Below, piece by piece: positions 1 through 64,000 of a stretch of 64,000 nt of DNA. The stretch's first letter is position 1. Every line of letters begins with the position of its first letter. This DNA comes from Eubacteriales bacterium (GTDB lineage Bacteria > Bacillota > Clostridia > Lachnospirales > Lachnospiraceae), in NCBI GenBank assembly GCA_030524455.1, contig JAUNGT010000011.1, forward strand, positions 5,052 to 69,051, written 5' to 3'. The notes under the pieces are model-generated. The model did no database searches and had not been told where the DNA came from. It saw only the letters and a program-made list of their open reading frames with translations. Made by a program: the position numbers and the translations under genes.

Positions 1-371
1 TCCTCCACCGTAAGCTGCCGCTGAGAGGAATCCGTCCCTCCCGACTGTCCCGGTGCAGAAGAGCTGCCCATATTCATCTGGGGAAAAGCGTCCCCTGACT
101 GCCAGGAAAAGGAGGAATCCCCGGTAAACTCCGACAAATCCAGCTCAAACACCTGGCTCTTTGTTCCCACCGAGATGCTGCCCTCCTCCGTCACAACGGA
201 CGTCTGCCCCTGCGCCGTCGCTACCTCCGGCGCAGCCTCCCTGCTATCCTCCCGTTCCTGTCCTCTTTTGGTCAGATACCACGCCGTCACCCCGGCGGCC
301 AGCGCCAGGACAAGCACGACCGCAAGGAAAACCGCAGGGATTTTTTTCTGTTTTTTCTGATCCGCCTTCAT
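1..371 (-). CDS. HlyD/efflux RND-type periplasmic adaptor (MFP) paralog 3, 5' part only (runs off window)
   Basis: Not in ORF track. ATG at 371 after GAGGAGGAG gives MKADQKKQKKIPAVFLAVVLVLALAAGVTAWYL (N-terminal anchor)...VVTEEGSISVG...LTVEE, matching VTESGSIAL and LQIQE/LYVEE of the two upstream paralogs; open to window edge. Confidence 0.8.
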   Translation of the reverse strand, partial: MKADQKKQKKIPAVFLAVVLVLALAAGVTAWYLTKRGQEREDSREAAPEVATAQGQTSVVTEEGSISVGTKSQVFELDLSEFTGDSSFSWQSGDAFPQMNMGSSSAPGQSGGTDSSQRQLTVE

Positions 372-387
372 CTGCCTTCTCTCCTCC

Positions 388-1998
388 TCACCCGGCGCTG
401 CTTCTGATATAAATTACATCGCCCTCTGAAAGTCCCTCCGTGATTTCCACGGACGTACTGTTTTCCATTCCGGTCTGAACCTCCTGCAGCTGTTTTTCCT
501 CCCCGTCTCCCACATAGACATAGGTTTTCCCGTTCTGCTCCACCACGGCCTTGCGGGACACATACAGAACATCCGGCACTTCCTCCTCCACAAAGGTAAT
601 CTCCGCCGTCATGCCCCCGTAAAGCTTTTGCGTATCGCCCTCCACGCGCACCGCCACCGGATAGCTGACGGTTTTTGCGTAGGAGGAGGTTTTTGTCGTG
701 GTGACGGAAAGGACCGTCCCGCTGTATTCCTCCTCCAGATAAGCCTCAAAGGACACCCGGACGCTGTCTCCGATGGAAATGTCTGCGATATCCTCCTCGG
801 ACACGTCCACCGAAACCGTGTAATCCGCCGTTTTGACATAGGTAAGCATGGTTCCCGTCTGCGTCAGCCGGTCCCCCGCCTCATAAACCACCTCCGTCAC
901 CATGCCCTCTCCGTCCGCATAGACCACGCAGTCTTCCCTCACAAAATCATTCAGCTCCTCCAGCGTTTCCCGCGCCTCGTCCACATCCGCCTGAGCCTCG
1001 TCCACGCTGCTCTGCAGCGATTCCTTCGTGTAGGCGTAAATATCCGCCGCCAGCTCCCCGCCGGAAATGCTCAGCTCATAGGTGTTTTGGGCGTCGGACT
1101 GCTTCGCCTCCAGGATTCCCTGTTTTTCCAGAATCGTCTCCTGATTGGCAAGGATTGTCTCCTGATTGTCCGCCACCGTTTCCTCCCAGCCCTCCTGCTG
1201 GGAAAGCAAATTCTCATACTGTGTCTTTGCGCTGGTATAATCCGCATAATTGGCCGAATAGGCGGCCGGACTGGACAGATCCGTCTCCTCATAGGTCTCC
1301 TTCGCCTTCTCATAGGCGGTCAGAGCCTCCTCCAGGGAATCCTTAAAGTCCTCATCCGTCAGCTTTTCCAGGCACCGGTCGATTTCCTCCTGCAGGACGG
1401 CGGTCTGGGCCAGCAGTCCGTTGATTTCCTCCGTCAGCTGCGTCTGCGTGGCGTCAAGCTGCTCTGCCGCCGTGTTGGCCGTCAGCATACTGGTATCGTA
1501 GGTGCTCCTGGCGGACAGCACCGAGGTATTATATTCCGACTGGGCCTGCGCCAGCGCAATCTCCTTCTCCGTCAGCGCAGCCTCCAGCTTGCGCACCACT
1601 GCCTGATAGCTCTCCTGCGTGATGGAAAACAGGGGATCTCCCTCCGCGATCCGCTGTCCGCTGACCGCGTAAACCTCCTGGATCTGCAGATAGCCCGGTT
1701 CCTCGTCCTCGCTGTCCTCATCCTCGCTGTCCTCGTCGTCCTCGTCCTCCTCCGTGTTCACCTCCACATCGAAGGTGATGTAGGATTCCTCCAGCGCGAT
1801 GCTTCCGCTCTCCGTCACGCCCCGCACCAGATCGCCCCGCTGCACCGTTTCCTCCTTATAGACCGTTTCGTTTTCCTCCGCTCCCTGCGCCAGCAGCGTA
1901 TAGGCGGCGGCTCCCGCCGTCAAAAGCACTGCCGCCAGAAAAAGGCACAGACCGAGCAGTCTCTTCGGATTTCGGGTGATCCATTTTCTGATTTTCAT
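388..1998 (-). CDS. HlyD/efflux RND-type periplasmic adaptor (MFP) paralog 2
   Basis: N-terminal TM, VQRGDLVRGVTESGSI, barrel-sandwich halves (EVYAVSGQRIAEGDPLF; ADGEGMVTEVVYEAGD), long coiled coil, beta-barrel (VSVDVSEEDIADISIGD), C-terminal VQTGMENSTSVEITEGLSEGD. Confidence 0.88.
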   Translation of the reverse strand: MKIRKWITRNPKRLLGLCLFLAAVLLTAGAAAYTLLAQGAEENETVYKEETVQRGDLVRGVTESGSIALEESYITFDVEVNTEEDEDDEDSEDEDSEDEEPGYLQIQEVYAVSGQRIAEGDPLFSITQESYQAVVRKLEAALTEKEIALAQAQSEYNTSVLSARSTYDTSMLTANTAAEQLDATQTQLTEEINGLLAQTAVLQEEIDRCLEKLTDEDFKDSLEEALTAYEKAKETYEETDLSSPAAYSANYADYTSAKTQYENLLSQQEGWEETVADNQETILANQETILEKQGILEAKQSDAQNTYELSISGGELAADIYAYTKESLQSSVDEAQADVDEARETLEELNDFVREDCVVYADGEGMVTEVVYEAGDRLTQTGTMLTYVKTADYTVSVDVSEEDIADISIGDSVRVSFEAYLEEEYSGTVLSVTTTKTSSYAKTVSYPVAVRVEGDTQKLYGGMTAEITFVEEEVPDVLYVSRKAVVEQNGKTYVYVGDGEEKQLQEVQTGMENSTSVEITEGLSEGDVIYIRSSAG

Positions 1999-3947
1999 TC
2001 CGCATCTCCTTCCCCGGTTCCCGGCGCTCCTGCTCCGAAGGCTCCGCCCCCCTCAGGCATATTCATGCCCTCCGGCATGCCCTCGCCCTCCGGCATGCCC
2101 TGGAAATCTTCAGGGGCTTCCATCCCCTCCGGCAGCTCCTGCACTTCATTGCCGGATACCTGTCCGCCCGTGTTTGCGGCAGTCAAAGCTTCCTTTTCCT
2201 CCTCCGTCAGTCCAAAATAGACGTAGGCGGTCAGATTTGCCTCCAATTCGGAAACGTCTCCCTCCAGTTCCACATTGACTGTGTAAGTCACCGATGCGCT
2301 GCCCGCCGTCTCCGAAACCGGATTGAAGCTGGTTACCTTTCCCTCGAATACGCCGTAGCCGCTGATCACAGCCACCGCCTCATCCCCGATTTCGATCTTT
2401 GCGATATCCGACTGATCCACATCCGCCGACACCGATACGGTGTCCGGACTGGTATAAGCCAGGACCATACTGTCCTCCGTCAGCCAGCTTCCCGCGCGCA
2501 CGCTCGTCATCATCACCGTTCCGGCTTCCGAGGTATAGAAAACCCCGTCCCCGATCACTTCCCTGAAATCCTCCAGATTCTGCGACGCCGTTTCCTCCTC
2601 GTCCTTCAGCGTCTGATATTCCTCCTCCAGCTGCTTTACCGTGGTTTCATATACCGTCTGGGCGCTCTCGTTTTCCGCCGCCGCAATCTCATAGGTTTCC
2701 CTGGCGGCAATGACTGCCTCCTCATAGGCAATCTTTTGTTCGGCCAGCTGGGCCTGCAGCACCTTCAGCTCGCTTTTGGCCTTTTCAATCCCTGCTGCGG
2801 CAGCGTCTCTTGCCTCCTCGTAGCTTTCCAGCGCCTCCTCGTAGGCAGCCTCCTGTTCCTCGGCTTCCTCCTCCATCGCCAGATAAATATTGTAGCGGAT
2901 CTCGTCGGAGCCTACCTGGACGGTCGGGATTCTCCCCTCCAGATCCATTCCCTCGGACATTTCCATGCCCTCCGGCATTTCCGGCATACCGCCCGCCCCG
3001 GGATCCGGGGGCGTCGTACCGCCTCCGGAGCCGTCGCCTTCTTCTCCGGAGCCGTCGCCTTCTCCGGAGTCGCCTCCCGTATCTTCTTCCTCCGGGCTTT
3101 CCTCCGTTGTTTTCACGGTTTCCGTACTGTAATAGGCCGCGGGAATCTCCTGCACATCACTCTCCTGCGCGGCAGCATTCCCGGCTGCCTGTGCCGAGGA
3201 TATGCCGCCGGAGGTCCCCGCCGCGGCATTGTTCGTCACATAGCCAATTCCGTTTTTGCCGCCTGAGCCGCCAAACACCGATTCCAGGCTTTCCACGTCC
3301 CATTCGTTGTACAGCTCCATCAAAAAGGCCGCGTAGTCCTTCCAGGTTGCCTCCAGCTCGCCCACCTCGTAATAGGTATAGTAATAGTCCTCCTCGATGG
3401 AGGCCGTATATTCATCCACCTTTTCCTGCGCCTCGTCCACCTTCTCCTGGACGCTGTCCAGCTGCTCCTGGGCCTGTGCCACCGCATCGTCATATACCGC
3501 CTGGGCATATTCCGCTTCCGCGGCGGACAGCTTTTTCTGGATTTCCGCCTCCGCCAGGCCGGTCTGATAGTCGATCTCCCCCTGCCTGCGGTTGAGCTCT
3601 GCCTCCGTGGCTGCCCGCTCCAGCTCCTTCTCCGCGTCCTCCAGGCTGTCCTGCGAAACCTTAAAAACCGGCGTGTCCGCCTCCACCTGATCGCCCATAT
3701 TCAGGTAGGTTTCCTCCACATACAGCCCTTCCTCCAAAAATCCCAGCTCCCAGCTCTCCTCCCGCATTCCCACTCCCGTCAGTCCGGAGGCGGACACGGC
3801 GTTCTCCGAAAGGCTCATCCCTTCGGGAAGCGTCGGCATCTGCTCCTGACCGGCAGGCTGCGTATACAAATAAAAACAGGTCGCCGCGGCTCCTCCCGCC
3901 ACGACCATCACCGAAAGGCCGATCACTGCCAGTTTTTTCCTTTTCAC
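1995..3947 (-). CDS. HlyD/efflux RND-type periplasmic adaptor (MFP) paralog 1 with Gly/Met/Pro/Glu-rich inserts
   Basis: Start refined to GTG 3947 (or adjacent TTG 3950) after GGGAGG. N-terminal TM, ETYLNMGDQVEADTPVF, coiled coil, VSADVDQSDIAKIEIGD; 4-bp overlap with next gene. Confidence 0.85.
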   Translation of the reverse strand: MKRKKLAVIGLSVMVVAGGAAATCFYLYTQPAGQEQMPTLPEGMSLSENAVSASGLTGVGMREESWELGFLEEGLYVEETYLNMGDQVEADTPVFKVSQDSLEDAEKELERAATEAELNRRQGEIDYQTGLAEAEIQKKLSAAEAEYAQAVYDDAVAQAQEQLDSVQEKVDEAQEKVDEYTASIEEDYYYTYYEVGELEATWKDYAAFLMELYNEWDVESLESVFGGSGGKNGIGYVTNNAAAGTSGGISSAQAAGNAAAQESDVQEIPAAYYSTETVKTTEESPEEEDTGGDSGEGDGSGEEGDGSGGGTTPPDPGAGGMPEMPEGMEMSEGMDLEGRIPTVQVGSDEIRYNIYLAMEEEAEEQEAAYEEALESYEEARDAAAAGIEKAKSELKVLQAQLAEQKIAYEEAVIAARETYEIAAAENESAQTVYETTVKQLEEEYQTLKDEEETASQNLEDFREVIGDGVFYTSEAGTVMMTSVRAGSWLTEDSMVLAYTSPDTVSVSADVDQSDIAKIEIGDEAVAVISGYGVFEGKVTSFNPVSETAGSASVTYTVNVELEGDVSELEANLTAYVYFGLTEEEKEALTAANTGGQVSGNEVQELPEGMEAPEDFQGMPEGEGMPEGMNMPEGGGAFGAGAPGTGEGDAE

Positions 3948-3992
3948 CAAAAACCTCCCGTCCGCGCGGATCAACGCGCAGCATATTTCATG

Positions 3993-4191
3993 CAAACAGT
4001 TCAGCCAGCCGGGAGCGAACGGACAAAATCGTGCTTGCACGAATTTTGGCCGGTTGCTCCTGGCTGAGGGAGCGCCCGATGATGAGCAAAGTTAGCCGCG
4101 CAGCGGCGGAAAGCGCGTTATGCGCGAAAGACGAACAAGTTCGAAAGACGAACAAGTTCGTCTGCCCGAATGGCGCGGGCTGAACGGTTAC
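3993..4191. mobile_element. MITE-like non-autonomous element, copy 1
   Basis: Ends caaacagttcagcc / ggctgaacggttac (imperfect 14-bp inverted repeat). Reverse complement aligns with 61705-61868 (8 mismatches over the shared 126-nt part). Long internal palindrome. Confidence 0.8.
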
Positions 4192-4202
4192 AACTGTCCT
4201 CC

Positions 4203-4234
4203 ATTGTATCGGCCTTTTCTTAAAACAACCTTGA
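4203..4234 (-). promoter_or_regulatory. Putative response-regulator-activated promoter of the MFP operon
   Basis: Minus strand TCAAG-N6-TTAAG-N10-TACAAT: 11-bp-period direct repeat replacing the -35, typical of OmpR-family targets. Confidence 0.6.
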
Positions 4235-4336
4235 AAAAAAGTGAGAATTGTGTGAAATGAGTTTCTTCCTGTACGCATTTGTGGTATCTTATGAAAAACA
4301 GAGGCGTGAGAACGTGTTTTTGGAAAGGATATTCCC

Positions 4337-5005
4337 ATGCGAATTTTGATTGTGGAGGATGAGGCCGCGCTGGCGGAAGCCTTGTCCGAGATTCTGCGGC
4401 AGAACGGCTATCTCTCCGATACCGCCGCAAACGGCACGGACGGGCTGGAGTTTGCCCGTATCGGCATTTATGACCTGATCCTTCTGGATATCATGCTGCC
4501 CGGCATGGACGGTCTTTCCGTCCTGAAGGCCCTGCGCCGCGAAAAAATCCATACGCCCGTCATCCTGCTCACCGCCCGCTCGGAGGTCTCGGACATCATC
4601 GCCGGCCTGGACGCGGGCAGCGACGATTATCTTCCCAAGCCCTTTTCCACCGCGGAGCTGCTGGCGCGCATCCGCGCCATTTCCCGGCGCGGCGGGCGGT
4701 ATCTGGAGGATAGCTGCTGCTTTGAGGACCTGTCCCTGCAAAAGGGCTCCATGGAGCTTTCCTGCGGCAGCCGCACGATCCGTCTGGGCTTAAAGGAGTT
4801 TCAGCTGATGGAGCTTTTTCTGCGCAATCCCCACCAGGTGCTGCCCAAGGATCTGATTATCGGAAAAATCTGGGGCCTGGACACTGCCGCCGACTACAAC
4901 AACGTGGAGGTCTATGTCTCCTTCCTGCGCCAGAAGCTGCAGGCGCTGGGCTCCCGGGCTTCCATCCGCACCAACCGCGGCGTAGGCTACAGCCTGGAGG
5001 CATGA
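4337..5005 (+). CDS. OmpR-family response regulator
   Basis: MRILIVEDE, LLDIMLPGMDG, DDYLPKPF, winged-helix end TNRGVGYSL. Confidence 0.95.
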   Translation: MRILIVEDEAALAEALSEILRQNGYLSDTAANGTDGLEFARIGIYDLILLDIMLPGMDGLSVLKALRREKIHTPVILLTARSEVSDIIAGLDAGSDDYLPKPFSTAELLARIRAISRRGGRYLEDSCCFEDLSLQKGSMELSCGSRTIRLGLKEFQLMELFLRNPHQVLPKDLIIGKIWGLDTAADYNNVEVYVSFLRQKLQALGSRASIRTNRGVGYSLEA

Positions 5006-5006
5006 C

Positions 5007-6260
5007 ATGATCCGAAAGCTTCGCTTCAAATTTATTGCGGTCACGATGACCTCCATCGGCTGCCTGCTGCTGCTGATTCTGCTTGTCATCAACATCTTTA
5101 TGAATGTGTCCAGCCGCAGCCAGGGCTACCGGATGCTGGAAGGCTTTTCCCGCGATTTCGGACAGACAGACGACGCAGAGCCGGAATTTTCCGCACATCC
5201 GCAGCCGCCCCGGGATCCCGCCTATCAGGACGCCTTCCGGATATTCAGCGTCTCCTGCGACGCCGACGGCAATCCCCTGCAGGTCAGCTATCTGCCGGAC
5301 TCGGAGCTTGAGCGGGAGGATATTCTGGCCATCTTCCGGAAAGCCGTAAAGGATTGGCCCAAAAGCCGTCCGGAAAGAGGCATTGTGCAGAGCCGCTATC
5401 TGTATCTTGTCAGCAAACAGGATGGCTTCTGGCAGATTTATTTTCTGGACTACTCGGTGGAGCGCTCCATGGTATACCGGCTTTTTTTCCTCTGCCTGCT
5501 GGCCGGAAGCTTCGGCATCGCAGTTCTTTTTGCCGCGGTCTTTCTCCTGTCCGGCTGGATGGTGCGCCCGGTGGAGGCGGCCTTTGAAAAGCAAAAGCAG
5601 TTCATTGCGGACGCCTCCCATGAGCTCAAAACGCCGCTGACCATCCTCTCCGCAAACGCCGAGGTGCTCTCTGCCTCTCTCGGTCCCAACCGCTGGCTGA
5701 CACACATCCTGGAACAGACGCAGCGGATGAACACGCTGATCCGGGAGCTTCTGGACCTGGCCCGGTTGGACAGCGGCACACAGAAGGCGGATTTTGTCCC
5801 CTTCGACTTAAGCCGCTGCTGCTTAAACGCCGCCCTGTCCTTCGAGAGCGTGGCCTTCGAGTCCTGCATCAGCCTCCGGACAGAGATTACAGAGGGAATC
5901 TCCCTCACCGGCAGCGAAAATATGCTGCGCCAGCTGGTCACCATCCTGCTGGACAATGCCTTCAAATACGCGGACGAGGGCGGCATGGTAAAGCTGTCCC
6001 TGCGCCAGAAGGGCGAAAAACGGCTTCTCTCCGTGTACAATACCGGCAAGGGGATCCCGCAGGAGGAACAGGCGCACATTTTCGAGCGTTTTTACAGAAG
6101 CGACAGCTCCCGCAGCCGGGAATCCGGCGGCTATGGCCTGGGACTCGCCATCGCCTCCTCCATCACCGCAGCGCACGGCGGGCAGATCAGCGTCTCAAGC
6201 GACGGCAAAAGCTTTACGAAAATTACGGTGACGCTGCCTCCCAATGCCCCCAGCAAATAA
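5007..6260 (+). CDS. Sensor histidine kinase
   Basis: Two TMs, H-box FIADASHELKTPL, N-box LLDNAFKY, G1 NTGKGI, G2 GYGLGLAIA. Confidence 0.95.
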   Translation: MIRKLRFKFIAVTMTSIGCLLLLILLVINIFMNVSSRSQGYRMLEGFSRDFGQTDDAEPEFSAHPQPPRDPAYQDAFRIFSVSCDADGNPLQVSYLPDSELEREDILAIFRKAVKDWPKSRPERGIVQSRYLYLVSKQDGFWQIYFLDYSVERSMVYRLFFLCLLAGSFGIAVLFAAVFLLSGWMVRPVEAAFEKQKQFIADASHELKTPLTILSANAEVLSASLGPNRWLTHILEQTQRMNTLIRELLDLARLDSGTQKADFVPFDLSRCCLNAALSFESVAFESCISLRTEITEGISLTGSENMLRQLVTILLDNAFKYADEGGMVKLSLRQKGEKRLLSVYNTGKGIPQEEQAHIFERFYRSDSSRSRESGGYGLGLAIASSITAAHGGQISVSSDGKSFTKITVTLPPNAPSK

Positions 6261-6267
6261 CGGCCGT

Positions 6268-7113
6268 TCACCTGCCGGCGTCTGAAATGGCCTTTGACGG
6301 GCAGATTTTTTTGCAGCGCCCGCAGCGAATACATTCGCCGGAGTTGACCTCCTTTACCGGATCGATCCCCATACCGCAAACCTGCCTGCAGGCCCCGCAG
6401 CCCGTACACTTTTGGGGATCTGCCCGGTACCGGTAAACCGAGATGCGGTTAAAAAAGGAATAGATGGCGCCCAGCGGACAAATATATTTGCAGAACGGGC
6501 GGTATATTATGACGGACGCCAAAACCGTAACCGCCAACAGGACGGTTTTCCAGGCATACAGCCAGCCCAGTGCGCTGCGCAGCCCTGCATTCAGCAAAAC
6601 ATTCGGAATACCGCCCTCCAGGGTACCGACCGGGCAGAGCAGCTTGCAGAAATATGGTGCGCCCTGCCCCAAAACGTCCGTCAAAAGCATCGGGAGCAAA
6701 ATCACAAACACAAGAAGAATGATATATTTCAATCTGCGCAGCAGCCGGTCGCCGCGAAAGGACGCAATTTTTACAGGAAACGGAAGCTTATTTAACAGCT
6801 CCTGAAGCAGTCCGAACGGACACAGCCAGCCGCAGGCCAATCGCCCGGTCAGTGCGCCGACAAAAAAGAGAAAACCGGCGACGTAGAGAGGGAGCTTAAA
6901 GCTCCGGCTGCCCAAAACCGCCTGCAGCGCCCCGATCGGGCAGGACATCAGCGCGCCGGGGCAGGAATAGCAGTTCATCCCCGGCACACACAGATTTTTC
7001 AGTCTGCCCTGATAGATTTTCCCCTGAAGGAAGCCCACCATATAGCTGTTGCTCAATAACGCCCAAATTGCCTGTACGGCATGTCTTTTTTTATCCGGAT
7101 TTCTTTTACCCAA
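6268..7113 (-). CDS. Membrane 4Fe-4S binding protein (NapH/YccM-like polyferredoxin)
   Basis: Start refined to TTG 7113, overlapping the upstream small gene. Motifs NCYSCP...CP, CGWLCP, CKLLCP, CKYICP and two CxxCxxCxxxC ferredoxin motifs; several TMs. Confidence 0.88.
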   Translation of the reverse strand: MGKRNPDKKRHAVQAIWALLSNSYMVGFLQGKIYQGRLKNLCVPGMNCYSCPGALMSCPIGALQAVLGSRSFKLPLYVAGFLFFVGALTGRLACGWLCPFGLLQELLNKLPFPVKIASFRGDRLLRRLKYIILLVFVILLPMLLTDVLGQGAPYFCKLLCPVGTLEGGIPNVLLNAGLRSALGWLYAWKTVLLAVTVLASVIIYRPFCKYICPLGAIYSFFNRISVYRYRADPQKCTGCGACRQVCGMGIDPVKEVNSGECIRCGRCKKICPSKAISDAGR

Positions 7114-7255
7114 TTCCGATACACTCCAAACATATGCGTGTTGCCTTTGCCAGCACCACCGCCATTTCGCCGCGGGCAATGCCGCAGGCCATAAGCACCG
7201 CGCCCACCAGGGCCAGGGCGGCGCCGGCAAAATATCGTCTGAACCGATTGTGCAT
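7106..7255 (-). CDS. 49-aa membrane protein with C-terminal CxxC (CD1871A-like family)
   Basis: Not in ORF track. GGAGG RBS then MHNRFRRYFAGAALALVGAVLMACGIARGEMAVVLAKATRICLECIGIG*; packed between the tlpA-like gene and the 4Fe-4S gene. Confidence 0.88.
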   Translation of the reverse strand: MHNRFRRYFAGAALALVGAVLMACGIARGEMAVVLAKATRICLECIGIG

Positions 7256-7258
7256 TTC

Positions 7259-7831
7259 TTAATCCTCCAGCTTCTCTAACTGCTCCCGCGCCAGATCGGC
7301 CCATTCCCCGGCGGTATACGCGCCGGAAAACGCATCCCCCACAATCGTTCCGGTTTCATCCACAAAAAAGCTTGTGGGAAACGCCGTAACCGAATTCAGC
7401 TTTCCGCCCAGCAGGGTTTCGTCCGGGACCAGCAGGGGAAACTGAACTTCCGTGCGCTCTGCCAGCGTCTTTGCGCTGTCCAGGGCGTCCGCATCGACGG
7501 AGTCCTCCCCGCGGGTATCCGTCACAAACGCCACCACTCCAACCCCTTCCTCCTCAAGCTCCCGGCGCAGCTGCTCCAGGGCGGGAAATTCCTCCACGCA
7601 GGGAGTACACCAGGTCGCCATGACATTCACCAGCGTCAGCCGGCGCCCGGCAAAAATACTCTGGTCAACATCGTTGCCCGAGATGTCCTGTGTCGTAAAA
7701 TCCCCCAGCTTCGTTCCTTCGGTAAATTCTCCGGCATCGTCCGGCTGATCTTTGGCACCGGCACAGGCAGCCAGGGAAAACGCAAGCGCGATGGACAGGA
7801 AAAGTGCAGCAAATCTTTTTAATTTTTTCAT
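7259..7831 (-). CDS. TlpA-family thiol-disulfide oxidoreductase lipoprotein
   Basis: Start refined to ATG 7831 (GAGGAGG RBS); lipobox LAAC; LVNVMATWCTPCVEEFP; FPTSFFVD. Confidence 0.92.
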   Translation of the reverse strand: MKKLKRFAALFLSIALAFSLAACAGAKDQPDDAGEFTEGTKLGDFTTQDISGNDVDQSIFAGRRLTLVNVMATWCTPCVEEFPALEQLRRELEEEGVGVVAFVTDTRGEDSVDADALDSAKTLAERTEVQFPLLVPDETLLGGKLNSVTAFPTSFFVDETGTIVGDAFSGAYTAGEWADLAREQLEKLED

Positions 7832-7882
7832 GGAAAGCCTCCTCGTTCTCATTTGCAGGGATGTGTCATCCCCGATAAACAG

Positions 7883-7915
7883 GATGATAGCATAAGGCGT
7901 ATAAAATCTCTGTTA
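7883..7915 (-). promoter_or_regulatory. Putative response-regulator-dependent promoter of the tlpA module
   Basis: Minus strand TTAAC-N6-TTTAT-N11-TATCAT with TG extension; same architecture as 4203-4234 but more degenerate. Confidence 0.4.
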
Positions 7916-7993
7916 AGCTGTCATGCTCTTTTTCTGGAAGGGGATAATAAAGTGTGCTATGATGAAACAAAAAACAATTCGACGGGGCAAGGT

Positions 7994-8674
7994 ATGAGAT
8001 TATTGATCATAGAGGATGAATACGAGCTGAGACAAATGCTGGAAAAGGGACTTCGCATGGCCGGCTATGAAACGGACTCCTGCGGAAACGGCGCGGAGGG
8101 TCTGGAGCTGGCGCTTTGCGAAGCTTACGATCTGATTCTTCTGGATCTGAATCTGCCGGGTCTGGACGGCATGGAGCTTTTGCGCGCGCTGCGCCGGGAA
8201 AACGAGGAGGTCCGCGTGCTCATCCTTTCCGCCCGGGATTCCCTGTCCGATAAAATCAGCGGACTGGACAGCGGCGCCAACGATTTCCTGACCAAGCCGT
8301 TTCATTTTGAGGAGCTGGAAGCCCGCATCCGAAGCCTTACCCGGCGGCGCTTTCTTCAGCAAAACGTCAACCTGATCTACGGGGAGCTGCATTTTGACAC
8401 ACTCACCCGCATAGCCAGCGTCAACGGTTCGCCGCTGCCGCTGACCAGGAAGGAGACGGGAATCCTGGAATATCTGCTGCTCAACCGTCACCGGATCATC
8501 AGTCAGGAGGAATTGATGGAGCACATCTGGGACGGAAGCGTCAATGAATTCAGCAATTCCACGCGGGTACACATTTCCTCCCTGCGCAAAAAGCTCCGGG
8601 CAGCGCTGGGATATGACCCTGTGGTCAACCGGATCGGCCAGGGATATCATTTGAAGGAGGATTCCAATGCGTAA
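7994..8674 (+). CDS. OmpR-family response regulator
   Basis: Start refined to ATG 7994: MRLLIIEDE, LLDLNLPGLDG, DFLTKPF, RIGQGY. Confidence 0.94.
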   Translation: MRLLIIEDEYELRQMLEKGLRMAGYETDSCGNGAEGLELALCEAYDLILLDLNLPGLDGMELLRALRRENEEVRVLILSARDSLSDKISGLDSGANDFLTKPFHFEELEARIRSLTRRRFLQQNVNLIYGELHFDTLTRIASVNGSPLPLTRKETGILEYLLLNRHRIISQEELMEHIWDGSVNEFSNSTRVHISSLRKKLRAALGYDPVVNRIGQGYHLKEDSNA

Positions 8675-9848
8675 GCTGTCTCTGCGGTGGCGCCTGACGC
8701 TCGCCATGACGCTGCTCTCCGCCTGTGCCTGCCTCACGATGGCGGTTGTCTCCAATCACTATGCACAGGTCCAGATGACGGATCTGGCAGACTTCTCCAT
8801 TGAGGCTGCCGATATCATGCAAAACGGAGAGCTTGAAATCGAGATCGATCCCGGGCTTGAGGATGCGCTGAATTCCCGCGTCCATGCTCAGCTGCGGAGC
8901 CTGAACCGCTGGATCTATCTAAGCTCCCTCCTTGTCATCTGCGCCACGGCAGCTGGCACCTATGTACTGGCCGGACGAATCCTGTCACCTCTGCGCCGTT
9001 TTATCCTCCAAATGGACCAAGTGCAGGCGCAGAACCTGTCGGAGCCGCTGCAAATCCCCGTAAGCCAGGACGAGATCGCACAGCTGACGCATACCTTCAA
9101 CCGGATGCAGCAGCGGTTGAAGGCCTCCTTTGATTCCCAAAAACAATTTGCCTCCAATGCCGCTCATGAGCTGCGGACACCGCTGGCTGTCCTGCAGACC
9201 GGCCTGGAGCTTCTGTTAAAAGAGCCTAACGCGCCGCGGGAAGAGCTGCTGCGCAAAATCACGGACGCCCACGCCCAGACGGAGCGGCTTTCTCATCTGG
9301 TGAGCGAGCTGCTGGAGATGACCCGCCTGGATACCATCGAGCGAAAGGAGCTTATCCCGCTGCACGCGATGCTGGAGGAGCTTTGCTGCGATCTGTACTG
9401 TACCGCCGAAGAGCATCAGGTTTCCCTCCGGCTGACGGGCGGCGACGCGGTTGTCTCTGCCAATGACACCCTGCTGTACCGGGCTTTCTCCAATCTCATT
9501 GAAAATGCGATAAAATACAACCGGCCGGGAGGAAGCGTTACGGTTGACATTGCGCCTGCGGAACAATCCGTCTCCGTCACCGTCACGGACACCGGCGTGG
9601 GGATCCCTCCGGAATCCGCTGTTCTGGTCTTTGAGCCGTTTTACCGCGTCGATCCCTCGCACAGCCGTCCCGGCTCCGGGCTCGGGCTGGCTCTGACGAA
9701 AAAAATACTAACGCTCCACAATGGGACCGTAGAAATTTCCAAAAGCACGCCCGCCGGAACCACGGTGACGGTCACGCTCCGTGCTCCAGCATCGTTTCCA
9801 CAAAAATCCCGTATCCTCTTGTCGAATCGTGGACAAACACATGGGTGA
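8667..9848 (+). CDS. Sensor histidine kinase (HAMP-HisKA-HATPase)
   Basis: Two TMs, HAMP, FASNAAHELRTPL, LIENAIKY, DTGVGI, GSGLGLAL. 3' end overlaps spoIVB on the opposite strand. Confidence 0.93.
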   Translation: MRKLSLRWRLTLAMTLLSACACLTMAVVSNHYAQVQMTDLADFSIEAADIMQNGELEIEIDPGLEDALNSRVHAQLRSLNRWIYLSSLLVICATAAGTYVLAGRILSPLRRFILQMDQVQAQNLSEPLQIPVSQDEIAQLTHTFNRMQQRLKASFDSQKQFASNAAHELRTPLAVLQTGLELLLKEPNAPREELLRKITDAHAQTERLSHLVSELLEMTRLDTIERKELIPLHAMLEELCCDLYCTAEEHQVSLRLTGGDAVVSANDTLLYRAFSNLIENAIKYNRPGGSVTVDIAPAEQSVSVTVTDTGVGIPPESAVLVFEPFYRVDPSHSRPGSGLGLALTKKILTLHNGTVEISKSTPAGTTVTVTLRAPASFPQKSRILLSNRGQTHG

Positions 9849-11121
9849 CCGCCCCCACCAGCTTCCCGTCCTGCAAAATCGGGCTGCCGCTCATCCCCTG
9901 GACGATGCCGCCCGTCTGCCGGATGAGGCGCTCGTCCGTCACCTGCAGTTCGATGCCGCGGTTTACATTGTCATGATTCAGATGAACCGCCCGGATCTGG
10001 ACGGTATAGAGCTGAGGAGCCGTCTGTCCGTCCACGCTGCAGAGAATCTGCGCCTCGCCCAGATGGACGTCCTGCTTTAAGCCGACCGGCATGGCGGCCG
10101 TTTGAATGCTGTCCGCCTTCTCCCGGCTCAGTGTCCCGAAGATTCCCTCCACGGAATTGATCTCAATCGTGCCGATACGGTTTTCCAGATTATAATCGAT
10201 CACTCCGGTCAGCTCGCCGGGCGTTCCGTCCTGTCCCTTTTTGACGGCGATGATCTCCGTCCTGTAAAGACTGCCGCTTTCGACCTCCATCAAAGCCGCG
10301 GTGTCCGCGTCATTGATTCCGTGTCCCAGCGCGCCGAAGGAGGCGTCGGACTTTAAATAGGTCATAGTCCCCACGCCCTGGGCGTTGTCCCGAATCCAGA
10401 TCCCCAGCTTGTAGGCCCCGTCGCGGTCCTGCTCCGGCCTGACCTTCACGTCAAACACCTGTCCGTCCCGCCGGATGGTGAGCACAAGTTCCCGGCCGTT
10501 TGCCTCCGACACCAGCCGGGTGAAGGCCGCCTTGCTTTCCACCTTCTCCCCGTCCGCCTGCAGAATATAGTCTCCGGCCTGCAGAAGGTGCCGGGCCGGT
10601 TCCCGCGTCACATTTCCCAATCCCTCAAATTCCCCCTGGCCGATCACCAAAATCCCGTCCGTCCGGACATAAATTCCGATCGGCACGCCCGCCGGGATCA
10701 GCGACTGGTCCGGAATCACCTGGACGCTCACCCGTTTAAAGGGAATGACGCCAAACAGCTTCACATCCATCGTGTATTCCTGCGTATGGCTGGCCGTGAC
10801 GGTGACCGGGCGGCTCAAATTGACCGGAATCACCTGCGCTTGGGCAGCCAGCCCCGCCGACGATCCTGCCGCCAGTCCTGCCGACGGTTCCGCCGACGTC
10901 CCCAGCGCCGGAAGCGCCTCCTCAAGCCTGTCCTTTTCCAGATAAATTTCCCCTGTGACCGGCGCGTTCAGCGTCAGCTCCTGTTCGATTCCGGCCTTGA
11001 TCCGGATGGAGTCAGGAATTTTTTCCCATGTATGATACAGCCAACCGGCAGCTGCCCCAATCCCGGCGGCCGAAAGAAGCACGGCCAGCGACGCCTTCCA
11101 AAAAGCTTTCCTTCTTCTCAC
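9772..11121 (-). CDS. spoIVB: SpoIVB serine peptidase (S55)
   Basis: PDZ region, LGIWIRD, FGALGHGI, GGIVQGMSGSPILQDGKLVGAVTHVF; directly downstream of recN. Confidence 0.96.
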   Translation of the reverse strand: MRRRKAFWKASLAVLLSAAGIGAAAGWLYHTWEKIPDSIRIKAGIEQELTLNAPVTGEIYLEKDRLEEALPALGTSAEPSAGLAAGSSAGLAAQAQVIPVNLSRPVTVTASHTQEYTMDVKLFGVIPFKRVSVQVIPDQSLIPAGVPIGIYVRTDGILVIGQGEFEGLGNVTREPARHLLQAGDYILQADGEKVESKAAFTRLVSEANGRELVLTIRRDGQVFDVKVRPEQDRDGAYKLGIWIRDNAQGVGTMTYLKSDASFGALGHGINDADTAALMEVESGSLYRTEIIAVKKGQDGTPGELTGVIDYNLENRIGTIEINSVEGIFGTLSREKADSIQTAAMPVGLKQDVHLGEAQILCSVDGQTAPQLYTVQIRAVHLNHDNVNRGIELQVTDERLIRQTGGIVQGMSGSPILQDGKLVGAVTHVFVHDSTRGYGIFVETMLEHGA

Positions 11122-11205
11122 ATCCGTCCCTTCCTTTCCACAGAATGCTTTGCTTCAAAACAAAAAAGAGAACGTCCTGAAACGTCCTCCTTAGTATGTT
11201 CGCTT

Positions 11206-12879
11206 CTATTTATTTTTCTCTGCCAATTCTTTCATCTGACGGGCATTTTCCAGCGCGCCCGGCGTAAGCTGCGCCGCTCCGGACAGTCTTGCCAATTCCT
11301 GTAAGCTCTCCTCGCCGTTCAGCTCGTTGATCGTCGTCGCCGTGGAATCGCCCACCGCATTTTTTTCAATATAAAAATGATGATCGGCCATGGCAGCGAT
11401 CTGCGGAAGATGGGTGATACAGATAATCTGGTGGGTTTTTGCCAGAATCCCCAGCTTATGGGCCACCTTCCAGGCGGTCCTGCCGCTGATGCCCGCATCG
11501 ATTTCGTCAAAAATAAAGGTTCCGATGGTCTCCTGTCTGGCGGTGATCGTCTTGAGCGCCAGCATAATGCGGGACAGCTCGCCCCCGCTGGCGATGGAAG
11601 CCAGAGGCTTTACCGGTTCTCCGGGATTTGTGGAGATCATAAACACCGCATCGTCCGCCCCGTCCGATCCAAAGCTCCCCTTCGGAGTCAGAGAAACCGC
11701 AAATTCCACATGAAGGAAATTCATATCCTGCAGGGCTGCCTGCATGTCCCGGCAAAAATCTGCGGCCGCCTTCCTGCGCAGAGCCGACAGCTCACCCGCC
11801 TTTTTTTCCAGCTGCTTTCGGGCGGCTGCGAGCTCCCCGCGCTTTTTTTCCAGCCACTCGTCCTGGTGCAGCAGCCGCTCCAGCTCCTCCTGCCTGTGCT
11901 CCGCGTAGGCAAGCACGTCCGCAATCGTCCTGCCATACTTGTCCTTGAGCCTGTTGATATAGTTTAACCGTTCTTCCGTATTTTTAAACGTTTCCCCGTC
12001 AAATTCCAAATCGGAAAGATAATCGGAAACCGCACGGTTGAAATCGTTGAGCAGGCCGTCCACCTCGGAGAGCTGGCGGTAAAATTCCTCCAGCCCTTCA
12101 TCACATGAAACCACGCTGCCCAGCTCCCGCAGCGCCCTTCCGATCGCCTCGCCCGCCCCGTCTCCGCTCTCATAGCCGGTCAGCCCATGCACGGCTCCAA
12201 GCGCCTCCGCAATCCGCCGTCCGTTGACCATGCGGCGGTAATCCCGCTCCAGCTGTTCGTCCTCCCCTGCTGTCAGGGCCGCCTCTGCGATCTCGTCCAG
12301 CTCAAACTGCGCCAGGGAAAGCTCCCGCTTGCGCGCCGCCTCATCCAGCCCGTTTTCCCGGAGCTGCCTTTCCAGCTCTCCGCACCTTCTCCAGCATTCC
12401 TGATAGGAGGCCCGGACTGTGGGCAGCTCTCCGCCCGCATAGCCGTCCAGGATCTCCAGGTGTCGCTTTGTCTGCAGCAGAATCTGGCTGTCATGCTGTC
12501 CGTGGATATCGATGAGCAGGCCGGCAAGCTCCCTCAGGGCGCGCACGTTCACCGTCTCTCCGTTGACGCGGCAAATACTTCTGGAGGGCATCACCCGGCG
12601 CTGCAGGATCACCTGATTGTCCTCCATGGGAATCTCCATCGCCTCCAGGGCACAGCGCACCGGCTCCGTCACCTCGAAGGTGAGCTCGATCAGCGCATAA
12701 TCCGCCCCGGTCCGAATCATATCCTTCTCCGCCTTGCCGCCCAGGGCCAGCGCCACGGAGCCCAAAATCACGGACTTTCCGGCGCCGGTTTCTCCGGTCA
12801 GGATATTTAAGCCCTCCCCGAAAAGCACCTCCGTCTCCTGAATCAGCGCCAGATTTTTTACATGTAAGCTTACTAACAC
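11206..12879 (-). CDS. recN: DNA repair protein RecN
   Basis: LTGETGAGKS, ASGGELSRIMLALK, IFDEIDAGISG, CITHLPQIA. Confidence 0.98.
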   Translation of the reverse strand: MLVSLHVKNLALIQETEVLFGEGLNILTGETGAGKSVILGSVALALGGKAEKDMIRTGADYALIELTFEVTEPVRCALEAMEIPMEDNQVILQRRVMPSRSICRVNGETVNVRALRELAGLLIDIHGQHDSQILLQTKRHLEILDGYAGGELPTVRASYQECWRRCGELERQLRENGLDEAARKRELSLAQFELDEIAEAALTAGEDEQLERDYRRMVNGRRIAEALGAVHGLTGYESGDGAGEAIGRALRELGSVVSCDEGLEEFYRQLSEVDGLLNDFNRAVSDYLSDLEFDGETFKNTEERLNYINRLKDKYGRTIADVLAYAEHRQEELERLLHQDEWLEKKRGELAAARKQLEKKAGELSALRRKAAADFCRDMQAALQDMNFLHVEFAVSLTPKGSFGSDGADDAVFMISTNPGEPVKPLASIASGGELSRIMLALKTITARQETIGTFIFDEIDAGISGRTAWKVAHKLGILAKTHQIICITHLPQIAAMADHHFYIEKNAVGDSTATTINELNGEESLQELARLSGAAQLTPGALENARQMKELAEKNK

Positions 12880-12883
12880 CCTT

Positions 12884-13354
12884 TTACTCCTTTGTCCCCT
12901 TATGGATCAGCTCCCTGATTTTTCCCATCAGGATCTTTGTATCCTCTACGGAACGCACCGCCACCATGATGGTGTCGTCCCCCGCGATACAGCCCACCAC
13001 CTCGTCGAAGCGCAGGGCGTCCAGCGCCATGGCAACCGCCATAGCCATGCCCGAGACCGTCCGCAGCACCAGGATATTCTGCGCCATATCCATGGACGCA
13101 AACCCATCCCGCAGCACCCGGATATATTTGTCGGACATTTCCTTCTTTTCGTCCTCCTGCTTCAGGATCACATATTTCTGCCTGCCATTGCCCGCCGGGA
13201 GCTTGGAAAGCTTCATCTGCCGGATATCCCGTGAAATCGTGGCCTGGGTGACGGCAAAGCCCGCTTCCTTGAGCCGCTCCGCCAGCTCCTCCTGGGTCTC
13301 GATCTCGTATTTGGATACCAGCTCTGCAATTTTCTGATGTCTGTTCTGTTTCAT
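12884..13354 (-). CDS. argR: Arginine repressor
   Basis: IETQEEL, VTQATISRDI, GCIAGDDTI. Confidence 0.97.
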   Translation of the reverse strand: MKQNRHQKIAELVSKYEIETQEELAERLKEAGFAVTQATISRDIRQMKLSKLPAGNGRQKYVILKQEDEKKEMSDKYIRVLRDGFASMDMAQNILVLRTVSGMAMAVAMALDALRFDEVVGCIAGDDTIMVAVRSVEDTKILMGKIRELIHKGTKE

Positions 13355-13381
13355 ACTCGCTCCGTGTCTGCCTCTGCTGCC

Positions 13382-14233
13382 CTATTCGCTCATTTTTCGG
13401 TGCAGCACATTCAAAAAACTGTCCTCTCCAAGCTTGATAATGGAGGTGGCGCGGTCGCTCCTTGTGACGCGCACCTCATCCCCCGGCGCCAGCTCCAGGT
13501 TCCTGCCCCCGTCGAAGCAGGCCTCAATCCCGGTCTCCTCCCTGTCCTCCTTGCCGGTGATGCGGATGACAATCTCATCCTCCGCGCTCAGGATTACGCT
13601 TCTGGTCTGCAGCGTGTGAGGACAGACCGGGGTCAGCACGATCAGCCTGGCTCCCGGCTCCACAATGGGCCCGCCCGCCGACATGTTATAGCCCGTGGAG
13701 CCTGTCGGCGTGGCCACAATGATGCCGTCCGCATGGTACTCCTTCAGCAGCCTCCCGTTGACCAGAATCTGAAAGTAGAGCATCCGCAGGTGTCCGCACC
13801 GGGTGATGGTAATGTCATTCAGGGAACAGGCCTCTTCCCGCACCCGTCCCTGGCGCACCACCTGTCCGGCCAGCATCATCCGTTCCTCCACCTGGTAGTC
13901 TCCCCGCAAAAGCCTCTCCAACGCCTGCTCTATGCCGGCCGTCTCCACCTCCGCCAGAAAGCCCAGCGTTCCGAGATTGACGCCCAGAAGGGGGATCGCG
14001 CTGTCCGCGGTATCCCTGGCCGCCCGCAGCAGCGTCCCGTCGCCGCCCAGTACCAGGATCCCGTCGGTTTGCTCCCCCTCACGCTTTAAAATCTGCCTCC
14101 AGTGCTCCGTCTCCAGCTCGTCTGCGTAGACGCTGCAGGAGGCGCCGTTTTTTTCCAGGAAAGCCCTCACGCGTCCCGTGACGGAAAGCTCCGGGTCCTT
14201 GGGCCTGTTGGTGATTATGATATAATGTTTCAT
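13382..14233 (-). CDS. nadK: NAD kinase
   Basis: Start refined to ATG 14233; LGGDGTLL, GVNLGTLGFL, LND, ATPTGSTGYNMSAGGP. Confidence 0.96.
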   Translation of the reverse strand: MKHYIIITNRPKDPELSVTGRVRAFLEKNGASCSVYADELETEHWRQILKREGEQTDGILVLGGDGTLLRAARDTADSAIPLLGVNLGTLGFLAEVETAGIEQALERLLRGDYQVEERMMLAGQVVRQGRVREEACSLNDITITRCGHLRMLYFQILVNGRLLKEYHADGIIVATPTGSTGYNMSAGGPIVEPGARLIVLTPVCPHTLQTRSVILSAEDEIVIRITGKEDREETGIEACFDGGRNLELAPGDEVRVTRSDRATSIIKLGEDSFLNVLHRKMSE

Positions 14234-14250
14234 CTCTTCCTCTTTGGGCC

Positions 14251-15135
14251 TCATGGCTTGTGGAGCTCCTGATGGGCTCCCACCACCGTCCCGGCAATCA
14301 GCTCTGCCCTGTCCCGGGAAGCGCCGATTCCCGCCTTCTCCGTCTCCTCAAGCTGCCGCAGGGCCTTCTGCTCGTCGGAGGGCAGGCTCTCCTCCTGCGC
14401 CGCTTTTTTTTCCAGAAAAATCAGATACTCGATATTGCCCTCCGGCCCCCGGATGGGCGACCAGGTCAGGCCCAGGATCTCAAACTGCAAAAGCCCTGCA
14501 AAATCCATCACCCGACCGATCACCTCCCGGTGCACCGCCGGCTCCCTGACTACGCCCTTCTTGCCCACCTTCTCCCGTCCGGCCTCGAACTGAGGCTTGA
14601 TCAGGCAGACCATCCGGCCGCCGTCCTTCAACAGCCTTCTGGCCGGCAGCAAAATCCGGGTCAGGGAGATGAAGGAGACGTCCACGGAAGCAAAATCCAG
14701 ATCGTCCGCAATGTCCTCCCGCACCATATAGCGGAAATTGGTCTTCTCCATACAGACGACCCGCTCATCCTGCCGCAGCTTCCAGGCCAGCTGCCCCTGC
14801 CCCACATCCACGGAATAGACCTTCCGCGCGCCGTTCTGCAGCATACAGTCGGTAAAGCCGCCGGTGGATGCGCCGATATCCATGCACACCGTTCCCTCCA
14901 GGCAGATGGGAAAGCTCGCCATGGCCTTCTCCAGCTTGAGACCGCCCCGGCTCACATACCGGAGCGCAGCGCCCTTGACCTCGATGAGGGCCTTGTCCGG
15001 GTCAAACATGGCTCCTGCCTTGTCCTCCCGCTGTCCCCGGACGAACACCTGTCCCGCCATAATCACCGCCTTGGCCTTCTCCCTGGATTCCGCCAGCCCC
15101 CGCTGCACCAGCAGCACATCCAAACGCTCCTTCAT
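14251..15135 (-). CDS. tlyA: TlyA-family rRNA methyltransferase
   Basis: KERLDVLL, YVSRGGLKL, DIGASTGGFTD, LIKPQFEAG, GPEGNIEY. Confidence 0.96.
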   Translation of the reverse strand: MKERLDVLLVQRGLAESREKAKAVIMAGQVFVRGQREDKAGAMFDPDKALIEVKGAALRYVSRGGLKLEKAMASFPICLEGTVCMDIGASTGGFTDCMLQNGARKVYSVDVGQGQLAWKLRQDERVVCMEKTNFRYMVREDIADDLDFASVDVSFISLTRILLPARRLLKDGGRMVCLIKPQFEAGREKVGKKGVVREPAVHREVIGRVMDFAGLLQFEILGLTWSPIRGPEGNIEYLIFLEKKAAQEESLPSDEQKALRQLEETEKAGIGASRDRAELIAGTVVGAHQELHKP

Positions 15136-16994
15136 CCCTGCAAAAGCTCCCTTTCTATCTTTTCAAAGATCGCATCCGCACTGATTCCGATCTCCTGCTT
15201 TAAAATATCCACGTTTCCGTGCTCCACATATTCGTCCGGAATCGCCACCGGAAGTACCCGCGCCGGAAGCTTCTCCCGGTACACAAGCTCCTCCACCTTC
15301 TCCCCGAAGGCTCCGCTGGCCACGTTCTCCTCCATCGGAACCAGCAGGTCATGCGTCTGCGCTGCGCTGCGCACCGCCTCCTCGTCAATGGGCTTGACAA
15401 ACCGGGCATTGATCAGGCTGCAGGCATATCCGGCGGCCTTTAACCGTTCCCGGACCTCCAGCGCGGTCTTTACCATGCTTCCCACCGCGAAAAGGGCAAT
15501 GCCGCTCTCCTCAAAAATGATCTCGCTCTTTCCCAGCTGGACGGGCTGACGGTATTGCGCCAGCCCGTCGAAGGCTTCTCCCCTGGGATAACGGATCGCG
15601 ATCGGTCCCTGAAAGCCGTAGGCAAACTTCATCATATCGGAAAGCTCCCACTTGTTTTTGGGCGCCATGATGTGCATATTCGGGATGGACGAGAGGAAGG
15701 ACAGGTCAAATATTCCCTGGTGCGTCTCCCCGTCGCTTCCCACCAGACCGGCCCGGTCAATGGCAAAAATCACCGGCAGGTTCTGCAGACAGACATCGTG
15801 CAGAATCTGATCGTAGGCTCTCTGCAGAAAGGAGGAGTAGATTGCCACCACCGGGTGCAGTCCGCCCACGGCCAGTCCCGCCGCAAAGGTCACCGCATGC
15901 TCCTCCGCAATCCCGACGTCGAAAAAGCGCTCCGGATAGACGCTTCGAAACCGCTTCAGGCCCGTGCCGTCCGGCATGGCCGCCGTGATCGCCACCACAT
16001 CATCATGCCGGGCCGCCAGCTTCAGCATCACCGTGGAAAAAATATCCGTATAGTTCGCCTTCGTCTTTTTTTTCAGAGGGATCCCAGTCTCCACATCGAA
16101 GGGCTCCGCCCCGTGGAAGCGGGCCGGATGCTTCTCCGCCGGGCCATAGCCTTTGCCCTTCTGGGTCATCACATGGATCAGCACGCAGTTTTTGCGGCGC
16201 TTGGCCTCCCGGATCACGCGCACCAGGCCGTTCACGTCATGGCCGTCCACCGGCCCCAGATAGGTGATGCCGATATCCTCAAACCACATGCCCGGGATTA
16301 CGAGCTGCTTTAAGCTGTTCTTGACGCGGCGCACGCCGGTGACCACACCGTCCCCGTAGCGGGTGTTGCGAATCGCGTCATAAATATTGTCCTTGATATC
16401 CAGATAAGCGTTGGAGGTGCGGATATTGTTCAGATACTTGGACACGCCGCCCACATTTTCCGAGATGGACATGTTGTTGTCATTTAAAATAATAATGAAG
16501 TTTGTCTCCATCCGGGCCGCATTGTTTAACGCCTCGTAGGCCATGCCTCCGGTCAGCGCCCCGTCCCCGATCACGGAGACCACGGTGTTGTCCTTCCCCC
16601 GGATATCCCTGGCTCTCACAAGGCCCAGGCCTGCGGAGATCGAGGTGGAGGAATGTCCCGTATCAAAGCTGTCGCAGTCGCTCTCCTTGCGCTTGGGAAA
16701 ACCGCTCATGCCGCCATATTTGCGGAGCTGGTCAAAGCCCTCCCTCCGTCCGGTCAGAAGCTTATGCGTATAGGACTGGTGCCCCACATCCCACACGATC
16801 TTGTCCTCCGGCAGATTCAGTGCGATGTGCAGGGCCATGGTCAGCTCCACCGCTCCCAGGTTGGAGCCCAGGTGGCCGCCGGTGACGCTGATCTTCCCGA
16901 TCAGAAAACGCCGGATCTCCTCCGCCAGCTGGGGATAGTCCTTCGGATTTATTTTTTTGATATCATTTGTCTGCTGTATCTGTTCCAGAAGCAT
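15132..16994 (-). CDS. dxs: 1-deoxy-D-xylulose-5-phosphate synthase
   Basis: GGHLGSNLG, WDVGHQSY, GDGALTGGMAYEALNN, DVGIAEEHA, DRAGLVG. Confidence 0.98.
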   Translation of the reverse strand: MLLEQIQQTNDIKKINPKDYPQLAEEIRRFLIGKISVTGGHLGSNLGAVELTMALHIALNLPEDKIVWDVGHQSYTHKLLTGRREGFDQLRKYGGMSGFPKRKESDCDSFDTGHSSTSISAGLGLVRARDIRGKDNTVVSVIGDGALTGGMAYEALNNAARMETNFIIILNDNNMSISENVGGVSKYLNNIRTSNAYLDIKDNIYDAIRNTRYGDGVVTGVRRVKNSLKQLVIPGMWFEDIGITYLGPVDGHDVNGLVRVIREAKRRKNCVLIHVMTQKGKGYGPAEKHPARFHGAEPFDVETGIPLKKKTKANYTDIFSTVMLKLAARHDDVVAITAAMPDGTGLKRFRSVYPERFFDVGIAEEHAVTFAAGLAVGGLHPVVAIYSSFLQRAYDQILHDVCLQNLPVIFAIDRAGLVGSDGETHQGIFDLSFLSSIPNMHIMAPKNKWELSDMMKFAYGFQGPIAIRYPRGEAFDGLAQYRQPVQLGKSEIIFEESGIALFAVGSMVKTALEVRERLKAAGYACSLINARFVKPIDEEAVRSAAQTHDLLVPMEENVASGAFGEKVEELVYREKLPARVLPVAIPDEYVEHGNVDILKQEIGISADAIFEKIERELLQG

Positions 16995-17007
16995 GAGAAG
17001 CCTCCTT

Positions 17008-17913
17008 TTATTTTTCGCGGGTAATCAGACCGGTCACCAGCTCCTCCAAAAACAGGTTCCGCTGCGGGAAGGAGGTCAGGATCAAAAGAGCCTCCCGGGA
17101 CAGGCGCTGTACGTCCTCCCTGGATTTCTCCAAACCATTCAGGCTCACATAGGTGACCTTATGATTCTTCTCATCGCTTCCCACCGGCTTTCCGAGTACC
17201 TCCAAAGAGCCGGTCACATCCAGAATGTCATCCTGAATCTGGAAGGCGATACCGATGTTTTCTGCCGCCTGCTCCAGACGCTTCACTGTCTCCCCGGGCG
17301 CGCCGGCCAGCACCGCTCCGATCATGAAAGCCGCCTCAATCAGGGCAGCCGTCTTGTTCTTATGAATATACCAGAGCAGCTGTCCCGTCACCTGCTCCGC
17401 CGGATATTCCTCCGCGCAGATGTCTGCGCACTGTCCGCCCACCATCCCGTAAATTCCGGCCTTTTGGGCCAGAATCTGCAGGGAACGGGCCGCCGCCCGG
17501 TAAGCCTCCGGGCTGTCCGCCAGATCAAAGGCCCTGCCCGCCGTCTCGAAGGCATAATTTAACAGCGCATCGCCGGCCAGCACCGCCATCCCCTCGCCGT
17601 ACACATTCCAGGTCGTCTTCCTGCCCCGGCGGTACTCGTCGTTGTCCATGGCGGGAAGATCGTCGTGCACCAGGGAATAATTGTGAATCATCTCCAGCGC
17701 CGCCATAAAGGGCTCCGCCAGCTTTCCCGTACCGCCGCAGAGCCGGAAGCTCTCCGCAAGGAGCACCGGGCGCAGCCTCTTGCCCCCGGCAAGCACGCTG
17801 TAATTCATCGCCTCCAGCACCCTTCTCTGATAGCCCTCCTCCCGGGGCAGATACTGCTTCAGCACCTGCTCCGCCTCCTGCGTCCGCTGCCTTAACTGCT
17901 CCTCAAAACTCAT
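17008..17913 (-). CDS. ispA: Farnesyl/geranyl diphosphate synthase
   Basis: [37 protein letters not shown]. Confidence 0.95.
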
Positions 17914-18118
17914 CCAGCTTTCCCTCCCCGTTCAGCACAAGCACCTTCTTCTCCACCTTGTCGATGCTCTCATTACAGTATTTTAAAAGCTCCATGCCCT
18001 TCTGATAGACGCGGAAGGAATCCTCCAGGGACAGCTTCTCGTCCTCCAGTGATCTTGTCACTTCCTCCAGCTGGGCAAACGCCTCCTCCAGCGTCAGCTT
18101 CCTATCGGCTGCTTCCAT
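17903..18118 (-). CDS. xseB: Exodeoxyribonuclease VII small subunit
   Basis: Start refined to ATG 18118: LEEAFAQLEEV...LSLEDSFRVYQKGMELL; lies between xseA and ispA. Confidence 0.93.
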   Translation of the reverse strand: MEAADRKLTLEEAFAQLEEVTRSLEDEKLSLEDSFRVYQKGMELLKYCNESIDKVEKKVLVLNGEGKLDEF

Positions 18119-19311
18119 TCTTCCTTCTCCTTCACCTGAGCCGTGATCCGCCCGTTCTTTACATGGATCGTCAAAAGCTCTCCAAGCTGCACCCGGTTCA
18201 CATCCGTCACCGTCCTGCCCTCCGGGTCCGCCACATGGGAAAAGCCCTGATTGAGCTTGTCTAACGGGGACAGTCCCTTTAGCTTTTCCACATACAGGGA
18301 AAGCCGGTGACGACTGTCCACGATCCGCTTCTGCATCCGGTCCTCCAGCCGCTCCTCCAGCTGGGCCAGGTAGGTCCGTTTCTCCCGGATCTGCCCGGCC
18401 GGACTCAGATACTGCAGACGGATCCGCCCGTTTTTCAGGCGCATCCTGTCCCTCTCGATCCGCAGCTTCATCCGCCGCGTCAGGCCAACACTGCACTCGT
18501 CCAGCTGCGCCTGCAGAAGGCTGTAGTCATAGACCGCCAGCTCCGCCCCCGCCGAGGGCGTAGGCGCCCGCAGATCCGCCACATAGTCTGCGATGGTCGT
18601 GTCTGTCTCATGACCTACCGCCGAGATAATGGGCACGCTGCAGTCAAAAATCGCCTGGGCCACAAGTTCCTCATTGAAGGCCCACAAATCCTCGATGGAG
18701 CCGCCGCCCCGCCCCACAATCATCACGTCCACTCCCTGCCGTTCCAGGGCACGGATGCCGTTTGCGATGCTGGCCGGAGCCTGGTCCCCCTGCACAATGG
18801 CCGGATACAGGATAATCTGCACATAGGGATTGCGCCTCCGCGCAATATTGATGATATCCCTCACCGCCGCTCCCGTGGGGGCCGTCACCACGCCCAGACG
18901 GCTGATGTATTTCGGGACAGGTCTCTTATACTCGGGCGCAAAGAGCCCCCGCTCGGCCAGCTCTCTCTTTAACTGCTCAAACCGCTCGTAAAGCTGGCCT
19001 GCCCCGTCCAGAAAAATCTCCCTGGCGTACAGCTGATAACGGCCGTCCCTCTCGTAGACGTCCACCGTCCCGGCCACAACGACCTGGTGGCCCTCCTGCA
19101 TATGAAATTTCAGTCCGCCCCGGTTTCCGGCAAACATCACACAGGCAATCGCGCCCTTCCCATCCTTCAGCGTAAAATAGAGATGGCCGGAGGAGTGGTA
19201 CTTGCAATTGCTCACTTCGCCTTTCACCAGGATGGACTGGAGCAAAAAGTCCTGGGTAAACATGTTCTTAATATAAGAGTTTACCTGGGCTACCGTATAC
19301 ACATTTTTCAT
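18094..19311 (-). CDS. xseA: Exodeoxyribonuclease VII large subunit
   Basis: Start refined to ATG 19311; GHLYFTLKD, TGAAVRDI, RGGGSIEDLWAFN, AVGHETD, TPSAGAE. Confidence 0.97.
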   Translation of the reverse strand: MKNVYTVAQVNSYIKNMFTQDFLLQSILVKGEVSNCKYHSSGHLYFTLKDGKGAIACVMFAGNRGGLKFHMQEGHQVVVAGTVDVYERDGRYQLYAREIFLDGAGQLYERFEQLKRELAERGLFAPEYKRPVPKYISRLGVVTAPTGAAVRDIINIARRRNPYVQIILYPAIVQGDQAPASIANGIRALERQGVDVMIVGRGGGSIEDLWAFNEELVAQAIFDCSVPIISAVGHETDTTIADYVADLRAPTPSAGAELAVYDYSLLQAQLDECSVGLTRRMKLRIERDRMRLKNGRIRLQYLSPAGQIREKRTYLAQLEERLEDRMQKRIVDSRHRLSLYVEKLKGLSPLDKLNQGFSHVADPEGRTVTDVNRVQLGELLTIHVKNGRITAQVKEKEEWKQPIGS

Positions 19312-19327
19312 GCTGTATTCTTCCGGC

Positions 19328-19726
19328 TCACGCAAATCTTGCCAAAATCCCGTTGACAAACCCGGCGGAGCCTTCCTGGCCGAATTTCTTGGCCAGCTCC
19401 ACCGCCTCGTTGATGGCCACGCCGGTGGGGACGCTCTCGTCAAACCGGATCTCATAGACCGCAAGCCGAATGATCGTCAGATCCACCTTTCCCATCCGCT
19501 CCGTGCTCCAGCCCCTGACCGTCTCGTTGATCATCCGGTCAATCTCGGGCAGCCGCTCGGCAATCTTCTCGTATTTGGAACAGATATGCTTCTGATCCTT
19601 CTCCGATACGGGCGTGTCGCTCTCCTCAAAAAAGAGTCTGCACTGCTCCTCCATGTCCTTTTTCTGATTAAATTCCACACGAAACAGCAGTAAAAAAATC
19701 TGTTCCCGCAATTCTCTTCTGTTCAT
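19328..19726 (-). CDS. nusB: Transcription antitermination factor NusB
   Basis: Start refined to ATG 19726; RRELRE, IIRLAVYEI, VAINEAVELAKKF, FVNGIL. Confidence 0.96.
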   Translation of the reverse strand: MNRRELREQIFLLLFRVEFNQKKDMEEQCRLFFEESDTPVSEKDQKHICSKYEKIAERLPEIDRMINETVRGWSTERMGKVDLTIIRLAVYEIRFDESVPTGVAINEAVELAKKFGQEGSAGFVNGILARFA

Positions 19727-19754
19727 CTGCTCTGCTCTCCTGCCCGTCCCAGGA

Positions 19755-20144
19755 TTAATGCTTTCCTGCATTCATATTGACGCCCGCAATGCGGATATTC
19801 ACGTCCGTCACCGTCAGCCCGGTCATATTCTCGATGGCATTCTTCACGCGCTCCTGCACCTTCTGGCTTGTGCCGGGGATATTGTAGCCGTACTCCATCT
19901 GTACCGCCAGCTCCACCCGCACATTGGAGCCGATCACTTCCACCTTCACGCCCCTGGTCAGACCCTTGACACCGACCTTGCTCATCAGCTCATTGGTGAT
20001 GGTCCCCGCCATAGAAGAGACGCCCTCCACCTCCGTAGCCGCCAGGGAAGCGATAATCGCAACCACCTCGTCCGCGATCTGGACGGTTCCGATATTCTCA
20101 TCATCCTGCAGAACATAGGTATTTTTACTGGTTTCCTTCTCCAT
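19755..20144 (-). CDS. Asp23/Gls24-family (YqhY-like) protein
   Basis: GTVQIADEVVAIIA, GVKVE, VQERVKNAIENMTGLTVTDVNIRI; canonical position upstream of nusB. Confidence 0.93.
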   Translation of the reverse strand: MEKETSKNTYVLQDDENIGTVQIADEVVAIIASLAATEVEGVSSMAGTITNELMSKVGVKGLTRGVKVEVIGSNVRVELAVQMEYGYNIPGTSQKVQERVKNAIENMTGLTVTDVNIRIAGVNMNAGKH

Positions 20145-20189
20145 GATAAACGCCTCCTTATACCTCTTGAAAACTTTACAATTTGCTCC

Positions 20190-20218
20190 ATTATACCAAA
20201 AAAAGCCCCGCTTGCCTA
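20190..20218 (-). promoter_or_regulatory. Putative sigma-A promoter of the asp23-nusB operon
   Basis: TAGGCA-N17-TATAAT with TG extension (TTGGTATAAT). Confidence 0.55.
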
Positions 20219-20260
20219 GAGCGTGTTTGAAAAATGCTTTCTGCCGGGCTGAACTGTTAC
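20216..20260. repeat. Solo MITE terminal repeat within a short remnant
   Basis: Exact ggctgaactgttac at 20247-20260, identical to the right end of the 61705-61868 element; no partner end nearby. Confidence 0.6.
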
Positions 20261-20265
20261 GCCGC

Positions 20266-21501
20266 TCAGCTGGCCGGTTCCCCCAGCCAGAAGCAGAATG
20301 TCAGCCGCTCCGGGGAATCGCTGTAGGCCACCGTGGTATCCTCCCCCGGCAGACAATCAAACACACGCTGCCGGACGATCAGGAGCTCCTCCACCTCCCG
20401 GTACACCTCCTCCCGGGCGCACTGGAAGGTGACGGCTGTTTCTCCCCTTTCGGCTGCGCGCCCGAATATCCCGGCGATCTGCTCAAAATCCGCCGTCTCC
20501 AGATAAAGCCCCTCCCGGCGGTAATAGTTGTCCGTAACCGCCGTGCAGTCCGGCAGCCGCTGTCCCTCCCCGATCCGGTGGGTGCGGGAAATCTGCTCCT
20601 GCGTCACGCCGAAGTAATCATAGCTCACAGCCGGCAAAGGGCCGTCCTGTTCTGTGCTGCCTTCCCGGACATAGGAGGCGTCTCCCCAGGTGGGATCCGT
20701 ATGATACCAGTCCCCGTCCATATAAATCAAATCCCAGGCGTGCCCCTCCCCTTCCATCGTGCCCGTCACCAAAAGGGCCGGGATCCCCGACAGCTGGCAC
20801 AGATACTGCAGGGTCTTTGCATAGCCCTGACATACGGAGCTGCCGTTTAACAGTACGGAGCAGATATTCTGGCTGTCGGCGCTGCCGGGCACATAGTCCG
20901 TGCGCGCAATCAGCGTATCGTACAGGTATTTCACCTTGCCGTAATCATCCGTCTCCTCCGGCAGGCCCTGCAGCCACTCTGCCGCAGCCTGCTTCAGCTG
21001 CGCTTCCCGCTCCCGCACCTGCTCCCGGTCCATCGTCCAGGTCCCGGTGAAGGTGAGGCGGCGGATCTCCTCTCCCAGCCGGTAGGTCGTCAGCTGATAG
21101 CCGTCCGCATAGAAAATCTCCGGATGATCCGCCATCACACTCCGAAACACGGACTCCACCAGGGCGTCGTCCGTGACGGACAGCTCTGCCTCCGCGCGAA
21201 GCTCCAAAAGGGCTGTCAGGATCTCCCGGTACAGCTGCCGCTCTGTCCCGTCAAGGGTTTCATACCCATAGTACAGGAACGCTTTCTCTTGCCCGTCCTG
21301 TTTTCCGTCCTCTTGCCCGTCCCGCTCTGTCTCCGGCTCTGCGGTCTGAGCCGCTTCCCGCTCCGTCTCCTGATGCGGTGTAAGGGCCGGCGCGGCAGGC
21401 GCTGCGCAGCCTGTCCCAAGCACAGGGCTGACCGCCAGCGCAAGGCACAGACACAAGCCTCCGGAAAACGCTCTGAAACACAAATACGGCTTTCTCTTCA
21501 T
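20266..21501 (-). CDS. Exported transglutaminase-like (Cys-His-Asp) protein
   Basis: Likely start ATG 21501; hydrophobic N-terminus, possible lipobox GTGC; VCQGYAK, HAWDLI, YHTDPTW triad motifs. Confidence 0.85.
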   Translation of the reverse strand: MKRKPYLCFRAFSGGLCLCLALAVSPVLGTGCAAPAAPALTPHQETEREAAQTAEPETERDGQEDGKQDGQEKAFLYYGYETLDGTERQLYREILTALLELRAEAELSVTDDALVESVFRSVMADHPEIFYADGYQLTTYRLGEEIRRLTFTGTWTMDREQVREREAQLKQAAAEWLQGLPEETDDYGKVKYLYDTLIARTDYVPGSADSQNICSVLLNGSSVCQGYAKTLQYLCQLSGIPALLVTGTMEGEGHAWDLIYMDGDWYHTDPTWGDASYVREGSTEQDGPLPAVSYDYFGVTQEQISRTHRIGEGQRLPDCTAVTDNYYRREGLYLETADFEQIAGIFGRAAERGETAVTFQCAREEVYREVEELLIVRQRVFDCLPGEDTTVAYSDSPERLTFCFWLGEPAS

Positions 21502-21572
21502 ACACTTCTCACCCTGTCCGTCCCGCAGCGGGTTCCTGTTCACAGGAACCGCGCCGGCTCCAAAGCCCCTTC

Positions 21573-23168
21573 TTAATTCTTGCCAAATTCGGAAAGCTCC
21601 AGCCCCTTGTTGCGGTCCAAAACCATGCCCACGCTCCAGGCATTGACAAACAACAGCAGCGGGTTGCCCTTGAGATCCTTGATCTTCTTCATGTCGGAGG
21701 TGCCCGTCAGCTTGCCCAGATCGATCTCGTCCTTGTTCACAATCCAGCGGATATGCTCATAGGGCAGAGGCTCCAGCTTGATCTCCACATTGTACTCGCT
21801 CTCCAGGCGGAATTTGAGCACGTCGAACTGCAGCACGCCCACCACGCCGACAATGATCTCCTCCATGCCGGTATTGAACTCCTGGAAAATCTGGATCGCG
21901 CCCTCCTGGGCAATCTGGGTGATCCCCTTGACAAACTGCTTCCGCTTCATGGTATCCACCTGACGCACCCGCGCAAAATGCTCCGGCGCAAAGGTCGGGA
22001 TCCCCTCGTAGGCAAACTGTTCCCTGGGCATACACAGCGTATCCCCGATGGAAAACAGACCGGGGTCAAAAACGCCGATAATATCCCCCGCATAGGCCTC
22101 CGTCAGAATCTTGCGGTCGTTCGCCATGATCTGCTGCGGCTGAGAAAGCCGCATTACCCGCTGGCTCTGCACATGCTTCACATCCATATCCGCCTCAAAC
22201 TTGCCCGAACAGATTCGCATGAAGGCGATCCTGTCCCGGTGGGCCTTGTTCATATTGGCCTGGATCTTAAATACAAAGGCGCTGAAGGAATGCTCCACCG
22301 GATCGATCAGGCCGATATCCGCCCGGCGCGGCAGCGGCGGAGTCGTCATTTTCAAAAAGTGCTGCAGGAAATCCTCCACGCCAAAGTTGGTGAGCGCGGA
22401 GCCGAAAAATACCGGTGTGAGCTCTCCGGCCTGCACCAGCTCCAGATCAAATTCCGCGCTTGCGCCGTCCAAAAGCTCGATCTCCTCGGTCAGCTTTTCC
22501 TTCAGATCCTCACCCACAAAGCCGGTCAGCCTGTCCATCTCCTCCACGGGGATCTCTGTGGCCTCGCCCTCCTTCGTGCCCTTCTCCGTGTCGGAGTAGG
22601 TGATCACGCAGCGCTTCTCCCGGTCGTAAACGCCCTTGAAGCTCTTGCCGGAGCCGATGGGCCAGTTCATGGGACAGGTGGCGATCCCCAGCTCCTTCTC
22701 GATGTCGTCCAGCAGATCAAAGGTGTCGTTGGCATCCCGGTCCATCTTATTGATAAACGTAAAAATCGGGATCTTGCGCATCACGCAGACCTTGAACAGC
22801 TTCCTCGTCTGGGCCTCCACGCCCTTGCTGGCGTCGATCACCATGACCGCAGAGTCGGCGGCCATCAGCGTCCGGTAAGTATCCTCCGAGAAATCCTGGT
22901 GGCCCGGCGTATCCAGAATATTGATGCAGTACCCGTCATACTCAAACTGCAGGACGGACGAGGTGACGGAGATACCTCTCTGTTTCTCGATCTCCATCCA
23001 GTCCGAAACCGCGTGGCGCGCGGTGGCCTTGCCCTTGACGGAGCCCGCCAGATTGATGGCGCCTCCGTAGAGCAGAAACTTCTCCGTCAGCGTTGTCTTG
23101 CCCGCGTCCGGGTGGGATATAATTGCAAATGTACGTCTTCTGTTAATTTCTTCCTTCAAATTACTCAA
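21573..23168 (-). CDS. prfC: Peptide chain release factor 3
   Basis: Start refined to TTG 23168 (AGGAG RBS); RRTFAIISHPDAGKTT, DTPGHQDFSEDTYR, FINKMDR, GVLQFDV. Confidence 0.97.
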   Translation of the reverse strand: MSNLKEEINRRRTFAIISHPDAGKTTLTEKFLLYGGAINLAGSVKGKATARHAVSDWMEIEKQRGISVTSSVLQFEYDGYCINILDTPGHQDFSEDTYRTLMAADSAVMVIDASKGVEAQTRKLFKVCVMRKIPIFTFINKMDRDANDTFDLLDDIEKELGIATCPMNWPIGSGKSFKGVYDREKRCVITYSDTEKGTKEGEATEIPVEEMDRLTGFVGEDLKEKLTEEIELLDGASAEFDLELVQAGELTPVFFGSALTNFGVEDFLQHFLKMTTPPLPRRADIGLIDPVEHSFSAFVFKIQANMNKAHRDRIAFMRICSGKFEADMDVKHVQSQRVMRLSQPQQIMANDRKILTEAYAGDIIGVFDPGLFSIGDTLCMPREQFAYEGIPTFAPEHFARVRQVDTMKRKQFVKGITQIAQEGAIQIFQEFNTGMEEIIVGVVGVLQFDVLKFRLESEYNVEIKLEPLPYEHIRWIVNKDEIDLGKLTGTSDMKKIKDLKGNPLLLFVNAWSVGMVLDRNKGLELSEFGKN

Positions 23169-23226
23169 AATAGTTCTCCTTTGGTAGCTTTCTGTTCCTG
23201 TTTGCGGCCGCTGTCTGCACCTGCCG

Positions 23227-24378
23227 TCAGAGCATGGATTTTCCCGCGAAGGCCGGCCGGATCCCGAACCAGTCCAGCACAGTGGCGCCGATATCCGCAA
23301 AGGTTTCTCGGGTTCCGAGATTGGCCGGCTCGACACCGGGTCCCGTCATGAGAAAGGGCGTATACTCCCTGGTGTGGTCCGTCGTCTTCAGGTAAGAGGG
23401 ATCGCAGCCGTGATCCGCCGTGATCATCAGGGCATCCTCCGGCCCCAGTAAAGCGAGCATCTCCGGCAGCCTCCGGTCAAAGTCCGTCAGCGCCCTCGCA
23501 TAGCCGTCCACGTCCCTGCGGTGCCCGTAAAGCATATCATAATCCACCAGGTTGACAAAGCACAACCCCTCAAAATCCTTCTTCAGATAGCCGATCGTCT
23601 TCTCAATGCCGTCCTCATTGCCGTTTGTCGTCACAGATTCCGTAAGGCCCTTTCCCGCAAAGATATCCCGGATCTTGCCCACGCCGATCACTGCCTTTCC
23701 CGCCTCTTTGAGCTGGTCAAGCATGTCCACGGAAGGGGGAAGCAGCGAATAATCGTGCCGCCCGGCGGTCCGGTAATAGTGGCCGCTCTCCCCCGCAAAG
23801 GGCCGGGCGATCACTCTGCCCACGCCGTGCTCTCCCTGCAGCTGCGCCCGGGCAATCTCGCAGCAGCGGTACAGCTCACTGGCCGGAACCACCGCCTCAT
23901 GAGCCGCAATCTGAAACACACTGTCCGCAGAGGTGTATACAATCAGGTTCCCCGTACGCACATGCTCGTCCCCGTAGTCCCGGATCACATCCGTGCCGGA
24001 GTAGGGTCGGTTGCACAGGACGCCTCTCCCCACCGCCTCCGAAAATCTCCGGATCACCTCCTCCGGAAAGCCCTCCGGATAGGTGGGCATCGGCCTGGCC
24101 GAGTAAATCCCCGCAATCTCCCAGTGTCCCGTAGTAGTATCCTTCCCCCGCGAAGCTTCCTTCATCCGGGCGATCCTGCCCTCTGCTCTGCCGCTTCCCG
24201 GGTGCCAGTCCATCCCGTCCAGATGAAACAGGCCGAGCCTGGCCAGGTTCGGCACATCAAAATAAGGGCTCCCGGAAACCGCCTTTATCGTATTGGTCCC
24301 GGCGTCGCCGTAGGCGGCCGCATCCGGCATGGCCCCCACCCCGACGCTGTCCAGCACAATCAAAAATATTCTCTTCAT
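23227..24378 (-). CDS. deoB: Phosphopentomutase
   Basis: RIFLIVLDSVGVG, GKDTTTGHWE, VYTSADSVFQIAAHE, GHRRD, ITADHGCDP, DHTRE. Confidence 0.97.
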   Translation of the reverse strand: MKRIFLIVLDSVGVGAMPDAAAYGDAGTNTIKAVSGSPYFDVPNLARLGLFHLDGMDWHPGSGRAEGRIARMKEASRGKDTTTGHWEIAGIYSARPMPTYPEGFPEEVIRRFSEAVGRGVLCNRPYSGTDVIRDYGDEHVRTGNLIVYTSADSVFQIAAHEAVVPASELYRCCEIARAQLQGEHGVGRVIARPFAGESGHYYRTAGRHDYSLLPPSVDMLDQLKEAGKAVIGVGKIRDIFAGKGLTESVTTNGNEDGIEKTIGYLKKDFEGLCFVNLVDYDMLYGHRRDVDGYARALTDFDRRLPEMLALLGPEDALMITADHGCDPSYLKTTDHTREYTPFLMTGPGVEPANLGTRETFADIGATVLDWFGIRPAFAGKSML

Positions 24379-24441
24379 CCCTGCAACTCCTTTCCTGGCG
24401 CAATAAGAATAGCATCCTTTATGACCTTTGGCCCTCGTATC

Positions 24442-24470
24442 ATTTTATAATGTTATACCGCTTACGTCAA
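24442..24470 (-). promoter_or_regulatory. Putative sigma-A promoter of deoB
   Basis: TTGACG-N17-TAAAAT on the minus strand. Confidence 0.65.
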
Positions 24471-24552
24471 CCATCCGGAAAGGACAGCGCTGTGCGGGCT
24501 CCATTCAAAGTTTGCTTCGCAACAAGAGCCCGCTCACGCCAAAATCACGTCC

Positions 24553-25302
24553 TCACTGTCCGGAAAGCGGATTGATCACGATGTTCTCCGCCGCAACGCC
24601 GGTTTTTCTCGAAACTATGTCCTCGATCTGGGCGCACTGTGCGTCCGTCAGCGTGGAAATCCCCACCACCACGTCGGCGGAGTCCTCCGTCAGCGTCACC
24701 ACCGCGTCCGCAAAGCCCTTGGTCTCCAGCAGGATCTCCGCCGCCGTCTCACGCTCGGCAATGTCGGTCAGCTCGATCATGCTGTCCACCGCCTCCTGCT
24801 TCTGGCTCTCCGCAATGTTGGCGTTGTTGATGATCTCCAGCAGCGTCTCCTTGTTCCTGGCCCTGGTCTGCTCCTTCAGCAGGCGCGCGCCGGACAGGCT
24901 GTTGATGCCGCCGGAGTTGGTATAGACCGCCTCGCCGGGAATCTCCCCGTCAGGCACCTCGGCCTCCCCGGCGGAAACACTGCCCGCCTCCGCCTGCCCC
25001 TCGTCCACATAATCCGTCACGATGGAGACGTCGGCGCTGTCCGCCGCCTGCATATCCTGATCCAGGTAATTCCCGGCAGCCTGCCCCTCCGTATCCGAAT
25101 CAAGGCTCGGGATATCGGCGGCCAGATCCTCCTCCGACAGATCCAGAAGCGCCTCCATATCCTCCCCGCCGCTGCCGGCATCCGCGCTCACCAGCTCCTC
25201 CTCCCCGATCTTCGTGCCCGCAAAATTCAGATACCCTGCCACCGCTATCATTATAGCAAGCGCCGTTATCATGACCTGGTTGCGTTTGAACATGTTTTTC
25301 AA
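24553..25302 (-). CDS. spoIIIAH: Stage III sporulation protein AH
   Basis: KRNQVMITALAIMIAVAGYLN; ETAAEILLETKGFADAVV; last gene of the spoIIIA block. Confidence 0.92.
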   Translation of the reverse strand: MKNMFKRNQVMITALAIMIAVAGYLNFAGTKIGEEELVSADAGSGGEDMEALLDLSEEDLAADIPSLDSDTEGQAAGNYLDQDMQAADSADVSIVTDYVDEGQAEAGSVSAGEAEVPDGEIPGEAVYTNSGGINSLSGARLLKEQTRARNKETLLEIINNANIAESQKQEAVDSMIELTDIAERETAAEILLETKGFADAVVTLTEDSADVVVGISTLTDAQCAQIEDIVSRKTGVAAENIVINPLSGQ

Positions 25303-25325
25303 TTTCTGCTCCCTTCCTTTACTGG

Positions 25326-25985
25326 TCAGTTTTGCCCCGCACCCTGCGCTCCTTGCCCGGATGCCAGCTTTGCTACTTTAATTTTATGAGCCTCGATGCC
25401 AAATAATGCCTCGATCATGTCCGTGATCTCCTTCTGCACCGCCCGGGAACCGCCGCCCTGGGCAAGCACAGTGACCCCCTCCACCCGGGCCGCCAGCGTC
25501 TTGGTCACATAGGGCGTCTGACCGCCCTCCCGGTCCGTGGCATATACCGTGCTCTCCCGGCGCTCCCGGGAGGAAATGCTGCGGCTTCCGCCTGCGCTGT
25601 CATTCTCGCTGGTCTGGGAGACGGAATCCGCCGGAGCGTCCTTCTCCACGATCCGCTCCTCGGAGGCAGCGTAGGTAAGCATCACCCGCACCTGTCCCGC
25701 CCCCTCCAGCCCGGACAGAAACTCCTCCAGCCTCCCCTCCAGACTGTCCTGTCCGGTCCCTGCAGCCTCCCGCCCGGCGCCGGTTCCCACCGCAGCGCCA
25801 TCCGCTTTCTCTGAGTCCATCATAGCACCGTAGGTGTCCCATTGACCGGACTCGGTCTGCTCCTCCGACTCTTTTTTTCCACCGGCGGGCAGGGCGATCA
25901 CCATCAGCAAAACACCGCAAAGCGCCAGCACGATCATATTTTCCTTCGTCATCCTTGCCCTGCACCAGTCCCGCAGCTTATTCAA
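25326..25985 (-). CDS. spoIIIAG: Stage III sporulation protein AG
   Basis: LEGRLEEFLSGLEGAGQVRVM, TPYVTK, VEGVTVLAQGGG, LFGIEAHKIKV. Confidence 0.92.
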   Translation of the reverse strand: MNKLRDWCRARMTKENMIVLALCGVLLMVIALPAGGKKESEEQTESGQWDTYGAMMDSEKADGAAVGTGAGREAAGTGQDSLEGRLEEFLSGLEGAGQVRVMLTYAASEERIVEKDAPADSVSQTSENDSAGGSRSISSRERRESTVYATDREGGQTPYVTKTLAARVEGVTVLAQGGGSRAVQKEITDMIEALFGIEAHKIKVAKLASGQGAQGAGQN

Positions 25986-26574
25986 CCTCCATCACCTCCA
26001 CCTGCGCCTCCTCCATTCCGAGCGCCTCCGCAAAGGCGGCCCGCAGATCCGCCCGCAGACTCCCCCGCAGGGCGCTGCCGTCTGCGGCCACCGCGTCCGG
26101 CTCCGATACGTCGATTTCCACCGGCTCCACCGGACGCGCTGCGCCTGCCGGTCCTGCGCCCGCTGCAGCCTTCGCCGTCCGCCGGCGCACCTCGATCACC
26201 ACCACTCCGTCCTCCCGCAGCCGCACGTTTTCCACCTCCACCCCGGCCTTTGACGCCGGACGCTCCACCTGCTCCTCCACGGACTGCACAAGGCTGCTTT
26301 GCGCCACCTGCTCCTCCGTCCCGTAAAGTCCCTCAAGCTTTTGCGAAAACATTTCGTTTTGCGCCTCCAGGGCGGACACATTTTCCCGAAATTCCTGCAG
26401 CGCATCCTCCCTGCCAAACTGAAGCACCGGCAGGGCGAGCTGCGCCAGAAGCGCCACCGCCACGATCAGCTTCCCATATTTTTCGTATTTTTTTCCGGGC
26501 AGAAAATGCAGCAGCATCTGAGCCGCCAGCAGAAAAACCGCCGTCTCCCGGATCGCTTTGAGCAGTCCTTCCAT
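25978..26574 (-). CDS. spoIIIAF: Stage III sporulation protein AF
   Basis: Start refined to ATG 26574; HFLPGKKYEKYGKLIV; position between AE and AG. Confidence 0.85.
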   Translation of the reverse strand: MEGLLKAIRETAVFLLAAQMLLHFLPGKKYEKYGKLIVAVALLAQLALPVLQFGREDALQEFRENVSALEAQNEMFSQKLEGLYGTEEQVAQSSLVQSVEEQVERPASKAGVEVENVRLREDGVVVIEVRRRTAKAAAGAGPAGAARPVEPVEIDVSEPDAVAADGSALRGSLRADLRAAFAEALGMEEAQVEVMEVE

Positions 26575-26585
26575 CCTCCCTCCTC

Positions 26586-27635
26586 TCAGCCGTTCCCCAC
26601 CAGACAGGTCACCACCGCCGTCAGCACCAGAAAACAGGCCGCCCCCGTCCCCGCCAGGTACAGCGTCAAAAACACGATATCCGCCGTGCGCCCGATACAC
26701 CCGGCCAGCTGTTTTGCGGCCACAATCCCGGTCAGGGCCTCCGCCAGCTTCAGCAGCGCGCCGTAGGCCAGCAGCTGCAAAAAAGGCCCCGCCACAAGCC
26801 CCGCCAGCAAAAGCAGGGCAAACAGCCCCAGGCTGTTTTTTACCAGCACCGCTGAGCCGATCAGCAGCTCGGCGGTGCTCTCTGCCAGATTTCCCAGCGC
26901 CGGGATGGCCGACACCGCTTTCTGGGCGGCGGAACGCTTCAGGCTATCCAGGGCCGGGGAGACCATGGACTGCAGAAAGCCCAGTCCGGTCACCGCCGCC
27001 AGCGCGCATTTTGCCGCCGCCTTCAGCCCCTTCTCCAACAGCCCCGTCAGAGCGGAAAGCCTTCCCTCCTCCCAGACCCCGTTGACCGTCAAAAGCAGCA
27101 TCAGCACCGGAAGAAGGGGCAGGCACAAATGCAGAAGAAAGCTTTCCACTAAAAAGATCAGCACCAGGGCAAGCTGGTAATAGCCCGCCGCCGTGACGCT
27201 CCCCGCCGCCGGGCCCAAAGACAGGCAGAGAGCGGGCAGCACCAGCCGCGAAAACTGAACCATGGCGGAAAGCGTCTCCTGGGCCAGAGCATAGCAGGCG
27301 GAAAAAATTTTCAGCAGCACCGCCATCAGAAGCAGGAAAAAAATGTACTGCGCGATCTGCGCAATCTGATGGTTCTCAAAGCTTGTCAGAAAGCCCAGGA
27401 CCAGCGCGGACAAAATCCCCAGCAAAAGAAGGGTCACCAAAATTCCCCGGAAGCCCTCCAGCTCCTGCCGGATCCCGGCAAGCACGCCCTGCCCCAAAAG
27501 CGAGAGCGCTCCCTGAAAATTTCCCGAAAGAAGCTGCTCAAACAGCTCCGGCAAATCCCATGAAAATTTCTGAAAATAGCCGTCCAGCTCCTCCATCAGC
27601 TCCGACAGGTTCAGCTGCTCCAGGTAATGCTCCAT
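26586..27635 (-). CDS. spoIIIAE: Stage III sporulation protein AE
   Basis: Multi-TM; AVSAIPALGN, LVKNSLG; operon position. Confidence 0.88.
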   Translation of the reverse strand: MEHYLEQLNLSELMEELDGYFQKFSWDLPELFEQLLSGNFQGALSLLGQGVLAGIRQELEGFRGILVTLLLLGILSALVLGFLTSFENHQIAQIAQYIFFLLLMAVLLKIFSACYALAQETLSAMVQFSRLVLPALCLSLGPAAGSVTAAGYYQLALVLIFLVESFLLHLCLPLLPVLMLLLTVNGVWEEGRLSALTGLLEKGLKAAAKCALAAVTGLGFLQSMVSPALDSLKRSAAQKAVSAIPALGNLAESTAELLIGSAVLVKNSLGLFALLLLAGLVAGPFLQLLAYGALLKLAEALTGIVAAKQLAGCIGRTADIVFLTLYLAGTGAACFLVLTAVVTCLVGNG

Positions 27636-27644
27636 ATTCTCCCC

Positions 27645-28031
27645 CTATCCGGCAAAGTCAGCGATCGTCTCCGCCAGCGCCAGAAACACCGGCATTCCGG
27701 CAAACAAAATGGCGATCTTCCCGACCAGCTCCACCTGGGCCGCTACCGCCGAAAACCCGCTGTCCCGGCAAATCCCCGCCACGAACTCACAAATCCAGGT
27801 GATGCCCACCACCTTAAACAAAAGCGCAAAATACCGGCTCCCGGAGGAAAGCTGTCTCCACAAAACGGCAAGCTGCTGCTCTGCCTGCCCCATATAGGCG
27901 ACGGTGCAGGCAAAAATCAGCAGGCAGATCACCACCCCCAGATACGTCCCGTATTCCTGCTTCGTCCCCTTAAACTGAACCGCAATCAGCACCCCCAAAA
28001 GCGCCACCGCGCCCACCCGCACAAACTCCAT
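27645..28031 (-). CDS. spoIIIAD: Stage III sporulation protein AD
   Basis: LFKVVGITWICEF, ICRDSG, QVELVGKIAIL. Confidence 0.92.
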   Translation of the reverse strand: MEFVRVGAVALLGVLIAVQFKGTKQEYGTYLGVVICLLIFACTVAYMGQAEQQLAVLWRQLSSGSRYFALLFKVVGITWICEFVAGICRDSGFSAVAAQVELVGKIAILFAGMPVFLALAETIADFAG

Positions 28032-28048
28032 GCCCGTCCACCTTTTTC

Positions 28049-28243
28049 CTACAGGGAAAACAGCGTCTGGATGGTGGAAAAAAGATCGTAAATATAAGGC
28101 ACGATCCAGCTCAGCACCAGAATCAGCGCGGCCAGTGAGAGCAAAAAGGCGTGCTCCTCCCGGCCGCTGTGCTTGAGTACCTGGCTGAGAATTGTCACCA
28201 GAATCCCCACCGCCGCAATTTTAAAGATCAGCCCTACTTCCAT
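28049..28243 (-). CDS. spoIIIAC: Stage III sporulation protein AC
   Basis: LIFKIAAVGILVTILSQVLKHSGREEHAFL. Confidence 0.96.
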   Translation of the reverse strand: MEVGLIFKIAAVGILVTILSQVLKHSGREEHAFLLSLAALILVLSWIVPYIYDLFSTIQTLFSL

Positions 28244-28279
28244 CCGCTTCCCGTGCCCTTTCTTTCTTTATTCTGATTC

Positions 28280-28813
28280 CTAAAACAACAGAACCACCGT
28301 CAAAAGCCCGCAGGCTGCGCTCACCGCCAGAATCGCCCGCGACTCCCGTTCCGAGCGCTGACGCAGCTCCTCCCCCGCCCGGCAAAAGCGCTGCGCCAGC
28401 CGTTCCACGCTCTCCTGCTGCCGCCCTCCGTCCGGATATCCCAGAAGATCCGGAAAGCGAAGCAGCCAACGCCTTTTCTCCGGAGAAAGCCTGCCGCTTT
28501 CCAAGAAACGCCCCATCTCTTCCTCCCAGATCTCCTCCAGGCACTGGCCCCGCTCCTCCTCCATCCGCCCGCTCACCCGCAAAAGCGCCTCCCCCAGCGT
28601 TATCCCCGAGGGGGTCTCCAAAAGCCGCCTCCCACTGCTTTGCAAAAGCTCCGGCAGACAGGCCCGGCTGTAGCCGATTTCCCCGGCCAGCTCCTCAAAC
28701 AGGCTGCCCAGCAAAAAAAGCTGCTCCGTCTGCCCCCGCATCTGCCGGCACACGCAAAATCCTGCGCCGACGCTCCCCAGCACGAGCAGGGCCGCGCCGG
28801 CCAGCCTCAGCAA
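28280..28813 (-). CDS. spoIIIAB: Stage III sporulation protein AB
   Basis: TTG start overlapping the AA stop; N-terminal TM, EIGY...LPE, LGYPD...Q; C-terminal TM. Confidence 0.87.
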   Translation of the reverse strand: MLRLAGAALLVLGSVGAGFCVCRQMRGQTEQLFLLGSLFEELAGEIGYSRACLPELLQSSGRRLLETPSGITLGEALLRVSGRMEEERGQCLEEIWEEEMGRFLESGRLSPEKRRWLLRFPDLLGYPDGGRQQESVERLAQRFCRAGEELRQRSERESRAILAVSAACGLLTVVLLF

Positions 28814-29787
28814 GGGATCCCGGCGGCCAGACAGCTTCCGCCGGCGTCAATGACCTGCTCCACCCAAAAGCGCCCCTCCCGCCGTCCAAGCACCAGATAC
28901 CGTCCAAAGGCCCCCGCCAAAAACAACGGCTCCAAAAAACGCTTTTTTCTTATTTCCTCAAAGCCGGAGCCATGGACCGTGGCCAGCACGCTGCAGCCGC
29001 ATTTGAGCACCTGCTCCAGCGCTACCACGTCCCCGGGCCCTCCCAGCTCGTCTGCCGCGATCACCTCCGGCCCCATGGAACGCAAAAGCATCAGCATTCC
29101 CGGCCCTTTGGGACAGCCGTCCAGCACATCCGTCCTGAGTCCCAGATCGTGCGCCGGAATCCCCTGCACGCAGGCCGCCAGCTCCGAGCGCTCATCCACC
29201 ACCCCCACCGTTTTGCCCGGCCACTTCCCCGACCCGTCGGACACCAGACGGATCAGATCCCGCAAAAGGGTGGTCTTTCCACAGCCCGGCGGCGAAATCA
29301 GAAGCGTGCTGCAGAGCGTTTTTCCTTCATATAAAAAAGGGAGCACCTCCGTCCCGGCTCCCCGGGCCTGATGGGCGATCCGGATGTTCAGGCTGGAAAT
29401 ATGACGGATATTTTTGACCATGCCGTCCGGCCCAAGGACCGCTTCCCCTGTCACCCCCACCCGAAAGCCTCCCGAAACACTCAGAAACCCCTGTCCCAGC
29501 TCCTCCTCGTAGGCATAAAGGGAATAGCGGCACAAATGCCGGACAATCCGGGAAAGCTCCTGCGCCGTCAGCACATAGGCCCGCTCTGCCTGCTCCGTCA
29601 GTCCGCCGTCCCTTTTTACAAAGGACTCCCCCCTTCCGGTCAGCATAAGCACCGGCCTTTCGGCCCGCAGCCGGATTTCCCGGAGCCCCTCCTCCCGGGA
29701 AAAGGCTGCGGCCACAGCCTTCTCCCAGCGTTCCCGCAGCTGCTCCGGAAACAGCAGCAGCACCTGTCTCTGCGTCTGTCCGTTCAT
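28807..29787 (-). CDS. spoIIIAA: Stage III sporulation protein AA (secretion ATPase-like)
   Basis: Start refined to ATG 29787; EIRLRA, GFRVGVTG, LNIRIA, SPPGCGKTTLLRD, VDERSE, DVLDGCPK, ATVHG. Confidence 0.95.
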   Translation of the reverse strand: MNGQTQRQVLLLFPEQLRERWEKAVAAAFSREEGLREIRLRAERPVLMLTGRGESFVKRDGGLTEQAERAYVLTAQELSRIVRHLCRYSLYAYEEELGQGFLSVSGGFRVGVTGEAVLGPDGMVKNIRHISSLNIRIAHQARGAGTEVLPFLYEGKTLCSTLLISPPGCGKTTLLRDLIRLVSDGSGKWPGKTVGVVDERSELAACVQGIPAHDLGLRTDVLDGCPKGPGMLMLLRSMGPEVIAADELGGPGDVVALEQVLKCGCSVLATVHGSGFEEIRKKRFLEPLFLAGAFGRYLVLGRREGRFWVEQVIDAGGSCLAAGIPC

Positions 29788-32537
29788 GCGGATTTCCCCC
29801 TTTCTTCCCCGGCGTCCCACCCGGCGTCCCGATTTTGTTCAGTATATGACTTTGTCCCGCCGGATATGTCCGGTTCCGGCTCCCGCCTCCCAGGTCCCCC
29901 AAACAGCGCCAACAGCTCATGGGCCAGAAGCGGGAAAGCCGCCAGTCCGGCCAGATAAAGCCATTCCGCCAAAGACAGACGCGCCGTGGAAAACATTTTG
30001 ACCAGAAAAGGGACCTCCGTCACCGCCACCTGAAGAACAAGCCCGGCCGCACAGGCGACAATCATGAGACGGTTCTCCAGATGGTTCATCCGAAAGACGG
30101 AACGCCGCACGTCCCGCATCCCCACCGCATGGAACAGCTGGGACATGCCCAGCACCGTAAAGGCGTAGGTCTGCGCCCGCGTCAGAATCCGCCCATCCTC
30201 CAGCAGCGCCCGGATCCGCTCCGGCAAAAAGGGGATTCCCTCCCGTTCCAGAAGCACCCAGGGCAGGGTGAAATAGGCGGTCAGGCTCACCCCCGCAATC
30301 AGCGCCCCGAAAAATGCCGTCACCGCCAGACCGCCCTCCGCAAACAAGCTCTCCCCGGCCTTCCTGGGCGGCCGCCTCATCAGGCTCTCGCCGTCGTTTT
30401 TGTCCACCCCCAGCGCCAGGGCCGGCAGGGAGTCCGTGATCAGATTGATCCAGAGGATATGGCTGGATTTTAAGGGGGAGGAAAGCCCCAGAAGCACCGC
30501 CGCAAACATGGTCATAATCTCCCCCAGATTTGAGGACAGCAAAAAAATGACCGATTTTTTGATATTTTCATAAACGCTGCGGCCCTCCCGGACCGCCTTT
30601 TGGATCGTGGCAAAGTTATCGTCCGTCAAAATCAGGTCCGCGGCCTGCCGGGCCACGTCGGTGCCGCCCTTTCCCATGGCGACGCCCACATCCGCGGCCT
30701 TTAGGGAGGGAGCGTCGTTGATCCCGTCCCCGGTCATGGCCACGATTTTCCCCTGCTCCTGGAAGGCCCGGACAATCTTTACCTTGTCGGCGGGGGACAC
30801 CCGGGCAAACACTCTCACCCGCAAAAGCCGCTCTGCCAGCTTCTGCCCGGAAAGCCCCTCCAGCTCCTGTCCCGTCATGCACTGCTCCCTGCAGGCGGCG
30901 ATCCCCAGCTGTTTTCCGACGGCAAGGGCCGTATCCGCATGATCCCCGGTGATCATCACCGCAGCGATGCCTGCCCGCTCAAAATCCTCCACCGCGCGGG
31001 CCGCCTCGGGCCGCACCGGATCCCGCATCCCCACCAGCCCCAGAAACGTCAGCTCCCGTTCTGCCCCGGACGTCCCCGTTTTGCGGGCCACCGCCAGGGT
31101 GCGCAGCGCCTGCCCGGAAAACTCTGCCAGCGCTTTTTCGATGCCGGTTCTGTGTTCTGCCGTCATCTCTGTCTCCCGTCCCCGGTACAAAATCCGGGTG
31201 CAGCGTCCCAGCACCCGGTCCGGCGCGCCCTTGGTATAGGCCACGGGCCCGGAAGGCCCCCGGTGCAGGGTGGTCATCATCTTGCGGTCGGAATCAAAGG
31301 CAAGCTCCCCGATGCGGGGCCTGCTTTCCTCCAGCTTTTCCCGGCAAAGCCCGTAGCGGGCCGCCAAATCCAGCAGGGCAAGCTCCGTGGGATCCCCGAT
31401 CCGCTCCCCCAGAAGGCTTGCGTCACAGCACAGGGCCATGGCCCGAAGAAACTCTGCCTGCTCCTCCCGGTCCAGCTCCCCGGGTCCCATTTTTTTCCGG
31501 TCCGCAAAGCAGGCCTGGACCGTCATCCGGTTCTGGGTCAGCGTGCCCGTTTTATCCGAGCAGACCACACTGACAGCCCCCAGCGTTTCCACACTGGGCA
31601 GGCGGCGGACGATCGTGTTGACCTTCACCATACGGGTCACGCTCAGCGCCAGGCACAAAGTCACCACCGCAGGCAGCCCCTCCGGCACTGCCGCCACCGC
31701 CAGCGAAATCGCCGTCAGCAGCATTTCAAACACGTCCCTCTGCTGCCAGACAGCGAGCAAAAAAAGCGCCGCGCAGATGCCCAGAGACAGAAGGCTCAGC
31801 ACCTTCCCCAGCTCTCCAAGACGCTTCTGCAGCGGCGTCATTTCCTCCTTTGTCCCGCTCATCATGGCGGCGATCCGCCCGATCTGGGTATCCATCCCCA
31901 CCGCCGTCACAAGCCCCTTTCCCCTTCCTGCGGTGACGATCGTGGACATAAAAGCCATATTTTGACGGTCCCCCAGCGGGATTTTCCTTTTTCCGGCCCC
32001 CTCCGGAATGGCCGTTGCCTTGACCGCCGGGACCGCCTCGCCGGTCAGGGCCGATTCCTCGATCCGCAGCTGCTCTGCCTCCGTCAGACGAAGATCGGCG
32101 GGAACCTGACCGCCCGCCCGCAAAACCACAAGATCCCCGCGCACAAGAGCGGATGCCGAAATTTCCTGCTCCCGCCCGTCCCGGATGACAAAGGCCCGGG
32201 GTCGGGTCAGCTCCTTTAAGGAATCCAGCGCCCGCTGCGCCTTGCCCTCCTGCAAAAGGCCGACCAGAGCGTTTAAGCCCACCACAAACAGGATAATCCC
32301 CGCGTCGCTGTACTCCCGCAGCAGCACGGAAACCGCCGCAGCCGCAAACAGCACATAGATCAGCGGATCCGCCAGCTGCTCCAAAAAGGCCTGCAGGACA
32401 GTACGCCTTTTGGCCAAAGCCAGCTCGTTTCGCCCGTCCTGTTCAAGCCGCTCCGCCGCTTCCCGGGCGGACAGTCCCCTTCTGTCGTCTGTTCGCAGAA
32501 GCGCTGCGGTCTCCCGGACCGTCTTTTTCTCAAACAT
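29784..32537 (-). CDS. P-type ATPase, P2A (Ca2+-transporting-like)
   Basis: DKTGTLT, VPEGLP, TGEA (TGES variant), KGAP, MITGD, TGDGINDAP, LLSSNLGE, WINLITD. Confidence 0.92.
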   Translation of the reverse strand: MFEKKTVRETAALLRTDDRRGLSAREAAERLEQDGRNELALAKRRTVLQAFLEQLADPLIYVLFAAAAVSVLLREYSDAGIILFVVGLNALVGLLQEGKAQRALDSLKELTRPRAFVIRDGREQEISASALVRGDLVVLRAGGQVPADLRLTEAEQLRIEESALTGEAVPAVKATAIPEGAGKRKIPLGDRQNMAFMSTIVTAGRGKGLVTAVGMDTQIGRIAAMMSGTKEEMTPLQKRLGELGKVLSLLSLGICAALFLLAVWQQRDVFEMLLTAISLAVAAVPEGLPAVVTLCLALSVTRMVKVNTIVRRLPSVETLGAVSVVCSDKTGTLTQNRMTVQACFADRKKMGPGELDREEQAEFLRAMALCCDASLLGERIGDPTELALLDLAARYGLCREKLEESRPRIGELAFDSDRKMMTTLHRGPSGPVAYTKGAPDRVLGRCTRILYRGRETEMTAEHRTGIEKALAEFSGQALRTLAVARKTGTSGAERELTFLGLVGMRDPVRPEAARAVEDFERAGIAAVMITGDHADTALAVGKQLGIAACREQCMTGQELEGLSGQKLAERLLRVRVFARVSPADKVKIVRAFQEQGKIVAMTGDGINDAPSLKAADVGVAMGKGGTDVARQAADLILTDDNFATIQKAVREGRSVYENIKKSVIFLLSSNLGEIMTMFAAVLLGLSSPLKSSHILWINLITDSLPALALGVDKNDGESLMRRPPRKAGESLFAEGGLAVTAFFGALIAGVSLTAYFTLPWVLLEREGIPFLPERIRALLEDGRILTRAQTYAFTVLGMSQLFHAVGMRDVRRSVFRMNHLENRLMIVACAAGLVLQVAVTEVPFLVKMFSTARLSLAEWLYLAGLAAFPLLAHELLALFGGPGRREPEPDISGGTKSYTEQNRDAGWDAGEERGKSA
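29841..29869 (-). promoter_or_regulatory. Sigma-E-like promoter for spoIIIAA inside the ATPase 3' end
   Basis: ACATATC-N14-CATATACT versus the B. subtilis sigma-E consensus (T/G)(A/C)ATA(A/T)(A/T)-N14-CATACA(A/C)T. Confidence 0.7.
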
Positions 32538-32571
32538 CCTCCCACTCCTTGTCCTGATTTCTTATAGGAAC

Positions 32572-32600
32572 AACGTATGCAGGAGGCGGACAGGTTATGA
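32572..32600 (-). promoter_or_regulatory. Sigma-E-like promoter upstream of the P-type ATPase
   Basis: TCATAAC-N14-CATACGTT in the 73-bp intergenic gap, 34 nt before the ATG. Confidence 0.7.
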
Positions 32601-32610
32601 GCAGGTTTTG

Positions 32611-33984
32611 CTATCGCTGCCCGATCAGGCGGATCAGCAGCCGCTTCCAGCCGGTAAAGGGCTGATAGCGGGCCGTTATGTCCAGCCGCACCGATTTTTC
32701 CAGAATACTCTTCTCATGGCTGAAGGTCTTAAAACCGGCCTTTCCGTGATAAGCGCCCATCCCGCTCTCCCCAACGCCCCCGAAAGGAAGGCCGGGTACG
32801 GTCAGATGCATCACCGTGTCGTTTACGCAGCCCCCGCCAAAGGAGGTTTCCCGCACGAACATCCGCTTGGTCCGGCTGCTTCGCGTAAACACATAGCAGG
32901 CAAGAGGACGGGGCCTTTTTCGCACAAAGCGCCGGGCCTCCTCCATGGAGTCCACCACCAGCACCGGCAACACCGGCCCGAAAATCTCCTCCCGCATGAC
33001 CGCGTCCTCCCCGGAAACCGGGTAAAGAAGGGTAGGCTCAATCTGCAGCGTCTTTTCTCTCGACCGGCCGCCGTATATCACCTTTCCCTCATCCATCAGC
33101 CCTCTGATCCGGTCAAAATGCTTCCGGTTCACGATCCGCCCATAATCCGGATTCGCCAAAGCGTCCTCCCCGTACATCCGCCGGATCCAGTACGCAAGCT
33201 CCCGCACAAGCGCTTCGGCCACGCACCTTTCCACCAGCACATAATCCGGCGCAACGCAGGTCTGCCCGCAGTTTAACAGCTTTCCAAAGACGATCCGCCG
33301 GGCCGCCAGGGACAGCTTTGCCGTCCGATCCACGATGCAGGGGCTTTTGCCGCCAAGCTCCAGGGAAACCGGCGTCAGATGGGCCGCCGCCTTTTCCATC
33401 ACCAGCTTTCCCACGGATACGCTTCCGGTGAAAAAAATATAATCGAAGCGCTGCTCCAAAAGCGCCCGGTTCTCCTCCCTTCCTCCTTCCACCACCGCCA
33501 CATAGCGTTCCGGAAAAATCCCGGCAAGCAGCTCTGCAATCAGCCGGGAGGTGGCGGGCGCGTAGGCCGAGGGCTTGACGACGCAGCAGTTGCCCGCCGC
33601 GATGGCCCCGGCCAGCGGCTCGATCGCCAGCATAAAGGGATAGTTCCACGGAGACATCACCAGCGTCACCCCATAGGGCTCCTGCACCAGGTAGCCTCTG
33701 GAGGGAAAATTGGCCAGCGTCGAAACGACCCGCCGCGCCCGGCTGTTTCTTCGCAGCTGCCGCCTCTGCTCCCGCAGCTCTGCCAAAACCAGCCCCACCT
33801 CGCACATGTACCCTTCTGTCTCCGATTTTCCAAGATCCTCCTTCAGGGCGCGGCAAATCTGTCCCTCCATGCCCCTGACCGCCCGCTCCAGCCTCCTGAG
33901 GGCTGCCATCCGGAATCCGATGTCCAGTGTTTTTCCCGTCTCAAAAAAACGTCTCTGCCGTTTTATGATGTTCTCAATCTCCAT
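32611..33984 (-). CDS. NAD(P)-dependent aldehyde dehydrogenase (ALDH3-like)
   Basis: Start refined to ATG 33984 (GGGAGGAG RBS); SPWNYP, FFTGS, LELGGKSP, NCGQTCVAPDY, EEIFGP, PFGGVGESGMGAYHG. Confidence 0.95.
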   Translation of the reverse strand: MEIENIIKRQRRFFETGKTLDIGFRMAALRRLERAVRGMEGQICRALKEDLGKSETEGYMCEVGLVLAELREQRRQLRRNSRARRVVSTLANFPSRGYLVQEPYGVTLVMSPWNYPFMLAIEPLAGAIAAGNCCVVKPSAYAPATSRLIAELLAGIFPERYVAVVEGGREENRALLEQRFDYIFFTGSVSVGKLVMEKAAAHLTPVSLELGGKSPCIVDRTAKLSLAARRIVFGKLLNCGQTCVAPDYVLVERCVAEALVRELAYWIRRMYGEDALANPDYGRIVNRKHFDRIRGLMDEGKVIYGGRSREKTLQIEPTLLYPVSGEDAVMREEIFGPVLPVLVVDSMEEARRFVRKRPRPLACYVFTRSSRTKRMFVRETSFGGGCVNDTVMHLTVPGLPFGGVGESGMGAYHGKAGFKTFSHEKSILEKSVRLDITARYQPFTGWKRLLIRLIGQR

Positions 33985-34072
33985 TTTGCTCCTCCCGTCC
34001 CTTCCGACACCGATACCGATACTGTTCCCTTTATTTTCACACACTATCCCCTCCCTTTCAAGTGCTTTTCCA

Positions 34073-34102
34073 TGATTGATTTTGACCGTTTGTGAATGTT
34101 TT
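34073..34102. promoter_or_regulatory. FruR-type operator array 1 (three 10-bp direct repeats)
   Basis: TGATTGATTT TGACCGTTTG TGAATGTTTT, matching the TGAWWGWTTT-type FruR repeat of Firmicutes. Confidence 0.7.
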
Positions 34103-34125
34103 ACAATTTTATCCTCCATATTTTG

Positions 34126-34167
34126 TGAAGTATATTGATTGATTTTGGCTGATTATGGTGTTATACT
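34126..34167 (+). promoter_or_regulatory. fru operon sigma-A promoter overlapped by FruR operator array 2
   Basis: TTGATT-N17-TATACT (34139-34167) with 10-bp repeats TGAAGTATAT TGATTGATTT TGGCTGATTA. Confidence 0.72.
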
Positions 34168-34221
34168 GAGACCAACAAAAGACGGAACGAGCCGCCCCAG
34201 GACGGCAGAAACGAGGCAGAC

Positions 34222-35148
34222 ATGATTTATACCGTAACCTTTAATCCTTCCCTGGATTATATCATCACCCTGGACGCCTTCGAGTTTGGGCGCACCAACC
34301 GCACCACCTCGGAGCTCATGCTCCCCGGCGGCAAGGGCGTCAACGTCTCCGTGGTATTGAAAAACCTCGGAATTGACAGCGTGGCACTGGGCTTTGACGC
34401 GGGCTTTGTGGGAGACGAGATCCGGCGTCGCATCCGCGAGCTTGGGATCGTGAGCGAATTTATCCGGATCCCGGAGGGCGTCTCCCGGATCAACGTAAAG
34501 CTCAGGGATTTCGACGGCACCGAGCTAAACGGTATGGGCCCGGCCGTTGCCGCACAGGAGCTGGAGCAGCTCCTTATGCGGATCTCTCTGCTGGGAGAGG
34601 GCGACACCCTGGTGCTGGCGGGCTCCATCCCCAGCCGGATGCCGGAAAGCCTTTACCGGGACATCCTGGCCCGCCTGGAGGGCAGAGGCGTGCAGACCGT
34701 GGTGGACGCCACCGGACAGCTCCTGCTTCAGACCCTTCCCTTCCGCCCCTTCCTGATCAAGCCCAACAATCATGAGCTGGGCGAGCTGTTTGGCGCAGCC
34801 CTCACCGACCGCAGTCAGATTGCCCCCTACGCCCGGAAGCTGCAGGAGCGGGGAGCCCGCAACGTGCTGGTTTCCATGGGAGGCCAGGGAGCGGTGCTTG
34901 TGGCGGAGGACGGCTCCGTCCACCAGGCCCCCGCCCCCCGCGGGACGCTCGTAAACGCCGTGGGCGCGGGCGATTCCATGGTGGCCGGTTTCCTGGCCGG
35001 CTGGGCGAAGCGACAGGATTACCGGCACGCCTTTTCCATGGCCGTCGCCGCGGGAAGCGCCAGCGCTTTCTCGGAGCTTTTGGCCACCCGCCCCGAGGTG
35101 GAAGCCGTGTATAACCGGTTGGAGGTTTCCGCCGGAGAAGCCATATAA
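34222..35148 (+). CDS. fruK: 1-phosphofructokinase
   Basis: YTVTFNPSLD, GGKGVNVS, LIKPNNHEL, NAVGAGDSMVAGF. Confidence 0.95.
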   Translation: MIYTVTFNPSLDYIITLDAFEFGRTNRTTSELMLPGGKGVNVSVVLKNLGIDSVALGFDAGFVGDEIRRRIRELGIVSEFIRIPEGVSRINVKLRDFDGTELNGMGPAVAAQELEQLLMRISLLGEGDTLVLAGSIPSRMPESLYRDILARLEGRGVQTVVDATGQLLLQTLPFRPFLIKPNNHELGELFGAALTDRSQIAPYARKLQERGARNVLVSMGGQGAVLVAEDGSVHQAPAPRGTLVNAVGAGDSMVAGFLAGWAKRQDYRHAFSMAVAAGSASAFSELLATRPEVEAVYNRLEVSAGEAI

Positions 35149-35171
35149 TAAAGAATGAGGAGGATCTCGCA

Positions 35172-37094
35172 ATGAGGATCACAGAGCTTTTGGATGCCAG
35201 GAGCATCCGGTTGGACGGCAATCCGGCCTCCAAGAAGGAAGCGCTCGACCAGATGGTGGAGCTGATGTGCCAAAGCGGCAAAATCAACGACAGGGAGGCC
35301 TACCGCGCCCAGGTGTATGCCCGGGAGGAGGAAGGAACCACCGGCATCGGGGAGGGGATTGCCATTCCCCACGGCAAGGGCGCCATGGTGGACCGGCCCG
35401 GTCTGGCAGCCATGGTCATCCCCGGCGGCGTGGACTTTGATTCCCTGGACGGCGAGCCGGTGCACCTGATTTTTCTGATCGCCGCCCCCAACACGAAGGA
35501 CAACGTTCACCTGGATGTGCTCAGCAAGCTGTCCATGCTGCTGATGGACGAGACCTTCGTCGCCTCTCTCCGGAACGCCTCCAGCGTGGAGCAGTTCCTC
35601 TCCCTTGTGGATGCGGCCGATGAAGAAAAGCCCGATCTGGACGACATGGTGGCAAAGAGCGGCAATGAGACGCCCGCAGAGGGCAAGGCCTATCTTCTGG
35701 CCGTCACCGCCTGCCCCACCGGCATCGCCCACACCTACATGGCGGCGGAGGGGCTGGAGAAGGCTGCCCGCGCAAAAGACTGCTACATCAAGGTGGAGAC
35801 CAGAGGCTCCGGCGGCGCCAAAAACGTGCTCACCGACGAGGAAATCGCCCGCGCAGACTGCATCATCATCGCGGCGGACACCCAGGTTCCCATGGACCGC
35901 TTCCATGGCAAAAAGCTGATCGAATGCCAGGTTTCCGACGGCATCAGCAAGGCGGACCAGCTGGTGGACCGCGCGATCGCCGGGGATGCTCCGGTTTACC
36001 GGTCCCAAAACGGCCCCTCTGCCTCCTCCCAAAAGTCCGGCGGCTCTGCGGGACACCGGGTTTATATGCAGCTTATGAACGGCGTGTCCCACATGCTTCC
36101 CTTCGTGGTAGGCGGAGGCATCCTGATCGCCCTGGCCTTCCTGATCGACGGCTTTTCCGTGGATATGTCCTCGCTCTCTGCGGAGATGCGCTCCAGCTTC
36201 GGAAGCATCACCCCCGCCGCCGCTGCCCTCAAAAGCATCGGCAACGCGGCCTTTGGCCTGATGCTTCCGGTTCTGGCCGGCTTTATCGCCATGAGCATCG
36301 CCGACCGTCCCGGACTGGCCGTGGGCTTCGTGGGCGGCATCCTGGCGGCCAACGGCAAATCCGGCTTTCTGGGCGCGCTGGCGGCGGGCTTTCTGGCAGG
36401 CTACCTGATCCTCCTGCTGAAAAAAGTCTTTGAGAAGCTTCCCCGCTCCATCGAGAAGATCGCTCCCGTCCTTCTGTACCCGCTGTTCGGCATCCTGCTG
36501 ATGGGCCTGATCATGATGTATGTGATCGAACCTCCCGTGGGCGCGCTGAACACCGCTCTGAATACCGGACTGAGCAATATGGGCGGCAGCAGTAAGATCC
36601 TGCTGGGTATCATCCTCGGCGGCATGATGGCCATCGACATGGGCGGCCCCTTCAACAAAGCGGCTTATGTCTTCGGCACCGCCTCCATCGCGGCCGGCAA
36701 CTACGACATCATGGCGGCGGTCATGATCGGCGGCATGGTCCCTCCCTGCGCCATCGCCCTGGCGACCCTGCTTTTCAAAAACAAGTTCAGCAAGGAGGAA
36801 AAGGATTCCGGCGTCACCAACTTTATCATGGGCCTGGCCTTCATCACCGAGGGCGCAATCCCCTTCGCTGCGGCGGACCCGATCCATGTGCTGCCCGCCT
36901 GCATCGTCGGCTCCGGCCTCGCCGGCGCGCTCTCCATGGCCTTTGGCTGTACGCTGATGGCTCCCCACGGCGGTATCTTCGTCTTTCCCGTGGTGGGCAA
37001 CGCGCTGCTCTACCTGGTGGCCCTTGTCGCCGGCACCATCGTCGGCGCGCTTCTCCTGGGCGTCCTGAAAAAAGACGTTGCACAGGCCGGCTAA
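35172..37094 (+). CDS. fruA: PTS fructose EIIABC
   Basis: EIIA TTGIGEGIAIPHG; EIIB VTACPTGIAHTYMAAE; EIIC LMNGVSHMLP, DMGGPFNKAAY, FITEGAIPFA. Confidence 0.96.
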   Translation: MRITELLDARSIRLDGNPASKKEALDQMVELMCQSGKINDREAYRAQVYAREEEGTTGIGEGIAIPHGKGAMVDRPGLAAMVIPGGVDFDSLDGEPVHLIFLIAAPNTKDNVHLDVLSKLSMLLMDETFVASLRNASSVEQFLSLVDAADEEKPDLDDMVAKSGNETPAEGKAYLLAVTACPTGIAHTYMAAEGLEKAARAKDCYIKVETRGSGGAKNVLTDEEIARADCIIIAADTQVPMDRFHGKKLIECQVSDGISKADQLVDRAIAGDAPVYRSQNGPSASSQKSGGSAGHRVYMQLMNGVSHMLPFVVGGGILIALAFLIDGFSVDMSSLSAEMRSSFGSITPAAAALKSIGNAAFGLMLPVLAGFIAMSIADRPGLAVGFVGGILAANGKSGFLGALAAGFLAGYLILLLKKVFEKLPRSIEKIAPVLLYPLFGILLMGLIMMYVIEPPVGALNTALNTGLSNMGGSSKILLGIILGGMMAIDMGGPFNKAAYVFGTASIAAGNYDIMAAVMIGGMVPPCAIALATLLFKNKFSKEEKDSGVTNFIMGLAFITEGAIPFAAADPIHVLPACIVGSGLAGALSMAFGCTLMAPHGGIFVFPVVGNALLYLVALVAGTIVGALLLGVLKKDVAQAG

Positions 37095-37105
37095 ACGTCC
37101 TATAG

Positions 37106-37137
37106 TAAAGGGAGATGCCCGAAGGCATCTCCCTTTA
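37106..37137 (+). terminator. Perfect 14-bp stem-loop between fruA and fruR
   Basis: TAAAGGGAGATGCC-cgaa-GGCATCTCCCTTTA; only a short U run follows. Confidence 0.6.
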
Positions 37138-37164
37138 TCGATTCTACCCGAAGGAGTCTTTACC

Positions 37165-37914
37165 ATGCTGACAGAAAAACGCCAGGCGGAAATCCTCCGC
37201 CTTCTCAAAGAGCAGGGAAGTATCACCCTGCAGGAATTAAAGGAAACCCTGGGAGCCTCCGAATCCACGATCCGGCGCGACTTAAACGCCCTCGATCAGG
37301 AGGGGAAGCTGTGCAAGGTGTTCGGCGGCGCCGTCCGCACGGACGGCGATGAAAAAATCGTCAGCACCGAGGACAGCGTTTCGGCCCGCGAGGTGCGAAA
37401 CCGTTCGGAAAAGGAGGCGGTCGCCCGTTATGCCGTCTCCCTGATCCATCCTGACGACTATATCTATCTGGATGCGGGCACCACCACCGGCTGCCTGATC
37501 CCGCTGCTGCCTCCCATCCGGGCCACCTTTGTGACCAACGCCATCGCCCACGCCCGGGCGCTGGCCGCCAGAGGCTTTCAGGTGATCCTGCCCGGCGGAG
37601 AGGTCAAGGCCTCCACCGAGGCGCTGGTGGGCCACAGCGCCTGTCAGTTTCTGCAGCGCTATCATTTTTCGGTAGGCTTCTTTGGCACAAACGGCGTCCA
37701 CCAGAAGGCGGGCTTCACCACCCCCGACCAGCTGGAGGCCGAGATCAAGCGGACGGCGCTGTCAAACTGCCACCGCCGCTATGTGCTCTGCGATCACGAA
37801 AAATTCAACGTGGTCACGCCGGTCTCCTTCGCAGCCTTCCCGGATGCCACGGTGATCACGTCCGGCCCCCTGCCGGGGGGGTATACCGAATGCCGGAATG
37901 TGATTACGGTGTGA
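37165..37914 (+). CDS. fruR: DeoR/GlpR-family repressor FruR
   Basis: Start refined to ATG 37165; ASESTIRRDL, YLDAGTTT, VTN, FFGTNGV, LCDHEKF. Confidence 0.92.
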   Translation: MLTEKRQAEILRLLKEQGSITLQELKETLGASESTIRRDLNALDQEGKLCKVFGGAVRTDGDEKIVSTEDSVSAREVRNRSEKEAVARYAVSLIHPDDYIYLDAGTTTGCLIPLLPPIRATFVTNAIAHARALAARGFQVILPGGEVKASTEALVGHSACQFLQRYHFSVGFFGTNGVHQKAGFTTPDQLEAEIKRTALSNCHRRYVLCDHEKFNVVTPVSFAAFPDATVITSGPLPGGYTECRNVITV

Positions 37915-40267
37915 TTTTTTCCACCGTTATAACGGTCATCGAATGTTCCGCAAATTCCCACTCCAGTTCATTGCCCCTCACGACAGTCTGCCTCGTGTGG
38001 GGCACAACGGTATCCGGATATTCAAAAGTATTTTCCGCCGTCAACGCATTTTCCTTCAATTCCGTCACCTCTGCCCTCCGCACTTCCACCGTCTTATGCG
38101 TGGCATTCTTTTGTTTCTGTTCCTCAAACCGTATCATTACCTTTTTGGCTTCTCCGGTCAGATTGACTGCCTTCAGGATCGTTTTCTCCCCATCCCGGCT
38201 TGCGGCCAGATATAACTCCTCCAGCTCCGGCATCCGGTATGTGGCGTCGTTGTAAAGCTCGCCGTTTATGTAGGTACGGATCCGTCTTCCGCGCACCTCC
38301 AGGCGCAGGCGATAGTCACGATCCTCCACCCGGAAAATCCGATGGGAAATTGTGGAGGCGCGCCCGTTGCAAACACTGGAAAGATTACAGTCCCAGTTGT
38401 CCCATCCGCCAAACTCCCACTCCACAAAGTTTCCTTCTCCCTTTTTCCCGAAGAAAATCTTTAACCCCTTTCGCCCGGCCGTCCTGCAAAAATCAAATTC
38501 CAGATCAAAGCCCTCCGCATCACTGTCCGCCAGCCGAATTTCACAATTATCCTCCGACACATCGAAATCTGCGATCTCCAGTTTTTTATCCGGACCGTAT
38601 GAAACAAAAGCTACGTTCCGAATCCGTCCTGCAATATCATTTCCCCGCAAAGAAACACTTCCGTCAAGCCTGTCCTTTTCCGATAACCGAATGATTTTAT
38701 CCAAACCGGAGGTGGTAAACTCCAGTTCCTGTGTACCCTGATAAATCATAAACAGCTTTTGTACATAGTAGTTGGGTGTTTTCAAAATGCGATGGTTGTC
38801 AAACCACAGCATATCCGGCTTCCAATTTACATAGTCCACATTGCAGAGCATGGGAGCATAGCAGGCAAGCCCCACTGCCTTGGCCCTTTCCAGATGGGTC
38901 ATATAGGCGGCCTCCACCAATGCGTTGTAATAGGTATTTCCCCAGGAAGCATATTCCCCCAAAAATACCTTCGGGCCTTTCTCGTCATAATCATCATAGT
39001 GATGCATATTTGCCAAAAACCATTCCGGCGAACAATAATAATGCTCGTCAATCAGATCAGAGCCGTATTTTTTTGCACTGGACCAACCCGCTTCATACCC
39101 CTCCCCCACAGAAAACGGACCGGCAGAATTGATCAGCTTAATCTGAGGATATTTCTCCCGGACAGCCCGATGGAAATAAGGATAACGCTCAAAAAATCCC
39201 GCTCCGATCTCCTCGTTGCCGATTGCCAGATATTCCAGCCCAAACGGTTTCTCGTGTCCCATCCGCGCCCGCAGGCCGCCCCACTTTGTATCGGTACCGC
39301 CATTGGCAAACTCGATTAAATCCAATGCCTCCTGTACCCATTTCCCGATTTCCTCCAAAGGCGCGCCTTCCCCCGTATGCGGGTTGAAGCCGCCGGGCAG
39401 CACCGGAAGCGGCTTTGCGCCGATATCCTCACAGAACAGGAAATACTCATAATATCCCAGTCCCATGGACTGATTGTATCCCCAACTGTTGCGCCTGGAA
39501 GGTCTCTCCTCCACCGGCCCAAGTGTATTTTCCCAGCGATACATCGAATCGTGAGCATTCTCGTCCAGACTGCCTGCGTGGGTCAGGCAGCCGCCGGGAA
39601 ACCGCAGAAATTTCGGCTTCATCTCGCACAACGCCTGAGCGATATCCTGCCGCAGTCCGTTTTTCCGTCCCCGGAAGGTGTCCTCAGGGAACAAAGAAAC
39701 CATATCCAGACACAATGCTCCTCCCTCAGGAAACGTAAGGCGCAGTCGTCCCTGCGCAGTCGTCTGATCTGCAGTCAATCTAAGCTCATATTTTTTCCAT
39801 TCCTGACCCTCGGCGCAAAGCCGCCCCTCAGCGCAGTGCTCCCCGAAATCAGCGCTTCCTTCCTGTTCCTTTCTCTCTATGCTGACCAATATGGGACAGC
39901 TGATCTCCCTTACCTTTGCATAGAAAGAAAGCCTGTACACCTTCCCTTTTTCCACATAGATGCCGGTGTTGTAGCCGCTGTTTTCAACAAAGCTGTCCGG
40001 CTGTGCCTGAATGCTAAGATAATGCGGATTTTTTTCGTTTAGCGGAGCTGCACTGCCGATCTCCCACTCCAACTGCCCGCTCTTTTCCCAGGCAGTTAAA
40101 CCGTGATAGCCCTCCCGGTCCATCGCGCAGAATTCAAAGGAACGGTTTCGTACCAGCTCTGCGTATAAACCGCCGTCCGCCGCATGATTCAGATCTTCAA
40201 AAAATAAACCGTATAAATCTCCCAGCTCTCGTCTGACCTGATCCTCGTAAATTGTAATAGTCTTCAT
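37904..40267 (-). CDS. GH51 alpha-L-arabinofuranosidase with an extra inserted domain
   Basis: GLFFEDLNHAADGGLYAELVRNRSFE, FLRFPGGC, AIGNEE, DEHYY, FLGEYA, ACYAPML, PNYYVQKLF. Confidence 0.92.
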   Translation of the reverse strand: MKTITIYEDQVRRELGDLYGLFFEDLNHAADGGLYAELVRNRSFEFCAMDREGYHGLTAWEKSGQLEWEIGSAAPLNEKNPHYLSIQAQPDSFVENSGYNTGIYVEKGKVYRLSFYAKVREISCPILVSIERKEQEGSADFGEHCAEGRLCAEGQEWKKYELRLTADQTTAQGRLRLTFPEGGALCLDMVSLFPEDTFRGRKNGLRQDIAQALCEMKPKFLRFPGGCLTHAGSLDENAHDSMYRWENTLGPVEERPSRRNSWGYNQSMGLGYYEYFLFCEDIGAKPLPVLPGGFNPHTGEGAPLEEIGKWVQEALDLIEFANGGTDTKWGGLRARMGHEKPFGLEYLAIGNEEIGAGFFERYPYFHRAVREKYPQIKLINSAGPFSVGEGYEAGWSSAKKYGSDLIDEHYYCSPEWFLANMHHYDDYDEKGPKVFLGEYASWGNTYYNALVEAAYMTHLERAKAVGLACYAPMLCNVDYVNWKPDMLWFDNHRILKTPNYYVQKLFMIYQGTQELEFTTSGLDKIIRLSEKDRLDGSVSLRGNDIAGRIRNVAFVSYGPDKKLEIADFDVSEDNCEIRLADSDAEGFDLEFDFCRTAGRKGLKIFFGKKGEGNFVEWEFGGWDNWDCNLSSVCNGRASTISHRIFRVEDRDYRLRLEVRGRRIRTYINGELYNDATYRMPELEELYLAASRDGEKTILKAVNLTGEAKKVMIRFEEQKQKNATHKTVEVRRAEVTELKENALTAENTFEYPDTVVPHTRQTVVRGNELEWEFAEHSMTVITVEKITP

Positions 40268-40270
40268 TTT

Positions 40271-41188
40271 TCATCCTTTCACGGAGCCTACCATCACGCC
40301 CTTCTCAAAAAACTTCTGTGCAAAGGGATACATGATAATCAGCGGGATCGCCGACAGTATCATGCAGGCCAGCTCGATTGTTTTATAATTGGAGGCCGCC
40401 TCCGACATGGCGGATAAAATTGACGACATAGAACTTCCGTTTAAGCTGCTGCTTAAATTGGCTGCTGCCTCGCTGGATTTCATCAACGACAGTGTATAAT
40501 AGGACAGCGTTTGCAGTCCCTCGGATTTTGTATAGTAAAGCGTCTGCGTGTAATCGTTCCACATGCCCACTGCCGTAAAAATACCCAACGCACTTAATAC
40601 AGGCTTGGACAGGGGCAACACGATCCGGAAGAAAATCACCGGCTCCGACGCGCCATCCATCTTGGCGGATTCAAACAAAGACTCCGGAATCGCCTTGAAA
40701 TTTGCATTGAAAATAATTACATTGTAAAACCCTCCAAAGAGAGAAGGAATGATATACACCCAGAACGTATCATACAGGTTCAGCGCATTGAACAGGATAA
40801 AATAGGCGATCACGCCACCGTTCAGGTACATACACAAAAATCCCAGAGCCGCATAAAATTTTTTCCCGGTCAGATTCGGCCTGGAAAAACCATAGGCAAA
40901 CATCGACGTGATCAGTGTCTGCAAAACAGTGACGATCAGCGTTCTGGAGAAGGTGGTAAAAAGGGCCTTCAAAATCTCCGGGTCATTCAGGACTGTTTTC
41001 CAGCTCTCCCAGGTAAAATCCCGGATCCACAAAAGCGCATATCCATTTTTTGAAATATCCGCAGCGCTGTTTAAGGAGTTGATCAGAGAGTACCATACCG
41101 GATAGACCGTGATCAGCATGATAAGCACCATCACTCCAGTAAGTACCACATTAAAAATCCGCTGATTTTTGGAATTCAGTTTATTCAT
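40271..41188 (-). CDS. Carbohydrate ABC transporter permease
   Basis: EAA motif IPESLFESAKMDGAS, IVLPLSKP, multi-TM. Confidence 0.93.
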   Translation of the reverse strand: MNKLNSKNQRIFNVVLTGVMVLIMLITVYPVWYSLINSLNSAADISKNGYALLWIRDFTWESWKTVLNDPEILKALFTTFSRTLIVTVLQTLITSMFAYGFSRPNLTGKKFYAALGFLCMYLNGGVIAYFILFNALNLYDTFWVYIIPSLFGGFYNVIIFNANFKAIPESLFESAKMDGASEPVIFFRIVLPLSKPVLSALGIFTAVGMWNDYTQTLYYTKSEGLQTLSYYTLSLMKSSEAAANLSSSLNGSSMSSILSAMSEAASNYKTIELACMILSAIPLIIMYPFAQKFFEKGVMVGSVKG

Positions 41189-41198
41189 CGCAACCTCC

Positions 41199-42149
41199 TC
41201 AGAACAATCCGCTGTCGGTCAGCTTATTGGAAACCTTGTTTGCGCCCACCAGCAAAATCAAAGCCAGCACGGATTTGAAAATATTGATCGCCGCCGCCAT
41301 TCCAAACTGCAGCTGCTGTAATCCCACCTTATAAATATAGGTATCAATCACCTCGCTTCGCTCCAAATTGAAAGCGTTCTGCAGTACATAAAGCTGATCA
41401 AAATTGTTATTCAAAATACCGGCCACCGCGAAAATCATCATAATAACCACTGTCCCTTTGATACAGGGCAGCGTCACATACCACATCTTCCGATAACGGC
41501 CCGCGCCGTCCAATACGGCCGCCTCGTAGAGTTCCTGATCCACGCCCGCAATCGCCGCCGTATACAAAATCGTGCCCCATCCAATTTCCTTGACCAGATT
41601 TGAAACGATGGAAATGGCCCAGAAATATTTCGGCTCCGCCATAAACACAACCGGAGTGTCAAGTATTCCAAGCCGCAGAAGCAAAGCGTTGACCATGCCG
41701 CCGTCCGCGCTCAAAAGCTCAATCACAATACCGCCGAACACCACCCAGGAAATAAAGTGCGGCATATAGGTGACCGTCTGAACACAGCTTTTGAATCTGG
41801 GCTTGGCAATCTCGTTGATAAAAAGCGCAAACAGGATCGTCAGCGGCAGTGCCACAAGCTGACCGATCAGATTCAGGCCCAGGGTATTGACCAGCATCCT
41901 TGAGAAATCGTGATTGGAAAAAATAATTTTAAAATTCTGAAGCCCGTAAAAGGGACTGGTGAAAATCCCCAGAATCCCCTCTGTTACCTTGTAATTTTTA
42001 AAGGCCAGTATCAGGCCGAACAAGGGAATTACATTGAACAAAATCATCAGCACCGTGCCCGGCAGCATCATGCCGTGAAGCTGGCACTGTGTCCCCTTAT
42101 CGTATCCAAGCCTGTAGTTTGAAGCTTTTGATTTTTTTGTACTTTTCAT
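41199..42149 (-). CDS. Carbohydrate ABC transporter permease (LplB/YteP-like)
   Basis: Start refined to ATG 42149; YMPHFISWVV, AGVDQELYEAAVLDGAGR, EVIDTYIY. Confidence 0.93.
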   Translation of the reverse strand: MKSTKKSKASNYRLGYDKGTQCQLHGMMLPGTVLMILFNVIPLFGLILAFKNYKVTEGILGIFTSPFYGLQNFKIIFSNHDFSRMLVNTLGLNLIGQLVALPLTILFALFINEIAKPRFKSCVQTVTYMPHFISWVVFGGIVIELLSADGGMVNALLLRLGILDTPVVFMAEPKYFWAISIVSNLVKEIGWGTILYTAAIAGVDQELYEAAVLDGAGRYRKMWYVTLPCIKGTVVIMMIFAVAGILNNNFDQLYVLQNAFNLERSEVIDTYIYKVGLQQLQFGMAAAINIFKSVLALILLVGANKVSNKLTDSGLF

Positions 42150-42157
42150 GATGTCCT

Positions 42158-42199
42158 CCAAAAAAGCGGGCGCCTGGGAATTTTCTCTCCCCGACGCCC
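42158..42199 (-). terminator. Stem-loop plus U-tract downstream of the binding-protein gene
   Basis: Minus strand GGGCGTCGGGGA-N8-TCCCAGGCGCCC-GCTTTTTT; typical partial terminator/stabiliser after sugar SBP genes. Confidence 0.55.
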
Positions 42200-42222
42200 C
42201 TTCTGTCTTTGGCCGCGCCTGC

Positions 42223-43920
42223 CTACTTGTAAAGCGCTGCGTTTACATCCTCTATTTTTTCACCCAGCCGCTGACAGCTCTCCTGCAAATACTTGTCATA
42301 TTCCGCATCGATCTCTTCGATGGAGTAACTGTTCAAAGTGTCAATCATATTCTGATATTCCGTCTCAAAAGCCTCGTCCGTGGAAGCCGACACAATCTTT
42401 GCCTTCTGGGACTCCAGATAATTGTCCACCTGGGAAAGCTTGATACCCAGATCGCTGGAGGGCTCGATCACATTGCCGCTGGTAAAGGAGATCAAATCGG
42501 AATTATAAATATAGGTATCCTCATATTTTCCCATTGCCGTGCTGACCTGATTGAAGGCTGCCGCATCCGTTCCCTCCTCGGGAGCCGCCTGTGTGGACCA
42601 CGCATAATCCGTATTGGCAAATGGCCACAGCGTAATATTCTTGGCATAATCGTCCTCGTATCTCTTCTGTCCCTCCTCGGTGCGAACCGCAACGCCATTT
42701 TCGTCAAAATTAAAATCTACACCCTCCACACCGTATTCATTTAGCGTAAGTCCTTCTCTGCTTGTCGCAAAGCTGAGCATCTTGGCGATCTGTTCCGGAT
42801 TCTCACAATCCTTGGAGATAAAGGTCTGAATCCATCCGGAGCCTGCGGAAAGATTGATACCGGCCACAGGCTTCGCACCGTTGGAGGCCAGGATCGGTCC
42901 ATAAGAGACGAAAGGAATCTGCTCCTTTTTGCTGCTCTGTGCAGGGTTTCCGATCCAACAAAATACCCGTCCGCCCTCCACATAGGTTTTTAACGCCGCC
43001 TCGTCCAATGTCAGCACGTTTACATCCAAATATCCGTCCTGAATCAGATTGTTCACAAACTTCAGCGCATTCTTATAGCCGGGAGCCATCTCGAGATGCC
43101 GGTAAGCGCCCTCCTCGTCCACCGGTGCCACGCCGAAGGTCTCACGGATGATGCCGTCCAGAGAGGAATTAATCCAGAGGTTCGCGTGAAGTACCACGGG
43201 AAGCACAGGCTGTCCGTCCACTGTGTAGCCGGAATTTTTAACCTTCTCGCAGGCGGCATAAAAGCCTTCCTCCGTCTGCACATCCTCCTGCGTAATCCCA
43301 AGCGCATCCATAATCGTCTTGTTGAACATGATGGAGGAGTTATGTCCCTTCGTCACATTATCCAGATAAGCCTGCTGGGTCAGCGGGTACACCTGGCGCA
43401 TATCCTCCGACTCCAGATGACTGGGAAGGGAATACCAGCCGCCGTACTTATAGACCACCGCCTCCTTGATATCCTCCGGAAAATCCGTCAGCAAATGAGA
43501 CTCCGGATCATAGGTCTGCAAAAATTCCTCTATCTGCCATACCTTTCCGGACTGAATCAGCTGCTTGATCGTATCCGCATCCGTCAGGGAAATCATGTCC
43601 GGCAGATCTCCGGAAGCGATCATCAATCCAACCTTTGTGTCCGCATCTGTGGGCGGCTGCTCCAGTTTCAGGGCCAGCCCCGTCTTTTCCGTAATCGCAT
43701 CCATCAGCGGGGAAGTCTCCACACCGCTTGTCCAGCCTGAAGGTCCCCACCCTGTCACATCGGAAAACCATTCCACCTCTGCCACAGAGTTTCCTGCATC
43801 CGCGCTTTGCGACGATGCGGTTTGATCCGCTGCAGCGCTGCCTCCGCAGGCTGCAAGCCCTGCGGTCATCGCGCCTGCCAGCGCCAGAATGCTCGCTTTT
43901 TTTACAATCTGTCTTTTCAT
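42223..43920 (-). CDS. Carbohydrate ABC substrate-binding lipoprotein
   Basis: Lipobox GLAAC; LMIASGDLPDMI; upstream of two permeases. Confidence 0.92.
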   Translation of the reverse strand: MKRQIVKKASILALAGAMTAGLAACGGSAAADQTASSQSADAGNSVAEVEWFSDVTGWGPSGWTSGVETSPLMDAITEKTGLALKLEQPPTDADTKVGLMIASGDLPDMISLTDADTIKQLIQSGKVWQIEEFLQTYDPESHLLTDFPEDIKEAVVYKYGGWYSLPSHLESEDMRQVYPLTQQAYLDNVTKGHNSSIMFNKTIMDALGITQEDVQTEEGFYAACEKVKNSGYTVDGQPVLPVVLHANLWINSSLDGIIRETFGVAPVDEEGAYRHLEMAPGYKNALKFVNNLIQDGYLDVNVLTLDEAALKTYVEGGRVFCWIGNPAQSSKKEQIPFVSYGPILASNGAKPVAGINLSAGSGWIQTFISKDCENPEQIAKMLSFATSREGLTLNEYGVEGVDFNFDENGVAVRTEEGQKRYEDDYAKNITLWPFANTDYAWSTQAAPEEGTDAAAFNQVSTAMGKYEDTYIYNSDLISFTSGNVIEPSSDLGIKLSQVDNYLESQKAKIVSASTDEAFETEYQNMIDTLNSYSIEEIDAEYDKYLQESCQRLGEKIEDVNAALYK

Positions 43921-44033
43921 TGCATCTCCTCCTCGTCATTTTTTATGCTTTTGTTTTCTCAACTGTTAATTTATTATAAAAAACGCTACATTGAATTGGT
44001 ATGTGTGAATTTCAGAATTTTGGTCAAAATTTT

Positions 44034-44060
44034 AAAAAAAGAAGCCCTCACAGGCTTCTT
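44034..44060 (-). terminator. Intrinsic terminator overlapping the response regulator stop
   Basis: AAGAAGCC-N6-GGCTTCTT followed by a T run on the minus strand. Confidence 0.65.
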
Positions 44061-44800
44061 CTGTAGGCGCTGGGGCTAATACCCGTAGCCTTTTTAAACA
44101 CTTTCATAAAGTAAAAGTAATCACCGTAGCCAACCTGCTCCGCAATCTCCTCGATGCTCCTGTCCGTGTCCTTCAGCAGCTGCTGGGCTTTTTGGATACG
44201 GGCCTCCAGCAAATGGTCGCTGTAGCTTTTCCCCGTATTTTTCTTGATAATCTGACTGACCGCACTGACACTCATGCCAAAGTTCTCCGCCAAAAGCTGC
44301 TGCGTTACAGTAGCATAATGTTTCCGCAGATAGACAAGCATCTCCTGCGCCGTTTTCCCTTCCGATTGCCAGGGCCGCTCCCCTTCCGTCTCCGTCCCTC
44401 CATCCCCCTCCTCATTCAGGCGGCGCCGGTTCAGCCTTTTCTCCACCTTTTTCAGACAGGATAACAACTCCTCCTCGTACACCGGCTTTAACAGATAGTC
44501 AGCGCAGCCGTACTGCAACCCCGCTCTGGCATACTCAAATTCCGAATAACCGCTGATAATCACCACCTCTGCGTCCAGCTTTGCCTCCCGTACTCTGCTG
44601 ATCAATTCGATTCCATCCAGGCCCGGCATCTGAATGTCTGAGATAATCAAATCCGGCTTCGTGTTGCAGATCCGCTCCCAGGCCTTCACGCCATCTGTCG
44701 CCTCCCCGCAGATCACAAAACCGCTTTCTCTCCAATCAATCAGATTTTGCAGTCCCAGAAGCACCCATGGTTCATCATCCGCTAAAAATACTCGATACAT
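44048..44800 (-). CDS. YesN-like response regulator (REC plus AraC HTH)
   Basis: Start refined to ATG 44800; VFLADDE, ISDIQMPGLDG, DYLLKP, VGYGDYFYFMKVFKK. Confidence 0.94.
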   Translation of the reverse strand: MYRVFLADDEPWVLLGLQNLIDWRESGFVICGEATDGVKAWERICNTKPDLIISDIQMPGLDGIELISRVREAKLDAEVVIISGYSEFEYARAGLQYGCADYLLKPVYEEELLSCLKKVEKRLNRRRLNEEGDGGTETEGERPWQSEGKTAQEMLVYLRKHYATVTQQLLAENFGMSVSAVSQIIKKNTGKSYSDHLLEARIQKAQQLLKDTDRSIEEIAEQVGYGDYFYFMKVFKKATGISPSAYRRSL

Positions 44801-46556
44801 CCGCACTTTCCTCCCTTTCCGGCCTGCCCGACGGCATTTCCATTGTCACACAGGTTCCTTCACCCTCGCAGCTTTCCATAGACATACCACAGCTCTCCCC
44901 GTAAAAAAGCTTCATTCTGCGGGCCACATTCTGAAGGCCAATTCCCTGTACCCTGAAATTTTCATCCTCAAAGGTAAATTCCCCGCCCAGCTTCCTTCTC
45001 TGTTTTTCCAGCATTTCCCTGTTCATCCCCCGTCCATCATCGCATACCTGTATCTGCATACGGCTCCCCGAAAGCTTCCTCACAGACACGCTTACCCTTC
45101 CCTTCTCCAGCTTCGGCTCCACACCGTGACGCACCGCATTTTCCACAATAGGCTGCACCAGCATCTTTGGAAGTTTCCAGGACAGCGTCTCCTCCTCAAC
45201 AGAAAACTCCAGACGGATCTTTCCCATAAACCGATACTCTATAATGACCGCATATTCCCTCAGATTCTGCAGCATCTCCTGCACGGTCACCCACTCGTCT
45301 CCCTTAACATTATAGCGAAACAGCCTGGACATGGCTCCCGTCAGTTTTGCAATTTCTTTTTCTCCCCGATACAACGCCATGCCCCGGATACACTCCAACG
45401 CATTATACATAAAATGCGGGTTAATCTGATTTTTGTATGCAATCATTTCCGTCTGTTTCTTGGCGTATTCCAGCTTCAGATAACGCTTTTCCCCTTCCAC
45501 GATCCTGCCATTTAACTCTTCAATACCGTCCAGCATCTCATTGATTTCCTTCTCCAGTTCCCCAAATTCGTTTTTATCGGAAACCTCCAGCCGCTGACTG
45601 GTATCCTGGGTAAATCCCACCACAAAAGCCAGCTGCCGTCGAATCGGACGGATCACCTTACAGTAGATCATGTAGCACATCCATCCAAATGCAGCCAATG
45701 TCACCAGATACGTCAGTACGTTGATCGCCTGCACCTGATTCATATAGGACATATAAGAAAGCCGCGGAACAATGTAGCGAATGGACCAGCCGGACATCGG
45801 CAGCTTTTTTTCAAAATTCAAATAGTTGTTTCCCTCATTCCCGCTGTCAAGAAAATCCCCCCATATTTCCTGATTCCCGGAAAATGTCAGCACCTCACCC
45901 GACTGATCCAAAATCACGGCATAGCTTTCTTTCTCCTGATAGGCCGATGACATTAGCTTTAAAATATCGGACAGCTGGGCAGTTCCAACAAGCAGCACTA
46001 CTCTGCCCGACTCTCTCCAGCTTCCGTTTTCCGCTTTTTCATAGATCGGATTTGTCACCTGAAAATACGGCTCCGAGCCCCCGTACACCTGCACAACTCC
46101 TGAAAATGAAACTCCCGCCGGATTTTCCGTCAAATCGTCCGCCGGGGCAAACAGTGTTCCCTGGCTGCCGATCACCCGTCCGTCCCTGTCGTAGGCGCTG
46201 ACCGCGGCAATGCTATCGTTTAACTTCATCAGGCTGGCCGCCAGTTGGGCAAACGCCTCTCTTTTGTCCCAACGCTCCGCAAATCCGGAAGCACCCGTGT
46301 ATCCGGCCGCCAGTGCATTATAGGTAGTGCTTGCGGAAAGTTCCGCCAGATTCACCTCAAACTTCTCCACCTTTTCCGCCGCCTCATTAAAAAAATCCTC
46401 CCTCACAGCGATGGACTCGCGCTGATAGGAACGGTTGATCACCACATAATTGCTCAAAAACGCAGCGATAATAACCGCACCAATTCCCAGAAGGATACGG
46501 ATACTGTTTTTCATCAACCCGCTCTGCATGACCATCTTTTTCATGTGATTTTTCAT
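44775..46556 (-). CDS. YesM-like sensor histidine kinase
   Basis: Start refined to ATG 46556; QINPHFMYNALE, VQPIVENAVRHG, DDGRGM, GIGLQNV. Confidence 0.94.
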   Translation of the reverse strand: MKNHMKKMVMQSGLMKNSIRILLGIGAVIIAAFLSNYVVINRSYQRESIAVREDFFNEAAEKVEKFEVNLAELSASTTYNALAAGYTGASGFAERWDKREAFAQLAASLMKLNDSIAAVSAYDRDGRVIGSQGTLFAPADDLTENPAGVSFSGVVQVYGGSEPYFQVTNPIYEKAENGSWRESGRVVLLVGTAQLSDILKLMSSAYQEKESYAVILDQSGEVLTFSGNQEIWGDFLDSGNEGNNYLNFEKKLPMSGWSIRYIVPRLSYMSYMNQVQAINVLTYLVTLAAFGWMCYMIYCKVIRPIRRQLAFVVGFTQDTSQRLEVSDKNEFGELEKEINEMLDGIEELNGRIVEGEKRYLKLEYAKKQTEMIAYKNQINPHFMYNALECIRGMALYRGEKEIAKLTGAMSRLFRYNVKGDEWVTVQEMLQNLREYAVIIEYRFMGKIRLEFSVEEETLSWKLPKMLVQPIVENAVRHGVEPKLEKGRVSVSVRKLSGSRMQIQVCDDGRGMNREMLEKQRRKLGGEFTFEDENFRVQGIGLQNVARRMKLFYGESCGMSMESCEGEGTCVTMEMPSGRPEREESADVSSIFSG

Positions 46557-46685
46557 CCTTCGTCCAATATTCCGGCAGCATTTGAACTGCATCCTAAAAA
46601 AAGCACGTTTGCCCCCTCTGCCGGCCCTGCAAAAGTCTCAAAGACTCTACAACCCGGAAAAGCAACGCGCAAACGTGCCGATTTT

Positions 46686-47978
46686 TTATCTCTCCATCCT
46701 TCTCATCACAAAATCAATCGCCTCAAGATACCCGTTCAGCCCGTGTCCGTAAATCTGCCGGTCGCAGGCCGGAGCCGTCACGGACACCCGGCGGAAGGGC
46801 TCGCGCCGCATGATATTGGAGATATGCACCTCCACCTTCGGCATGGGCACGCTCGCCAGCGCGTCCCGGATCGCATAGCTGTAATGCGTGTAAGCGCCGG
46901 GGTTGATGATAATCGCTTCGGTATGATCGAAGTAAGCCTGCTGGATCCGGTCGATGATCTCGCCCTCGTGATTGGACTGGAACACGGTGATGGCTGCCCG
47001 GCTCTCGAGCCCCTTCTGCGCGATCAGGTTCAGCAGGTAATTGTAGTCCTGCGTGCCGTAAACGCCCTTCTCGCGGATCCCCAAAAAGTTCAGATTGGGG
47101 CCGTTGATCACCAGCAGCTTACGCAGCGGGCGGACGGGACTGTCCGGCAGCCGGTTTTCCGCCGTCCGGCCGCTGTCCAAAGCTTCCGGTACCTGTCCTG
47201 CGGCCGCTGCGGTCACGCTGCTTTCCTGCGGCACACGATTTTCCTGCGGCACGCCATCTCCCTGCGGCACATAATTTCCCTGCATCATGCCGTTTTCCTG
47301 CGGCACGATATTCCCCTGCGCCGCGCCGCTCTCCCGTGTCAGGCCGGTTTCCCGCTGCAGCTCCCCGGTTGTCCGCTCAAACCGCCGAAAGCCGTTTGCG
47401 CCGAAGGGTCTGCTGTGCTGGAAGCCGGGCCGAAGGCCGTCCTCCCGGTTCTCTGCCGTGCGGTAGGGAGGGCGCAGGCCTCTCTCGATCTCAAAGAGCA
47501 TCTGTCCGAAGGGCTTGTTGTCCACATCCACGATCAGATCCGCAGCCGCCTCGTAGGCTTCCTTCCTCTGCTCCAGCATTGTGCAGATGCGTCCGAGCAG
47601 ATCCTCGTTGCCCAAAAGCAGGGGACGCGTATCATCCTCCTTGAGCCGGTCGTAAAGCGTCTCCGGCTTTGCGCGCAGGTAAACCACCTTGCCGATCTGC
47701 TTTAAGAGAGCTCTGTTTTCCTCCTGCAGGGGCGTCCCGCCGCCTGCGGAAATCACCTGGTTCTTCGCCGTCTCCTTCAGCTCCCTCAAAACCTCCGTCT
47801 CCATCCGTCTGAATGCCTCTTCCCCGTCCTGCTCAAAAATCTCCCGGATGGACTTGCCCTGCTTTTTCTCGATCAGCTTATCCGTATCTGTCATCTGCCG
47901 TTTGAGGCGATAGGACAGCTTCACCGCCACGCTGCTTTTTCCGCATCCCATAAATCCGATCAGTACCACATTTCCCAC
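46686..47978 (-). CDS. Shikimate kinase - type II 3-dehydroquinate dehydratase fusion (AroK-linker-AroQ)
   Basis: Likely GTG start 47978. N-terminal LIGFMGCGKS, GEEAFR, SAGGG, RPLL; C-terminal VINGPNLN, SNHEGEIID, NPGAYTHYS, EVHISN; one uninterrupted frame. Confidence 0.92.
   Translation of the reverse strand: MGNVVLIGFMGCGKSSVAVKLSYRLKRQMTDTDKLIEKKQGKSIREIFEQDGEEAFRRMETEVLRELKETAKNQVISAGGGTPLQEENRALLKQIGKVVYLRAKPETLYDRLKEDDTRPLLLGNEDLLGRICTMLEQRKEAYEAAADLIVDVDNKPFGQMLFEIERGLRPPYRTAENREDGLRPGFQHSRPFGANGFRRFERTTGELQRETGLTRESGAAQGNIVPQENGMMQGNYVPQGDGVPQENRVPQESSVTAAAAGQVPEALDSGRTAENRLPDSPVRPLRKLLVINGPNLNFLGIREKGVYGTQDYNYLLNLIAQKGLESRAAITVFQSNHEGEIIDRIQQAYFDHTEAIIINPGAYTHYSYAIRDALASVPMPKVEVHISNIMRREPFRRVSVTAPACDRQIYGHGLNGYLEAIDFVMRRMER
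47223..47330. repeat. Six imperfect 18-bp tandem repeats in the AroK-AroQ linker
   Basis: Core (t/c)cctgcggcac plus 6 variable nt, six units; encodes VPQ(E/G)xx-type hexapeptides. Confidence 0.85.
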
Positions 47979-47988
47979 GATCCGTTCC

Positions 47989-48882
47989 TCACTTTCCGAA
48001 TTCACTTTCCAAATTCCCTTTTAAGATCTCATACAGCTCTCCGGCCTGCTGCTGGTTGATCTGCACCCCATTCCACAGCTCAAAGGCCTCGACGCCCTGA
48101 TACAGCAGCATTTTCAATCCGTTAAACGCCTGTCCGCCCTGCTCCTGCACCAGACGCATAAATTTGGTCCTCTCCGGCCGGTAGATCAGGTCGTAGCCGG
48201 TATGGATCTTTTCATAGAAGGCCGTCTCCTCCACCGCCGCCCGCCCGCAGTCCGGATATAGCCCCACGCTGGTGGCCTGAATGGCAAGATAGCGCTTCTC
48301 CGGCAGGCTGCCCGCTTCCGAAAGAGGACGCGCATACACCCTCCGGTGTCCCGTTTTGTCCCGGATCTCCTCTGCCAGGGCCTGCGCCTTTTCCGGGCTG
48401 CGGTTCAGGATCGTCAGGCTGGCCGCTCCCCGGGCCGCGCACAGATAGGCCACCGCCCGGCCCACGCCGCCGGCTCCCAGAAGCGCCACATGCTCCTCCT
48501 CGATCCGCGCGCCGTCCTCCCGCATGGCCCTGTAAAGTCCGCTCATGTCCGTATTGTAGCCGCGATAGCCGCCCGGCACACGCACCAGCGTATTGACCGA
48601 CTCCACATCCTCCGCCGCCTTGTCGATGCTTTGCAGAAAAGGGATCACCGCCTGCTTGTAGGGCACCGTCACATTCAGCCCCAGGACGTTTAAGGCATAA
48701 GCGCCCCGCACCGCCTCGCCCACCCGCTCTTTTTCCACCAAAAAGGGCAGATAAGCCAGATCGCAGCCACAGGCGGCTGCCAGCGTATTATGGATCAGCG
48801 GGGAGAGTGTGTGCTCCACCGGATTGCCGATCAGTCCGCACAGCCGGGTGCTCCCGCCGATTCTTTCCTCCGCCTGCATCAT
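47989..48882 (-). CDS. aroE: Shikimate dehydrogenase
   Basis: GLIGNPVEHTLSP, NVTVPYK, SVNTL, GYNTD, LLGAGGVGRA, NGLKMLLYQG. Confidence 0.96.
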   Translation of the reverse strand: MMQAEERIGGSTRLCGLIGNPVEHTLSPLIHNTLAAACGCDLAYLPFLVEKERVGEAVRGAYALNVLGLNVTVPYKQAVIPFLQSIDKAAEDVESVNTLVRVPGGYRGYNTDMSGLYRAMREDGARIEEEHVALLGAGGVGRAVAYLCAARGAASLTILNRSPEKAQALAEEIRDKTGHRRVYARPLSEAGSLPEKRYLAIQATSVGLYPDCGRAAVEETAFYEKIHTGYDLIYRPERTKFMRLVQEQGGQAFNGLKMLLYQGVEAFELWNGVQINQQQAGELYEILKGNLESEFGK

Positions 48883-49409
48883 TTTGCCCTCCTGCCGTCA
48901 GCGCTTTTTTGTCTCTGCTGCCGATAATAAAAATATAACACAATTTTCTCCAATTGTCTCTTCAAAATAATCTGAATTTCCTCCTTCGGATGGATCGGAG
49001 GCACCAAAATACTGTGGATTTTCGCCCTTTTTGCTCCCCATACGTCGGTAAAGAGCTGATCGCCGATAAAAACCGTATTGTCCGGATTTGTCCCCATTTG
49101 CTCCATGGCGGCCTGATAGCCCCGCACCGAGGGCTTGCCCGCCTTGAAAATATATCCCGTATGTCCTACGTCCTGCGCAAAGCTTTTCACCCGCGGCTCC
49201 TTGTTGTTCGACAGAAGCGTCACGGAAAAGCCGATCCGGCCAAGCCTGGAAAACAGCTTTTTGGCGCGCCGGTCGGCCGGGGCCCCGTGAGGCACCAGGG
49301 TGTTGTCCACGTCGTAGATCAGCCCCCGGCAGCCCAAACGGTACAGTTTTTCATAGTCGATGTCATAGGCGTTTTTCGCCGTCTCATCCGGATAAAAGCT
49401 CTTAAGCAT
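48879..49409 (-). CDS. YqeG-family HAD IIIA phosphatase
   Basis: Start refined to ATG 49409; IYDVDNTL, LSNN, AGKP, IGDQLFTDVWGA. Confidence 0.93.
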   Translation of the reverse strand: MLKSFYPDETAKNAYDIDYEKLYRLGCRGLIYDVDNTLVPHGAPADRRAKKLFSRLGRIGFSVTLLSNNKEPRVKSFAQDVGHTGYIFKAGKPSVRGYQAAMEQMGTNPDNTVFIGDQLFTDVWGAKRAKIHSILVPPIHPKEEIQIILKRQLEKIVLYFYYRQQRQKSADGRRAK

Positions 49410-50160
49410 CCAATTCCTCCCCGATCCCGGCCGCCTCAAGCAGCTGCCTGGTATATTCGTGCTGCGGCGCAAAATAAATCCGGTCCGTGTCCCCGCTCTC
49501 CACAATGCGGCCTCCCTGCATGATCATCACGCGGTCGCTGATCTGGTAGACCACCCGCATGTCATGGGAGATAAACAGGATCGACAGTCCCATTTCCTCC
49601 TTGAGCCTCTGCAAAAGCTCCAGAATCTGGGCCTGTATCGTCACGTCCAGGGCGGACACCGCCTCGTCCGCCACCAAAAAGCCGGGATCGCACATCAGGG
49701 CCGCCGCGATGCACACCCTCTGACGCTGTCCTCCGGAAAGCTCGCTGGGATAACGCTCCGCCAGCTTTTCCTCCAGGCCCACCCGCCGGAGCATGGCCAG
49801 GGCCCGTTCCCGTCTCTCCTTCCCGGGAATACCGCCCCGCACCCGCAGGGGCTCCTCCAGGATCCAGCCGATTTTCTTGGCCGGATTTAAGGAGCCGTAG
49901 GGATCCTGGAATACCATCTGGGGCCGGTTGCCGCTGTGGGTCACCGTTCCCCGGTCAGGCTTTAACAGGCCCAGAATCACCTTGGCCAGAGTGGTTTTGC
50001 CGCAGCCGGACTCGCCCACCAGCCCCAGCACCTGTCCCTTTTCCATGGAAAAGGAAATGTCCCGGAGCACCTCGTTTCTCTGCCGCTTCTCCCAAAGTCG
50101 GCGCCGCTTCCGGGAAAAGCCGATGCTCACATGCTCTACTCTCAGAATTTCCTCCGCCAT
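49402..50160 (-). CDS. Peptide/nickel ABC ATP-binding subunit (OppF-like)
   Basis: GESGCGKTT, LSGGQRQR, ADEAVSALD, ISHD, PQHEYT. Confidence 0.94.
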   Translation of the reverse strand: MAEEILRVEHVSIGFSRKRRRLWEKRQRNEVLRDISFSMEKGQVLGLVGESGCGKTTLAKVILGLLKPDRGTVTHSGNRPQMVFQDPYGSLNPAKKIGWILEEPLRVRGGIPGKERRERALAMLRRVGLEEKLAERYPSELSGGQRQRVCIAAALMCDPGFLVADEAVSALDVTIQAQILELLQRLKEEMGLSILFISHDMRVVYQISDRVMIMQGGRIVESGDTDRIYFAPQHEYTRQLLEAAGIGEELDA

Positions 50161-50957
50161 GTCGGCCCTCCTTTCTTCCGCACCACCGGGATCGCCGCGA
50201 TCAGCCGCCGGGTGTATGGCTGGGCGGGATGCTCAAAAACGTCCTCCATTGGGCCGCTCTCCACGATATTCCCGCCCTGCATCACCACCACCCTGCTGCA
50301 GAAACGCCGCACCAGGCTTAAATCGTGAGAGATAAACAGGATCGCCGTATGCTTTTCTTTGTTGATCCGCTGCAAAAGCTTTACGATCTGCGCCTGCACC
50401 GTCACATCCAGGGCCGTGGTGGGCTCGTCCGCGATCAAAAGCTCCGGTTCGCAGATCATGGCCGCCGCGATCATTACCCGCTGCCGCTGCCCGCCGGAAA
50501 TCTGATGGGGATAGGAGCGGTAAATCCGCTCCGGATCGGACAGCTCCACCTCCTCCAGAAGGCGCATGGCCCGCGCTCTTCTCTCCTTTGCGTCCAGCTC
50601 CGGGTGATGGATGCGCAGCGGCTCCTCCACCTGCCAGCCGATCCGGTACACCGGGTTTAAGGAGGTCATGGGCTCCTGAAAGATCATGGAGATCCGGTTG
50701 CCCTGAAGCCTGCGCAAAAGCGCTCTGTCACAGCTTAACAGATCCGTTCCCTCAAAGAGGATTTTCCCCGTTTTTTTCATGTCGTGCCGGGACAAAAGCC
50801 CCGCCACCGCCAGGGCCGTCATGGATTTGCCGGAGCCGGACTCTCCCACCAGCCCCACGATCTCCCCGGGATCCATATGCAGGTTAAAATGACGCACCAC
50901 CGTCTCCGGCATCAGGTGGTCATGAAATTCAATATTCAGATCGATGATATCCAGCAT
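50142..50957 (-). CDS. Peptide/nickel ABC ATP-binding subunit (OppD-like)
   Basis: [44 protein letters not shown]. Confidence 0.94.
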
Positions 50958-50960
50958 ACG

Positions 50961-51764
50961 CTATCGCCTCCCCATGTCCTTTACGCCCTCGCCCAGCAGG
51001 GAAAAGCCCAGCACCAGAAGGATCAGGAAAATCCCCGGGAACAGGGCAAAGCCCGGCGCGGAAAACAGGTAGGTCTGGGCCTCCGAGAGCATCCGCCCGA
51101 GACTGGCCTGGGGCGGCTGCACGCCGATTCCCAGATAGCTCATTCCCGCCTCCGCCAGCACCGCGTTGTTAAAGCCGATCAGGATCGCGGACAAAAGGAC
51201 CGGCAGGGTATTCGGCAGGATGTGTACGAACATGATCCGCAGATGGCCGACCCCGGCCAGACGGGCGCTTTTTACATAATCCATGTTTTTACAGCGGATA
51301 AACTCCCCCCGCACGATGCGGGCAAAGCTGGGGATAAAGGCAATCCCCAGGGCAATGATCACGTTCCAGGTACCGCTGCCGATGAGGGTGACGAACACCA
51401 GCGCCAGAAGAATGCTCGGAAAAGCGAAAAGCACGTCGTTTGCGCGCATCAAAAGCTCGTCCAAAACGCCGCCAAAATACCCGGTAAAGGCACCCAGCAC
51501 AACGCCGCAGGCCGCGCCGATCCCCACCGTGCCCAGCGCCACCAAAAGGGTGGTCCCGCCGCCCTTTAGCACCCGGCTGAAAATATCCCGCCCGAAATTG
51601 TCGCAGCCCATCAAATGAGAAAGGGAGACGCCGGACAATTTTGCGGTACTGTCCATCGTCTCCGGATCATAGGGCGTCCAGAAAAAGCCCACCAGGATCA
51701 GGGCGAGCATGATCCCGGTCAGCCATGCGCCGATCATCAAATTTTTACTGTGTTTTTTCTTCAT
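50961..51764 (-). CDS. Peptide/nickel ABC permease (OppC-like)
   Basis: HLMGCDNFGRDIFSR, EAA motif YVKSARLAG, LAEAGMSYLGIG. Confidence 0.93.
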   Translation of the reverse strand: MKKKHSKNLMIGAWLTGIMLALILVGFFWTPYDPETMDSTAKLSGVSLSHLMGCDNFGRDIFSRVLKGGGTTLLVALGTVGIGAACGVVLGAFTGYFGGVLDELLMRANDVLFAFPSILLALVFVTLIGSGTWNVIIALGIAFIPSFARIVRGEFIRCKNMDYVKSARLAGVGHLRIMFVHILPNTLPVLLSAILIGFNNAVLAEAGMSYLGIGVQPPQASLGRMLSEAQTYLFSAPGFALFPGIFLILLVLGFSLLGEGVKDMGRR

Positions 51765-51770
51765 AGTCGT

Positions 51771-52712
51771 CTAGTCCAGCGTGATCCTGGGATCCATCCT
51801 CTGATAAATCAGATCCACCAGGAAATTGGTAAAAATAACGAGAAACGCGATGAATACGATAATCGCCTGCACCACCGGATAATCCCGGTTGGAGATGGAG
51901 GTCAGAAGAATCCGCCCCAGGCCCGGGATGTTAAACACCTGCTCGATCACGATACTGCCCGCCACCATATCCGCCAGCGCCATCCCCAGAAAGGTGACCA
52001 CCGGAATCATGGCGTTTTTGAGCACATGACGGTACAAAACCGCCTTCGTCCGGTTGCCCCGGCTGTAGGCCGTCCGCACATAGTCAAGCTTCATCTCCGA
52101 CAGTACCGAGGTGCGCAGAAGCTTCACCGCCATAGCCGCCTTCGGCAGCGCGATGGCGACGGAGGGAAACACCAGATATCCCACAAAGCCCAGCGGGCTT
52201 ACCGTATAGGACACATAGCCGCCGGGAGTGAACAGGTGAAGCACAAGCCCGAACAGCAGCGTGATCAGGATTCCCGAAAAAAAAGGCGGCACCGACATGA
52301 TCACCTGATCGATGACCAGCACGGTCCGGTCCGCCCGCCCGCCTGCATGGTGTCCGCAGAAAATCCCCAGCGGAATGGAAACCGCCGTCATCATCAGAAA
52401 GGACAATACCGTCAGGGTAAGGGTCACCGGGATTTTCTCCGCGATCATATCCCGCACCGGCATACTGTAGCGGTAGGAGGTTCCGAAATCCCCCTGCACG
52501 AAACGGACCGCCCAGCTGCCAAACCGCAAAAGCAGCGGCTCGTTTAAGCCCATCTGCTCCCGCAGGGCCTCCACGCTCTCCGGCGTCGCCTCCGTCCCCA
52601 GCATGGCTGTGGCCGGATCCCCCGGTATCACGGCAAACGCCGCGAATACCAGGAAGGACACCACAAGCAGGGTAATCAGCATACCGGCAAGCTTCTTTGC
52701 CACATACTTCAT
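51771..52712 (-). CDS. Peptide/nickel ABC permease (OppB-like)
   Basis: PGDPA, GDFGTS, DYVRTAYSRG, IEQVFNIPGLG, RDYPVVQ. Confidence 0.93.
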   Translation of the reverse strand: MKYVAKKLAGMLITLLVVSFLVFAAFAVIPGDPATAMLGTEATPESVEALREQMGLNEPLLLRFGSWAVRFVQGDFGTSYRYSMPVRDMIAEKIPVTLTLTVLSFLMMTAVSIPLGIFCGHHAGGRADRTVLVIDQVIMSVPPFFSGILITLLFGLVLHLFTPGGYVSYTVSPLGFVGYLVFPSVAIALPKAAMAVKLLRTSVLSEMKLDYVRTAYSRGNRTKAVLYRHVLKNAMIPVVTFLGMALADMVAGSIVIEQVFNIPGLGRILLTSISNRDYPVVQAIIVFIAFLVIFTNFLVDLIYQRMDPRITLD

Positions 52713-52727
52713 ATAAAAATCTCCCGC

Positions 52728-54254
52728 TTATTGATTTGCCTGCTCATCCACCAGATAAAGCTTCGCAAAATCCTGCACATACAGCGGATAGAACTCATAG
52801 CCGCCGTATTTTTTGTTCAGCGCCACAAAGGAGGGCAGATCCTGAATATAAACGTTGGCCGCGTCCTCGGCCAGGATCGTCTCGCACTCCTTATAATGCG
52901 CGGTCTTCTCCGCGTCATCCGTGCTCTCCTGCGCCGCCGCAAAGGCCTCGTCGTAGGCCGGATCCTTAAAGTTGATAAAGTTGTTGGGCGCATCCGAGGT
53001 GAATCGGCGAAGCAGCGCCGCCGCCGTCAGGCTGGAAGCATCCACTCCTACCACCGTGGCCTCATAGTTCCGGTCCGTATATACGTCGGACAGCCAGCTC
53101 TCCCACTCGACCAGCTGAATGTCGGCGGTCACGCCGATCTGCTTTAGCTGCTCGGCAATCACCTGCGCCGTATCCACATGCTGCTGATAATTGGAGGGAA
53201 CCGTCAGGGTGAAACGAAAACCGTCCGGATAGCCCGCCTCCGCCAAAAGCTGTTTTGCCTTCTCAATGTCGGTGGGATACAGATCATTTAATTCCGGCAT
53301 GTAATATTTGCCGAAGGCCGGGAACATGCTGCTGCCGATCTGCGTCCCCTTGCCGTCGGAAATCATATCCATGATCCCCTGGGGATCCACCGCATAGCAG
53401 AGCGCCTGCCGCACCTTCTCATTGTCGAAGGGGGCTTTCGCGTTATTCAGATACATGGCCTGCACCAGGTTCATGGTGCCCTCCAGCACGTCGAACTGGT
53501 CGGAAAGCTGATCCGCCTGCGCCTGGGTGATCCGCGCGAACATATCGACGCCGCCGCCGTTTAAGCTGGTCACAATCGTGTCCGCATTGGCGATAATCTG
53601 CAGCTTCACCGTCTCGATGTTGGCCGGCGTGCCCCAGTAATCGTCGAATTTCTGCAGCACAATGCTCTCCTGGGGCGTCCTGGACACAAACTTATAAGGG
53701 CCCGTGCCGATGGGATTGCCCTCCGGATCCTGATTGCTCTCCGGGATAATCGCCACCGTCAGATAGGGAAGAAAATCCGTATCCCCCTCCTTTAACACGA
53801 TCTCCACGGTTTTATCGTCCACGACATTGATGCTGTCGATCGCCGAAAAAGCCGATACCAGCGGCGCACCGCTGCCGGCATCGGCACATCTGTCCAGGGA
53901 ATATTTGACATCCTGTGCTGTAACAGCTGTGCCGTCATGAAACTTCACGCCCTCCCGGAGCGTAAAAGTGTACACTTTCCCGTCCTCTGAAATGGTATGG
54001 CTCTCTGCTACAGCGTCGTTTAAATTACCTTCGCTGTCGGGCTTTACCAGCCCCTCAAACACATTGAAAAGCACCTCGTCCGTTCCTGCCGCCACCGCCT
54101 TGTGGGGGTCAAGACTGTCCACATCCTGAGGGATTCCAATGGTGATCTGAGAAGACGCCTCGTCTGCCTTACCGCCTGAGCAAGCGCTCAGTGCAATCGT
54201 CAGCGCAGCGCACACCAAAGTCAAAAGAACCTTTTTTCCTGCTTTTGTCTTCAT
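52728..54254 (-). CDS. Peptide/nickel ABC substrate-binding lipoprotein (family 5)
   Basis: Start refined to ATG 54254; lipobox LSAC; SLDPH, VFEGLV, YTFTLREGVKFHDG, PIGTGPY. Confidence 0.94.
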   Translation of the reverse strand: MKTKAGKKVLLTLVCAALTIALSACSGGKADEASSQITIGIPQDVDSLDPHKAVAAGTDEVLFNVFEGLVKPDSEGNLNDAVAESHTISEDGKVYTFTLREGVKFHDGTAVTAQDVKYSLDRCADAGSGAPLVSAFSAIDSINVVDDKTVEIVLKEGDTDFLPYLTVAIIPESNQDPEGNPIGTGPYKFVSRTPQESIVLQKFDDYWGTPANIETVKLQIIANADTIVTSLNGGGVDMFARITQAQADQLSDQFDVLEGTMNLVQAMYLNNAKAPFDNEKVRQALCYAVDPQGIMDMISDGKGTQIGSSMFPAFGKYYMPELNDLYPTDIEKAKQLLAEAGYPDGFRFTLTVPSNYQQHVDTAQVIAEQLKQIGVTADIQLVEWESWLSDVYTDRNYEATVVGVDASSLTAAALLRRFTSDAPNNFINFKDPAYDEAFAAAQESTDDAEKTAHYKECETILAEDAANVYIQDLPSFVALNKKYGGYEFYPLYVQDFAKLYLVDEQANQ

Positions 54255-54361
54255 GTGACTCTCCTTCTTTCCTAAAATATATTCAGTTGTCTGCCTGCCG
54301 TTGCGGCGTATCCGTCCACACGGCAAACAGCGGCACAGAGTGTTGCTGTGCCCAGTTCCCT

Positions 54362-54389
54362 ATTATATACGCGATTCCCGAAAATGCAA
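54362..54389 (-). promoter_or_regulatory. Putative sigma-A promoter of the peptide ABC-aro operon
   Basis: TTGCAT-N16-TATAAT directly after the nrdR stop. Confidence 0.6.
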
Positions 54390-54392
54390 CTG

Positions 54393-54848
54393 TTACTTTT
54401 TTTCCATCATCTTTTTCAGCTCATCCAGAAAGGTATTGACATCCTTAAACTCCCGGTATACCGAGGCAAAGCGCACATAGGCCACCGCCTCCAGATCCTT
54501 TAGCTTGTCCATCACCAGCTCGCCGATCACGGCGCTGGGGATCTCCTTCTCCTCCCGGGAAAACAGCTCCGTCTCCACCTCGTCCACCAGCCGGTCGATC
54601 TCGTTGACGCTCACGGGCCTTTTGTGGCAGGCGCGCAGCACTCCGGCCTCGATCTTGGAGCGGTCGTAGGGCTCCCGGTTATCGTCCTTTTTGATGACGA
54701 TCAGCGGGATCGTCTCAATCTTTTCATAGGTGGTAAAACGCTTCCCGCATTCATCGCAGGCGCGCCGCCGACGGATGGAATTGTTCTCGTCGGAGGGGCG
54801 GGAATCGATCACTCTGGTATTATCATGGCCGCAAAACGGGCATTTCAT
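54393..54848 (-). CDS. nrdR: Transcriptional repressor NrdR
   Basis: MKCPFC, VIDSR, IRRRRAC..C..RFTTYE, ATP cone, VAYVRFASVYREF. Confidence 0.98.
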   Translation of the reverse strand: MKCPFCGHDNTRVIDSRPSDENNSIRRRRACDECGKRFTTYEKIETIPLIVIKKDDNREPYDRSKIEAGVLRACHKRPVSVNEIDRLVDEVETELFSREEKEIPSAVIGELVMDKLKDLEAVAYVRFASVYREFKDVNTFLDELKKMMEKK

Positions 54849-54869
54849 AGGCTTCTCCTTTCCCTGGTA

Positions 54870-55685
54870 TCATATCATTCTGTCGCCAAAATTCCGGAAG
54901 TTTCCCGGTGTCACGCCGGTGGCCTCCTTAAAGCAGCTGTGGAAATAATTTTCATCCGTGTAGGACAGCCGCGCCGCAATCTCCTGAATGGACATGCCGG
55001 AATAGAGAAGGTAGCGCTTGGCCGCCTCGATCTTCTGCTCCCGCAGATACTGATAGGGCGTGATCCCGTAACGGTTGCGGAACTGGTTGATCAGGTGGTT
55101 CCTGGAATAGTGGAGCTCCTCGCAGAGCTGCTCCAGACGGACGTTTTCCTCCACATGCAGGTCGATCCATTCCTTGATCTGCTCCGGCAGCGTCCGGGTA
55201 TGGCTGCGGCCCTGGCTGTGGAGCTTCTGCAAAATTTCCAGCACCGCCACCGCCGTCTCGTCGGCGGTCTGCTCGTACTCTCCCGCAAAGGCCTCCAGCT
55301 TCGCCAGCAGCGCCTCCATCTGGGCCGAGATATCGCAGTCCCGCATCAGGTAGACGTTGCGCTCCAGATAGGCCGAAAACATGGCCTCCGCCATCAGGCC
55401 GTTGAAGCAGACCCAGATTTTTGTCCAGGGCTCACCCTCGTCCGACCAGTAGCAGTGCGGAACCCCTCTTTTCAAAAAGTACACGTCTCCGGCCCGGGGC
55501 TCCAGCCGCTGTCCGTCGATCACCAGCGTCCCACGCCCGCTGTAGATGTATTCAAAGGAATACAAATTCTCCGGCTTTCTCTCGATCCGGTAGGTGCCGT
55601 CGCAGTAGGACACGCCGGCCATCAGCACGTTGAAGGGCCTGTCCTTTCTCTCGTAATTCCAAAAGCTGCATATTTTTTCCTGCAT
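54870..55685 (-). CDS. AraC-family transcriptional regulator
   Basis: Cupin N-terminus, C-terminal double HTH (FRNRYGITP, LSYTDENYFHSCFKEATGVTP); start overlaps the upstream stop (TGATG). Confidence 0.92.
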   Translation of the reverse strand: MQEKICSFWNYERKDRPFNVLMAGVSYCDGTYRIERKPENLYSFEYIYSGRGTLVIDGQRLEPRAGDVYFLKRGVPHCYWSDEGEPWTKIWVCFNGLMAEAMFSAYLERNVYLMRDCDISAQMEALLAKLEAFAGEYEQTADETAVAVLEILQKLHSQGRSHTRTLPEQIKEWIDLHVEENVRLEQLCEELHYSRNHLINQFRNRYGITPYQYLREQKIEAAKRYLLYSGMSIQEIAARLSYTDENYFHSCFKEATGVTPGNFRNFGDRMI

Positions 55686-56833
55686 CAAAGCTGCCTCCCC
55701 GCCTCCACGATCCGATGCGGCACCAGGACGGTGCGGATCTCCCGGCTGCCCCGGACCGCTTCCGCCAAAGTCCGCACGCCCAGACGGCCAATCTGTTCCT
55801 CATCCTGCCTGACATGCGTAAACAGGGCCCTCCTCATGATATTGTCCGTGCCGTCAAAGCAGACCACCGGACATTTCTGCTCCAACCCAAGCTGCTCCAG
55901 ACAGCTGTAAATAATCCACGCCAGGCTGTATTCCACCGCAAAATAGGCCTCGATCTGCGGATGCTCCCGGATAAAGGCCATCACCTTCTCCCGGTCCCGC
56001 GCCAGCTGCTCCTCCCCGTGACTGGCCGGAAGCGTGGCCTTTAAATCGGTAATCCACAGACTCTCGTCCGCCACAAGCCCCAGCTCGCTGTAAGCCATCC
56101 GAAAGCCCGTGATCCGGTCCTGTATGGTGGAGGTTTCCGCCGCATAAGGCTTCACAAAGCAAATCCTCCGGAGATTTTGATCCAAAAGCCTTTTCGCAAG
56201 CTGTCTGGCGGCCTGTATGTTATCCGTCCCCACAAAGGAGAGCGGAATCCCCTTCAGCTGACGGTCCAGCGTCACCACCGGATAATGCTCCACCACCAGC
56301 TGAAGAATGCTGGCATTATAGTTTTCATCGTGCACACACATAATCAGAATCCCCTGGGCTCCCAGGCTGCGCATCCTCCCGATGGCCCGGGTCTCCTCCT
56401 CCACCTGCCCGCAGGAGCAATGCAGGCACATGGAAAAGCCCTGCTGCCGGCATTCCTCCTCGATGCTGCCAAGCAGCCGGCAGCCAAAATCCGGGCCGAA
56501 CCCGTCCAATATCACGCCGAGCAGAGGCGGCGTATTTTGCTGCTGTCCCGACAGCTGTCCCGACAACAGCGCCCCCGGCAGCTGCCCTCCCGGAGAGGAT
56601 TCCCGGCGCTCTGCCGCCCCCTCCGACACAAAGGTTCCCCTGCCCGGCATCCGCACCGCCAGGCCGGCCTCCGCCAAAAGCTCCAGCGCCTTCTTGCTGG
56701 TGATCCGGCTGACATGGTACTGCTCCGAAAGCTCCTTCTCCGACGGAAGCCGCTCCCCTGCCTGGTAGGTCTGATCCTGTATTTTTCCCAGTATTTCACG
56801 ATAAATCTGCTCATACAGCGGCGCCTGTTTCAT
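55685..56833 (-). CDS. GntR-HTH / LacI-type sugar-binding regulator (AraR-like architecture)
   Basis: Start refined to ATG 56833; LPSEKEL...VSRITSKKAL...RGTFV, then a periplasmic-binding-fold domain (VTLDR, VGTDN). Confidence 0.92.
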   Translation of the reverse strand: MKQAPLYEQIYREILGKIQDQTYQAGERLPSEKELSEQYHVSRITSKKALELLAEAGLAVRMPGRGTFVSEGAAERRESSPGGQLPGALLSGQLSGQQQNTPPLLGVILDGFGPDFGCRLLGSIEEECRQQGFSMCLHCSCGQVEEETRAIGRMRSLGAQGILIMCVHDENYNASILQLVVEHYPVVTLDRQLKGIPLSFVGTDNIQAARQLAKRLLDQNLRRICFVKPYAAETSTIQDRITGFRMAYSELGLVADESLWITDLKATLPASHGEEQLARDREKVMAFIREHPQIEAYFAVEYSLAWIIYSCLEQLGLEQKCPVVCFDGTDNIMRRALFTHVRQDEEQIGRLGVRTLAEAVRGSREIRTVLVPHRIVEAGRQL

Positions 56834-56896
56834 CGCTTCCTCCAAATTGATATGTCATTTAATTCATTTTAGCATACCGGTTTCTTCAAAACAAGT

Positions 56897-56938
56897 AAAA
56901 AAAAGCGGTACGACCATAACATTGCTGGCCATACCGCT
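56897..56938 (-). terminator. Intrinsic terminator after the GH38 gene
   Basis: Minus strand 13-bp stem AGCGGTATGGCCA/TGGTCGTACCGCT (two G:U pairs) followed by a T run. Confidence 0.8.
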
Positions 56939-56956
56939 CCATTTCAAAACGTATGA

Positions 56957-59422
56957 TTATTCCAAAATATCCGTCTCTGAAATCGTGCCCTCCGCCGCGT
57001 CAAAGCGCAGCGTTTTGATCTCGAAGGGCTTTAATTTTGCCTCGTACTCCATATTTGCCCAGGGCAGGCGCAGGCGCGCGCTGTTTTCCCGTCCCGCGCT
57101 CTCAAACAGGCGCAGTACATAGTTCTCGCCCTCCCCGGCCTTTTTCACCGCGGACAAAAGCACCTGCTCATTGTCGAGCAATACCGCCGGTCCCTTTTTC
57201 CCGCCGTCCCCGGAAGGGTTGAACGCAAAGGCATAGGGCTCCTCGTTATACACAAGAGCGTCGCGGTCAAGCGTCTCCAAAAGGGCAGCCTCCCCGGCCT
57301 CCAGCTGAAAGCAGAACAGCCGCTCTCCCTGTTCCATTCTGGCGGTGTGACGAATTTCGTGCAGCGTCTTTTCAAAATTTCCGTCCGCCGCGGAGTACCC
57401 TGCAGAGTGCAGCAGCGTCAGTCCAATGACGCCTTCGTCCACGCTGCTTGCGTGACTGCCCCGGTTTAAAACGGCCAGCGCATGCCTGCCGTCCGTCAGC
57501 GCGTTCCACTTCTGAGCAACCGTCTCCTGACCGCCCTGCCTAAGCTTCTCCCGTCCAAACATCACCTGTCCGTAATAATCCGCATGTTCCAGTGCGGTAG
57601 GCATTTCCAGCTTCAGCACCATATCGTTTTCATTCCAGTACACGCCCAGCTCCAGCTCCATGGAAGTCCCCTTCTTCGGAAGGATATAGCGCTGATAAAG
57701 CCTGCTGTTATGCCAGCCAAAAAGCGCCTCCACCACGGTGCGCACCGGCCCGTCCTCGATGACGCGCACAGACGGGGCCACCTGATCGGAAAGCCCGGAA
57801 AACTCGCTTCCCTCATGCGCCGTCAACAGGGAAAACCTTCTCTGCATCCCGGCATTTTTGCCGTTCCACAGCCCCCAGGAATTGTAGGTACCGTCATAAG
57901 CCACCGGGCAGAAGCTCCCTTTTTTCAGGAATTCCTTTCCGTCCACCCGCCAGGAATCCACAAGCCCCGTCCGGGTATTCACCGTCACCTGCATCCGCCC
58001 GTTATCAAACACCCACTCCCTGTACCCGTCTATGGGCGCGAAAACCGGTCTTTTTTCTATCGGTTTAAAAAACACGTCAATCCGGTTATTGCCGGGCAGA
58101 AGCTCTGCCTCGATCACAACCTTCTTTCGCCAGTCAATGCAGAAATGGCTGCTCTCCATCTCCGACTGAGTGGGAACCGGCCGGCCATTGCAGAAGGCGT
58201 CCGGATAGTAAAAGCAGGGATCCCAATTCTGCGTGGGCAGCCCCACCTCAAAGGCAAACTGCCCCTTTACCGGATAGGGATGTGGATTGTAGAAAAAGGC
58301 GCAGGAGCTTCCCTTCTTCAAAGGCTCCTCCCCTGCGGTGAGCGCAATCGCCGCCTTCAGCTTTTCCCGGCTCATCAGCTCCAGCCCGTGATCCAAAAGG
58401 CGCAGCGTGTCCTCCTCCACCAGCTGGGTTCCGGAGCCGGGCAGTGCGTCGTGAAATTCCGAAAACAGCAGCGCCTTAACCGCTTCCGCAAACGTCTCTT
58501 TCGGATATTCCTTTTCCAAAAGCCAGGCGGCCGCGGAGGCCATTTTTTCGGCAGAGTAAATCTCATTTTCCAAAAGCCGGTGCTTTTGCTTGATCCTGAT
58601 CTGAGAGGTATAGCAGCCCTCCGCCACCGGATTTAAGCTCCGCTCCACCACCGGATACGCTTCCTCCTTCTGCCGGCGCTCCGCAAAATACGCTTCCGTT
58701 CCCGAATGGAAAATATGATACTCCTCCGCCTTTTTTGCGATCAGCTCCGTCAGATCCTGCAGATCCTTCCGGGAAGGACCGCCGCCGTGATCTCCCACGC
58801 CCCACAAAAACAGGGACACCGGTTCATCCTGCGTCTCGTCAAGAAACTTTTCCAGCTCCTTTGCGGCATGTCCGTATACGGAATTATAGTTTTCATCGGA
58901 ACGGTGCACCAAAACCTCCGAGCCGCACAGTCCCTTCCAGCGATAATCCTGCTCCTTAAAATCAAAGTTATCCTTTGCCGGACGGCAGACCACATAGGAA
59001 TCGTATCCCGCCCGGTTTAAAATCTGTACCAGCCCTATCGAATGACCAAACGAGTCAAAATTGATGGCAGTCGTAGGCCTGACGCCGAATTCCTTCTCAA
59101 AAAAGCGCCTTCCCTCGGAGATATTACGGATGATCGACTCCCCCGAGGGCATGTTGCAGTCCGGCTGCAGATACCAGCCGCCCATAATCTTCCATTTCCC
59201 CTCCCGGACCTTCCTCTGAATCCGTTCAAACAGCGCAGGCTCGTTCTCCTTCACCCACTGATACAAAATCGCTTCGTTGTGATTGAACACAAACCCCGGA
59301 AATTCGTCCGTCAGCTTCTCCGCTGTGCGGAAGGTGGACAATGCCTCCGTGCAGCCCTCCTGCCAGCGCCACAGCCACACCGGGTCCAGGTGGGCATTGC
59401 AGATCAAATGTATGTTTTTCAC
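56957..59422 (-). CDS. GH38 alpha-mannosidase-like glycoside hydrolase
   Basis: Start refined to GTG 59422 (GTGA overlap with the GH127 stop); NAHLDPVWLW, FDSFGHS, GDHGGG, FHDALPG. Confidence 0.9.
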   Translation of the reverse strand: MKNIHLICNAHLDPVWLWRWQEGCTEALSTFRTAEKLTDEFPGFVFNHNEAILYQWVKENEPALFERIQRKVREGKWKIMGGWYLQPDCNMPSGESIIRNISEGRRFFEKEFGVRPTTAINFDSFGHSIGLVQILNRAGYDSYVVCRPAKDNFDFKEQDYRWKGLCGSEVLVHRSDENYNSVYGHAAKELEKFLDETQDEPVSLFLWGVGDHGGGPSRKDLQDLTELIAKKAEEYHIFHSGTEAYFAERRQKEEAYPVVERSLNPVAEGCYTSQIRIKQKHRLLENEIYSAEKMASAAAWLLEKEYPKETFAEAVKALLFSEFHDALPGSGTQLVEEDTLRLLDHGLELMSREKLKAAIALTAGEEPLKKGSSCAFFYNPHPYPVKGQFAFEVGLPTQNWDPCFYYPDAFCNGRPVPTQSEMESSHFCIDWRKKVVIEAELLPGNNRIDVFFKPIEKRPVFAPIDGYREWVFDNGRMQVTVNTRTGLVDSWRVDGKEFLKKGSFCPVAYDGTYNSWGLWNGKNAGMQRRFSLLTAHEGSEFSGLSDQVAPSVRVIEDGPVRTVVEALFGWHNSRLYQRYILPKKGTSMELELGVYWNENDMVLKLEMPTALEHADYYGQVMFGREKLRQGGQETVAQKWNALTDGRHALAVLNRGSHASSVDEGVIGLTLLHSAGYSAADGNFEKTLHEIRHTARMEQGERLFCFQLEAGEAALLETLDRDALVYNEEPYAFAFNPSGDGGKKGPAVLLDNEQVLLSAVKKAGEGENYVLRLFESAGRENSARLRLPWANMEYEAKLKPFEIKTLRFDAAEGTISETDILE

Positions 59423-61311
59423 TTTTTTTCTCCTTCCACCACCGGCAGCGCCCCCATCCGCAGCGTCGTGCAGCCGTACGGATACAGCTTCCGCTTCACC
59501 GCCTTCCCCACAGGCTCCAGGGAACGGGGCGCTGCAGCGCAGATCCCGCCCCGGTCCTCCCAGTCCAGAGGGACAAGGCTTGCCTCCAGCGTCACCGGAG
59601 GACAATCCCGGTCAAAGGGCATCCCGGGCAGGGGCCCTGTTTCCAGCGCAAGGCTGCGGCCCGCAAACCCGAAGGCCCAGTCGGAGTTCGGAGAAATGTT
59701 ATAGTCGCAGTAAGGATACCTGCGTTCCACGCCGTCCTTTACATACTCCACACGCTCATACTCCGCCCCGATGGGCAGCGCAAAAAACAGAGGCCCCCGG
59801 CGCACCGTCTCCAGGCCGTCCGGCGAGCGCACAAAGGAGGGCTCAAATTCCAGAAAAAGCTCGATTTGCTCCGTTCCCTCCCACTCCTTTTTCAACCGCC
59901 AGAACGTTCCGGGATGCGCCTGTTCTTCTTCCCCGCCGTTGATCCTGACCCGGGCGGCCTTCGCAAAGCCGGGAATCCGCACCGCCAGCTCAAATTCCGT
60001 CCGTTTCTCCACGGATATCCCGATCCGCAGGCTGTCCCGGAAGGGATATTGCGTATCCACCGAAAGCTCTGCGCAGGCTTCCCCCACCTGCGTGCGCACC
60101 GACATCGGGACGAGGGCGCACACGGCCAGACCCTCCGCGCTTTTCATCACCGCCGAAAGGGCAAGCTTGGGCCAGCCCTGGTTAAAATTGGCGGTACAGC
60201 AGCCAAAGTGGGGTTCCAGACCGAACCGGTGAGCATCCCCGTTGTTTGAGTTAAACGGATTTGCCTCCTCCGAAAGCCGGGTACACTGAATCTGATTTGT
60301 CATCTGCACATACTGATGGCTCCACATATCCGCGCTCACCGTGGCGGCCAGAGCGTTGAAGGCCGTCTGCTCCAGCAAATCGCCCCATCGGGGATTCCCT
60401 CCGATGGAGAGAAGCTCCTCGTAGGAATACATGGCCTCCACCACGCTGCAGCACTCGCTGCCCTGCACCGGAGAGGTTCCCGACAGGCATTCGTCCCCCG
60501 TAAAGTGACCGATCGGCATCCCGTGCTCCCGGATCAGCTTTTCGTAAAAAAATTGTGCGAACCCGTCCGCATCCTCCCCGGTCAGGCGGCTCATCTCCGC
60601 CCGGGATTTGAGCGCCATCGCCACGTTCACCACATGATTTAAAAAGGTCCAGTAATGCTTCTGTCCGGGCCGCTCAAAGGACAGGCTGTGATAGAGCTTT
60701 TCGTAATCGATGCCGCAGCCGTCCAGCACATGGGCGAGCTCAAGCATCCAGGGCTCCGGCCTGCGCTCATACAGCCAGAACAGCGGAATCAGGCACTCAA
60801 ACCATCTCGCCGCCCCCCAGCCAAAGAGCGTATGGCTGCTGATATGGGACAAAAGCTGGCGCAGCGCCCGGTACACCGCCTCCTCCACCCGCTCCTCCCT
60901 ACTGCACTGCTCGTAAACGACCAGCACCTTACAGATCAGAAAGGCCGCCCACACGTCGTACTGATCCCGTTCCTCCCCGCTGCAGGGGCAGATCCAGCCG
61001 TCCTCCTGCTGCCGGTCCAGAATCGCATCGACATAGCGCTTTGCCCGCGCCTTCAACGCTTCATCCTCCAAAAGCCAGGCAAGCGGGATGAAGCCGTCCA
61101 GCCAGTAGGGCACCCGCTCCCAGCCCTCCCGGTCGCCGCCAATCCACTTGCTGTCCCGGATATCCGGCCAGATCAGATCCAGATGCCCGGACAGCCCCTC
61201 CGCCTGCAAAAGAAGCTGTTTTTTCAGCCACCCCTCCGGCCGAAGCTCCTTTGCCCCAAGCTGTGTAAACACCCTTTTTCGCAGCCCTTTTGTTTTTTCC
61301 GTCATTTCCAT
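59419..61311 (-). CDS. GH127/146-like (beta-L-arabinofuranosidase family) glycoside hydrolase
   Basis: LRPEGWLKKQL, WERVPYWLDG, HVVN, ExC (SECCSVVE) and CCxxN (FGCCTANFNQGWPK) Zn/Cys motifs, TQYPF. Confidence 0.87.
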   Translation of the reverse strand: MEMTEKTKGLRKRVFTQLGAKELRPEGWLKKQLLLQAEGLSGHLDLIWPDIRDSKWIGGDREGWERVPYWLDGFIPLAWLLEDEALKARAKRYVDAILDRQQEDGWICPCSGEERDQYDVWAAFLICKVLVVYEQCSREERVEEAVYRALRQLLSHISSHTLFGWGAARWFECLIPLFWLYERRPEPWMLELAHVLDGCGIDYEKLYHSLSFERPGQKHYWTFLNHVVNVAMALKSRAEMSRLTGEDADGFAQFFYEKLIREHGMPIGHFTGDECLSGTSPVQGSECCSVVEAMYSYEELLSIGGNPRWGDLLEQTAFNALAATVSADMWSHQYVQMTNQIQCTRLSEEANPFNSNNGDAHRFGLEPHFGCCTANFNQGWPKLALSAVMKSAEGLAVCALVPMSVRTQVGEACAELSVDTQYPFRDSLRIGISVEKRTEFELAVRIPGFAKAARVRINGGEEEQAHPGTFWRLKKEWEGTEQIELFLEFEPSFVRSPDGLETVRRGPLFFALPIGAEYERVEYVKDGVERRYPYCDYNISPNSDWAFGFAGRSLALETGPLPGMPFDRDCPPVTLEASLVPLDWEDRGGICAAAPRSLEPVGKAVKRKLYPYGCTTLRMGALPVVEGEKK

Positions 61312-61428
61312 CGATAAACCCCTTCCTGCTTTTTCTTTTTATTGTAAAAGGCTGCGCCGTCCGGGACAATGAAAAAAATCCCACAGCTCTCCATCCGCCA
61401 TGGGATTTTTTACGGTTCTCTTCCGGCC

Positions 61429-61665
61429 TCACGGTACATCCACCATGATAATATCCGGCCCGATCTGCTTGATGTCCTTATAAAAGATCGCGTATTCCGT
61501 GTCGCAGCCAAACAGACACTTCCAGTTTTTGCCGCCCACCCCCGGCACGATAATCTTCCGGATCGTCCCGGTGCATTCGTCGAACTCAAAATCCGTCACA
61601 TGCCCCATTTTTCTGCAATCCCGAAGATTCACGACCTCTTTGCTTTTCAGTTCGGAAAAAAGCAT
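61429..61665 (-). CDS. ylmC: YlmC/YmxH-family PRC-barrel sporulation protein
   Basis: Start refined to ATG 61665; FSELKSKEVVNLRDCRKMG, IKQIGPDIIMV. Confidence 0.9.
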   Translation of the reverse strand: MLFSELKSKEVVNLRDCRKMGHVTDFEFDECTGTIRKIIVPGVGGKNWKCLFGCDTEYAIFYKDIKQIGPDIIMVDVP

Positions 61666-61704
61666 GCCTGCACCCTCCCCAGACAAAAATGTTACATTTA
61701 TATC

Positions 61705-61868
61705 GTAACAATTCAGCCCGCGCCATTCGCAAAGCCGCGCTAACGCGCTTCCCGCCGCTTCGCGGCTACCTTTGCTCATAATCAGGCGCTCCCTCAGCCA
61801 GGAGCAACCAGCCAAAATTCGTGCAAGCACGATTTTGGCCGTTCACTCCCGGCTGGCTGAACTGTTAC
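61705..61868. mobile_element. MITE-like element, copy 2, with a probable 8-bp target-site duplication
   Basis: Ends gtaacaattcagcc / ggctgaactgttac (13/14 inverted match); flanks tttatatc / tttatagc (7/8). Confidence 0.85.
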
Positions 61869-61875
61869 TTTATAG

Positions 61876-62913
61876 CTATGCAGCCCGGCGGCGGTTGGTG
61901 CGTTTCCGGAGAAGCGTTCCCTTCCAGCAAAACAGCGGGGACAAAAGCCGCACGAGAGGCGCCCAGGACAGGAGCAGAACAAGCAGCGCGCTGAGCAGCA
62001 CCGCCGCCCGGATATCATTTTCAATAAAGGAAAAAAGCCTGATTTTGCTGAACAGCTTCACCAAGAAACCGTGCAGCAGATAGACCGGCATCGTGTTGGC
62101 CCCGATCCGGGATACCAGAGGAAGCCGGCTGCCGGGCATCCACAGGAGAAAAAAGCCAAGCCACACGAGAGCCGCCAGCACGCCCGCCGCCCGGATTCCC
62201 AGGCTGTAATCCCCTTTCTCGTAGGAAACAGAGCCGTAGAGCCAGACCGATTTGATCTCCTCCGCGTAACCGGCCACCAGACATACCACAAAAACCGTAG
62301 CGGCCAGCGCCAAAAGACGGGCCGCCCGCCGCCCGGACAGGGAACGCCGGCGCCGCAGGCCGGCCGCCTGCCGGTAGTAAACTCCCATCAGAAAATACGG
62401 GAAAAATTCCACAATCCGGGATACGGACAGATAATAGCCCGCCTTATCGTCAAAGCCGATCAAAAGCCCCGCGCCAAAGGACGCTGCCAGAAAGAAAAGC
62501 TTTTTCTTCCAGCTCATTTCCTCCCCCGACACCAGAGGCAGTACCAGGTTCCACACAATCAGCGCAAACAGATACCACAAAAGCCAGTAGGGCGTCGTAT
62601 ACTGCACATCCGCATCCTTTTCCAGGACAAGGTTGGCAAACAAAAGATACAGCGTCTGGAACACCAGATAGGGATAAATCATGTGGCTGCGGATCCGCTC
62701 CGGCCTGTAACGCGCAAACACGCCGGTCACGAACGCAAACAGCGGCATATGCAGGGAATAAATGATCAGATACAATGTCCGGCCGCCCGGATTTTTGCCC
62801 ATGCACAGCTCCAGCATATGTCCCAGCACCACCGAAAAAATCAGCAGGCACTTCAAATTATCCATCCGGTAATCCCGGCCGCCCTCCGGCTTTTTCTCAC
62901 AGAGAACTTCCAT
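61876..62913 (-). CDS. Acyltransferase family 3 (membrane O-acetyltransferase, YcfT/OafA-like)
   Basis: RDYRMDNLKCLLIFSVVLGH, IYSLHMPLF, WYL, FFPYFLMG, IGANTMPVYLLH; about 10 TMs. Confidence 0.92.
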   Translation of the reverse strand: MEVLCEKKPEGGRDYRMDNLKCLLIFSVVLGHMLELCMGKNPGGRTLYLIIYSLHMPLFAFVTGVFARYRPERIRSHMIYPYLVFQTLYLLFANLVLEKDADVQYTTPYWLLWYLFALIVWNLVLPLVSGEEMSWKKKLFFLAASFGAGLLIGFDDKAGYYLSVSRIVEFFPYFLMGVYYRQAAGLRRRRSLSGRRAARLLALAATVFVVCLVAGYAEEIKSVWLYGSVSYEKGDYSLGIRAAGVLAALVWLGFFLLWMPGSRLPLVSRIGANTMPVYLLHGFLVKLFSKIRLFSFIENDIRAAVLLSALLVLLLSWAPLVRLLSPLFCWKGTLLRKRTNRRRAA

Positions 62914-63060
62914 TCAGACAAACTCCTCTAACATATTTTTCTCCACTGATGCTACCTCTCTTTTGCGCGCTTGTCCACAAAATATTTTCTTAAAATGGAA
63001 TAAAAGCTCTCCTCCATGCCGATGCTTTCTTCAGGCACAGATGACAGGAGGCTTTTCACC

Positions 63061-63840
63061 ATGGCATTAAACAAGGTAGAAATCTGCGGCGTCAACACTT
63101 CCAGACTGCCGGTGCTTACCAATGAGGAAAAAGATGCGCTTTTTGTCCGCATCCGGCAGGGGGATGCTGCAGCCAGGGAGCTTTTCATTCAGGGGAATCT
63201 GCGGCTGGTGCTCAGCGTGATCCGCCGTTTTTCCTCCTCCGCCGAAAATGTGGATGATCTGTTCCAGATCGGCTGTATCGGGCTGATCAAGGCCATCGAT
63301 AATTTCAACACCGAGCTGGGCGTGCGCTTTTCCACCTACGCGGTGCCCATGATCATCGGCGAGATCCGTCGCTTTCTGCGGGACAACAACGCCATCCGCG
63401 TCAGCCGTTCCCTGCGGGACACCGCCTACAAGGCCATCTACGCCAAGGAAACGCTGATGAAGAAAAATCAGAAGGAGCCCACCATCAGCGAGGTGGCCGC
63501 GGAGGTCGGCATCTCCCGGGAGGATATCGTTTACGCCCTGGATGCCATCCAGAATCCCATGAGCCTCTACGAGCCCGTCTACACCGACGGCGGCGACACC
63601 CTCTATGTGATGGACCAGATCCGCGACAAGAAAAACCGGGAGGAAAACTGGATCGAACGGCTCTCCCTCTCCGACGCCCTGAAACGTCTGGGAGAACGGG
63701 AGCACGAGATCATCCTGCTGCGTTTCTTCGAGGGAAAGACGCAGATGGAGGTGGCCGATATGATCGGCATCTCCCAGGCCCAGGTATCCCGCCTGGAAAA
63801 AGGCGCCCTCCGCGCCATGCGCGCCTACCTGGGACCGTAA
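63061..63840 (+). CDS. sigG: RNA polymerase sporulation sigma factor G
   Basis: Start refined to ATG 63061 (AGGAGG RBS); MALNKVEICGVNTSRLP, GNLRLVLS, DDLFQIGCIGL, FSTYAVPMIIGEIRR, GISQAQVSRLEK. Confidence 0.97.
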   Translation: MALNKVEICGVNTSRLPVLTNEEKDALFVRIRQGDAAARELFIQGNLRLVLSVIRRFSSSAENVDDLFQIGCIGLIKAIDNFNTELGVRFSTYAVPMIIGEIRRFLRDNNAIRVSRSLRDTAYKAIYAKETLMKKNQKEPTISEVAAEVGISREDIVYALDAIQNPMSLYEPVYTDGGDTLYVMDQIRDKKNREENWIERLSLSDALKRLGEREHEIILLRFFEGKTQMEVADMIGISQAQVSRLEKGALRAMRAYLGP

Positions 63841-63912
63841 AGCCGCAGGCAGCCGTAAAGACGCGAAAACAGGCGCGAAGACAGGCCGGGTCACACAGCA
63901 GCACAGCAGCCC

Positions 63913-64000
63913 TCAGACACGCTCCAGCTCCTTTTTGAGCCGCTTCATGATCTTTTTTTCCAGGCGGGAAATGTAGGACTGGGAGATTCCCAGATAGCCC
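63913..64000 (-). CDS. sigE: 3' end of a sporulation sigma factor, probably SigE (partial)
   Basis: Not in ORF track. Minus frame reads GYLGISQSYISRLEKKIMKRLKKELERV*, the region-4 signature of SigE; only 29 codons are visible. Confidence 0.75.
   Translation of the reverse strand, partial: GYLGISQSYISRLEKKIMKRLKKELERV

Follow-up and report, generated by a model that had tools for sequence, protein, structure and literature searches.

A putative sporulation Ca2+ pump gene with its own sigma-E-type promoter adjoins the spoIIIA operon in a small Lachnospiraceae clade

In a 64,000-nucleotide stretch of a Lachnospiraceae genome (contig JAUNGT010000011.1; hereafter the window), a gene for a P-type ATPase runs directly into spoIIIAA. 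This arrangement raises the question of whether the ATPase gene has become the first gene of a nine-gene spoIIIA unit, as a preliminary description had proposed, or whether it is a sporulation gene that came to this place with a promoter of its own. We think it fairly probable that a sporulation Ca2+ pump gene carrying its own promoter (P1) landed once in front of spoIIIA, so that the locus would now consist of tandem sigma-E units. The genes concerned are as follows.

32611..34119, minus strand: aldehyde dehydrogenase gene (Pfam), context only
29784..32537, minus strand: P2A-type (YloB/LMCA1/SPCA-like) cation P-type ATPase, 917 aa (Pfam, NCBIfam and structure matches)
28807..29787, minus strand: spoIIIAA, 326 aa (PF19568, 3.9e-101; TIGR02858, 307.8, above cut-off)
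28280..28813, minus strand: spoIIIAB (PF09548)
28049..28243, minus strand: spoIIIAC (PF06686, TIGR02848)
27645..28031, minus strand: spoIIIAD (PF06686, TIGR02849)
26586..27635, minus strand: spoIIIAE (PF09546)
25978..26574, minus strand: spoIIIAF (PF09581; probable start 26574, mechanical ORF back to 26700)
25326..25985, minus strand: spoIIIAG (TIGR02830, 9.7e-29, below cut-off; operon position)
24553..25302, minus strand: spoIIIAH (PF12685, 2.9e-54)

The eight genes spoIIIAA-AH follow the ATPase gene in canonical order, each with a Pfam or NCBIfam match, so that the gene set and its order agree with those of B. subtilis and C. difficile. The start of spoIIIAF was chosen on the grounds that the PF09581 match begins at residue 55 of the long ORF and that homologues measure 194-196 aa.

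The ATPase (32537..29784, minus strand) showed the full P2A architecture in Pfam, with Cation_ATPase_N, E1-E2_ATPase, a HAD hydrolase with inserted nucleotide-binding domain and Cation_ATPase_C; all five Pfam domains scored above their cut-offs. The catalytic motifs were all found, namely TGE (residues 165-167), DKTGT (328-332, containing the phosphorylation site D328) and TGDGINDAP (602-610). The preliminary description had recognized a P2A Ca2+ pump from the motifs VPEGL (284-288), SSNLGE (668-673) and WINLITD (696-702), and the motifs and Pfam domains agree with it. Residues E286, N670, E673, N698, T701 and D702 align with the Ca2+ site of LMCA1; by analogy with SERCA, we take the Glu of PEGL to lie in M4, the Asn and Glu in M5 and the Asn/Thr/Asp set in M6. 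A further key residue is Q800. The closest solved structures are LMCA1 (Lmo0841 of Listeria monocytogenes, PDB 6zhf), SPCA1 and SERCA2. LMCA1, the best structural relative, matched over the full length (E 8e-169) and has the ten-helix P2A architecture and the PEGL/NxxxD site in common with the window ATPase, but carries Ala and Arg in place of E673 and Q800. Listeria is non-sporulating.

The top NCBIfam matches were likewise Ca2+ P2A models. The ATPase scored below the curated cut-off of every NCBIfam Ca2+-ATPase equivalog, whether of PMR1, SERCA or PMCA type (TIGR01522, the best, 730.6 vs 798.3; TIGR01116, 610.7 vs 703.4; TIGR01517, 479.5 vs 507.05), and was thus not assigned to any single eukaryote-centred subtype. 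Since the best model is of PMR1 type, Mn2+ transport is possible. Judged by its motifs and domains, the protein belongs to the P2A Ca2+-pump type and its fold class is unambiguous; the predicted ion is Ca2+, possibly Ca2+/Mn2+.

We then considered the DNA upstream of the ATPase gene.

32572..32600, minus strand: P1, candidate sigma-E-type promoter, TCATAAC (-35), 14-nt spacer, CATACGTT (-10) (sequence, matrix score, conservation)
32538..32550, minus strand: ATPase ribosome-binding site AAGGAGTGGGAGG, between P1 and the ATG, kept in L005

P1 sits in the 73-nt gap between the aldehyde dehydrogenase stop (32611) and the ATPase ATG (32537). Its two parts, TCATAAC at 32600..32594 and CATACGTT at 32579..32572, lie 34 nt before the ATG, just where the preliminary description had seen them, and transcription would start near 32565. 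Like the second promoter described below (P2), P1 combines a -35 ATA (kmATAww), a spacer of about 14 nt and a -10 CATAnnnT, as sigma-E elements do. An ATA at -35 is the mark of sigma-E, and AC that of sigma-K (PMC3789822). Readings of P1 as a sigma-K or sigma-G promoter were weaker, the -35 being ATA and not AC, and the spacing and -10 misfitting sigma-G. No sigma-70-like promoter was found in the gap by a sigma-70 and terminator scan. Scored against a weight matrix derived from 33 unique spoIIIAA promoters of Lachnospiraceae, for which the training sites had been picked with a B. subtilis-derived consensus, P1 reached 14.1 bits. In dinucleotide shuffles of the whole window, 0.65 sites reaching 14 bits are expected over both strands; a site on the correct strand within the 73-nt gap is therefore unlikely to occur by chance.

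The upstream motif was also conserved. Among the matches listed, 17 of 31 species-level orthologue clusters had nnATAnn-N14-CATAnnn[T/A] in the 140 nt upstream of the gene, compared with 0.66% expected per region (an enrichment of about 80-fold); the strict motif was absent from the other 14, several of which have near matches. Only ATA and CATA were invariant across 12 aligned orthologous upstream regions. Moreover, the motif precedes ATPase orthologues whatever their neighbours (spoIIIA, spoVA or permease genes), and P1 shares extended similarity at the -10 (GCATAGGTTGTAC) with orthologues away from spoIIIA. Because orthologues in unrelated contexts carry this type of motif, P1 is best assigned to the ATPase and not to spoIIIA, whose operon promoter the preliminary description had taken it to be. 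We also rejected P1 as a captured spoIIIA promoter, as GCATAGGTTGTAC is common to non-spoIIIA orthologues and the spoIIIA-type promoter persists as P2. The P1 spacer contains a SpoIIID-like box, CTGTCC; such boxes were present in 9 of 12 promoters versus about 9% expected, and P1 probably bears a SpoIIID operator. Taken together, these features predict that the ATPase is sigma-E dependent.

It could be argued that the motif is not a working promoter and that the gene beside spoIIIA is a neutral neighbour, encoding a housekeeping Ca2+/Mn2+ efflux ATPase that vegetative cells express (for instance, through transcription continuing from the aldehyde dehydrogenase gene). No evident terminator separates P1 from the aldehyde dehydrogenase gene, either in the window or in the related locus L005, so the window ATPase could receive vegetative read-through. 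Most ATPase orthologues have non-sporulation neighbours (MCP, ABC transporter and permease genes), and shared ancestry alone could explain the persistence of an adjacency that arose in a single event. We nevertheless regard this explanation as improbable, given the enrichment of the motif in unrelated contexts with its two cores alone invariant, the independent linkage of the ATPase to spoVA and the experimental sigma-E dependence of a C. difficile Ca2+-ATPase (see below). In addition, a canonical terminator separates P1 from the aldehyde dehydrogenase gene in locus L093, where P1 must therefore drive the ATPase. A further sigma-E-like site (34158..34129, 14.0 bits) precedes the aldehyde dehydrogenase gene. 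We rejected it as a member of the unit, because neither L005 nor L093 conserves it and because a sigma-70-like site stands closer to the probable start of that gene.

The 3' end of the ATPase gene holds three further features.

29841..29869, minus strand: P2, candidate sigma-E-type spoIIIA promoter, ACATATC (-35), 14-nt spacer, CATATACT (-10) (matrix, conservation)
29787..29900, minus strand: non-conserved ATPase C-terminal tail, residues ~880-917 (C-terminal tail comparison)
29784..29787, minus strand: ATGA overlap of the ATPase stop and the spoIIIAA start (sequence)

P2, which the preliminary description did not contain, was stronger than P1 (19.6 vs 14.1 bits) and was the joint top matrix match of the whole window; no site other than P1 and P2 reached 8 bits in the interval from 200 nt upstream of the ATPase to the start of spoIIIAA. 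P2 stands 53 nt ahead of the spoIIIAA ATG, has the SpoIIID-like box GGACAA in its spacer and fits the family consensus kmATAAC-N13/14-CATATATT, which among the best 80 loci precedes spoIIIAA in 68 of the 77 that lack the ATPase. Comparison with relatives showed that conservation of the ATPase C terminus stops at FPLLAHELL, that the DNA of the tail enclosing P2 is intergenic in L001 and L009, and that the P2 DNA is kept in L001, L005, L008 and L009 regardless of reading frame, whether coding or intergenic. We therefore read P2 as the ancestral promoter that spoIIIA keeps. As in canonical spoIIIA operons, a sigma-E-type promoter with a SpoIIID-like box thus precedes spoIIIAA; here, however, it is buried in the coding tail of the upstream ATPase, and a second sigma-E-type promoter stands 2.7 kb further up.

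At the junction, the ATPase TGA (29786..29784) overlaps the spoIIIAA ATG (29787..29785). The preliminary description was right about this overlap, which it took as a sign of translational coupling. Since P2 is buried in a non-conserved C-terminal extension, the ATGA looks instead like a by-product of the ATPase frame crossing old intergenic DNA, and spoIIIAA has a ribosome-binding site of its own. The terminator scan detected no terminator at the junction, nor is there a gap, and P1 transcripts are therefore likely to continue into spoIIIAA-AH. Weak terminator-like sites within the ATPase gene were disregarded. Of the nine-gene sigma-E unit that had been proposed, the conserved ATPase promoter and the abutment without gap or terminator thus stand, but spoIIIA keeps a promoter, P2.

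The distribution of the gene pair was followed in genome and metagenome scans (about 600 pattern matches listed), and the figures are to be read as samples. The ATPase adjoined spoIIIAA at 3 of the best 80 (nearest) SpoIIIAA loci, and it is not conserved beside spoIIIAA across the family, about 66 other loci with at least 3 kb of upstream sequence giving no match. Among the matches listed, 7 of 33 ATPase clusters lie next to spoIIIA, and these seven form one clade in a neighbour-joining tree without support values. Synteny, by which the preliminary description would have had its proposal judged, is therefore confined to a single clade.

These data bear on the explanation that the ATPase gene necessarily leads a nine-gene spoIIIA operon as its first cistron, with translational coupling, and that the ATPase works physically with the SpoIIIA-SpoIIQ channel, for instance recruited by it or feeding Ca2+ through it. 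The ATGA overlap and the junction without gap or terminator fit such a unit, as does the fact that the junction is kept in 7/7 clade clusters while the genes upstream of the ATPase are reshuffled (aldehyde dehydrogenase, DUF4143, AraC or integrase). Moreover, in L007 and L092/L093 a spoIIIA-type promoter before spoIIIAA was undetectable; these loci appear to have lost the inner promoter, and the ATPase promoter seems to be the one on which spoIIIA relies there. It has also been suggested that the pump YloB could be localized by a partner, for example SpoIIIAH-SpoIIQ (PMC12999246). However, the window has the top-scoring P2 and a separate spoIIIAA ribosome-binding site, the ATPase stop of L009 is followed by a 13-bp hairpin, and in L001 a spacer of 130 nt with P2 inside separates the two genes. 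Furthermore, the genes are apart in 77 of the best 80 species, and in Ca. Eisenbergiella merdipullorum they occupy different loci (L062 and L087), each with its own promoter. We thus consider obligate coupling unlikely and favour separate promoters for the ATPase and spoIIIA.

ATPase orthologues were also found in or near spoVA clusters (L089, L142, L098 and L099). In L089 and L142, the ATPase follows spoVAA-AB-AC, and in L089 it is followed by spoVAD. A Pfam survey of 138 neighbouring proteins revealed no universal partner gene. We found no paper on a linkage of this ATPase to spoIIIA or spoVA in a literature coverage that was incomplete and is not proof of absence. Its position within the spoVA clusters of L089 and L142 would suit a forespore pump, controlled by sigma-G or sigma-F and acting at the inner forespore membrane, and speculation about SigG in the case of B. 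subtilis yloB is cited in PMC12999246. Even inside a spoVA cluster, however, the ATPase has its own motif, GAATATC-N14-CATAGGTT, 66 nt before the start. The -35 ATA and -10 CATA with a 14-nt spacer fit sigma-E, and the sigma-G -10 consensus, CATnnTA, is unmatched. In addition, P2-type P-type ATPases export from the cytoplasm, a polarity that would remove Ca2+ from the forespore and not load it. With the Solibacillus reporter being mother-cell specific as well (PMC12999246), a forespore pump seems very improbable, and we retain a mother-cell pump under sigma-E as the preferred reading.

The preliminary description regarded the locus as a candidate for an undescribed system, a view that two documented pumps do not allow. 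C. difficile CD2833, a putative Ca2+-ATPase, belongs to the sigma-E regulon, with expression down in a sigE mutant and up in a spoIIID mutant, and has a mapped sigma-E promoter, GTAATAT-N14-CATATAAT (Saujet et al. 2013, PMC3789822), of the same architecture as P1. Like the window ATPase, CD2833 is a clostridial P-type Ca2+-ATPase with its own promoter, in this case monocistronic; its repression by SpoIIID has a counterpart in the SpoIIID-like boxes of P1. Unlike the window ATPase, it was not reported beside spoIIIA (C. difficile spoIIIAA is CD1192), and what is known of it concerns its regulation.

The second pump, YloB of Solibacillus silvestris, has a mother-cell-specific reporter, localizes to the engulfing (forespore) membrane and is needed for spore maturation, dehydration and heat resistance (Seidel et al. 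2026, PMC12999246). That study names neither the sigma factor nor the localization partner of the pump. It describes an E702/Q809 pair in B. subtilis YloB, which E673/Q800 of the window ATPase match, and an identity of about 43% between the B. subtilis and Solibacillus proteins (PMC12999246), so that sequence orthology across classes is loose. Both yloB genes are encoded away from spoIIIA and spoVA, and no sigma-E motif was found upstream of them, whereas the motif in the window is clear and conserved. YloB of B. subtilis is a P2A Ca2+-ATPase reportedly expressed during sporulation (Raeymaekers et al. 2002). By the residues described in PMC12999246, we liken the window ATPase to YloB and class it as a putative pump of the YloB/CD2833 type; the locus represents a local form of an already known type of sporulation pump and not a new system.

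In the explanation we favour, the mother cell would make a YloB/CD2833-type P2A pump during sporulation from P1. In a small Eisenbergiella-like Lachnospiraceae clade, a single event would have placed the ATPase gene together with P1 directly upstream of spoIIIA. In the genome of the window, the ATPase frame would then have run across the old intergenic region, creating the ATGA overlap and enclosing P2. The locus would consist of two tandem sigma-E units, P1 serving the ATPase and P2 serving spoIIIAA-AH, with P1 transcripts probably extending into the latter. Located in the engulfing (outer forespore) membrane, the pump would export Ca2+ from the mother-cell cytoplasm to the intermembrane space, from which Ca2+ would enter the forespore with dipicolinate via SpoVA. 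The position of the pump gene beside spoIIIA, and beside spoVA in sister lineages, would give it the timing and compartment of expression of those genes and not create a new machine.

The locus and its relatives add to what was known of the clostridial pump. Its sigma-E-type promoter, with SpoIIID-like boxes, is clear and conserved, and its gene is repeatedly linked to the genes of SpoIIIA and SpoVA, the two machines spanning the forespore membranes. The genomes form a natural series, with two separate units at one end and what appears to be a fusion of all nine genes at the other. On this basis, many genes annotated as "cation-translocating P-type ATPase" in spore-forming gut Lachnospiraceae could be annotated as probable sporulation pumps. 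A bolder version, which we find doubtful, holds that the pump is transcriptionally fused to the SpoIIIA operon in the clade (fully so in L007 and L092/L093) and held at the engulfing membrane with or by SpoIIIA-SpoIIQ, delivering Ca2+ to the intermembrane space for uptake by SpoVA. If this were true, the fused pump and the spoVA linkage would be the first genomic-context evidence for a physical Ca2+ route into the forespore.

Finally, a promoter-like motif was observed inside the spoIIIA operon.

25381..25409, minus strand: internal sigma-E-like motif GCATTAT-N14-CATAAAAT, 3' end of spoIIIAG, 79 nt before spoIIIAH (matrix 12.8)

Motifs of this type were present at 49 of 76 loci; as the site lies within conserved coding sequence, it is suggestive only. 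In the window it precedes spoIIIAH, whereas the internal promoter of B. subtilis and C. difficile precedes spoIIIAG.

The ATPase gene abuts spoIIIA on the minus strand, in the following arrangement.

Features of the ATPase-spoIIIA locus (window positions)
34119..32611, minus strand: aldehyde dehydrogenase gene, upstream of the ATPase
73 nt, minus strand: gap from the aldehyde dehydrogenase gene to the ATPase, holding P1 and a ribosome-binding site
32600..32572, minus strand: P1, sigma-E-type motif TCATAAC-N14-CATACGTT, 34 nt before the ATPase ATG
32593..32588: SpoIIID-like box
32537..29784, minus strand: P-type ATPase (917 aa), after the 73-nt gap
29869..29841, minus strand: P2, sigma-E-type motif ACATATC-CGGCGGGACAAAGT-CATATACT, 53 nt before the spoIIIAA ATG
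29787..29784, minus strand: ATGA, ATPase TGA overlapping the spoIIIAA ATG
29787..28807, minus strand: spoIIIAA, directly after the ATPase
Between spoIIIAA and spoIIIAH, minus strand: spoIIIAB, AC, AD, AE, AF and AG, in that order
25381..25409, minus strand: sigma-E-like motif GCATTAT-N14-CATAAAAT, inside the spoIIIAG 3' end, 79 nt before spoIIIAH
25302..24553, minus strand: spoIIIAH, last spoIIIA gene
Downstream of spoIIIAH, minus strand: phosphopentomutase-like gene, then prfC

The ribosome-binding site in the 73-nt gap is strong, and neither gap nor terminator was observed at the junction between the ATPase and spoIIIA. All details of the preliminary description (the position of P1, the ATGA overlap and the motifs VPEGL, SSNLGE and WINLITD, at residues 284-288, 668-673 and 696-702) were borne out in the window sequence.

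The proposed P2A Ca2+-pump type of the ATPase was upheld by a complete cation-ATPase architecture (Pfam) and by the ranking of NCBIfam models, the best of which were Ca2+ P2A equivalogs (PMR1-type, 730.6 bits; SERCA-type, 610.7; PMCA-type, 479.5), with the protein under the curated cut-offs of all three. The closest solved structure was Listeria Ca2+-ATPase LMCA1 (6zhf, E 8e-169), followed by SPCA1 and SERCA2. D328, the phosphorylation site, is present, as are E286, N670, E673, N698, T701 and D702 of the ion site. LMCA1 has Ala and Arg at the positions of E673 and Q800, a pair equivalent to E702 and Q809 of Bacillus subtilis YloB (PMC12999246). From its sequence, the protein was filed as a bacterial P2A Ca2+-type pump belonging to no single eukaryote-centred subtype; its ion may also be Mn2+.

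We then surveyed how widely the ATPase adjoins spoIIIAA. Among the matches listed, the nearest ATPase homologues came from gut metagenomes, with at most 72% identity, and their named sources were Lachnospiraceae or Candidatus Eisenbergiella. In a SpoIIIAA-alignment scan with one genome per species, the ATPase lay upstream of spoIIIAA in only the three closest of the 80 nearest loci listed (L007, L008 and L009, with SpoIIIAA 57-61% identical to that of the window). It was absent from the other 77, other Candidatus Eisenbergiella species included; of these 77 loci, about 66 had 3 kb or more of sequence upstream. Using the ATPase as query on metagenomes gave 80 further loci among the matches listed. 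Pooling both scans yielded 33 species-level clusters of ATPase orthologues among those matches, and the seven in which spoIIIAA adjoins the ATPase formed one clade in a neighbour-joining tree without support values. The adjacency is thus narrow and arose once, and the family-wide synteny that a survey might have revealed was not observed among the loci listed. The 4-nt overlap recurs in L005/L006, and a 130-nt spacer separates the two genes in L001-L004, all homologous loci in relatives. In L002 (8822-14300), a metagenomic copy of the L001-type locus, the spoIIIAA, AE, AF, AG and AH calls are fragmented and the ATPase is intact; this fragmentation probably reflects indel errors of long-read assembly, not gene decay.

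Conservation of the upstream motif was confirmed in the ATPase orthologues. The same element was found at the same distance upstream of orthologues with unrelated neighbours, as in L087 (ACATATT-N14-CATAGATT, next to a permease gene), L090 (ACATATT-N14-CATAGACT), L089 (GAATATC-N14-CATAGGTT, inside a spoVA cluster) and L156 (ACATATT-N14-CATACACT). Within 140 nt upstream, 17 of 31 ATPase clusters carried the strict form nnATAnn-N14-CATAnnn[T/A], compared to a background of 0.66% per region. ATA, which is present in the -35 element of P1, and CATA were the sole invariant columns in an alignment of 12 ATPase upstream regions. SpoIIID-like boxes (GGACA[AG] or complement) accompanied 9 of 12 ATPase promoters, versus about 9% expected; as CTGTCC or GGACAA, they lie inside or just past the promoters, in the window and in L001, L008, L093, L094, L087 and L090. 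In Clostridium difficile, CD2833, a putative calcium-transporting ATPase, is expressed less in a sigE mutant (ratio, 0.22) and more in a spoIIID mutant (2.25), and its mapped sigma-E promoter is GTAATAT-N14-CATATAAT (Saujet et al. 2013, PMC3789822). That paper takes ATA at -35 as diagnostic of sigma-E and AC as diagnostic of sigma-K. Judged by sequence comparison, P1 is an element of the ATPase gene rather than of spoIIIA; the assignment of P1 and P2 to sigma-E is a prediction from motif and conservation.

Transcription may also run on from the aldehyde dehydrogenase gene into the window ATPase, as no terminator was detected between that gene and P1 in the window or in L005. L093 has a canonical terminator there which cuts off the aldehyde dehydrogenase gene, so that transcription of its ATPase must come from P1. 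The site CCATAAT-N15-AATATACT (34129..34158, minus strand; 14.0 bits), upstream of the aldehyde dehydrogenase ORF, is probably a chance match; it is unconserved in L005 and L093, and the probable start has a closer sigma-70-like site (34061..34033).

Of the 77 listed loci that lack the ATPase, 68 have a highly uniform sigma-E-type element before spoIIIAA, usually TCATAAC-TTGGACAAAGGTT-CATATATT. With a weight matrix from 33 unique versions of this Lachnospiraceae element, P2 was the joint top match (19.6 bits) on both strands of the 64-kb window. P1 scored 14.1 bits, and shuffling yielded 0.65 sites per window that reached 14 bits; from 200 nt upstream of the ATPase to the spoIIIAA start, no site other than P1 and P2 reached 8 bits. 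The final 37 ATPase codons contain P2; conservation of the ATPase stops at ...FPLLAHELL, and its tails vary in length and sequence. The element is kept both between genes (L001 and L009) and within coding sequence (the window, L005 and L008), which shows that the constraint acts on the DNA. The ATGA overlap, taken earlier as a sign of translational coupling, is best read as an ATPase frame extended across a former spacer, since P2 sits in the variable tail and spoIIIAA has its own ribosome-binding site. Of the claim that the ATPase is the first spoIIIA gene under a sigma-E-like promoter, the motif and the terminator-free abutment stand, but P1 is that of the ATPase and spoIIIA keeps P2. Most spoIIIAA promoters likewise have a SpoIIID-like box in their spacer, and TTGTCC is found within the mapped spoIIIAA promoter of C. 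difficile. The site tying for the top score, TAATATA-N14-AATATATT (6481..6509, minus strand), lies inside the ORF of a 320-aa Fe-S membrane protein (6268..7230).

The internal motif recurs before spoIIIAH in 49 of 76 Lachnospiraceae loci, while none of 52 had a site reaching 11 bits before spoIIIAG, the gene preceded by the internal promoter in B. subtilis and C. difficile. It overlaps the conserved peptide EALFGIEAHKI, and protein constraint may explain part of its conservation.

Within the clade, P2 lies in a spacer in L001 and inside the ATPase ORF tail in the window, L005 and L008. L009 combines a P2-bearing spacer with a perfect 13-bp hairpin right after the ATPase stop (L009:2924-2952, z = -4.85); it has no T-run and, lying between the two genes, may be a partial terminator or an RNA-stability element. 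A spoIIIA-type promoter was not detected before spoIIIAA in L007 (5860-6010), L093 (6100-6250) or L092, and spoIIIA may depend there on the ATPase promoter, in true nine-gene operons. Elsewhere, the ATPase is linked to spoVA: it lies between spoVAC and spoVAD in L089 (2227-7874; spoVAA-AB-AC, ATPase, spoVAD), keeping its own sigma-E-type motif despite this position, follows spoVAA-AB-AC in L142 (1650-6062), and has spoVAD 2.3-2.7 kb downstream in L098 and L099. These lineages are scattered, mostly basal in the sister clade of the same unsupported tree; other neighbours are unrelated (MCP, ABC transporter and permease genes).

The usual direction of transport by P2 pumps is out of the cytoplasm. 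We propose that, once the cell has divided asymmetrically, P1 and P2 would both be active in the mother cell, with later damping by SpoIIID, and that P1 transcripts would extend into spoIIIA, so that the ATPase is co-expressed and partly co-transcribed with the channel genes. The pump would enter the engulfing membrane and export Ca2+ from the mother-cell cytoplasm to the intermembrane space, from which it could reach the forespore with dipicolinate via SpoVA. This role agrees with Solibacillus YloB, for which a mother-cell reporter, engulfing-membrane localization and poorly dehydrated, heat-sensitive mutant spores were reported; a sigma-E motif for yloB was sought and not found in that study (PMC12999246). 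The system had been put forward as undescribed. Its kind is known, by analogy with YloB of B. subtilis and Solibacillus and CD2833 of the C. difficile sigma-E regulon: a sporulation-specific mother-cell Ca2+-ATPase. In the literature searched, two things appear undescribed: the gene order, in which the pump adjoins spoIIIA or is fused with it in one clade and lies within spoVA clusters in others, and the clear, conserved putative sigma-E-type promoter of the Lachnospiraceae pump.

Outside this locus, G+C falls to 0.47-0.51 over 38000..46000, versus about 0.58-0.63 in the rest of the window. This region, which begins at a 787-aa ORF (37904..40267, minus strand), may have been acquired horizontally.
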